Positions 1 to 64,000 of a DNA stretch of 64,000 nucleotides are shown here, piece after piece (the stretch's first letter is position 1; each line of letters begins with the position of its first letter). The translations under genes and the position numbers were made by a program. This stretch comes from Bugula neritina (lineage: Eukaryota; Animalia; Bryozoa), in NCBI GenBank assembly GCA_964035545.1, contig OZ037767.1:18568259-18632258 (forward strand), written 5' to 3'. The notes below the pieces were generated by a model that was given only the letters and a program-made list of their open reading frames with translations, searched no databases and had not been told where the DNA came from.

Positions 1-58
1 GAGTGAGTAGTGTGAGTAGTGAGTAGTGTCAGTGAGTAGTGTGGGTGAGTACTGTGTG
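1..58. repeat. Degenerate GTGAGTAGT-type short tandem repeat (truncated by window start)
   Basis: Repeated gtgagtagt/gagtagtgt units. Confidence 0.6.
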
Positions 59-193
59 AGGAAATCTGTGATGAGAAGTTGGAGATACATACTGTCAGGA
101 TCCACTTGATGAGAGAACACAACTCCCAGTCACATCAGCAAAACATCACATCAATGTATTATTGAGTATCTAAATTACCAAGTATTTACTCAC

Positions 194-3100
194 CTTATTA
201 GCGAATATGGTGAGGGATGTACGGCCAGGTTTGAAGACATCCACCACTTTCTGGAACAGCTCCTTGTAGTTGTCCAGAGGTACGTTAGTCTCAAAGCTGA
301 CGTAAGCAAACTCAGGCTCAGGGGTGATGTGGATAGTCCAGTACTGACCCTAAAAGACAGCACAGCCCACATCCCTGATGATTCTTATAAAAACATGTCA
401 GAGTCGGAATCAGAGTGAAGATGGCAGATTAGAGCAGCACCTGACTTGAATCAAAACAACTCATGTGATGTCCAATCATATGAGGAAATGGTCAAATGAC
501 AAGTCAGCTTATGTAAAAACATGTCTAAGTGAAAGCTGTCTTATTTCACTTGGACATGTTTTTACATAAGCTGACTTGTCATGTGACCATTTCCTCTTAT
601 GATTGGACATCACATGAGTTGTTTTGATTCAAGTCAGGTGCTGCTCTAACCTGCCATCTTCACTCTGATTCTGACCCTGACATTTTTTTATACGTGGCCC
701 TACTGGTAGCATGGATTCCATGAAGGCAACTAGCACAATTTACATCTTCTTAAATTAAACAATCTAATTTTGTAATAATTCTCTCTTATATATAAATTTA
801 ATGCAAAATAAAAAAGTAATTTATGGTAACTTTTATACCCATATAAATTCTTTATTGTAGCATTTCATTATATTTGCTCACTACTTGTAGTAAAACCTTA
901 CTTTCTTCACTTGTATACTTATTTAAGCAAGCTTGAGCACAATACAAGTCTAGATATGTTAGACACAACGCTATTGGTTGAATACACCTAGAGAGATGAC
1001 ACTTACGTTAGGCAGGATGCCATTGGCTGAATACCCACACGGCTCAAACAGGTGTTCATCAATCACAGATTTGGGGAGAATCTTGTCTATCCCAGAATTC
1101 TAAAATATGAGAAATAATGCAGAGTATCTCTCAGTACAGAGTATCTCTTAGTACAGAGTATCTCTTAGTATAGAGTATCTCTCAGTACAGAGTATCTCTC
1201 AGTACAGAGTATCTCTTAGTATAGAGTATCTCTTAGTATAGAGTATCTCTCAGTATAGAGTATCTCTTAGTATAGAGTATCTCTTAGTATAGAGTATCTC
1301 TTAGTATAGAGTATCTCTCAGTATAGAGTATCTCTCAGTACAGAGTATCTCTCAGTACAGAGTATCTCTCAGTACAGAGTATCTCTCAGTACAGAGTATC
1401 TCTCAGTACAGAGTATCTCTCAGTATAGAGTATCTCTCAGTACAGAGTATCTCTCAGTACAGAGTATCTCTCAGTACAGAGTATCTCTCAGTACAGAGTA
1501 TCTCTTAGTATAGAGTATCTCTTAGTATAGAGTATCTCTCAGTATAGAGTATCTCTTAGTATAGAGTATCTCTTAGTATAGAGTATCTCTTAGTATAGAG
1601 TATCTCTTAGTATAGAGTATCTCTCAGTATAGAGTATCTCTTAGTATAGAGTATCTCTTAGTATAGAGTATCTCTTAGTATAGAGTATCTCTCAGTATAG
1701 AGTATCTCTCAGTACAGAGTATCTCTTAGCATAGAGTATCTCTCAGTACAGAGTATCTCTTAGTACAGAGTATCTCTCAGTACAGAGTATCTCTTAGTAC
1801 AGAGTATCTCTCAGTACAGAGTATCTCTCAGTACAGAGTATCTCTTAGTATAGAGTATCTCTCAGTACAGAGTATCTCTTAGTACAGAGTATCTCTTAGT
1901 ATAGAGTATCTCTCAGTACAGAGTATCTCTCAGTACAGAGTATCTCTCAGTACAGAGTATCTCTTAGTACAGAGTATCTCTCAGTACAGAGTATCTCTTA
2001 GTACAGAGTATCTCTCAGTACAGAGTATCTCTCAGTACAGAGTATCTCTTAGTATAGAGTATCTCTCAGTACAGAGTATCTCTTAGTACAGAGTATCTCT
2101 TAGTATAGAGTATCTCTCAGTACAGAGTATCTCTCAGTACAGAGTATCTCTCAGTACAGAGTATCTCTCAGTACAGAGTATCTCTCAGTACAGAGTATCT
2201 CTCAGTATTAAGTATTTTTCAGAAGCACCCTAAATGGTACTTGTAACTTGCTGTACTTTAAGTAAAAATTAGGAGTTTTGGCAACAGCTGAAGTTTTTTC
2301 TAACTTAGTTTCAAAAACAGGTTTTTCACTATATTATTCCAGTAACTTTTACTTGTATGCTATTAAAACTAATAAAAGGTGGCAACTTGAAAATAAAAAA
2401 GCAACAATAACCCTATAAAAATAATACTGCAAAATGTTGAATGATTGATTTGTTACACATCACAGACATAAAAACATGTTGCGAAATTCCCTATAAATAC
2501 TGGCCTTAATGGGTAGATATAAACAATATGGAAAAAAGTTCGAACTCTGTAGGATTATTTAAAATAAAAGATTTAAAGTATTTACAAGTTGTAGTAAAAG
2601 TAGATTTAGGTATGCCAGTTGATTTTAGAGTGCTTTAAGTATATTTAGGCAAGCAGAATGTACAGAGCAGAACTTTATATTCATTTCAATTTCAGTTTCA
2701 TTTCAAAGTAACATGGAAATTCGTTATAATGATGCAATACATTAAATTCTTACAGGATTGTGTGAGAACAATTAGCATAAACTAAGCTAAAAGTCTATTC
2801 AGAATACCTGCATTCAACCAGCATTAACCAGTGGTTTCTTACAAAACTATCTAAACTTTATGTTAGGGGGAGAATTTTGAAGGGTTTATTCTTTGTATTA
2901 AACCTATTAATGATTCCTCACTTGATTAGCACTTCTGTTACATGAACTGACTAGCAATCTACCTTCATTTAATAGACTGAGAGTTCTTAGAGTGCTTAAA
3001 GTTAGCTGATGGTTTGTTTGGCTCAATGAAAGGCACAATGTTGCAGTATGAATATGCAGCCCAGACTTCTACTGATATTAAATTGGCTCTAGTAATTAGC

Positions 3101-6100
3101 AATCATTAGCTATATAGGAACGCTGCTTCTAGTAATGTGGGAGAGGTTCCATCAAAGTAAACAAACATAGTGTCAGCGTTATTACTATTTAATATACAGT
3201 AGCTCAGAAAGGAAATATAGGATTACTCCTATCTCTTCTGATGGTGTATATATTGTGAAGGTAATAAATAGTACATTGCAAGCTGATAGTACCAAGTACA
3301 TGCTGATCAATACTACAGAATTTAGGTCTTCAGTCTTTTACAATGTCCTATACTATGAGTGGAGATAAGCAATGATGAATGGAAATGCAGTTAGGACTCC
3401 AGGTACACACAGACACCAGCAAGCACCTATGTGCACCTGACTGTTGATCATGTGGCCTACTATATCTTGACACACTGGAGTGTCCTGTCATTGTCACATG
3501 CTGATAGGAAACTCAACAATGGCAATCACAGAAACTACAGACATGCTGCACCCAGTGCTCATGCAGGTGAAATTCTAGGACAGTTGTTTTGGTAACAATA
3601 CAATAGATAACACTTTTAGGGCAGAGTAAAGTTTGCATGTCAGAAAATGGGCCAGTGTTGAGTCCCAAAGAGTGTAGAGTTGTTTTGCTACTCCAAATAC
3701 TAATATAACTAAAAGATATCCCATTAACTCGCATTTAGTTGTTAGAAATTAAAATTGACAAGGAAAGTAAACCGAAGGTCTGTCAAAGTGAGTATGATGA
3801 CCTACCTTGGTCGCTGCCTTGCCATCCATGCTGACGCTCTTGTAGTAGTGCTTCATCACTTCTGGGTCCAAGTCCGTCATGAGGAGTTCAACAGTCTGGT
3901 CTGGTTTCTCCACACCCTTGTGGGGCTGCGGGGAGGTGGTGTACATGTGCCAGCAGTCCGCATTCACTCTACCAAAACTGTAGGCTATCCCCTCTCCAAA
4001 CACCCCATTCAGCCAGTCAACCTGATAAGGAAACCACACTGAAATCATAAGTTCTGAATCTCACTGCATCAGTATTCTGCTACAAGCAGGAGTCAGTATT
4101 AGAGATGCAGGACAATATAATTTTACTTGAATGAAGTTTTTGATAATTTCTTTTTTATTTACTTTTTTAAAATAATATCTTTCATAATATCGCACATATA
4201 ATTTAAATAAACATAATAGCAATATTATTATAAAACAAACAAAAGACATAAGACTATCGCTACTTCCACCTCTATGCTCTGTGATTTGTCTAAAACTGTC
4301 CCAAACAACACAAGTACAATATTCAAGGCTACAGGCACCATATTCAAGGCTACAGCCACCATATTCAAGGCTACAGGCACCATATCCAAAGCAAACACAG
4401 CACTGAATGCATGAGTAAAGCTTCACTCACCTCTTCAGGAAAGCTGGTATGGGGAGCAATTTGATCACATGGTCTCTCAAAGTTCTTACGACTGAAGAAA
4501 ATATCCTACAAATATGCAGTGTAACAATTCAGCTACAGATAACTACAATGTACTCTTATGACTATCTCTACAGTACATTAAATATGCTGTCAGCAAACTT
4601 TCATAACAATTGGAAGTTGCTCTACCTCAGCAATTACATGTGGACAAAATAGTTAAATTTAATTTCGGCTTTAAACTATTTTGCTTTGTAAAAATAAAGC
4701 ACATGTTCTATACATAAAATCCAATAAACTACCATTTCAACAATCAACTAAAGGTGATGATACTGCTTTACTATATTGACCAGCTCAAACAGTGGAGTTG
4801 CTCAAATATAGAAGTTCATAATCATAACACAAGTTTCTACTGTCAGAACAGTCTGCATCAAATATCTTGTCACCATAACCACTAAGTGATATCTCAGCAT
4901 GTTATGTAACAGGAAATAATAATTAATAACAGGGTTCAAAAGTTAAACAACTTGCCCTATACAATCACATCTAACATATAATATATACATTATGCAACAT
5001 AAAATGGCACACAGCAATATTCTCTTATACTGTATTGCATTATATAACAATGACTTCTAAACACTCCACATCAACATCATATGCTAAATACTTTATGATC
5101 AGACTTACAGCAATGGAGTCAAAGCCACACACATTCTTCACCAGCTGGATGAGAGGTTTGATAGCGTGGAGTAAGGTGGTGGTGCCACAGGTCTTTAGTA
5201 TAAACCTGTCCTTCGACACAAACATGCTGCTTTCGCTGTCAATACAACACAACGCGTAAATGCAGTGCTGAAATACTCACAATTATTACAAGGTGTACTG
5301 GCAGCTCCGAGTGCACCCGCAAACCGCTATCAGGTTGAGACACCAGTTTCAGAGAAAGTCTTATGGAAACAGAGAAAGCGTAGACAAAATATACCTCCTA
5401 TTACAACTTAATTAAAATTAGATTAATGTTACTGAATCAGTGCTACTTAAATACCAAAACTCAACATTACAAAACACAAACCAAGCCTATTTTCTGTGCT
5501 TAAAATAAGTTATCTGAGACCAATGGTAGTTTCCAAACAATGCACAGCAAATCTGTAGAATAACACTAAACACATATTTTCAAGAATTAGCCAACACAAG
5601 TGTCAACAATCTCACCTTAGGACATAAGAGTCCAGGGAGTCACTCTTAGTAACAGATATTATCTCACAGTTCACCAGAGACAGTATGCTTTCCCAGTCAG
5701 CCCTGCAGCAAACGCAAAACTCATCAACTCAAATTTCAGCTGAAAGAGTAATTTCCTTCTTACTTAGTTATTAGTGAATCTGCTAGTAATTCATAATTGT
5801 AGTATGACTATCTAGAGTCTAGACTCTAGGGTATGATATATGTAACTGTTAGAAAAAGTAAGAAAACTTGATTTTTAAAGGCCAACAAAGTAAAAATAGT
5901 TAGGTTTTAGCAGCTAGCCATATTGAACTTAAAACACAATATAAAATATTAATAAATAATAGAGAGTTTGGTGAAGGTTAATAATTAATCATTTAATATA
6001 AATACTTATATAAGAACTAATCGCAAGATCAAGGTGGAGATAATCAATCGGTGAATGTAAACTAATTAATCTAAAGAACTTTGAAAGAGCTAAAAAAGCA

Positions 6101-7730
6101 TAAAATCAATTTATTTTGTTTAATAATAATAATAATAATATTTATAATAATTATGATTATCATTATGGATACATTGATTAAAGAAGTTACTCAGACTAAA
6201 ATTTCAGTTATAAAATTCAGAAACAGAAGTATTTTTATTTCTAATTCTTATTAAATAACGATTAGCACCAATATCAATGACACTACACTTAGTAGGACTG
6301 TGACTGTGGTCCAGTCAAACCCAAACTTAAAGTCGATGTCATATTGATATTAATCGTTATTTAATAGTAATACAAACAATAAATAAAAATACATTTATTT
6401 CTGAATTCTGTGACTGAAATTTTAGTCTGAGCAACTACTTTAATAAATACATTTCCAATCATAATAATTATGTCTAAGATGTAGCACAATTACATCACCA
6501 TCCTAACATCATGACTATGACTAGGTACATCAAATAATAATTTTCAAGTAACGCTTTACAGTTTAATATTAGGTTAGATCGGTAGACAAGAAAATTTGAG
6601 TAAGCTTCAATGCACTCTCAAGAGGCAAGATCAACTACCAGTGCAGATATTAACTTGTAAATTTATGACGTTCAACCAGTTACCCGGCCAGTTAAATCTT
6701 CACGCCATGAATGCTATAGCGAACCCACTTATTTTCATGCGTTTAGCAACAATAGCGTAATGGCTATCTCAAAAATCTACAAGTCTCGAGCATAGCCTTC
6801 TACTTAAATCATTATAACTAAATAGCTAAAGCATAATATCATCATATTAATACTTCAATTGATAGAAAACCTTTAGAGATGGTATCAAAATATATTCATT
6901 TTACATATCTGTCACAAATTATAACTTAAATTATCGATTGAAAAACATGGATTTTTACTATACTTCAACACCACTTACTACAAGGGGCAGATGATTTGAA
7001 GGGGTTCGTGATCATAAAATCAGTTTAATATAAGGCTCTGCTACACAATGTTATCTTCAAATTTTCTCTACATGAACTATACTAAAAGTTATTAGCAAAT
7101 CAAAAAGAGGTCTAAACAGGTTTTCTACGCTGTATGCTCCCCAGATTGGACCCGGGCTATCGATGCCACTCGATTTTGCGAAAGTAGGCGGGGCTAAAGG
7201 ATACTTGATGTACCTACTATGACCATCACAACGAGATGAGTTAAACTTACAGTTAATCTAAGAATAACACTATCAATGTAAGTGGTAGATTACGTAACAC
7301 TAACAGTGTCAGTACCACTAGCACTAACAGTAATTTTAAAATAACTTGAAAAACTGTGAGTTTAACCTCAACAGCTTAACGAATATTAATTTAACTTCAA
7401 CACATTCTCATTTTGATTTACCTAAACTTAAAGTTTTATGGTTAAAGTTAAGCCTAAGGACAAGGTTAATCAACTGATATACTTGTTGTTGAGGTTAGGC
7501 CAAAGATCGAGATGAAGATTATTTAATTTAATTAAAATCATTGAAGATGAAGATCAACTCATTATGATATTGATTAAGCTTAACTTCAGCTCACTTTAAG
7601 ATGAAGATTCTCATTCTGATTCTTACCTTTGAATGTCACGAAGGTCTGCCTTTTTCAAAATACGTTCGTTGTTCGAGGTGAACCATATTTCAAGAAGCTT
7701 TTCTGCGCCTTCAAAAAAATATTCTGGCAT
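194..7730 (-). CDS. AMD1: S-adenosylmethionine decarboxylase proenzyme (3'-partial; last exon lies beyond window start)
   Basis: Phase-consistent GT-AG exons 7730-7627, 5702-5616, 5235-5109, 4505-4431, 4021-3806, 1099-1007, 349-194. Translation has the hallmark motifs [22 protein letters not shown] (pyruvoyl self-cleavage site), [43 protein letters not shown] and [20 protein letters not shown]. Confidence 0.97.
386..692. repeat. Near-perfect palindrome (~150-bp arms, 9-nt loop); foldback/MITE-like, in AMD1 intron 6
   Basis: 386-534 is the reverse complement of 544-692 with few mismatches; centre aagtgaaa-gctgtctta-tttcactt. Confidence 0.92.
1119..2208. repeat. 17-bp minisatellite (YAGAGTATCTCTYAGTA)n, ~64 units, AMD1 intron 5
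   Basis: Direct tandem array with two variable positions. Confidence 0.97.
4318..4384. repeat. 21-bp tandem repeat x3 (atattcaaggctacaggcacc), AMD1 intron 4
   Basis: Three direct copies. Confidence 0.85.
6150..6470. repeat. Degenerate long palindrome (~150-bp arms), AMD1 intron 1
   Basis: ctcagactaaaatttcagt / actgaaattttagtctgag and tattaaataacgatta / taatcgttatttaata pair symmetrically around ~6305. Confidence 0.85.
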
Positions 7731-7989
7731 TTTTAGTTCAGTCAGTTTACTTCTGTTGAAATAATAAAACTGAATAAATCTCCTTAGTTACACTGGATTT
7801 TATTTCTTTCGAAGCGACGATGAAAGCACGAGTGACTGTGAAGCCGACCAATTACTCAATAAACAAGTGTGGCAACGGATACTTGAACCAATCACCACTG
7901 ATTTCTTAAAAGGCTTAAAAGTGGAAAGCACGGACTCGCACTTTTGCAATTTACAAATAATATTTATTTTAGAATATCGCTAGAAGCAG

Positions 7990-8095
7990 CACCAAACTGG
8001 GAGTGACTGATCACCGTATTCGTATACACATATAGTTGTCCTAACTGTAGACTTCAGACCCCTTCACCAATGCACTCAGCGGCCACCAATTTAGT
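7990..8095 (-). promoter_or_regulatory. Probable AMD1 core promoter
   Basis: On the - strand, an Inr-like TCAGTC at ~8010-8005 with ATTGG/CCAAT boxes ~60 and ~80 nt upstream. No ATG between 8028 and the start codon at 7730. Confidence 0.4.
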
Positions 8096-8752
8096 GCTGT
8101 TTCAAGCGGTTTTCTCTATTTAAACGCGATTTAGTTGAACATTCGCTCTAGAGAGTCGAGTCTAATCACTAATAAATATTTTGCGAGACTGTTATCCCAT
8201 TTTCGAGAAGAAAACTTCTGAAATGCAGCAACTTGTTAAACGCTATAATAATAACATTATTGTAAATTTTGTCACTCATGATCAGTCACATAGCTATGAA
8301 AGTCCAGTACATATAAATTGTATAATATTAGAAACTAGGTTATCATTATGAATTGAATCACTTTATGCGACTTTTGCATAGGTAGCTTTAGTGCTTGCTG
8401 GAATATGTTATATAAGGAGGCTATTTTGCCTTACCAGTATATATTATACTATTTTATGCTAATGTAAATAATATTATAAATTATGTATTATTATATAATA
8501 TAGCACTGATACACATAATATAGTATAATGTACTGATCCTCTTTTATCAAGACATTTTGTTCATTATAGCCAATATACTTATCTATAATACTGTTATCTT
8601 CTGTAACCATACAGGCCACACATAAACAAACTGAACTCATATCACAACCTGCATGTAAAGGTTTACTAATCTACCCAAAGTATATACCATATAATTCCTA
8701 CACACTCTATGAGTATAAAGTATTTAAAGCAGATAATTATTACAATATAGAT

Positions 8753-8991
8753 CAGGGGTGGGCAACTGTGAACCCCAGAACCACCTGTAGCCCTTTGCCC
8801 ATTTATCAGTGGCCCTTTTGATGCATAAGATAAGTCAAAGTTGTTCTAATTATGCATTCTGATTAGCACATTATAGGTTTGGTGCCAAATTACGTATTAT
8901 AATAAAATGTATTATGTGTACAATTATGTGGCCCTTAACTTTGGCTGACTTTTCAACTTGGCCCTCATGCAAAAGAAGTTGCCCACTCCTG
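8753..8991. mobile_element. hAT (Charlie-like) MITE
   Basis: TIRs CAGGGGTGGGCAAC / GTTGCCCACTCCTG; degenerate 8-bp TSD atatagat / atgtaggt. Confidence 0.85.
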
Positions 8992-9536
8992 ATGTAGGTA
9001 CTATGATATTTCTAACTAAAGTTTTAGCTTTTAGACAAGATTGGTGTTAAAATGTTGAAGGAGTTGACACTATGATTACTAAAATTATATGATTGTTTGT
9101 TGTATTTAACCAGTCAATCACATATTACTTAGGGGTATGTATGATTATGAAGGAAATTCATTTGTCCTTGTAGGGAAGTTGTCCTATCATGTTCATATTT
9201 TGCACTGAAAACATTCCTTGGGTTAGAGTTATGCAGTCGTGAAAAAATAAAAACACAACTCAAAAAATATACATTCAAGTATCTTCACTAATTTGTATGA
9301 AAGAACTATTTCATTGGTAATGCCACTTTATTTGCTACAAGCTGTTATAAGCAGTGGCTGCGGTTGTCGATCCGTTGCCACGACAACCAAAAACTATTTG
9401 AGCGATCTAAAAACAGTCTTCAACATTTAAATCATATAAAATTCAGTCAAATGTCAAACTTATAGGTATCAATAAATTATATAGGTATATTGTTTAAAAA
9501 TGAATGCCTAAATATATTGTTTGCTACTTTAAGTTA

Positions 9537-12500
9537 TCAGCTGACATCCATTTCAGTCAAAAATATTTTGTTTCCATTTTGAGATTTTGTATTAGAAAGT
9601 TCACTCAGTGCACCAATTGTTTTTGCTTTAGATGCGCTGCTTTGTGGAGAAAGTTTTAAATTGCTTTGTTTTTTAGAGTTGTCTTCCTTTTCCATATTGG
9701 ACTGCTTCGTCTTGTGCCTGCATGCAGGAGTGTTTTCTATAGAAACTGGGCTATCGGTTTGCAGCTTCTGATTCTCTATTCGTCTCAAGTGCTGCTGATA
9801 GAGTTTCAGCTGTTTGATCTGCTTGGCTTTCCTTTTCATGTACTCTTCATACATACAGAGTATGCCAGTTGTTGAGGATATCTCCATGCTGTACTTGTAT
9901 GAAAATGGCTTTCTTCCTAAAGTTCACACAAACTATCTTATAGTGGAGATTAGTAATTATAACCACAGATAGCAGATAATATGCTGTATGACAGATAATA
10001 ATATACTGTATGACAGATATAAATACAGTGTATGACAGATAATATAGGCTACTGTATGGCAGGTAATACAGTGTATGACAGTGATGGTAATATTGCTATA
10101 TAAATTGAATCATAGTCATAGCTTTAGATTACTTCTTGCAAGATTTTGGTAAACAGCACACCAAATCCTAGGCACAATAGTGATAAAGTATTCTCAAAAA
10201 GGTTATAACTGCAAATTAAGATGTCTTATAATTTGACCAAAATTTCTACTATATAATTGACCACCTTCATGTTAAATCTATATAATGTACATTATGTTTC
10301 AGGCTTAATTAATATGTTACAGATTTGAAGCAACTCACCTTGGTCTACTGAGCGTTGATATCTAGTTTTCAATAACTTCAACTTATTTGTTAGAAGTTTG
10401 TGCTGTTCTAGAGCTCTTTGTAAGCTCTTGTTGTACTCATCTAGTCTGTCGTTTAGTAACTCTCGGTTAAAAGAGCTCAAATTCATCACTCTAGAATCAA
10501 AATGAAATATATTCATTTACAAAATTTATTAATTCTAAGCTAATACCATTTATTTAATTAGGACATAGATATGTTCCCTACAAAGAATAACAACTAAATG
10601 CAAATGCCTGTGTAGTATTCTAAAAGGTAATAATTGAAATATTGTGCATAAATGCACAATATATAGCTAATTTAAAGTCATGCATGAAATAGATTAAATT
10701 GAATAATATATATATCTGTAAAATCAGTCATAGGAATATGTGTGCTTTATATCTCACGACCTTCATTCAAAAGTAACATTTTTTCAACTCTAAACTAATT
10801 GCAACAGCATTTGAGGAAACAACTACATGTATAAAGCTGACTGATAGAATGACCTCTCAAGTTGCTCAAAACTTGGTCAATAAGAGCTTTTATAGTTATC
10901 AATTCTGCCATGAAAATACAAAGTTTTATTCCTCATATATAAAAACACACACTAACACAGACACACATGTTTAAGTTTTATATATGTTGTTTATATGCTT
11001 GTACCAACTATAAATCAGGTTAATTTTGTTTTAGTGGAGGAAATAAATGAGCAGGCTGAAAATAACAACTATCTTTACTGCAGCTAGTTAACAATGAGTC
11101 ATGCAAATATAGAGTGTTAGGGTTTTTCAAATACTTCAGTCAATTTATTACCATAAAAGGCCTCTTTGTTATTTCTGACAAAGAAGCATCTAGTTCCACA
11201 ATAATCTTTTAACCAACACAACAAAACCTAAAGTTAAAGCTTTTCCTTTGCAGGTGTTCTATTTATAATATAAATATATACTGTATGTTCAGTATGAGGA
11301 ATGACTCATAAAGAGTGAGTAATGCTATACTTCAGATGAAATGACGTAGAATAGAATATCTTGCATTGTCATCTAAACTAAATATAGTTCTATATGTATT
11401 AGTAAAAAGCTTATGCATTGATATACTGTCGCACCAGTGAATGAGAAAGTTATTTTAGTTTAAAGTTTATAAGCCACTAGCTAGCTATTTAAACTTCCTC
11501 AAAGACCTTTAATTCTGTAAATATGATTGCAATGCACTTACAATGTAGAAATAAAATATATTTTACAGAAGTAAACAAAATCACCAAGAGCCTTTCTTCC
11601 TAATAATTATGGCTGATATTTTAATTCATATGTTTTTATGCTTGAATCACCTCAAGCTGTGATCTGGAAGCAGTGGGTAGTAGCAGTTGGTGGTGCAAGA
11701 TGTCTACAAAGTTTTGCTTTCAGTCCACTAGTCTATACTACTTTAAATGCTCAACTAATGAATATTGATGTACAGCTAACTGTAATAATAAGATATTATG
11801 CTAGAGAAGGCAAAGATGCTTTCAGCTAGCAGGAAACAAGCAAATGCTCCAACAACATAATATTACTTGGCTGCAAGCATGATTTGCACCCAGTAGAAAT
11901 GTGCTAATTTTAGAGCACATGGGCATTCCTTAGAGAGAAGTCAGAAACATCAATACCAGCTCATAGCTCTATGTAATGACGTAACGATTACGTTTTAATT
12001 TTCATATGTGGGATCTTTCAGGCATTTGAATGCTCAGTCATCCTAGTCATGAACAACTAAAAGTTGAACCTGGGTGGCCTGAAATTGCTCTAATCAATGG
12101 ACCACACAGGCAATGTGAAACATATTTTGGTTATTTTTCTACTAAAGAGGTCCATGAAACTTATGTAATTATAATTAATCAAAACTTTTCAGTTTAAAGT
12201 CACTTGAATTATATGTAATTAAATCATTAAATAAATCGTGTTTAACTCAAAATTCAAATTGATGCCACTATTTCGCAGAAACCATTCTATACATACTTCT
12301 AGCAATATGACATAGCTAACAACCCAGACCAACTTTCTGTGTTGTGTCTATAGTCAACTATCATATTAATTGCATCACTCAAAACTAACTTTAAATGCTC
12401 CATTCTCTGCAATCTCAACCAACCAACCCTTTGGACTATGTATACTAATCATAATAAGCTTATGGGTAGTATATTTTGTATGCATACTTGAGTAATAATT

Positions 12501-15500
12501 ATGATAAACTGCGATAGGTATACATACATTAAATAGCATAAATAGACGTACCTTTAGTGTGCAGCACTGGAGTGCTTCAGTGTTATAAATCCAATCACTA
12601 TTTCACACACTTAACTCGCAGTTACAACAATACAAACTAAAGCTTTTAAACACCTAGTTGTTGAATCAATATAATATGCTGTAGGCTATGCCCAAGTAGT
12701 GCTGAACTAAAACAAAACACTAGTATATATTTCTGAATGCCTGAGCCGAATGATTAGCTGATTTTACAAGCTTAGTTTGTGTATATCATGAATCAGAATG
12801 CACAGTTCTTTACCTAACTCTAGTATATCTAATGATGTAAGCCTGTGTGTGTAGTGCAGTGCATGTGCATCGCAGTGAATATATATAACTCAACATGTAC
12901 GCTTCCCTTGACACAAACATACACCCACGTATAATGAAATCAGACCAGCCAACTGTTACAGCAGAAATAACTTTACACTAAACAATAATTATGATGTAGC
13001 GGGTTCATTTCCTTAAAACTTTTGCTACAGATACACAAGAAAGGTGAAATTGTAATTAAAACTAAAGATAATTTATGAATAATAAAATAGCGTGTAATTT
13101 GCAAGCAGCTTACTTTAGCAAAACCAGTTTTCATTTCAACACCTACTAATTTTGCAGATATTGATCTTGCATTAACGTGCATGAAATACTATGGTATACT
13201 GAGCAGTTCGAAATAACAACCCAACATCTCTGCCGTAGTTTTGCTGCTTGGCTCTGCATGCATCTGTAACTTGTGTAGCACACTTCAACTTCTAGTCAAT
13301 GTCTGTTATATTTTACAACCAAAGATTACAATACATGTAGTTTTGGGATAATATTTGTACAACTAATTGCATCACTACTTTGTGATTAGGAATGGTTACA
13401 GGGATTTAATCCAAATGCTGTAACTTAAGCATGTAATTTAATTACAAAAACACCTGGTGACTAGTGATATGCCAAGAGTGCTCCAGTTCAACTATAAGGA
13501 ATGTAACCTACAAGGAACTTATAACACTAGTTTACTTACATACAGACCGGAGGGTATGGCTGGTCAGTTGATTACAATAACCTATCACATACTATATATA
13601 TTATATCATCATTTTATCACCAGTGAAAAAAGCTTATTGCGTGGGAGGTGTCTAACCAGCTGTAAGAACCAGTAAAATTATTTTTATAATGGCTATTTTT
13701 AACATCTGCAGATAACAACTGATATTGGCTCATGTAGTTCTAATTTCCCTGTCTCCAGATGTATATCTGACTTAATTAATCTTTATTCCATCAAATTGTT
13801 TGTACAAAACCTAATCAATGCATCTATGTGATGGAACAGCTGCAAAGACTCAGCTAATGTAATATTCCAAACCTTGAAACTACCCAAATTGTGTATAATT
13901 TTTATTGAGTTCTTTTAGCTGCTTTATGAAACTGACTTGGCAAAATTTATTTCAAGAAAACAACAGAAAAGGAATTCATCACCTTTGCATATCCTAGCAA
14001 CTACTTCTAGCAGGATGTTTCAACTCTCTTTAACTTGCACTGCATCCCCCACACTCATCTCCCACTCAGCAACACAACCACAGGTTTGTTATTAATTTAG
14101 ATTTCACTAATAGATATTGATCAAGTTATATATAAGTGAATTAGCCTCATCCCACTCCTAAGTTATCGCTATGTTTATCTATCCATTTTAGAGTACATTA
14201 ATTTGTATCTTGAGTCGAACATAATACTATATGCTACTTTGCAAACAACAATAGCAATCATAACATGTAGGCAAGTTTGACGTAAGTTCATTACTGCGCT
14301 GTGGCATCCCGTGCGTGTGAGATAAGACGGCTCGCTAAGCGAGAAGAATGCCGAGTGGGCGGACCTATTTGCAAATTACTCAAATACTCCGGCCTACACT
14401 CAAATGCCTCAGGAAAGAACGTTTCCATTGCAGTAATTGCAACCCACTGCAGTTGAACTAGAAGCTACTTTTCTACTGCAAAGTATTTCCTAGAACAAAT
14501 CATCAGCCAATAATAGAGGCAGCAAAAAACACAGCCACATGTAGTATTATTCTGACTTTCAGTACCTTATTTCAACCAGCCTGTACTACAGCTCGTTGTG
14601 CTTTTTGTCATACTTTCATTGAAATCCTAATTGGCATAAATTTGGCTGCTGTCCTTCAATACAAATAGTATAGAGGCATCATCAGTGTGTAGTGGCTAAG
14701 GGCCAGCAGCCTGGTGCAACTTATATTTCTCCAAACCTCAGTCTATAGCCATACTCAACTATGTACATTATAATTATTAGTAGCAGCAGATTAAATAGTC
14801 TTAGTCTATGACAGGTAGCCATGCAGGGCTGTTACACATTCATGCAGTTTCATAGAATAAAGTTGCATCTAAAGGTAATGGAGGAATTGGGACTGTACTT
14901 TATATAAGAAATATAGTAAACCAAGTTATGCTCTCACTAAAATATTAACCCATTAAGAATAGAACTTGGGCTTTTGAAATTTTTCCTTACTGCACCTAAT
15001 TGGAAAGCTATAATTAATAATTAGCACAGATTTGCATAATTTCCAAACATAAATAGTGCAATAGGATCACTTAGCAACTGATTATTTTTATTATATAATT
15101 TTCTAAGATATATACAATTATCTGTTATGATAACATTAAATAAATAAATGTAATATAAACAGAAGTTCAAATCTACCATAATAATATGTACACAATCAAC
15201 ATCCACTGTAAATGTGATTGTACAGCCTTACGTCACATTATTCTCTTCTTGGAGCCAGCTTATTATATAGTCAATGACCTGTTTAATGTGATAGAAGGAG
15301 TCTAAAGTTGTGATGACTAAGGAATAATTGTATCACTTTAGTGAGGCTTAAAAGATTAGCCTGGAATCTATCTAGCAAACATTACTGTGCAACCAGTGAA
15401 TTATGTCTTACATTGTTGTATGTAGGCAATAATTTACTTTTCTATAGTCTGGGTTATAACTGGAGAACAAAGAAATCTATTTATGGTGCTATAGCAAGAT

Positions 15501-18500
15501 TAATTTTAAAATTTATTCAAAGTTGTGAGGTCCTTCAGTTTTCTTTAATCAATAATGAAAATGGCTTAATATTTAAATAAAGTTTGGTAATATAATATAA
15601 TATATGATATATAATGCAATGTGATATTAATTTTGTTAAAACTTTACAGCTATATGCTGCAAATATACCATATATGTTGAGAGTATACTAGTAGTTTACA
15701 TAAAAAGTTATCTAATATTCCCTTTAGTTTTATATGATTTTTAGAAGCAAGGCTATAAATATTAATGTTGGTAGTTATACTGCAAATCATTGCATTTTGA
15801 TTTATCTTTTGCAGTACATAGTTATAAATGTTTTATCTACGCTAGTGCCCTAGATGGTAAAGGAACTTTTAAAAATTGAACTTTTTGTGCTTCTAAATAG
15901 TTAAGGTAAAGCCAATAAATCTACCCCTAATAAGTTCATTTTAGTTTTGTTAGAGCTACCAAGCTTTCCAGGGGTCACAGAGGTCACATATGGTCTCATC
16001 TATCAGCCCACATGTATTTATGTTGCATATTTCATGGTCTTATGCAGGAGTCCTTTATGCACAAAACAGCTCCTGATTTTGAATATATCTTCAAAAATTT
16101 GGCTCAGTGACTGATGGATTAGAAGACATAAATATTTTTTATGAAGAACAGGAATTCGAAACACCCACACAACTTTTGCTTAATGGAGGACCAGGTTGGC
16201 TTTTTGACCTGAATAAGTGTGATGAATATATATCCATATCATTCTAACAAATATCATATATATAACTGTATATTATTTATCAAGTAACATTATAATTATA
16301 TTGCCCTGGGCAGGCTGATTGAAAAAATCAGTATTCTATCACTTGTAGTTATAAATTGAATGAATGTGTGCATGAATAAGTGTTAAAACTCAAAGCTATG
16401 TTAGGATTATTTAGCTACATTTACCATGAATTGTTTTTAAGTTTATACATGATGTAATTGCTGCCAATTTTATTTGTTTCTCTGCAAGGACCTTCTATAC
16501 TCTCATAGAAAATTAATTTGTTTTTATTTTCATTGATTTTAAAGGCTTTTTGAAATAACTTCAGTGTTTTTCATGTAGCTTGTGGTTAAATTTCTTTGCA
16601 TACTATCATTTATTGTTATGTTATTTTAGATGCTTTTAGAGATGAATAACTCCGCATTCTAGGACAAAAGGCAATAGCATAAAAACGTATTTCCTCTCAG
16701 TAGACATGAACCTTATAAATAGCAAGCACCTTACATTGCATGCCCACTGAAAAGTGTCACGTATCCTGTACTTGAAACCTGTCTAGATATTAGCAAGTTA
16801 TATTGTTATGATATTACAATGCACACTTGTAGCACCTGCCAAAACTGTCAAGGTAGTATACTAAACAAGCATTTGCAGTGACTGCCAAAGGATTGAGGTG
16901 TCATTCAACAACAGGATGCACTTATTTAAACAACCTCAGTTAAATTATAAAATAAAGCAACAAGGAGATAATGTAAGCTAATATCTTATTCATTCATGAA
17001 CAGTTGAAAAATGCATACTCAGCTTGCATATTATACAAATGAAATCATATTATTTGTTTATATAATTAGATGGCAATTCTTTATATTCATGTTGCTTTAT
17101 TAATCCATTTTTTTTATAAGACTTATGACACAAGCCTCATCTTCACATAGCTATAATAATTGCCATTTTGGAAAAGCTGATTTTTTTCAATTTAAAAGAT
17201 GTCCTTCTCAATACTTAATGACGTTGATAATGTGAACAAGCTTATTTATATAAAATTTCTGGCTTAACTGTTGTAGTGCTTGTTTGACTACTAATATTCC
17301 ACAAGGCAATACACTGATTGCCAAGTAAAACTATTTCCCTTAGAATAATTACTTAGCAATAGTTTGGATTCTAGAGTTAACCCTATCTTCTAAATATGCA
17401 TGAACGAGTGGTATGGCTACATTAGATGTGAAATGGTTTAATACATTATATCATAAGCTGAAACATTGCATTTCAAAACACTCAACTTTTCATATCCCTG
17501 TGTGGAATAGTTTCGTCTAACAGAAGTGAAACATAACCTATACATACCCTTAGCATAGAGGCTTGCACCAATTTCAAAATCCTTCCGTGTCCTTATACAT
17601 AGTTATTACCCAGTAAAAAGCTATACTGTAATCTGTAATGACTTTCACTCTACACTTGGCAATATACTTGAACAGCTGTTACCCTATCTTTTATTGGTCA
17701 GCTGCTGAAGTTAATGCACTTAAACTTTGAATGACCTTCATCACATTACATACTAAATTACTTCATGATATACATTGCAGTTCATCTTATAGGTTAGCTC
17801 ACTCAGCCCACGCCAGAGTACCCTTGCATACTCTTTGTAAATTAGCTAACATGTGACACATGATCTTATCAATGTGATGTTTTCTAAGTTATTACAATCT
17901 GATGTCTTTCCTTCTGTAACTAATCATAATATTATATGTATGTTTATGTGAAATATTTGCTATAGAAGGACATTCAATCAATCTGTGTATAAAGTTGCGT
18001 TTATACCTCTGCTGAAAAAAGTACCGAGTTTAAGTTAATAATGCTTGTCCGGGTACCCCTTTATAGTCAAACCGAAACTCGTTGAAATCATATTGATGCG
18101 GTTGCTCACTTTCTGAAATTGAAATTTGACTCGCATAATAGCTATGTGATGCCCTTTGTAAACGTCGTGAATTAGTGAAGCGGAAAGCATAAAAGCGATA
18201 ATTGAGAAGGCGTAGGCTATATAATTATAACCGTATAAGTACGTTGTCTAATCGCCAAAGTAATAACTAAATAACGATGTTTACAAGGAGTTATTACTCC
18301 TATTCTAAAATTGGCCGATTAAGTTATCACAGTACAAAAATTTCAACGGGTGGCTTTTACAATGCAATGCAACTCGGAGAAATTTCAACCCGGCCAAATT
18401 GAAATTTTGACCGAAAATCGTGAAGGTATAAACGCAACTTAATAGATGAAACTCAAAAGCAACATGAAACACTGGACATTTTATATAAATTTCATAATTA

Positions 18501-19372
18501 GCAACTTGAAAAAAAGTTTTACAAGATCTTCAGGATGCAAATATAACTGTAATACAGATTTTATTCCACAATGATGAGTTATTTTCTGTCCTAACAGTGA
18601 AGCTGAACCCCCACATGCAGTATGCGTGACCAGAATCTTTCAGCCTTAAGGAATTTCAATGTTTATAAACTACCTTTCCTTTTACCTACAGGCAATAATG
18701 TATGCATGCCTTGGAGAAGTAGTATTGAAGCATTTTAAAAAATATAAAAGCGATTTTTTTTTTTACTATAAAAGGTACCAAAATCATGCTTGAGCTACAT
18801 AAACCATACTAAGATCCGTCCAGATGATGTTTTGCATAGTGATATAGTGGAAATGATATATTTATAACTTTGTAAGTTAACTTATAGTACTGAAATTATT
18901 TAAACATAATATATACTAGTACCATAGTATTATGACATAAAGCCCTGAGTATAAATTATTACCTACATAATAATATGTTATTGACAGCAATAAATTAACT
19001 AGAGCCATGCTAATTAAAGTTATGTAACAATTTTAGCTAATAATTAATAAATTCACAAAGTACTGATGGAGTGAATGAGCTGAAATACTAGGATATATTA
19101 TATTGCATGGACAGTGAATGTTGCAAGCTACGATCATTATGAAAACATGTATGGATTAGTGCAGGGGTGTCCAACCTTTTTAGAGCGAGGGCCACTAAAA
19201 GGGAATATTCCATGGCAAGGGCCACATTGTAAACTGTAGCTTGTGCTGGGGGGGGGGGGCACATATTTGAATGCTTAACAAGTGCATGTATATCCAGTTC
19301 TTGTCTACTATTCTCTCTTGAACTTTCGAATTCTTTTTATTACATGTTGATGGTGCGGGTGGGAGGAGTTTG

Positions 19373-19452
<80 letters not shown>

Positions 19453-22400
19453 CATGCAGGCGTTGATGGAGATAAACTGAATTACAATTTGCTTTTTGCT
19501 TGTCCTAATTTCGTTCAAAGTTAGTCAATTATACAAACTGTTTTGATTAATTGGTATACATTTTAGTGATTTTTTTTGTTAATTGTTGGCTAAATTTTCA
19601 TATATTAAGTTCACAATGAATACTGAATTAAACTTAACTATAACATTAATGTAGTCAAATCTGTCACTTATAAACACTCCATATTCATACAGAAAGTAAC
19701 GCAATGACTAATTGTAGCTTCACATACTCTTATATACTATAATATGCATGAAGCACAACTAAAACTGAGAAGTTCTACTTTTTTAATAGATAAATTCCTA
19801 ACTGAGTGCAAACTTAATCAGATTGCTGGGTTGCCATCACACTCACCCCACTCAAATGTAGAACAGCTGCAATTAAACATTCTGGTTGTAAACAAGAAGT
19901 CGCAACTCTTCATGAAATACTTTATTGACAGAAGAGTTAGTGTATTAATATTTATTACTCATGGCTCTACAGGCAAAGCGATAATAATATTAAAATAACT
20001 TGATAGTTCAACACCACTGCTGCAATGCCTGCCGTAATACCTGCCTGCATGACACATTTATTATACGTTGGTCTGTCGAGATAAATTTATTTGTGAAAAT
20101 GATGATATTTGTATTATATATATGAGCAATAAAATGGTTATAACAAGGTTAGCACAACACTGACTAGGAATCACAAGATAAGAAATATAATTACTTGGCA
20201 TAGTAGAATATATACAAAAAATATATTTTAGTTAATAAAAGTGTTTTATGTATAGCAGCATACCTATTAGACACTCCTATTAAAACTGTGGGCAATAATT
20301 TACCGAGCTACAAAATAAATTAAAAGATTAACAATTCACATTATAATAGTAATTATAAATTAAGTTAAAGCTTGTAATTTATTTTATATAGTCCAAAGCT
20401 TTGTATAAATAAAGCTTGATGCTTTTGACAAATATGATTTTTGTGAATATTTGATTAGAATTACCAGGGGTTTGTGTTGAAGTTTTATATAAGTTTCAGG
20501 CCTATTAGTGTTAATGGTGTAAAAGTCATAAAATAAGGGCTTCTGAATTAGATTTTCAAGTTTTGGAAGTATAAACTACTTTGCCCATTGGCCGGTGCTA
20601 CTTCTAATTTTAAAACTAGATATACGAGCAAAACTTCCTACCAATAGGCGGTGAGTGGTCGACCAGACTTATCTGCAACAGACTGAGGTTGTGAGCTTTT
20701 CCCAGGCTTTGATATTTTCTTGGGTGAACTTCTGGGAGATTTCAGAGCTGTTAGTTTAGTTGGGTGTAGATATCGAGGGGAAGCAACTTCAGTAGCTTGT
20801 AGTACATTGGTAGTTTCTACTTCATAGATAGACTGAAAATCTTCACAAATAGTCTGAGAATCTGCATGCACATCGGCCCTTGGCAAGTAGATGCTCATCT
20901 CTGCCGAAACTTTCTCTTCTAAAATGTTATAATGTCACATAGAGTTCACATCTTATTAGCTATAATTAGTAGATATATGACTTCTACGTGAATCATGCAT
21001 TTCCTTATTATTGTCATAGTCAGCATCTATATATAATGCTTGTGTAGGTATTGCTAAACAGTTAGTTAGTTGCTAGATTCCAAAGTGTTATTATCATTTT
21101 ATATTCATAGTAGTTGTACCAAATAAATCAACATGTAAAACATTACAAGTCAGCACCATCCTGTCACACACCATCATGCATACCATTATAACATCAAATA
21201 AAGTAAGCAGCTTAGAGGTTACCCGTATCATGGACAGGCCTACAATACCTATGTATTATCTTATTTGAAGCCATTTCTGAATTTAATTATTATTTTTAGC
21301 CACCAAGTAGCAGTTGATTAAATTTTTAAACATAATAATACAGCTTGTGGAATGGAATCATGCTTGCGATTGAAAGTAAAGCAAGAAAAGAAGCAAATTG
21401 AATATAATATACATGTATGTTTTGCTACTCATTAAATTGAAACATTTTTTGTTGTAAAAAGCATCGTGTATGAAGAGTACGTGGATGTGATTGGTAAACA
21501 ATTCAAAATTTCAACGCCGAGGTGAAAAAAATCTTTTGAATATTTTCAAGTTTAATTAACCATAAGTGCCTAATGAAAAATACAGGGAGATGCAACTCTA
21601 AAAGCAATTTTTATGAGTTGATATGGATTGAAAAACAACACACAGATTTGTATTGCTGTAAATGCAAATTTAAATTTTGGAAAACAATCCCAGTATTATA
21701 TATGGCAAACTGTGAAGTATGATTTAAAACCTTTTTTACCACAAAAAAGGAATTTTTACCTGTTTGCAGATGTTGGGGAAAGTCACTTGGATTTATCTCC
21801 TCTCTTTCTTTCAGATGCAGACGCTTGCTTTCTCTAATGACTGTCAGGCCTTTCCATGACTTTATTGGTGGCACCAGTTGGAGTTGTCTCCCGGATTTCT
21901 GCTCATTCACAATAATTGAATAAATAAAATTAACGCAGAAAATAAATATGATATGCAGCTTTCAGTTGAAAAAATTGAATACATAGATGCTAATTCGCTA
22001 TTATAAGCTTTTAGACAAAATTTAAGGTTACTGCATGTGTCGTGTGCTAATAGTAGTTGTTTGTTATTAAAGAATCAAAATGTTGTTCTGGCATAAAAAA
22101 ATATTTGTCTGAAAAAAAACTAAAAAAGTAAATAGCATTAGAACTTATATTACATATACCTCTACATATTACACTCATACAATGAAGTACTAACAGCATA
22201 TAACAATTTTAACCTCTTTTCTGCATAGGCTATTATATTGTAGGACTGATTTTTTATTGCACATCTTTTTATGTATATTTGTAGTGCAACGAAAACTTTT
22301 TGTAAGCTATGTAGTATAATGACTAAAGCTTTGTTATTGACAACTAATTTTCATATATCAAGTTTTGTTGTATGTATGGCTGATTAAAAATAATTATCAA

Positions 22401-25400
22401 GTTATCGGGAACCCGAAATAGTTTTTAAAAACAATCCTCACATGTTTTACAATTGGGCTGTATATCTGGTAAATTTTCCGTTATTAAAAACTCGTCAGCG
22501 GCATACTTATACCAACAGGTACAGTAAATGACGTCAAAAGCTTCATAACTAAATTATATAAGCAGTTTTCCCTCTACAACTTATAGAAATAATTATTTTC
22601 AAACTCTTTAAGATCATAGGAGCTAGTAATGTAACTCACTCGTGTGTCTAGTTGAGAAGTAGTGTGAGGTCTGCTCAATGGTGCATGCTGACATGTGTGC
22701 TGCTGCCGCCACACCTGTCCCTCGTTCTCTTTTCTGTTTCTCTCTTCGAGTTCCCTAGTTTGTTCTTCTAGCGTCTTCTGTAGCAGGATGAGTCTCTTCT
22801 GTCGGTTCAGCTCACTGGTGGTGTTGAACACAAGTCGCCCTCTCACAGTGTCTGTGTTGAGATACATCTGTCTCAGTCTCTCAGAACTGGCTGATGGCAA
22901 CCTTCGAGGGAATGCGTTGTGTTGACCTTGACATTAAAAAGAAAATAACATGATTCAATAACATAATATGATATTACATTACATAATATGATATTAAATA
23001 ATATAATTATTGTAATCTATTGTAATATATTATAATTTTACAGTAGTTTCTTTGTATGGAATAAAAGCCAAGTTTGACAACAACTCATCTACATTTATAG
23101 ATCTGCACATCATACATTTTTGTTTTCTGATATCAAACACTAGTTTTCTAGAAAATAAAGAGAATGAAACTGCCAGTGAAGCTTCTGGGCAACATTTTTT
23201 ATAGACATGTGACTAAGTGCGCTTTCAGATTTCCTATACGTATAGGGGTAGCTGTAGAGCGTGTAGGCCCTACTTGATGACCATTCGGTAACCGTCGATG
23301 AGCCCCACTAGGCTGCGGTTAGGGAATCCAAAAGCGCCCTAAGTGAAAATTAGTTCTTTGAAATACTTTGGTAATTCTTTCATAGATCGAGGCAGAGCCA
23401 TATGTTCTGATTATACTTTCTATATCTCTTTATAGGGGTTTGAAGCTAGCACCAAACTAGGCATGGCTAACTTATTGTTGCATAACTCACTAGAAATGTA
23501 AAATATAAGCTCACAACCTTCTGTACTGTAATGTTTTAGTAATTAGTAACACAGGGCAAGAAACCTGTTTTGTCATCTACTTGTTATTTCACCCTTGTTG
23601 TAAGAGTCATGTCAGGGCAGCAACAAGATATCTGGTCAACACACTATGTTTTTGTGAACTTATAAAGTTAAACTAAATAGATCAGTCTAGATATGTGCGA
23701 CAAGCTACAAAGGGATTCCTTTGCTGCTCTTATCATATAATAATATAATAACAGTAATTGTACTACTTGCAACCTACAGTATGCATTCACTGCATCTAGT
23801 GTTTAATCAATGGATAGATTTAAATTATTAATATTTATCATTGAAATTACTCCTATTTGCGCACTCCGTACCATAAGGAAAAGCTATGGAAAACTACGTA
23901 AATAGATTGTGGCACTTATGTAGATATATAACTATAATTATTGGAATGTTATTATTTCTAAACTGAAAATACTGGAATATTTTGATCAGTTTCTACAATT
24001 TCAACACTTGCAAGCAAACACGACATTTTCAATAATTTAGCAACTATCTTATAATTTAGAAATGAATTCATGCAATAATATATAAACTACTGTTAAATGA
24101 ATAAATTAGGATAAATATGCTTTATTGTGAGTAGGACTTGCTATAAATTATAGTTGGGTGGTACAAAGAAAGTGAAAATATTATACGAATACATAAAACA
24201 TTAGCTATGTATATAAACTGTGATAGCTGAATGCTTTTCATATAAGCTTTTTCTTTAACAGCTTGCATAGTCACATAATTTTACTACAATAACCACTAGT
24301 TAAATAATAATAAGTGCATCAGACCAAATGCTTTAGCACAGTTATAAACTCTGCTATAGTAACATGCTGCTGCCAACAATAATATTTTACTCCAAATTTC
24401 TTACACTATCTGTAGCAAACATTGCACTAATAAATCTTTAATTACCTGCATAAATAAACTTACATTAAAGAACTGAGCCTCATTGTTTAAATGAGCAAAA
24501 TCATTTCGGGGTTTGTGCTGCACTGATTTATAAAAATTAAACATAATAACTTATGCCTAATGAAGAACTTTCAAGTTAAAAAGCTCAGATAACAATTATT
24601 TTGATCTATAATTTTTTAAAATCGAATATATTATTCACGCATCTCTTATAATTGATTATATAAGCATAGTTTATGCATTTTAAAAAATGTAAAGAGTCAA
24701 GTTATATAGGCCTATTACTGCTTTTTCATTATAGGTGTTATATCTTAACCATCTGAACGCATTGTATATTTAATTATATAAATGCTTGCTTTAGTTAAAA
24801 ATATTTGTAGGCTACCCATTTTAAAACTCGGTATAATAATTTTGATCAGTTATTAAACTCTATAAAACTGACATGATTTGACACATCTTACAAACTGTCT
24901 TGAGACAACAAGTTATCTATAAGCACCACGTAATGGCAATTTTCTGGCATGCAAGTTTTACCTAAAAATTCCTAATATAATTCAAAGGAAGATAATACTG
25001 CTCATGCTTTTAATCAATATTCCAACTATCATAAGCACTAAGTTTTGTCAAAATAGTTTACAGGTTTGAAAGATATCACTATATCACAAATTTTTATTTA
25101 TAATTAAAGGCTATAAATTAAAATCGACCAACCTGGATGTATTTGACGTGTACATTGAGTTTTAATGTTCCAATCATATATTTCAGCTGTAGATGCTGAT
25201 TTCTTTCTTGTTTGACTCTTTAAGCACCTATCAGATGTTTTGGAGTTTGTAGTTTTGGGTCGAAAAGAAGTAGGTTTTCTTATTCTTGATTCAGATTCTG
25301 GTGCAGCTAAAGACATTTTATTTCTTAGTAAAACAGCTATAATTTTATCTATTTTTGTTCTCACCGCAGGTTGATCACTTACGTTAGTGTTGGTGGGACC

Positions 25401-25632
25401 TTATAATAGCTATCCTCTGTTGCTGTAGTCTTGGAATAACTGATCTACCTATACTCTGCAGCTGTGACGGTAAATAGCTAGTCTACACACACCTTGTTGA
25501 TGCTACCTTACAATAGCTAAAGCTATGAGGACGTAGTGTAGATTCCCCTTGAACTCTTCTAGTGCTAGGAACTTGAATAGATCTTCTGCTCAAGGTTGAA
25601 AGGCTGATCATTTGTTTGCATGAATAATGCAT
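9537..25632 (-). CDS. Uncharacterised ~542-aa protein: basic disordered N-terminus with RPx(S/T) motifs, coiled coils and a C-terminal helical domain
   Basis: Phase-consistent GT-AG chain 25632-25512, 25306-25133, 22926-22640, 21898-21760, 20918-20642, 12597-12552, 11703-11651, 10490-10339, 9916-9537 with no internal stops. The first exon and the two small exons are less certain (alternative ATG at 25316). Confidence 0.72.
9982..10082. repeat. Degenerate ~20-bp tandem repeat (ctgtatgacagataata)
   Basis: About five imperfect copies in the last intron of the uncharacterised gene. Confidence 0.65.
17993..18439. mobile_element. PIF/Harbinger-type MITE
   Basis: TIRs AGTTGCGTTTATACCT / AGGTATAAACGCAACT with TAA TSD. 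Confidence 0.8.
19162..19230 (+). mobile_element. hAT element terminal fragment
   Basis: CAGGGGTGTCCAACCTTTT...GAGGGCCAC is a typical hAT/Charlie end; partner end not found. Confidence 0.6.
19375..19448. repeat. (TA)n microsatellite
   Basis: Direct. Confidence 0.98.
23217..23339. mobile_element. Short PIF/Harbinger-type MITE
   Basis: Imperfect TIRs gtgcgctttcagatttcct / agggaatccaaaagcgccc; TAA TSD. Confidence 0.65.
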
Positions 25633-26323
25633 TATTGATAGTCGGAGAGTAAAGATAATACATCCCAAAGGATAGCTGTGATCAATGAACACATGTGACT
25701 ACTCTTTGACAGTTTCCTAAATATAAACCGTATCCCACGTTTAGACCAAAGTTTTTTTATTATTTATAGCTTTGAAGGTGGCTAGTTTATATACCTGAAC
25801 GCACTGTAGGCATACTGAGTACTAAGTTAGTTTATAAACTAACACTTTTTTTGCTCAACTGAAAATTTAAAAAAAGACTTAATAGACTAACTGCCAGAAG
25901 TTGTTAAGGGAGGGAAATTGTACCCACTGATTTCAACAAACATCGGTGGTTTGACATGCTGTTTCTTTTATTTAGAAAAATGGCTATGAGTTGTTGAAGT
26001 GTATATCAAAGTAAACCAAAAAAGACAGGCTTGCAATGCAGGTGTCACAGGGTTTGCAACTTGAAAGCTTGATCTCTTTAGTCAATATCTATACAAAAGA
26101 TATTGATTAGCATTGTTACACTGAATCTAATTAACTATTGTAGATACACAAAGGTTATAAATCACTATACACAATAGATCCTCTTTGTCAATATTAAATA
26201 AATCAATCATAGTTAGTCAGCACAACACTCCTGAGTTAGCTCCATAAAGATGAAATAGCAAAACCTATGACTTCATGCTTACTAGACAAATGCTCTAACC
26301 TCTAGGCCACGGATGCTCTTTTG

Positions 26324-26516
<193 letters not shown>

Positions 26517-27003
26517 ATAGAAAATATAAAAGCAATTGATGGGTGTGTCTGGAAAATGCAGATTAGCTAATGGGAGTTGCACCCTCATGTGACTACTGAT
26601 AACCTGTAGACAGCTATGAGGGGGGGGGGGGGGGTTAAGACTATGCTTCAGTAATTTGTTACAAAATATTCTATAGTTCTTTGACTAACACTGTTTATAC
26701 ATTATATAGATATTTGATACTGAAGACTTCGACAAGAACTGCAGATGCTTGTTTTGATAGGTTTCTTTAAGAATTTCATAAGTGACTACCATGACATTTG
26801 TCCTAATACTGTGAATACTTATTCTAAGAATGATAATATTATACAAAATAACTGTGACTTCAACTATGAGCGTAGGTATTACTGCAGTTTTTACCTACAC
26901 TATTACTGTAACTATATAGCTGTATATCAGAAATTAATTAGTGGTAATGTTATAAAAACAATGATTTTCTTGGTTGCAGCTCTAACAACTGCCGACACAC
27001 TAA

Positions 27004-27383
27004 AGGCTTGGCCTCATGCTCGTGAGAATCACACGAAATAGTGTGACGATTTTTGTGAGTTATCCTCTCGTTATGACCAGCGACGCACTCGTTTAATGAA
27101 ACACATAATAAATATGTCTTGAATGAGTCTTGCATGATATACAAAGAGCAGAAAATTGTCAAATAGAGAAATGTGGTAGAAATGAAATAATTACTGTTGC
27201 TAAAATTCTATCGACCAATCAAATGGTGCTTATCATCCATTGTGATTCTTTATCCATCTTCATCGTTGTGTACACCCAACAAAGACGATTTCGTTTGAGT
27301 TTTCTTAAAGTTTCTCGTATGATTGTTTTTTTCGTGTCAAATAGACGATTTTGTATGATTCTCACAAGCGTGTGGCCAAGCCT
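27004..27383. mobile_element. PIF/Harbinger-type MITE
   Basis: TIRs aggcttggcctcatgctcgtgagaatca / tgattctcacaagcgtgtggccaagcct; a related end fragment occurs at ~53469-53530. Confidence 0.8.
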
Positions 27384-29094
27384 GAATTTCTTTGTTACAA
27401 ATTTTGAAGGAAGGGCTTGAGTTTGCATTATAAAATGTTGTTACTATAAACATTGCAATTGTTTAGACTATTATATAGAAGCATAAGGAGCTTTTGGCTG
27501 ATACAAGACTATCAAATAAAATAAACTCATACTTCCTTGTAAGGAAATTAACTGTTGTCAAATCAAAAGGCAAGAGGTGCAACATGAGTATATTATAACT
27601 ACTATTTTATAGTTGCTCATCTCAGCTTTATAAAATAAGCGATTTTCCAACATCTTTTTAATTCTGCTAGTAGTAGAAACGCACATTATAGACATGCTAG
27701 TGTTTAGGTCACCAAACTCTGCAGCTAGTCATACTATATAAACACCACACATATTATGAGAACTTAATTTACATGTTTACCAACATTCCCCTGTCAACTC
27801 TTATGGTAATAAATCTTGTTTTAGACTTTATTAATAGTTTGATGGCAGTAAAAGTAATTTATTTGAAAAACTGATACTAAGATATGTGTACTTCTATAAC
27901 TTGGATGCAAAAATGCTTGCAATTTTATCAGTTAGAAGAGGGCTTTTCTCAATGAAGTCTTAATGCATAACTCATATCTTATATTTAACAGTAAACATTT
28001 GTAGACCTGCATTTGATGCATCAAAACATATTCAGACTTACATCACTAGTAACATTCCACGCAAGCGATGCCTACTATAATTACATTATTGTATTATATG
28101 GAATACATGAAATACGTAATATCAGTAAGCCTATAGTAATACTGTACATTCTATACCGTAGTATTAAGATTAGGGATATGGTAGTTTGGATTAAATTATG
28201 TGCATGCATGATTTTCAAAGCAATAATTATTCTTAAAATGTTTAACATACATTTTGGTAACATACTGTGTTTCATTTTAACAGCTTTGTCAGACTTTTAC
28301 CACAGCACAAAATAAAGATCTCCTTTCAGATGTTTGTTAGTGATAGCTAATAATTTATTTTTTTAATAGCAAATAGATACAATAGTAAATTTATTCTCGG
28401 CAAGTTTTTTTTTAATATAATTATAATCACTTTTTTTAAATAGCATAAAGAATAGCCTAATTGTTTTTAAGTAAAAATATTTTGAATGTTTTAAACTAAA
28501 TATTAGATTAGTAATTTAGCCAATTCTGCAATAGATTGCTTTGCATTAAAGGTGGGCACTAAAAGTAAAAAAAAACATAACATTATTTTTTAATATTTAA
28601 CTTTTTAAAAATTTTAAAATAGCTAAAAAAACTATACTTGAATGAAGTGTTACATACAGTAACATGTATAATAAAATTTATTTACTAGTGGCATTTTGCT
28701 ATATGAGCAACAAAAAAATTTAAAAATTTAATAGTAAATATCCATGAATTAGACAAACTATAGTTGTCTTCTCATGAAGACATTTCATTTCCTTTTTTAT
28801 TATCAACATAATTATGAAAACCCTTTTTATACCGTTCCCCCTTTCATAAATGTTACTACTATTTTTTTACCTTTTAAAAGACTGCAATTTGTAAATACTT
28901 TTTAGAACACTGACATAACATATTATGATACAAATCTATATTTTTCTATTATAGATTTAATTGTAATAATATAATAGTTGCATAACTATATTATGCATGT
29001 ATTATTATACAGTTTTATTACTACTTATTGGATGCCTGCAGCTGATGCTTTTGTGGGGGGGGGGGGGAATTTTGAGAAATGAAAACCCCCTCAA

Positions 29095-29148
29095 AAAGTG
29101 AAAATTCCATCTCTTCCAGGGGGAATTCCCCCAAGTTGGAAACCACTG
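29095..29148 (-). mobile_element. hAT element terminal fragment
   Basis: - strand CAGTGGTTTCCAACTTGGGGGAATTCCCC, a Charlie-like terminus. Confidence 0.55.
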
Positions 29149-30531
29149 ATATAAAAAATATGCCCGTAAAGGACTCAAATAACTGCAACAGGTTAGAGTA
29201 ATGATACAGTTCACTATAATAGGTTCTAACCAACACTTTCCTCCATAAAACCCCCTACTCTTAATTTTATGTGAATTTCAAGTCCACCCCTGCTACACTA
29301 TTACGATACCAAGGGAACATGCTATAGAATTAAGAAAGGACAAACTGTAATCACTATAGTTGTAATGCGCCAAATGTTTTTACAAGATTTAGGGAGAAAT
29401 GCACGTTCCATTCTGTGTTTTACCATTCAGAAAACAGCATAATGGTAAATAGTGTTCATGAAAGACTAGTGTTTGTGAATATAAGTTTTATAACTCATAG
29501 GATCTCTGCCTGTGCAAAGGTGTTTTATACTTGTGTAAAATCTGAGATATAACTATATACGTAATACTACCAGCACTGATTTGGTCAGACTATGCTATTC
29601 TATAATGAAAGCTACCTCCTTATCCAGTTTAGTAGAATTATAGCGCAATATAAGCTCAAATAACAGTTAATTAATCTATTATGTTATAATACTATTCAAA
29701 ACAAGCTCTGTTGATATTTGACACCATATTTAAGCAAGCTAATTGCTTGAGTATAGTGACAAAATGTTATTAGTATTTTGAATTGAACTAATTCTTGGAA
29801 ATATTTAAACTCCTTTGGTTATCAGATAAAGATATATAAATTTACCCATTTCCTACTCCATTGTTAATAAAATTAGTGCCTTGAACTATGTAACTGATAA
29901 AAGCTGTTTTATGATTAGTTAATAAAGCTATTCATATTGATGACTAATGCTCTAATACGATTCCAATAATAGAAACTTCCAATGTTTATGACTCATTCCT
30001 ATATGAGTCATACAATATACAACATGTGATTTATATTAACAAATTAAAGCAAGCAAACTTTATTTACATAATATTTTTGACAAATAATTATATTTGACAA
30101 ATATTTCTATGTGAGTTGTTGTGAGCTTGTAGCCTTGAACAATATAAGCAGCCAAGTTCATTATCACATAGTTCTAAGAATGTCAGCTAATCTTAATTTC
30201 AAGTAGCTGCTATGAAAGATAATAATATAGTAGTTTGAATATGTGTTTCTATCTGGTACTTCAAAACATATTTAAAGTCAGTTAAAATTTCTGAGTCCCT
30301 GTAGATTAGTCCATGACAGTAAAGCATGTTATATTACAATACTTTAGTGTAGCCATATACTGCCATATACTAGCCATATACTGCGCAAAAGGCTTATAAT
30401 AGTTAATGGTTAAAAGCTTCCTGTTACTTAATTTGGAATTTGTTCAAGTTCTAAAGACTTCAATTATAGCTGAGTAAATAAAAATATGCATTAGCATAAA
30501 CACAAAGAATATGAATACAAAAAGTGACTTA

Positions 30532-30874
30532 GCCTAGGGCCACACTGTGCGTATTTTCGCATGCAAAAATTAAAATCACTGGTAGCAAAGGTGTCCACTG
30601 TAGCGTCAGTGATGCGTGATAAATAAAGCTTTCATTTTTAAATCGCACTCGCTTTCAATAAAACGCAATTTACTGGAATATAGCACTAAATAAAGAAATT
30701 GGGCTCGCTGAATAGCTACCAGCCAATTAGGTGACGACGACAGAGACGATTCGCACTTGCGTTGAAAATGCAGAGCGACAAGTGCGAACGTTTTCTCAAC
30801 GCGCACAGTGGACACCTTTGCTACTTGTGATTTCAATTTTCGCATGCGAAAATACGCACCGTGTGGCCCTAGGC
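30532..30874. mobile_element. PIF/Harbinger-type MITE with ~70-bp TIRs
   Basis: gcctagggccacac.gtgcgtattttcgcatgc...gtagcaaaggtgtccactgt mirrored at the right end; TTA TSD. Confidence 0.9.
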
Positions 30875-33874
30875 TTAATGTTGTCAATGCATGTAAACGG
30901 TTTCTAAAATTACAAATTAAACTCTTCGGGTTTTTTCAGTTTTCAATTTTAACTGGAAAGTAAAACTAAGTGAAATTGCATTATGCTATGAGAACAGCTC
31001 ATGATGGGTTAAACGATAAACAATGGTCTACTCTGCATCTATAATACAGTTGAAGATCTTAGACTCAGTTTTAAACCTGTGTCAGGCAAACAATCGGAGA
31101 TGCCAGTGTACCAGAAAGACTTACTTTTCATTGAACTGAAAAAGCCAGGCATGCAATTGGGCCGGGGAATCTTTTAATGATTAAATCAATGTTTTAACTC
31201 TCATGATTGAAGTGTCAACCATAGTACTGCAGTACATTATGTATAATATGCTAGATTTTGCAAGACTGAGCTTCCAGAAACCCTGGTATACAGTTTATAT
31301 TTCACCTGAGAGCTGACATTGTTTACTGCTCACCACTAAAACCAGTTGAATGGTGTTGTATCAATTGAAATCTTTTAATGAAAACCAAATGACAAAAAAT
31401 GTTTCTTTCACCATGAGTGTTTATGTTTATAACTTGTGTGCTACAATCTAAAGTTCATAGTATCTTAAGTTGACATAATATTATGTTTTTGTTTCTCTGC
31501 TGGTAAAACAAAAATTATTTACATTATAATATAAGAAATAATGCTTAGGCTGTGTACCTATACACGTGAATACTAGATGGGAGGGTTTGATATTTAAGGA
31601 TGTCTTGAAGAAGCTTTTCTTGTGATAAACACTTGAAAGCTTCAATCATAAGCTCATGCAATATAACAGCACTTGTATACTCTGTTATAAAACTGCTTGT
31701 ATTTAATTGATGCTTTTCTTTTAATAAGGAACTTTTGGTAAAATGTTTAATTGGGAAAACCTCATTTAGGTGTGCATGAATAAAACGGTCATTATCGTAG
31801 AAATCAAAACTGCCTTTTTTTTCTGCATATACGGTATGTGAAAGTTAAAAATCCATGCGTTATAGTAAACCAATGATAACATAAAACACATACACGTACA
31901 ATAGCATTTTGTAATAAAATGATGAAAAGTTTTCCAGATAGAAAATAATTTCTGAATGTTATAACAGTGACTCATAAGTTTTTTTTATGGATCTCTTTTT
32001 ATTTGCTATGCAATTACATAATATGTAAATATAGACAGTACTTGCATATTTATAGTGTATATAATGTTTCCTTTATCTAGTATTGTACTATCATATTATA
32101 TTCCATATCATATGTCTATAAGTATTTACTTAAACATAACTGTGGTTTATAGTTATACAAGTAATATGCTTTTGTAAACACTTTGTAGTTGAAGATTTCC
32201 TGCTGTAATTTTATAATCAAAAGACAAAGTCTATGTGCTATATAATACATCTGTCAGGATTCCCATCTACTGTGTACAGTTTAGCAAATATAATATAATA
32301 TAATATAACGTGACAGTGTGTGAGCTGTACGGTGTAAACTAAAATGTATATAGCAATAACGTTATGCATTAGACACCTGTTTTATCTCACCGTAGCTGCC
32401 TATTCCATACAATAAAAAATAAAGCTAACTACATGATTATTCGGGACTATTTTTATTATTGTAAACCAAACTAATTTTAGTCATATATATTCAAAGTTTT
32501 AAGAACTAAAAGCCTGCTATCCGAACAGGACAAAGCGGAGATAGGTGAGGATTTCAAAAGCTAAAAGCTTGAATTAAACAAACTTTCACTGTTTCATTTA
32601 AAAAGAAGCTGATTGTGGAATTGTTTCAACTTGGTCATAGAATTGTTTGACCTGGTCAATGGAAAGCGTTAGTTCCTGGATAAAATACGTTGCTCATTCT
32701 TCCTGATCTTTTAATCAGCTAATGCATTAGCCTTATATATAATACTTCAGCTAGCTTATAGGGAGAACTCTTATTTCATCAACTTCTCCTGTCAACTGGC
32801 CAATGGCAATTGTCCTAATGAACTTCACTATACACATAACCTTCAGTCAAAAATGAAGACAATCTATTTATAAATTGGCATACTGCCAGCTGTATGATGT
32901 ATATTAACTTTATGACTGCATGAGCATAGAAATGACTGGAAAATCACATTATTGTATATTACTAGTGTACCATTCGGTTGTAGATTTCTGCATATCACTA
33001 AACTATAATTTTGATAACTGAACATAAATGGACTGCTGAACATTATGAAAGAAAAGGACAATATGATAGCGATATCATATGATAGTGGATTACTGTTAGA
33101 CCTTGTGATGTATTTTAGCTTTCTACAGGCAGAGGATAAAAAATTTATGTTACATAGTTATACAGATGTAGCATAACTTGACTGACGAACCACATACAGT
33201 ATCTTGTTCCACTGCGTATTAAAACAAGCTCCCTATATGATTTAGGTATATATTTATTTTATTGAAGAAAAACTTCACACTCAATAAAAATGTTAATAAG
33301 TCATCTAAATATAAATAGTTCTAAAAAGGAAATAACTTGAAGAAATAAGCTTTAACCAATTACAGCACTTATAGTTCAGAAAAAATGAGGTTGAGTTTTA
33401 TTGGGTGTTGGCCTGGAATACAGTGGGTGAAGATTTACTGCAAACACTGTTAATTGGTTTAATGCTGTAAAGAGTTAAACCCTACTGTTGGCATAGTATT
33501 TTACCATCCTACAATATGTACATAAAATTAATATCAATATATTGATGAAACTTAATTAAAAACTCTATGATTTTACCACAAAAGTGCCATTCATTAAAAT
33601 ATTTTAAAAATAGAAAACAGTCAAAAGATTTCTACCGGTATTTGAAGCATAAAATATATTCAATAGTCTTGTGCCCTCTGAAATACATTACATATATTAA
33701 GTTGTTTATTCTAGCAATTAGATTTCGAAATTGCATAGATCTATATGCTGTATATTATATGTGTATAAAATATGAGCTAGTATTACATCATAAATTTAAG
33801 TTAAGACGGGCACGTGCAATCAACTGTCAGCCTTTATGTAACTCCATTGCTGCCAAGTGGTAAAACTGCATCAG

Positions 33875-36566
33875 CTAAGTTTCTTGTTTCTTGTTCAGAA
33901 AGTTCTGATTTTCTTCGTCTGGCAGCAGCAACTTGTGCTGACTTTGATCAGACGGAAAGACTATGCTGCCACTGAGATCTTTGGAACTGACATCTGACAT
34001 TTCTGTGTAGACATCTGCCAAACAGTCAGTCATCATGTATATGAGTGTCTTATATACATACCCTACAGTCTACATTATTATGGCTACGTGTGTGTCATTT
34101 TGCTTGCTTTCCATAACAATGCCTTTTCCTACTTGCGTACATACGCACTTACAGTCAGTAATTTTAGCTTTAGCTAGTATATATTTATATACCCAGTATG
34201 TTGTTTGGCACCAAAACCAGCTTGCTTATAAAATAATATGTGGAGTTTGAACTTCAACAGTTGGTCTGTTATGTATATTCATGCGTTAGAGGTGGTGACA
34301 GAGTCTAAACCTAGTCAATAGGTCAGGGAGTAAAAGCTATAAGTAAGCTATTAAAATTTCATTATGCAAAATTTCAACTTTATACTTCTGACTAAAAATA
34401 TATTTTAATAATATATTTATATGAACTCCATTTCAGCGAAATGTATAAATAAACAGTATGATTGCATAGGCATTCTAAATGTATAGATCGAGTTTCCATT
34501 TCCTTTACATATATTATTTAACATACTATATCTTATAGTTCAAAGGGACATTTTTCGTAGTTGTATAGTTATGCATTACATTATATAGTCAAGCTTTTGC
34601 TGCATGTCATAATTAAGAATTAATAACTATTTGCAAACGGAAAATCAACTTGAGTAATAAACATGTCAGAAATTTGTCGTTTACTGCCTTAGAAATTTTC
34701 TGATTTAAATTCGTAGCTTAGGCAAGCAACCTTGTTTTATTTCATAAATCAAATTTTGTAATAAAAGATGCCTAACTTTTCTGTAATCATTGAAAAACTT
34801 CATTTCCAATTGTTCTTTTCTATTTTCTTTATTGGCTGCATACTCACCGCAGCCAATTTAGATTTTCATTTTGATTAAATTTTAAAATAAATATGTTTTT
34901 ACTTACGCATTTCTGTAACTGGGTGTGAATATAGCCATTTCTTATCAACATGCAAATCAGGAACTAAAAATTAAAAATATTGATGTTGGTGAGCCACTCT
35001 TCTAGTTTATTGTATTAACTTTTAAATTTTGGTTAACTCTGTACTACAGTTGCTTTAGGTAGTCTCTATCAAATATTATTATATAACATGATTTTAAAAT
35101 AAAGATGAATACAGCAAGACAAGCTTTTATAATTGCATGACATTTTATAGCTTTAGAAGTACTTGATTTGCTTTTAGTGCCAACCTTATACTAATTTTCA
35201 CCACCAATGAACTGAAACTTCATTGATGGGGGTTATAGTTCAATGCTCACCAAAATATGGTAGGTTTCGGTTATTGCTTTTCTCTGAACTAAAATATTTT
35301 TCTTTTTTTCTGTGCACCAAGCAAACAGATATTATAATAATCAATGTCACAGCCATTATTCCTAAAAGAAAACCTATAATCCATAATGGCTGGAAGAGTG
35401 TGAAGGGTTGAACTTCTAGAGTACCATAAGCTAACTCTACTGTTGTATGTCTTCCAATCAGTTGGGCTGTAGCAGTTGTTGTTGGAGTTGCAAACTCACA
35501 ATCTTCCTCGTAGTATTCTGCAAGAGATGTATAATATTTGAGTTAAAGTAAATTTTCAATTGTTTCCATGCAGTTGCTTTGGTGACTTTGTGGACAACTT
35601 TTTGCAACACTCAAATGCATCGTTACAGCCATTATTTTTGTAAACCTTCATTCAGTTAAAAAGCGCCTGGCACATTCATAGATAGTCTATTAAATAGTTC
35701 CCATATATCTTGGCTCTATCAGCTCAAATAGCTTTTAGCGTAGTGTGCCCAAGTATATTGATTTTATAGAGTCCTTTGAAGATGCACCTCTTGAGTTGCT
35801 TCAAAATAATGGTGCACTTGCATGCCATGATGACAGTTTGTTGAGCTGATATTAGTTGTTTCTAACTTTGATTATAGGCCTACTAATATCTATATTTACT
35901 TTATCATAAGATAATAAAATTCTATGAAAACTATACGGCAATGATATAGATATAGGTTGCAAGTTTTCATCACTTTAACTACAAACCTCCTCATAAAGTT
36001 ACACATTTCCCGCTTGTTAGCTTTTCTCAAGAGTTGCATGGTAAACTAACTCACTTTCATTTTGAGAAATAATCGTTTCCCAGATCGTAGCAATTTAAAT
36101 GAAGTGGTTAGAGCATTAGGTAATGGGTTCAAACTTTTGCAGCAGTATTGATGATGCCCCAAAAGCATTCTACTACAATTGCTCACAGTAACTAAGTTAT
36201 AATTTGCTGTTTTAAAACTCTATAGCACCAATATTTCTCGTGGATGCGTCATAGCAGTTGAGATTTAAACTAAAAGAAAGGTTACATGTTAGAAAGATGT
36301 CTATAACCGAAACACCTACCTCTACAGAACTCCTTACACTTAGCCTCTGATCTGGAGCCAGACTTCACAGAGTTGCAGACACTGCTGCAGCTTCTGTATT
36401 GGAGAAAACCCTCTAGAAAGAAACACCCTCTGCTTGAGAAATAAGTCACAGTTTGGCAATCTTCATAGGTGAGAGTAGAAAAATGACCTTTGCACTGTAG
36501 CAGTGTGCTTTCTGAAAAACTTGCTGCATGAAGAATCAGTACAAAAATAAGATATATTAAAGCCAT
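33875..36566 (-). CDS. Grindelwald/TACI-like TNF receptor superfamily member (236 aa, type I membrane protein)
   Basis: Exons 36566-36320, 35517-35251, 34963-34907, 34014-33875, all joined by phase-1 introns. Signal peptide MALIYLIFVLILHAASFS; single Cys-rich domain ending CSSVCN...CKEFCREYYEEDC; Thr-rich stalk; TM LWIIGFLLGIMAVTLIIIISVCLV followed by HRKK; ~85-aa tail without a death domain. Gene structure is solid; family call is by motif recognition. Confidence 0.78.
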
Positions 36567-36913
36567 GCTGATTATAGACGTAGAACTGCTGCGTAGCTCA
36601 GATTCTCAATAAATGAACTACTATAATATTATTTTACTGATAATGACATGAAGTGAAACTAATGCATTGTGCATGGAAAACCTATGAGTATATTGACGTT
36701 GGCTATCAGCCAAATCAATAGTGTATGGTGTATAGTGTATACATGAACAAACGCACACACCCTAGCGCTCAAGCGCATGTGGGTGTGCTAGACCTTACAC
36801 CGTGACAGCACAAACAAAATGGCACCGCTGTTATGTTTTGTCAACAGGCGTTCACACACTGATGAAAAATACACCACATGACGTTAAGCTGTGACCAATC
36901 ATAATAAGGCTAA

Positions 36914-37191
36914 CCCCCTATTCACACTACCGTAACAGCCATTTTTAATGTGTCCAGACTGAAGTTTTCAAAGTCCGCTATTAGGTACAATCTATGACAC
37001 TTCATTGGACAATTATATCCAATGAATTAAAGCAAAAGTTTTTCTGCCCAATAGGAGTCCGCCGCAACTTATTTGAATCAAGCAGTGCTTGATCCTACCG
37101 TACCGCAACACTGTACAGGAAGCTCAGACATTTGTCAAAATGGCTGATATCTGCTGTTACGGCGTACGATACGGTAAGTGTGAATAGGGGG
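36914..37191. mobile_element. PIF/Harbinger-type MITE nested in another repeat
   Basis: TIRs CCCCCTATTCACACT / AGTGTGAATAGGGGG; TAA TSD; the matching empty site is visible at ~57245-57290. Confidence 0.88.
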
Positions 37192-37770
37192 TAATTCTTG
37201 TCTGCGGTGACTCTATAGCGTTTTGATCATTACTTATTATATTACACATTACCTATTGTCTAAACTTTTGCTCAATCTATTCAAATCATTGCTTGCTGGC
37301 ACAGGACAATTTATCACCATTCACTCATATACTCATTTAGCTACTCACTTAGCCACAGCTTTTTTAAGCCACAGATAGCTTTGTATTCACTATTGCAATT
37401 ACCAATGAACTTTGTGACCACAATATATAGCTGTCAGCTTTTTATAGCTTATAGCCAGAGACCGGAGCTGAGTTGTTTTATGCTTTCATGCCAGTCTGAT
37501 GCTTTTCTCCACTGACTGTGTTATAGCTCTCACTGGTCATTTTTTGTTCTGTGCGTGATACATGTAGATATTTAACCTTTAACTATTACAACCTTATATA
37601 TTTGGTTCTAACTCTCCCCAGGAAGGGTGATAGAGGTATGTTGAACATTGTTATGCAACAATTTTGTAATGTTTTATGTTTTTTTTTCTTGTCATCAATG
37701 TCTTTATTATCAAATTGTATTGTAGTTAAATCATAGCGCAATATAATAATAAAAATATCTGTTTTAATTT

Positions 37771-40712
<2,942 letters not shown>

Positions 40713-41886
40713 GCTGCTTCTAGTAGGTGCTGTAGGAAAGCAAAACACACAATTCAGGTTCAGCGATCAATATTGTGCCACACTGCAGTCTTTTCACAAT
40801 GTAGAAGTTCCTGCTTTGAGTTGGCAATAACTTGAAAACATGAATTTGAAAACAGTTCATATGAATGTTGTATTGTTTAATTTGGATCAATATTATTGTA
40901 AAAAAACCGGTTGTTGTTTATTTTGGATATCCTTTGGCACATATAACTAAAACAGTTGTTGGCTGATCTACAATAAGCTATATTTATGCAGGTCATCCCA
41001 TATACATGTATATCATATAAATACATATAATGTCTATCAACACAGAATTTTATTCTCATAAGCATATAGCAACATACCACAAATTAAATAAAATTGATTG
41101 CAATTTCTTTAGTTTGGTTTATTATCAAAAAGGAAATACTTAGATGAAACTTAGGAAAGAGAACTGAACCAATTTGCAAAGCTTGATATCAAATTTCTAG
41201 ATAAAACTCAAACAGATAAAAAATTTGTATAAACTATTTATATAAGAATCAAATAAAAAAGCTGAAAGTTTACACCCTACAGTTTATTGTTTACATTCTA
41301 TTGAATGCTGGCTTTTACATCATTTGATGACATATTGGCAGCTTGCAAGCATTAACATAAACCTGGGAATGACTATCAATTGACAAAATTGTTAGGAATT
41401 GGAAACCCTCACCTTTTACTTGCTGACTTTTTTGTATCTTGGCAGCACCTTTGTTTGCTATAGCTGACGATCAATTGAACATTTCGTAGGCAGCTGACTT
41501 TAGAGTGTCCAAGCTTTCAAGTGTCGACATTAATTAAAAGCTGCATCAAAGAAAATTCAATTTGCACCCTGGAAAACATAACAGCTTTGTTTCCAAACCT
41601 AGTTATGACAAAGCTGTGTACAATTAGTAGAGCAAGTAGCAATAATATGCAGAAGTGTAGCTGCTCTACTAGCCTGGCTACACTGCAGATGTGAGAGCTG
41701 AGTATGTTTCCATTGATTAATGGAGGTTTATTGTACTTGGCATATTGAATATCTCCACTCAAGTGTAACTTCATTGTGAAAGGCTCAATAAACTTGCTAT
41801 ATCTTTCATATCTTTGGTGTAATTACATATTATGAAATTTTAATATAAGCTTTAGTGAATGAAACTTGAACGCTTATGCCTCGTGG

Positions 41887-43226
<1,340 letters not shown>

Positions 43227-44535
43227 GTTTTACGCAAGCTACACTAGTTCCACTTCACACGTTTAATCTATTCATATAGTTAAACAAAGCTGTTCACAGG
43301 TCAACAGCTGCATCTCTTATGCATTTTGGCTACTTCCACTTTTTTAGATTTAGATAATTAATTTTATTCAAGAAACTTGTAAGTATTTGCTTAAACCAAA
43401 TATGATGTTTAGGCCCTATACATTCTTTATAGCCGTTGAGCAGTGAAGATTGTATAAATTTTGCAATAACTAATAATTGCTATTAAATTGTATAAATTTA
43501 TAATTTGGCTATGGACTGAGAAGTGAATGTTAGCCATTGAGCAGGAAATAGAGACTAGCTATATAAAAGTTGTTAGAAATCACGAAAACACTTTCCTCCC
43601 TGTTGTGTAATTATTCAGTGCATCTGCTTGCAAGCCGGAGGTTTGTAGTTCGGATCCAGTAGGGGCAATTATTTTACAGAAGTAGATGTTAGTTAACAAA
43701 CCCTAGTAAATAGTGACACAAGCTTTTTTAAAAATAATGATGGCAATCAACTCGCTTTCATCATAAGTATGGCCATATTTTTATCTTTGTGATTTATTAA
43801 ATATATTTATACCACAAGCTTACAAAAGCTAAAAGCTTTTATAAGAGTCTTCCACCTAACAACCTTACAGATTTCCCTTTGAGCAGTCTCCTGTTTATTT
43901 TGCAAACTTTTACTTTATCTAATTTACTTATGCTTGAAGCTTTTAAAGTTGTTTGTTTGCAAATGCAATACGTTGTATATTGTATAGTATAGTAAAAGAA
44001 TGAAGCCCTTAGAAAATAGCTACAAAATGTTATGCTCAAATGTGCAAACAAGAATAAATTGATCATAATAAAATGTAATTTAGTTGACATAATATAATGT
44101 TAATTATTATAATACAACTTATCAAGTACAAATATGTATGATGCAATATAATTTAGTGCCTTATATTATAAAATAGTGTTTGTAAGTTAGTTGATTGTAC
44201 TCAGCTGCCATGTAATATAACATACTATGAATCAATATTATAGGATATAGCATAGTGGAATGTAAAGCAATAAATAAAATAGTAAAATGATGAAATATGA
44301 GATGATACATGATACCATAGTGTATTATTATATAACACATGTGATATAAAATAATATATTATATTCAAAAGATAACTAAGGGTAACATAATATAGTATAT
44401 AGCGTGGTAAAATAAATAAAATTTAATGCACTAAAATACAATTCAAATTAATACTAAAAGAAATTATTTAGTGCACATTGCAATATCAGTAAACAACTAA
44501 TATGAAATATTAATATGTGAAATGATGGTACATGG

Positions 44536-44851
44536 CAGGTTGTCCAACAGGTGACCCCAGGGCCGGATGTGGCCCCCAGCCTATATTTTTAAGTGACCCT
44601 AAAAGACATAAAACTGAAATTATTTTACAAAGTATAAACGAATTGGAGTAAAAAAACCACCTTTTAAATGTCCTAATTCTACACATGCTATACAAATCAT
44701 GCAACCTGCATTAGCTGTTGGGACTTTACTGTGTTATGATTCATATACAAATTTGGAATTAGCACAAGCTAAAGTAATCAATGTGGCCTTTGCCACAACT
44801 ATTTCCCTTCAGTGCATATGGCTCTCGCTCTGAAAAAGTCAAACACTCCTA
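44536..44851. mobile_element. Degenerate hAT MITE
   Basis: caggttgtccaac...ggccggatgtggccccc left end and gaaaaagtcaaacactcct right end resemble 8753-8991. Confidence 0.6.
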
Positions 44852-45108
44852 GTACAGGCTACATTGATTTAGTTTGAATATGAGGATGTCTGGCAATTTA
44901 AACTTTTACCATTGAATTGATGCCAATTTGCATCAAACCTTTGTACTTACATATAGGCAAAGTATGTTAGAAAAGTCAATTCATTTCTAATCTAATACAA
45001 TAACTGAAAATACAATAATGATTAAAGCTTAGCTGTGCAGCAGCTGCCTGTGATAGCCTGCAGTTCAAAAACTTGGCATGTTACCAAGTAACATCTTTGA
45101 AGGCTAGA

Positions 45109-45118
45109 GGAGAATCCC
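45109..45118 (+). promoter_or_regulatory. NF-kB-like site upstream of TNF copy 1
   Basis: GGAGAATCCC; reverse complement GGGATTCTCC fits GGGRNWYYCC; lies in a block conserved with copy 2. Confidence 0.5.
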
Positions 45119-45605
45119 TTAAAGTGGGTTGAGTTCCACTTCATAAAACCTAGTCTTAGGCAGACAGTTGAAGTTCCTGGTCGCTAAAACACAATTTGCA
45201 AGAGTTAGAAGCTGCTAATAAGTCACATAGCTTTTGTTGCGACTAGATAACGAAATAGAGAGACTTAGGTTTTGCAGGCTCAGTCTGTTGAAAGTAAACC
45301 AGCATGGGGGACTGCAAGCCACTGCTAAAACATGATCTGAATGTCCATGTGCAAGAGAAAAACATAAAGGAAGAAGATGAACCTAACAGGATGTCTCATT
45401 GGGGTTCTGAGAGTCGGTTGCTAGTTGCTATGGCAACTGTAGTAATAATTCTGCTGTTTACTACTGTCTAGTGATGACAGTGAACATAATCTGGAATGAC
45501 GTTAATGAGCTGAAGACCGAGCTTGCAGACCTGAAACGGGAATGTAGTGATAGTTTGGCAAAGGTACTGGTCTTATAGATAGTATACAAATATATATGTA
45601 ATGTA

Positions 45606-45992
<387 letters not shown>

Positions 45993-46202
45993 CCTTTCCC
46001 CTTTCTTACTAAATATAGTAAAATTTGAAAGATAGCATAAAATGTGGTTAGCAGAATTCTGCATCTGATGGTAAAAAAGTGAACTTTAAGAGGAAATACG
46101 AAACACAGTTTTTAGGAAAACTTGTTATTTTTCAAGTTAATTCTCAATTATATGTTTCATCTAGAATATAAGTTAAATTGTTATATGTATGACACTGACT
46201 AA

Positions 46203-46585
46203 GCATAGGGCCACACAAATGAGACGTTGTGGGTGGGATTTTCATGCGTCTAACATGCTGAGCGAGAAGTGCGGCAAACTCGTGCGTGTTTGATCTAATT
46301 GGCTTATTATCACTTTTTTTATTATCACTTTTTTACTTTTAATTTTTAGCAAACTGAATTAAAACAGTTTCATATAGTTTGCATTTCCAATTCTATAATA
46401 TCTAAAGTCATTTTGCCGATGACAAAGTTTTAAAAACAAACGTCTGTAGGCAAGCAGTAAAGTTTATCGCTAACATCATTAGCTAATAAATTTCTGCACT
46501 CGCAACACAAGCATTGTGTTTGGCAGGTCTAAATGGGTTTTCTTGCACGTCACTCTCGTGTAAACTGTGTCGTGTGGCCCTAGGC
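46203..46585. mobile_element. PIF/Harbinger-type MITE (same TIR as 30532-30874)
   Basis: gcatagggccacac / gtgtggccctaggc; TAA TSD; present only in the copy 1 intron. Confidence 0.82.
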
Positions 46586-47550
46586 TAACTCATATAGAAG
46601 GAGTGTGTATGTTTGTGCTAGAGCTAACTAGGGAGAGACAATGGTGATCTGTGAGTGCAAGGCCTGTTAGTATTACATTATACTATAGGCTATAAGGCTA
46701 GTGAGTGACACTTCCATGCAGTGACATATACCAGTAGGCTCATATCAGAAAAAAGATGTATGTATAGCCAAAACTCTGACCCTTATGTTACTTTAAAAGT
46801 TCTCAAGCTATGTTGACAACTTGGTTTGAGGTGAGTTTCATTGCCCCCCAAAAAATTCTCACTGTTATTGAAAAGAAGGTTATTATAAGCAGACTAAAAA
46901 GATAATACAATGCAATAATATTTAGTTATGTTTTTAGTCACAACCAAAGGAGACTGCTAAAGTGAAAAGACAATTGAGCACTGAAACCGATGACTACAGC
47001 AGACTCGCTCTATATGGTAATAAATTATTTAATACTTTACTCAAACATACGGATTTATGTAATATTTCTAGCCTGCCCTGTTCTCCAATTCTTTAATTTT
47101 TAATCTCGTAATCTCCAATTGATTCAGCAAAAGTATTTATACCATAACCATGTATAGATTTACAAATTATAGAAAAAACATATCTCTTTTTTTAAAATTA
47201 AACTAAAATATTACGCTCAACTCTGTAGCATATGATGGTCACACATAAAGATTTCAAATTGCAACATTGTGCATGGTTTATTGCGTTTCTTGTAAAGCTA
47301 AAAGAGTATTAAGGAAGCTACATGACATTAACAGAAGAATGTTTCTACATATATATTGCATTTTCATTTTTTATGTGTGATAAAGTCAGCGTCAAAGTAT
47401 TAACAGTTATGTATATCTTTTCAGGCATTCCATTCTATGACATTGCTTTGATCCGTGGTGACCCTTTGACCTTAGATGAACCAATATGTAAGTATAATCA
47501 GCAGTGTGTCTCAAACTAAAACATGATAGCAGTGTGTGGAGTTACCTTAG

Positions 47551-48965
47551 TGTACGATGTAACTAGTGATGTGACTAGTGTATAATGTAACTAGTGTATG
47601 ATGTGACTAGTGTATAGTGTGACTAGTGTATGGTGTGACTAGTGTATAGTGTGACTAGTGTATAGTGTGACTAGTGTATGATGTGACTAGTGTATGGTGT
47701 AACTAGTATATGGTGTGACTAGTATATGATGTGACTAGTGTATGGTGTGACTATTGTATAGTGTGACTAGTGTATAGTGTGACTAGTGTATGGTGTGACT
47801 AGTGTATGGTGTGACTAGTGTATAGTGTGACTAGTATATAGTGTGACTAGTGTATGGAGTGACTAGTGTATGGTGTGACTAGTGTATGGAGTGACTAGTG
47901 TAAGGAGTGACTAGTGTATGGAGTGACTAGTGTATGATGTGACTAGTGTATGGTGTGACTAGTGTATAGTGTGACTAGTGTATGATGTGACTAGTGTATG
48001 ATGTGACTAGTATATAGTGTGACTAGTATATAGTGTGACTAGTGTATAGTGTGACTAGTGTATGGTGTGACTAGTGTATAGTGTGACTAGTGTATAGTAT
48101 GACTAGTGTATGATGTGACTAGTGTATAGTGTGACTAGTGTATGGTGTGACTAGTGTATGGAGTGACTAGTGTATGGAGTGACTAGTGTATGATGTGACT
48201 AGTGTATGGTGGGACTAGTATATGGTGTGACTAGTGTATGGTGTGACTAGTGTATAGTGTGACTAGTATATAGTGTGACTAGTATATAGTGTGACTAGTG
48301 TATAGTGTGACTAGTGTATGGTGTGACTAGTGTATAGTGTGACTAGTGTATGATGTGACTAGTATATGATGTGACTAGTGTATAGTGTGACTAGTGTATA
48401 GTGCGACTAGTGTATGGTGTGACTAGTGTATAGTGCGACTAGTGTATGATGAGACTAGTGTATAGTGTGACTAGTGTATGATGTAACTAGTGTATGATGT
48501 GACTAGTATATAGTGTGACTAGTGTATAGTGTGACTAGTGTATAGTGTGACTAGTATATGGCATGACCAGTGTAGAGTGTGACTAGTGTATGATGTGACT
48601 AGTGTAGAGTGTGACTAGTGTATAGTGCGACTAGTGTATGGTGTGACTAGTGTATAGTGCGACTAGTGTATGGTGTGACTAGTGTATAGTGTAACTAGTG
48701 TATGATGTGACTAGTGTATGATGTGACTAGTGTATAGTGCGACTAGTGTATAGTGTGACTAGTGTATGGTGTGACTAGTGTATAGTGTGACTAGTGTATG
48801 GTGTGACCAGTGTAGAGTGTGACTAGTGTATGATGTGACTAGTATATGATGTGACTAGTATATGATGTGACTAGTATATGATGTGACTAGTGTATGATGT
48901 GACTAGTTTATAGTGTGACTAGTATATGGTGTGACTAGTGTATCATGTAACTTGTGTGACTATTG
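47551..48965. repeat. 16-bp minisatellite (gtgactagtgtatRRt)n, ~88 units, TNF copy 1 intron 3
   Basis: Direct tandem array. Confidence 0.97.
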
Positions 48966-51900
48966 TATGGTGGGATTGCTTGGTGTATAGAAATTTTCTA
49001 TGGGTCACAGAGCAATGTATGATACCTGCAAGTCCAATATTTTACTACTAAATAGTTTCAAAATTACTCAAAGTCTATAAAAGCATTGAACAAAATATGA
49101 CGAAACTAATTTTGTACTGTTATTTTCATTTTCCAATTCTAATTGCATCTCAAACTGAAACACATTATTTGAGTTTATTGCCATAATATAGTATGCCGAG
49201 GATCTAAAATTGTTAGCATTTCATAATGATTTCATACAGCACACTTCATTTTGTTATTTTTCAGTTTCAGAATACAAATTTTATTATATTATTTTCAAAA
49301 AAGTCAATGTAAGTGTGTTGTACTGTACTGTTCAACTCGATCTAGAAGCAATGGCACAGATAATTGAATGATTTGCAAAGAACCATAGACAATATCTTTC
49401 TCTTATAAAATAGCTTGCTTGTTATCAGCTATCACCTAAGCAGTATTTCTGACTTATGATAAAGATGAAGAGAGAAAATTAAAATAATAATGTAACTCCT
49501 TTGAAGCCACAAGCCTTGTTTGACTAATATACACAGATCTGTATATGATCTTACAATGTATCTTATTAGATGACAGAAGAAAAAAGTTTAAGAACACCAC
49601 AACTTCCATCGAGGCATGCACCAGTCGATATATGAAAATGAAAAACAGCTACAATGACCTACTATGTAAAAGGAAAATGGCTGTCGCTGAACAAGTGACA
49701 AAAATGAAGTTCACACAAAGTATGGCTACTAGTTCTCTGTTATGCATGCTTATTACAAAAGTAAGCCAAGTCTTGCAAATTTCATCTAATTTGCTAAAAA
49801 GTTATTATTACTTTATGTCATTGTATTTATAGAAAATTGCGGTTTGCATTTATAGAGGGAGTACTGCAGCGCCCCCTTCGTAGTTCACTAAGCTACTGGT
49901 TAGAAACCTCAATTCGTGACATAATAGCATACCAGATTTAACTCGAGGATCCTTTAAATTCAGCCATCTTTTCCCTATACACACACATATATATATATTA
50001 TAAGCATGCATACACATGCTATTAAATGACTTCCAGCCATTTAATCTAAATTTGTCAATTTATACACATTTTTTATTAGACTTTTAGTTGGATTACTATC
50101 AAAACAACACATTTCACGCCTATCAGTTATACAAGAATTATGAGCTTCCCCAATAATTCCACATTACTTACTCAAAAGTTAAAATTGACTTGAAAAGTTC
50201 ATATGTCACTGATTTTCAATGGTGATTTAGCTAGAAAACGAGGTTCCAAGCCCATTTCAGTGAATTCTATGAAACTTTGTGATAACAAGATCTGTGAACT
50301 ACAGCACACTGTATTTATAATTCCTACTGAAAGTGCTTTCAAAACTTTAGCCAGATTATCCACATTTTTGAAAGTTGCATGATCTTATGACAACTGATTA
50401 CAGGATCAGAAGATCTTGCAATCTATCCCTATTTCACCAAGGCAGACTGGATGAATGAAGAAACAGCTGAAGAGAAGTATAGGCTCCATCGCTCTGGAAA
50501 GATATCAGTTGAGTCCCGTGGAATCTACATTGTGCATGGCAGTGTAAGCATTTAGAATAACTAATACAACAATTCAGTATTTTGAGAGAATAGCCATAGT
50601 CTGTAGAGTAGGGATAACAGCTGTATAACAGCAACCGCCCACTCTTTCTTCTAAAAAAGCAATTCCAACTTGTTGTTATAGATGTGTGTGAGAGATCAAA
50701 ATATAAGGTTATTCCCCTGTCACATTATAAGTCTTAACTTGAGTTGTAGCAAAAGTAAAAAAAATCTACATCACATAAGAAACTGCAATTACAAATGTAC
50801 ACAATTAAACCATAGATTATCCTTATCAGTCATTCAATAATTTGACTTATTGTATTATTAAACACATGATTTGATTATATAAAAATATAATATCTGGTAA
50901 TTTATTAGGGAGTTCAACTGGTAATTTTTCTAGCAAAATTTGCAATCTGACGAAAGTGAAAATCTCTATTTTAAAACAACTTAAACATGCCTGAGACCAC
51001 TTAAACATGCCTGGGACCACTTAAACATATACTTGGGTATACCTATAAGTATAATTGAGTGTACTTAAATATACTTAAGAGTATATTTAAACGTAGCAAT
51101 GAGCATAATTGGTTTAATTTCAGTGAAAAAAATCGCTTTTTCAGCTTTTATAAAAAGTCTTTATAGAAAGCAAAAAATAGTAGAGAATGATTGTCTTTAA
51201 ATTTTTTTACACAGCTATTTTGTAAGATCTGAAATATTTTAAATCATTGTTTGTAAATCATTTCCCTTATTTTTGTGTAATATATAAAGTTTTAACAAAG
51301 CATCAATGCATCTAAATATTTTACATTTTGGTTTTAATTTTCTTTACAAATCTCTGATTTTACTCATCTACATGCTTTTAGAGTTCTCATTTAAATTTTT
51401 CTTTTCATTTCATTACGTTTTATAACTTTTCAGATTCATTTCAGCGTAAATGACAGATCAACTTTCCCATACTACAGCATTTACATATCAGACTCTGAAG
51501 GGTTTAATGAACGCCTTATCACTAAATGCGTAGTCACAACAATGAACGATAACACGGATGAAGATATTTTCCCTTGTCAAGCTTGGCAGGTGAGTCTTTA
51601 TTCTACACAGTATACTAAATGTACTGAATCTTTAAACTTAGTCAATTCTATATAGCTCTGAATAAACCATATGCAGTTTAGTGTGAGCCTGTCTAAAGCG
51701 GGAGCACGTTGTGTAGTTTTTTTCTAACCATTTCTCACCAAGCAATAACTTGATGCCTCTGTAAACTTTCCTTGTGAAACAGAAAAATTGATGATTTAAA
51801 ATATGGTTTTTCTTGCATTTAAAAGATTTCTTTTGTTAATTTATTTAAAAAAAGTTTTAGTCTTTTAGTTTCTCAAATTTTTATACTTTTAAATCGATGT

Positions 51901-53628
51901 CTGCTGTTATACTTATTCTTTGTGCAAACTTCAAGCTTTCTATAGAGCTTAAATATTCCTATCATCTCTACAGATGTATTGATCAATTGATATATAGCTT
52001 ATCAACAGATGGGCAGAAGTTGGTTATAAATTGATTGTTAATGTAAAGGAAAAGGCCTTCAGTTTTTTCGATATACTCCTGCCCCTGGGCTAAATCAATA
52101 TTGGGAATTATTGTTTAATAAAATATTAATAATAAAAATAGTTTACAATAAACTACAGGATACGTAATATTTTTATTGAAACAATAAAATGTTACTGCAG
52201 AGCTATTTTTAAAGTATGAATATTATCTGACTTTTTAGATGGTGCAACTTGAAGCTGGTGATTTGATTTACATGACTATCAGCAATCATGTTTGGTTCAG
52301 AATAGAGAAGGAGACCTTTCACCTAGCACTAATCAAACTCAATGATGGACTCAATTAGACTAAACAGTTTTCATTTTGACAAAAAAGTAACTAAAAGCTT
52401 TATTACGAATAGCAATAACTTTATTGGTGTTTAAGAGTTTTGCATATATTATGATCCACCAAAAATACGTACAAAAAACAAAGTAAATTATATTTTTTTT
52501 TTCATCTTATGCATTAATATTGCTACTTTAGGTTATAAAAGAAATTATCTAGAGTAACGGATAGCATGAAAATTCTTATGCAACTCACTGTAAATAGTAT
52601 TAATTATATAATATGTACTAATCTTTTTATATTGAAATTAAAATAGTAATATAATTAGTAATATTAAATGTTTTACGTACAGACTTTCATAGGTCAGCAA
52701 TTAATTCTTATATATAACATCACTAAGTCAAAAGGCTTATGTTATTACAGCTGCCATTTGAGTTTTTAAAGCAGGCTATAATTTGCATGAAGATAATTCC
52801 CATGTTGTAGTTATTCAAAATAAATAGCCTAATGCAAAATGTACCGGCAGAATGCAAAAAACTGCAGTAACCTCATTGTTTATAAACTAACGATTTGATT
52901 TAACTTGTAGAGCTAATAAAAAGATGCTAGACAGAAATTATGCTTTTTAATTGTAAATTCAAAATTGATTACTTTCTGCAGGTATTATACATAACATATA
53001 TCATAACTATTTTTGGCTGGTTTCACTTTTTTAGATTTAGAGAAATATAATGCTGTTTAGGAAAATCTCCTTTATAAGTATTATATAAGTAAACTTGTTA
53101 AAATCATGTATAACGTTTATTTATTCTTTATAGCTGTTTAGCAGAGACAATTTTGTAAATTCTGAAACTATTGATTGAAATTAAACATAATCTAGATTCC
53201 AGTTATAAACTGGGAAGTGAAAGCTAGCTACAATATAACGAAAGAAGAAGTAAAAAATATGATTAAGAACAGTGATGGTAGTTAACTCACTTACATCTTG
53301 CAATTATATGTTGTCTTTTTCTTACCTTTTTTTACAACACATCTTATAAAAGCAAAATGCATTTAGTTATCTTTTCTTCCAGCTAATAACCTTAAATATT
53401 TTTGCATGCCTTCTGTTTATTTTGCAAACTTGTACCTCACCCATAATTGACTTACGACTGAAGCTTCAAGGCCTGGCCACACACTTGTGAGAATTACACA
53501 AAATCATCTATTTGACACAAAAACAAAGGGTACGACCACCTGAGGCGACGGACGAAAAAACGCAATTGACCATAAGCACATTTAATTGGTTAATATAATT
53601 TTTGCAACAGTTATAATATCAAATCTAC

Positions 53629-53667
<39 letters not shown>

Positions 53668-54438
53668 TAATATAGTATATTAAAAAAAAGAAGTCACTAC
53701 AAAAATTGTTGCAAAACCCTATAACACTCAAATGTGGATATGATTATTATAATTAAATGCCACATATAATATGATTTATCTTACTGTAATATAATAACAA
53801 CTATTAGAATTATAATAAGCAAACTTATATATACTATTATAAGCAAACAAAAAACAATATAATGCAATTCATTGTATTATATACTTTATAATATGTATCA
53901 TTATGAACTGTTAATATATTAAAACAGAGGAATGTTAAAGAAGCTTAACTACAGCATTAAATTTGGTAAAGCAAGGCAGTGGTATAAATCATCCGCTATT
54001 AAGTTGAGAGCCTTTCAACAGTCCTATAGAAAGTTGGTTATGCTCAACCATACTATGTATTTTTTGATGTCATATATGAGAGGGCCCCATTTCATATCTG
54101 TAACTTGTTTACAAAAAAAAACAACTTTTAAAAGCTTGCCTACCAGTTTGCTCCTAGTGCTTGGGTTTCAAAGTGTGTTCTGTATCACCTATCTATGTAA
54201 TACTCAACAGTTACAATGATAGATCACATTGAGTGTTTCTGTCATTTGCTTAAGCCAATTTATTTTTATTTTATTTATGCTTTTACTGTTAATCTTTAAT
54301 AAATAATATTTTAGGTCACAAATTAGTTAACGCAGCTGATATTATACAGTAAATTGCACAGCTTTGCAACAGCTGCCTGTGATAGCCTGCAGTTCAAATA
54401 ACTTGGCATGTCTCCAAGCAACATGTTTGAAGGCTAGA

Positions 54439-54448
54439 GGAAAATCCC
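54439..54448 (+). promoter_or_regulatory. NF-kB-like site upstream of TNF copy 2
   Basis: GGAAAATCCC; reverse complement GGGATTTTCC; same position as 45109. Confidence 0.55.
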
Positions 54449-54645
54449 TTAAAGTGGGTTGAGTTCTACTAGATAAAAATTTAGCCTTAGGCACAAATTG
54501 AAGTTCCAGGTTAGTATAATTTTAACATAAAACACAATTTGCAAGAGGTAGAAGCTGCAATAAGTCACACGACTTTTGTTGAAATTAGATAAGTAAGTAG
54601 AGACACTTTAGCTTTACAGGTTCAGTCTGTTATAGGTTAATTAGC

Positions 54646-59812
<5,167 letters not shown>

Positions 59813-62800
59813 ACTGAAAGTTTATTTCTCGGACAAAAAAGTAACTAAAATGTTATTATACACAGCAATAACTTAACGGTGTTTGAGAGTTTTGGATATA
59901 AACCGTATACAAAACAAAATTAATTATGATATTTTGTTTTCATCTTATATGCATGAATGCTGCTACTTTACATTATATTATGAATAACATAGCTAAGATG
60001 CAAAATGTTAGATAACTGACTGTAAATATCCTGAATTATAATTTATTTTGTATTATTCTTTTATATTTTTCTCTGCTGTGTCTTGATCGGCTGGCAAGTA
60101 TTCTTCTTCCATATGTTGAAATTAAAATAATAATGTAGTTAACATTAAAAAGTTTTTTTATGAAAAATTGTTATTGCAGAAATTGCATTGATTGCTCACC
60201 ATGCAGTATTGTATCGTGTAAGAACTGAAGTGTCACAACTTACAAAAGTCATTGCCGTTAGTAAACCTGTTGAAAATTGTTTCCTGAAAAGCAACAATTT
60301 GACATTTCACTAAAAAAAATGTGAATAGAAACCAGATGTTATCTTGAGCTCATAAATGGTTAAAGCATTTCATAGCTCTCTCAGAAAACTGACAAAAATG
60401 TTGAATAGGGAAATCACAGAAACATCAGTCAGCTGATTCTAGATTATGTCATGTCAACTTGTTTGATGGCTTTGAGAAATGTGGACTCTTCCTGTTAATT
60501 GCGAGATATAGTGGCAGATAGATTATGTCTATTATAGGTAGAACATGTAATAGGGTTGGCACAAGACTGGAAATATAAATAATGTAATTTAAAGCAAAAC
60601 GATTACCTTTTCTGCAATAAAGCACTTCAAATTGGAAAATGCCTATGTATATCTGACTACCAGTGTTGCTTAACCATGGACATACAGAAATAAAAAACAT
60701 TGAAGACTTTATTTTTTGCACTGAAAATGTTGAATATCATGGATGTGATTACTTTATAATGTACATTGGACACAATTCACAGCTCAATAAATTGACAACC
60801 AAGCAGCAACACATTTAAAAGTAGCTAGTTGCAACTTGCCAAACTTACAGACTTTTGCCATCTATAAATTAAAATGTCTGATTTTAATTTGATTTCCGAA
60901 GATGTGCTTACTTTTAGCAGTAACATGTTTAAACTGGCAGTAAATTATTTATTCTTTCATTTCAAGAAAAATTTCAAGTTTATATGAGTTGAAAGGTTAT
61001 TAAGAAGAAAGTCAGCTTTGTGCTGGACACTCATTCATTAACTCATATACTACAATGGCTGAGAAATACAGCTTTATGATCTTTATAAAGTCTATTATAA
61101 TAGCTTTTATTACACGTGATTTTGAAAGGTGTGCTGCCACAGCTGCTGCTTACAACCGAAATCAGACAAAAATGCACTTTCTAAGTGCTCTCTTATATAA
61201 ATTTAATTAAGTTTTTAAAAGGCAGACACATGTTGAAGAGATTTTATTTATCTAAAGTAATCACTCAAAGATGTTCGGTTATCTATCAAGTTTGTCCAAG
61301 GCTTATTTTGTTGGGAAGTTTCCAAGTCACTTGAGTTAGGTAGAATGAATCAAGTAATGTGTGCAAAACATTTCTGATACATACGATGTTTTTATATAGA
61401 CATCTTCATCAATACAATACACCAGTTCAATGAGAATTTTATAAACTGCTTTTAAAATCTTGTTGAGACATTCTAATTAGATTATAGGCCACTGAAAAAG
61501 GGTATATATTATACAGCAGAAACAGAAGCAATCATAGCATATGTTATTTTAGCAATGGCCTTATGGGGCACGGCTGCAGATTGCTATGGTAACCACAACA
61601 CTTACAGTTTTCTCGTACTCCTGCAATCTGTTTAATGATAATGATTACAGGGCTTTAGGAGAATTAACATTAATGAAATGTTAATTATGTAACAAATATC
61701 TAAACACACAAGACAAGTATGGGCAATTATTTATATAATATAGATTTAATATTCTAGTGTCAAGACATGTAAATTATGTTTCAGATTTTTATATCAGAGT
61801 TTAGAATAAATGCCTACTTAATGGGCATAAAGTATTGAGGTAAACTATTATTCACACATAGACTAATTGTGTAATTGTGAAATCAATGCAGCCAAGCATG
61901 TATTTCTAAAAAATAAGTACACAACTCCAAATAGGTTGAGCTACAAATAAATGTAATTATTCTTATAGCAGTACACACTCAATGTGTTTGTTTGAAATAT
62001 AATTGATTTACCAACTTTTGAAACATACAAATTTGATTTCAATTTCTTTCGTTCTATTAACAAATAAACTTGCAATGAGCCATAACACAAAAATATATTA
62101 TAAGTTGAACTCTCTATTCTGAAAATATCTTTTGATGGCTGCCGTTTTCAATCGGGCTAAACTGTAAAGACTGCACCTCTCACAGTGATGGCAGCAAGAT
62201 TTAAGATATTTTAAAATAACATAATATGACCTATATTTATCATCTGAACTAGCCCATGTACACTAGGCATGTGCTGCATAACCACCGGGTCACAAGCTGT
62301 TCCTCTGAAGTATACCGGCACCATAAACTTCAGTTATATCTTCAAATATTGTTTTAGAATAATATAAATAAATTTGAATTGCATAACAATTGGGGGCCAA
62401 ATAAAAAAGTCGCACAGGCGTATCAACTCTTATCAAATTATTATAAACAAAATACATTTATATACAATTTGGTTAAATTAGTAGAAAATGCTAAATTTAC
62501 TATGGCAGTAAACAAAACATCTGTTGATGCATAACATAAAAGCATCTTATTCAGTTTATTATCTTTTATTTTGCCCATCAGTTTTATATAGTTTTTATTT
62601 TACTTTAGTTTTATTCTGATCTTCCTGTGATTGAAAAATAGAACCTATATCTGACAATCAGTATAACCATGTTTGACCTAAAATTGAAATTCAAGTTCTC
62701 ATCCGACACTTATCAACCGATCAACTAAAGAGTTAAAGGCACTAAAATAGTACACATGAGTTATTAAAACCAGTTCAATATGATATTTCAATTCTAAAAC

Positions 62801-63718
62801 AAATCTAATATATTATATTAGTTATTAGTCCTAATGAGATTTCAACATCAAATTGTATTTTTGCTACAAATAAACTTGTTATAAATATCATGCACTGCAA
62901 CAACAAACATATTGCCATCTAAATAATACAATTAAACATTTCATTTGATTATAGATGCAATTCACATTTAATGCGATTTCTCTTAAATGAAAAATGTTGT
63001 TACAGCTCGTGTTAAAAACTTAATATTTGCAATAGAGTGTACAATTTAAAAATGTAAAAAATAAAACATGTTCAAGAGCAGCTGCTTTTCTGAGGTGAAA
63101 TAAGATGCTTGTGTATAGTCAGCATATTATAATTACACCATTTGAAGCTTTTCTTCATTTAGGGAGTTTTCTTTTCTTTCTCGCAAGTTGATCTCTAAAC
63201 AAATATTCAGATAATCTTAGCAAATTTCATTAGTAAGTTGTAATTTGTATTTGTAACTTTATGCTGATGGATAAAAAAATAATTTTGTTCAAAAGATGAT
63301 GCCTATTTTTGCCATTTGTATGCATTTATTACCCCTCATCTTTGTATATAACTATGTTGCTGCAGCTGCTTAACTTTAACTGAAAATTACCTACACAGAA
63401 TTTAGTGTTTTAGCGGTCCATATTAAAACATGGTGGATATAAAACATTATAATCAGACATCTCCAGATTAAAGTGATAAACTGTTTTTGCAGTATATATT
63501 ATTATAGCCAAAACTACATTAATACCTAGAGCTTTTCAAACATTATAAAAATTATATGAAGGAGCATACAACTGATGTTGAGCAAATCTTTTAAAGTTAC
63601 ACATGTGAAAGTTTTTTGGAAAGTTAGCATGAAATGCACAAGACAGTGCATTAATTAAACAAACACCTAAACTCATTCAATTATTTTAAAATTAACCTAA
63701 ATGTTTTTCCTTACTTAC

Positions 63719-63985
63719 CATGATTGCCACAAAACATGCGGCTTGTTTTGTTAAATTTCCAAGCAGTCAGGATTGACATCATTATAATAAGTACAAGAAG
63801 ACAAGCTGAAACCGCAATTGGCATCATAAAGAGATTCAATTTCTTCTTGTTAAAATTGTCTGTGTGAAGATTTAAATTTTTGCTTTGCATTGAAGCCACA
63901 TGGTCAATGTTGGAGGAGGTGACTGTTGTTCTGGGTAATGAAGATGGGGTGTCCTCCACACCCTCACAATTCAGTTGAACGTATT
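63719..63985 (-). CDS. Internal stalk + TM exon of a probable second Grindelwald-like receptor (partial)
   Basis: ctag|AA TAC ... CAT G|gtaagt; 267 nt, phase 1-1, identical in length and phase to exon 35517-35251. Begins (x)YVQLNCEG vs (E)YYEEDCEF; Ser/Thr stalk; TM LFMMPIAVSACLLVLIIMMSILTAW. First exon is outside the window; downstream exons unresolved. Confidence 0.65.
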
Positions 63986-64000
63986 CTAGTGAGAAACCAA

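Follow-up and report, generated by a model that had tools for sequence, protein, structure and literature searches.

TNF ligand and receptor genes have usually been described in separate clusters. In humans, the BCMA/TACI and BAFF/APRIL genes lie on different chromosomes, and TNFSF18 and TNFRSF18 are 169 Mb apart. The ligand gene MST1 lies 0.2 Mb from the receptor gene MST1R, but human ligand-receptor pairs show no excess of proximity over chance (PMC1309615). Tandem TNFSF clusters are known from oyster, amphioxus, and the vertebrate MHC paralogons (PMC7674686). The Grindelwald/Eiger system relies on a type I receptor with a single cysteine-rich domain (CRD) of eight cysteines, comprising a β-hairpin and a C2 helix-loop-helix (PMC8024323). 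Expansions of grnd-like paralogs are known in lophotrochozoans, with 12 grnd paralogs in one annelid (PMC8024323; bioRxiv 10.1101/2024.07.27.603686); bryozoans and genomic linkage are absent from both of these papers, and our literature search turned up no description of TNF genes in bryozoans.

Gene order and gene models

The window, the whole 64-kb stretch of Bugula neritina chromosome 3 analyzed here, is the left end of an ∼225-kb array of receptor (R) and ligand (L) genes in the order R1-GNAT-L1-L2-R2-R3-R4-R5-R6-L3-R7-R8-L4-R9. An earlier note on this DNA had proposed a compact ∼30-kb cluster, whereas the array continues for ∼195 kb past the window; the tight linkage of type II TNF-type ligands to single-CRD TNFR-type receptors that the note described was borne out. 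Tandem expansion of ligands is a feature shared with the TNFSF clusters mentioned above, but those are clusters of ligands, whereas the Bugula ligands are interleaved with receptors, with four alternations between the families and ligand-receptor spacings of 3 to 14 kb. Unlike MST1-MST1R and other single pairs, this is a multigene array. Such proximity, with TNF-like ligand genes a few kilobases from TNF-receptor-like genes, is unusual among animals.

A genome profile search found at least 18 receptor genes and 10 ligand genes of these families, of which 9 and 4, respectively, lie in the array, with half of the receptors and the other six ligands outside it. These six ligands form a second cluster at C7:1.846-1.917 Mb; TNFR_c6 matches lie ∼0.40 Mb away, at C7:1.412 and 1.443 Mb. 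The latter are classical TNFR genes and could be the true partners of the ligands, which would count against our main reading of the array. The chance of one of two ligand loci lying within 10 to 100 kb of one of six receptor loci was estimated post hoc at ∼0.001 to 0.013.

Gene models were based on splice sites and homology (Table 1), and L4, R9, and the C7, C9, and C4 loci were characterized by coordinates and identity only. The five genes first reported in the window are all real: their splice sites are canonical (GT-AG) and their frames are open (for L1, in the read contig described below). The CRD and signal exons of the second receptor, originally considered incomplete, were found just past the window. 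The GNAT gene is present in one copy in the array and appears to encode a protein resembling insect-type arylalkylamine N-acetyltransferase, as judged from matches to Acetyltransf (E of 0.035 to 0.048) and to 4fd5 AANAT2 (E of 0.16); it is likely a bystander.

Table 1. Positions of the genes and exons modeled in the window and just past it
Feature	Position	Strand	Description
R1	36566-33875	-	4 exons, 236 aa; signal peptide; TM ∼132-150
R1 exon 1	36320..36566	-	Signal peptide and 7 of 8 CRD Cys; profile matches at 18 genome loci; fold from homologue
R1 exon 2	35251..35517	-	267 nt, phase 1/1; 8th Cys, Thr-rich stalk, TM helix, basic stop-transfer
R1 exon 3	34907..34963	-	Cytoplasmic; PVTE, a weak match to a TRAF-like motif
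R1 exon 4	33875..34014	-	Cytoplasmic tail up to stop; death domain absent
GNAT	37771..40712	-	233 aa; 4 coding exons: 40712-40692, 40482-40282, 38812-38628, 38065-37771
L1	45304..52358	+	7 exons: 45304-45563, 46938-47016, 47425-47487, 49570-49665, 50404-50543, 51434-51589, 52239-52358
L2	54646..59812	+	7 exons: 54646-54909, 55612-55690, 56050-56112, 57918-58013, 58297-58424, 58881-59036, 59693-59812
R2 probable cytoplasmic exon	63133..63194	-	Simplest model, 188 aa; tail tentative
R2 stalk/TM exon	63719..63985	-	267 nt, phase 1/1; 8th Cys
R2 CRD exon	L001:2376-2560		Just past window
R2 signal exon	L001:3796-3848		Just past window

Probable divergent TNF-type ligands

L1 and L2 have identical phasing across their seven exons and conform to the earlier description of two tandem type II TNF-type genes on the plus strand. 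L2 is intact and encodes 301 aa with type II topology, having one N-terminal TM segment (residues 41 to 59), no signal peptide, a predicted coiled-coil stalk, and a furin-like KVKR site at 96; its TNF-like domain falls in exons 5 to 7, and the TM exon of L3 is similar. To examine frame, hydropathy, and motifs, exons were linked by their coordinates alone. The TNF motifs and the strand E/F Cys pair were in register, and the two occurred together in 0 of 200,000 shuffles. The Cys pair is invariant in nine homologues and, like the furin-like site, is common to the Bugula ligands and the BAFF/APRIL/EDA group; a strand E/F disulfide has been described (PMC8024323).

Exon-5 homologues on two metagenome contigs gave PF00229 as their sole match, at positions 3 to 37 as expected, with E values of 0.012 to 0.013 and a score of 16 bits, below the cut-off of 23. 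PF00229 matched none of the Bugula ligand exons taken singly and nothing real in the whole genome, and ESM Atlas feature searches with single ligand exons were blank. A C1q-domain identity was rejected, as PF00386 matched other genome loci and none of the ligand loci, and a 150-nt model of exon 4 was dropped because of an in-frame stop in L2. The ligands are very probably divergent TNF-type proteins adopting a TNF fold.

In the assembly, L1 exon 1 is 4 nt shorter than that of L2, with stops at codons 56 to 58. A 973-nt contig from run X1 (depth of 15.4, one other difference) carries 4 extra bases after 45464 and keeps the L1 frame. The frameshift therefore reflects either heterozygosity for a null allele or an error in the assembly.

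A single-CRD receptor with a BCMA/TACI-like core

The R1 and R2 models are single-pass membrane proteins with a Cys-rich ectodomain, as are their Watersipora RefSeq homologues, and the receptor proteins are annotated as “uncharacterized” in RefSeq/GenBank. Of the exon structure that the flanking type I receptors had been thought to share, the stalk/TM exons of R1 and R2 are exactly equal in length and phase. The eight cysteines of the R1 ectodomain are at positions 25, 37, 48, 60, 64, 77, 81, and 89. The R8 tail contains PAQT-type repeats, a candidate for TRAF binding.

The AlphaFold2 (AF2) model of the ectodomain of a Watersipora homologue (pLDDT of 93) contains a β-hairpin and a helix-loop-helix (Cx3C...Cx3C, a C2 module). 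When it was compared with 48,161 chains, six had a Z of at least 2 and four of these were BCMA (two), Grindelwald, and TACI, a specific set of matches in spite of low Z scores of 2.1 to 2.8. All four rows of a second structural comparison were BCMA/TACI, and the best Atlas match was a molluscan TACI-CRD2/BCMA cluster (TM of 0.49). A TNFR CRD fold, on which the earlier note had made its reading depend, is thus found in the homologue. The core superposes on BCMA (TNFRSF17) and TACI CRD2 (TNFRSF13B) with an rmsd of 2.2 to 2.5 Å over 35 to 39 residues, compared to 4.1 Å for Grindelwald (Z of 2.2), and a death domain is absent from both the Bugula receptors and BCMA/TACI. The Bugula receptors differ from BCMA/TACI in being type I proteins with a signal peptide and eight cysteines, in the elements added to the CRD (in the homologue model, a strand and helices at the N terminus plus a helix and a strand at the C terminus), and in the DxL hairpin motif, which was not seen in the CRD alignment. 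Compared to Grindelwald, the bryozoan domain is longer and CxxCxxxC is replaced by YxxCxxxC, the first Cys position being occupied by Tyr in 90% or more of the 56 members. The label “Grindelwald-like” therefore suits the overall fold but not the signature, and BCMA/TACI superpose better.

None of the 56 CRD members matched the TNFR_c6, TACI-CRD2, or BCMA Pfam families, Pfam and PDB sequence searches with all Bugula CRD and ligand exons found nothing, and the named CRD matches were bryozoan only. Hairpinin/luffin matches were rejected because they reflected the CxxxC pattern alone. Foldseek gave no significant match to the CRD model, and an exon-only AF2 model was poor (pLDDT of 52.7) and had no structural matches. 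The low Z scores, the Foldseek result, and the missing Pfam and PDB matches for the Bugula exons weigh against reading the array as one of TNF signaling genes. Given the lack of CxxCxxxC and the extra terminal elements, the modeled CRD represents an undescribed single-CRD receptor subtype, with a BCMA/TACI-like core on an extended eight-Cys scaffold that is missed by Pfam.

Origin of the array

We consider it fairly probable that this array of TNF ligand and TNF receptor genes is old, is expanding locally, and is composed of ordinary TNF signaling parts. A ligand gene of TNF type would long ago have come to lie beside a gene for a single-CRD receptor, and rounds of local duplication, most of them involving a single gene and one possibly involving a mixed block, would have interleaved the families. 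Single-family duplications gave L1/L2, R3/R4, and R7/R8. No receptor DNA is included in the segment whose duplication gave L1 and L2, and with a dS of ∼0.46 this pair is far younger than R1/R2 (38% identical, dS saturated), so the co-duplication of cognate pairs suggested earlier finds no support in the genes of the window. A tract of ∼300 nt in L1 (45465..45764, plus strand) is 99% identical to 54811-55110 in L2, and its dS of 0, compared to 0.35 to 0.56 elsewhere, points to recent gene conversion. R6-L3 and R7/R8-L4 share order and strand and show comparable divergence (89% for R6/R7, 84% for L3/L4 exon 6), and R6 plus L3 possibly gave rise to R7/R8 plus L4 as a mixed block.

Alternatively, the array could be a selected, co-inherited module in which cognate pairs are linked for co-regulation or dosage balance, TNF-TNFR linkage being old and general in the lineage. 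The four alternations, the retention of two ligand sublineages (43 to 52% identical) in the array, the likeness of R6-L3 to R7/R8-L4, and the location of the C7 ligands only ∼0.40 Mb from TNFR_c6 matches speak for this. We nevertheless regard it as a minority possibility, since L1/L2 duplicated alone, R6/R7 DNA similarity ends before L3, and human pairs show no such tendency (PMC1309615). Watersipora has a similar receptor array, in which seven receptor genes are spread over 741 kb of OY755166.1, but the 154 kb sampled from it (21%) contained no ligand exon. No neighbor genes common to the Bugula stretch and the sampled Watersipora loci were found, and the CRD tree of both genera leaves most branches without resolution, precluding orthology calls.

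The two families might also be accidental neighbors, the ligands signaling through classical multi-CRD TNFRs and the interleaving being a by-product of a duplication-prone region. The post hoc nature of the probability (∼0.01), the presence of classical TNFRs, and a CRD with extra elements and no Grindelwald signature are compatible with this, but we find it improbable because the CRD has the same fold as TNF-binding receptors and TNFR-type genes lie near both ligand clusters.

Selection was estimated from few comparisons, made between sister lineages; SRR4020080 and GCA_010799875.2 copies were rejected as alleles because their DNA identity of 76 to 86% indicates sister lineages. The R1 CRD differs from its sister-lineage copy at 1 of 63 residues, although the locus DNA is only 76% identical (dN of 0.007, dS of 0.31, dN/dS of 0.02). 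Values of dN/dS were 0.16 for the ligand TNF-like domain and 0.14 to 0.34 across paralog pairs, which indicates purifying selection on the array genes. A locus for allorecognition (self/non-self) whose ligand-receptor haplotypes are polymorphic, a role raised in the earlier note and in keeping with a colonial animal, tight linkage, five changes in 58 residues of the R5 CRD (dN/dS of 0.34), and the null/intact difference at L1, is very unlikely given the conservation of the R1 CRD and the ligand domain and the single substitution over 2.3 kb at L1 in run X1.

Returning to the array as ordinary TNF signaling parts, the type II ligands would trimerize, with possible shedding at the KVKR site, and three CRDs would dock at the ligand subunit interfaces through the β-hairpin and helix-loop-helix, as in BCMA, TACI, and Grindelwald. 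The short receptor tails without a death domain would recruit TRAFs, the output probably being JNK-type stress or immune signaling. Binding between members of the array is slightly more likely than not, and linkage may help shared regulation.

Four ligands alternating with nine receptors offer a direct test of whether neighbors are cognate partners and whether the families co-diversify. We tentatively raise the further possibility, itself rather unlikely, that bryozoans retain TNF ligands in physical linkage with the class of receptor that they use, forming co-regulated units in which array position predicts the partner: on chromosome 3 the single-CRD receptors would pair with L1 to L4, and, with similar reservation, the classical TNFRs would pair with the six C7 ligands. 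If true, such units would be a natural test of selection for ligand-receptor linkage and might preserve a trace of linkage between TNF and TNFR genes that is old.

Layout of the array and its genes

Exon searches across the 216.0-Mb, 321-piece genome found at least 18 genes with this cysteine-rich domain (CRD) and 10 ligand genes. Single-CRD TNF-receptor-like genes (R1 to R9) and TNF-type ligand genes (L1 to L4) are interleaved on chromosome 3 (C3), where the window (18,568,259-18,632,258) takes in the left end of the array, all gene models being based on splice sites, open frames and homology. Under random placement, the chance of two ligand loci lying within 10 to 100 kb of six receptor loci is 0.001 to 0.013, a post hoc figure since the pattern was noticed beforehand. 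The classical TNFR_c6 pair on C7 lies ∼0.40 Mb from the six-ligand cluster, a second ligand-receptor proximity in the genome, so that both ligand clusters are near TNFR-type genes.

Features of the window, the array and the genome (C3 to C9, B. neritina sequences; L001 to L013, stretches of C3 rightwards of the window; GNAT, acetyltransferase gene)
Feature	Position	Strand	Description
Exons resembling S-adenosylmethionine decarboxylase	window 173-5276	-	judged by eye
R1	window 36566-33875	-	236 aa; signal peptide, ectodomain with eight Cys, stalk rich in Thr, TM, tail
GNAT	window 40712-37771	-	233 aa, weak resemblance to insect-type arylalkylamine N-acetyltransferases
Repeats	window 41887-43222, 47439-48960, 39040-39590		1.3-kb TG microsatellite and 16-nt minisatellites
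L1/L2 gene-conversion tract	window 45465-45764 / 54811-55110		stalk part of exon 1 and adjoining CT repeat
Ligand exon 4	window 49570-49665 and 57918-58013		96 nt, phase 1/1, one extra Cys right before TNF-like domain
R2	window right edge	-	TM exon equal in length and phase to that of R1
Array	C3 18.604 to 18.827 Mb		R1(-), GNAT(-), L1(+), L2(+), R2, R3, R4, R5, R6, L3, R7, R8, L4 (all -), R9(+)
Non-LTR-like ORF	L001:9759-L002:2902		between R3 and R4, 1048 aa
LTR-retrotransposon-like element	L002:3718-L003:2422		between R3 and R4, 1372-aa ORF, 266-nt repeats (98% identical) separated by 7.3 kb
394-aa ORF	L006 (C3:18,681,530-18,682,711)		between R5 and R6; Cys-containing start, then Gly/Leu/Asn/Ser repeats; 298-aa gene in older assembly
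R8 tail exon	L013 (C3:18,755,132-18,756,067)		6-residue PAQT-type repeats
Receptors outside array	C3:25.09-25.11 (3), C3:31.18, C4:18.59, C7:7.09 (2), C9:6.62 Mb (2)
Six ligands outside array	C7:1.846-1.917 Mb
Classical TNFR_c6 matches	C7:1.412 and 1.443 Mb; C5:7.33 Mb

The CRD and signal exons of R2 lie 0.4 to 1.8 kb beyond the window end, and L2 and the simplest model of R2 converge, with 3.3 kb between their stops. GNAT looks like a bystander, since its closest paralogs are 4 Mb away. In Watersipora, seven such receptor genes occupy 741 kb of OY755166.1 and two lie on OY755162.1; no match to the ligand exon profiles turned up in the 154 kb (21%) sampled of the OY755166.1 array, in a much larger genome.

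Fold of the receptor domain

Pfam, PDB sequences and a word search gave no assignment of the CRD. A large profile search returned 60 proteins, every named one bryozoan (Watersipora subatra, B. neritina) and the remainder unnamed metagenome or Logan fragments; one array receptor is nearly identical to KAF6023842 of B. neritina. The ectodomain of Watersipora XP_067946950, folded from 56 aligned members, gave a model (pLDDT 93) with a core of a beta-hairpin and a helix-loop-helix, extended by a strand and helices at the N-terminus and by a helix and a strand at the C-terminus. Just 6 of 48,161 PDB representatives reached Z 2, and four of these belong to TNF receptors with a single CRD, namely two of BCMA (rmsd in the 2.2-2.4 Å class) and one each of Grindelwald (4.1 Å over 44 residues) and TACI. 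A second structure comparison returned BCMA and TACI only (Z 2.2-2.8), the best Atlas match was a molluscan TACI-CRD2/BCMA cluster (TM 0.49), and Foldseek with the CRD model gave nothing significant. Such low Z values are to be expected with targets of 36 to 48 residues, and the set of matches to the model is nonetheless specific.

The earlier note had described a Grindelwald-like receptor. The fold part of this description stands, as modelled on the homologue, and the array receptors would most likely act like BCMA, TACI and Grindelwald. The Grindelwald subfamily signature is CxxCxxxC (bioRxiv 10.1101/2024.07.27.603686), whereas the bryozoan CRDs have YxxCxxxC at the same place, which by motif sets them outside that subfamily. 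Residues 102-213 of P0015, an annotated protein copy of R5, match DUF4501 (PF14946) below the cut-off (E 1.6e-4), a match that may be compositional.

Identity and state of the ligands

Ligand searches were run exon by exon, with exons joined by coordinate solely for frame, hydropathy and motif checks. Searched singly, the Bugula exons had no matches. Homologous genes with corresponding exons occur on six metagenome contigs, and two metagenome exon-5 copies match PF00229 only (positions 3-37, E 0.012-0.013). The C1q profile had no match at the ligand loci. A scripted motif check of the ligands found, in register, the TNF-type G-x-Y motif and the paired cysteines of strands E and F with L-x-x-G-D after them. 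On these sequence grounds the ligands are very probably TNF proteins. The strand E/F disulfide has been described for Eiger, BAFF, APRIL and TWEAK (PMC8024323).

L1 and L2, both on the plus strand, share seven exons with identical phases, and exon 4 might be skipped without loss of frame. The L2 protein has 301 aa, a TM at 41-59 and KVKR at 96. In the assembly, exon 1 of L1 is 4 nt short, giving stops at codons 56-58. A 973-nt contig of sequencing run X1, at about half depth, carries four extra bases after window 45464 and one other differing base, so that this difference toggles L1 between frameshifted and intact. Given the intact frame and purifying selection on exons 5-7 (dN/dS 0.16), L1 is probably live and the frameshift either a null allele or an error of the assembly. 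A TGA lies within the exon-5 match of L4. The minisatellite of L1 intron 3 is present again, shorter, in L2 intron 3.

Growth of the array and selection

The duplicated L1/L2 unit (offset 7.4-9.3 kb, DNA identity 70-87%) covers the ligand gene only, and dS is ∼0.46 for L1/L2 versus saturated for R1/R2, which are 38% identical. The ligand-receptor pairs of the window were thus not co-duplicated, contrary to what a first reading had raised as possible. The R3/R4 and R7/R8 duplications involved receptors only. One mixed duplication block, of R6-L3 and R7/R8-L4, is possible from the shared order and strand and from identities of 89% (R6/R7) and 84% (L3/L4 exon 6); the R6/R7 DNA similarity ends short of L3. 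L1/L2 and L3/L4 are just 43-52% identical, and the array therefore holds two old ligand lineages.

In two further B. neritina datasets, the copies show only 76-86% DNA identity around the array genes, consistent with the known cryptic species. Despite this, a single residue of 63 differs in the R1 CRD (dN 0.007, dS 0.31), and R5 has a dN/dS of 0.34. In these few comparisons, such values argue against allorecognition-type variability, a link that had also been raised.

Proposed signalling

Ligand trimers, shed or membrane-bound, would each bring together three receptors of the single-CRD type, and the short receptor tails may recruit TRAFs, with output probably towards JNK by analogy with Grindelwald. 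The R1 tail (∼85 aa) carries a weak TRAF-like PVTE motif and no death domain was found in it; the PAQT-type repeats of the R8 tail exon, another candidate for TRAF recruitment, recur in a shorter version in R7. Human ligand-receptor gene pairs are no closer than chance (PMC1309615), and we found no published interleaved TNF/TNFR array in the literature searched, of which coverage was incomplete. With binding, expression and output as we infer them, the array genes are most likely ordinary parts of TNF-type signalling, and what is unusual is their arrangement.
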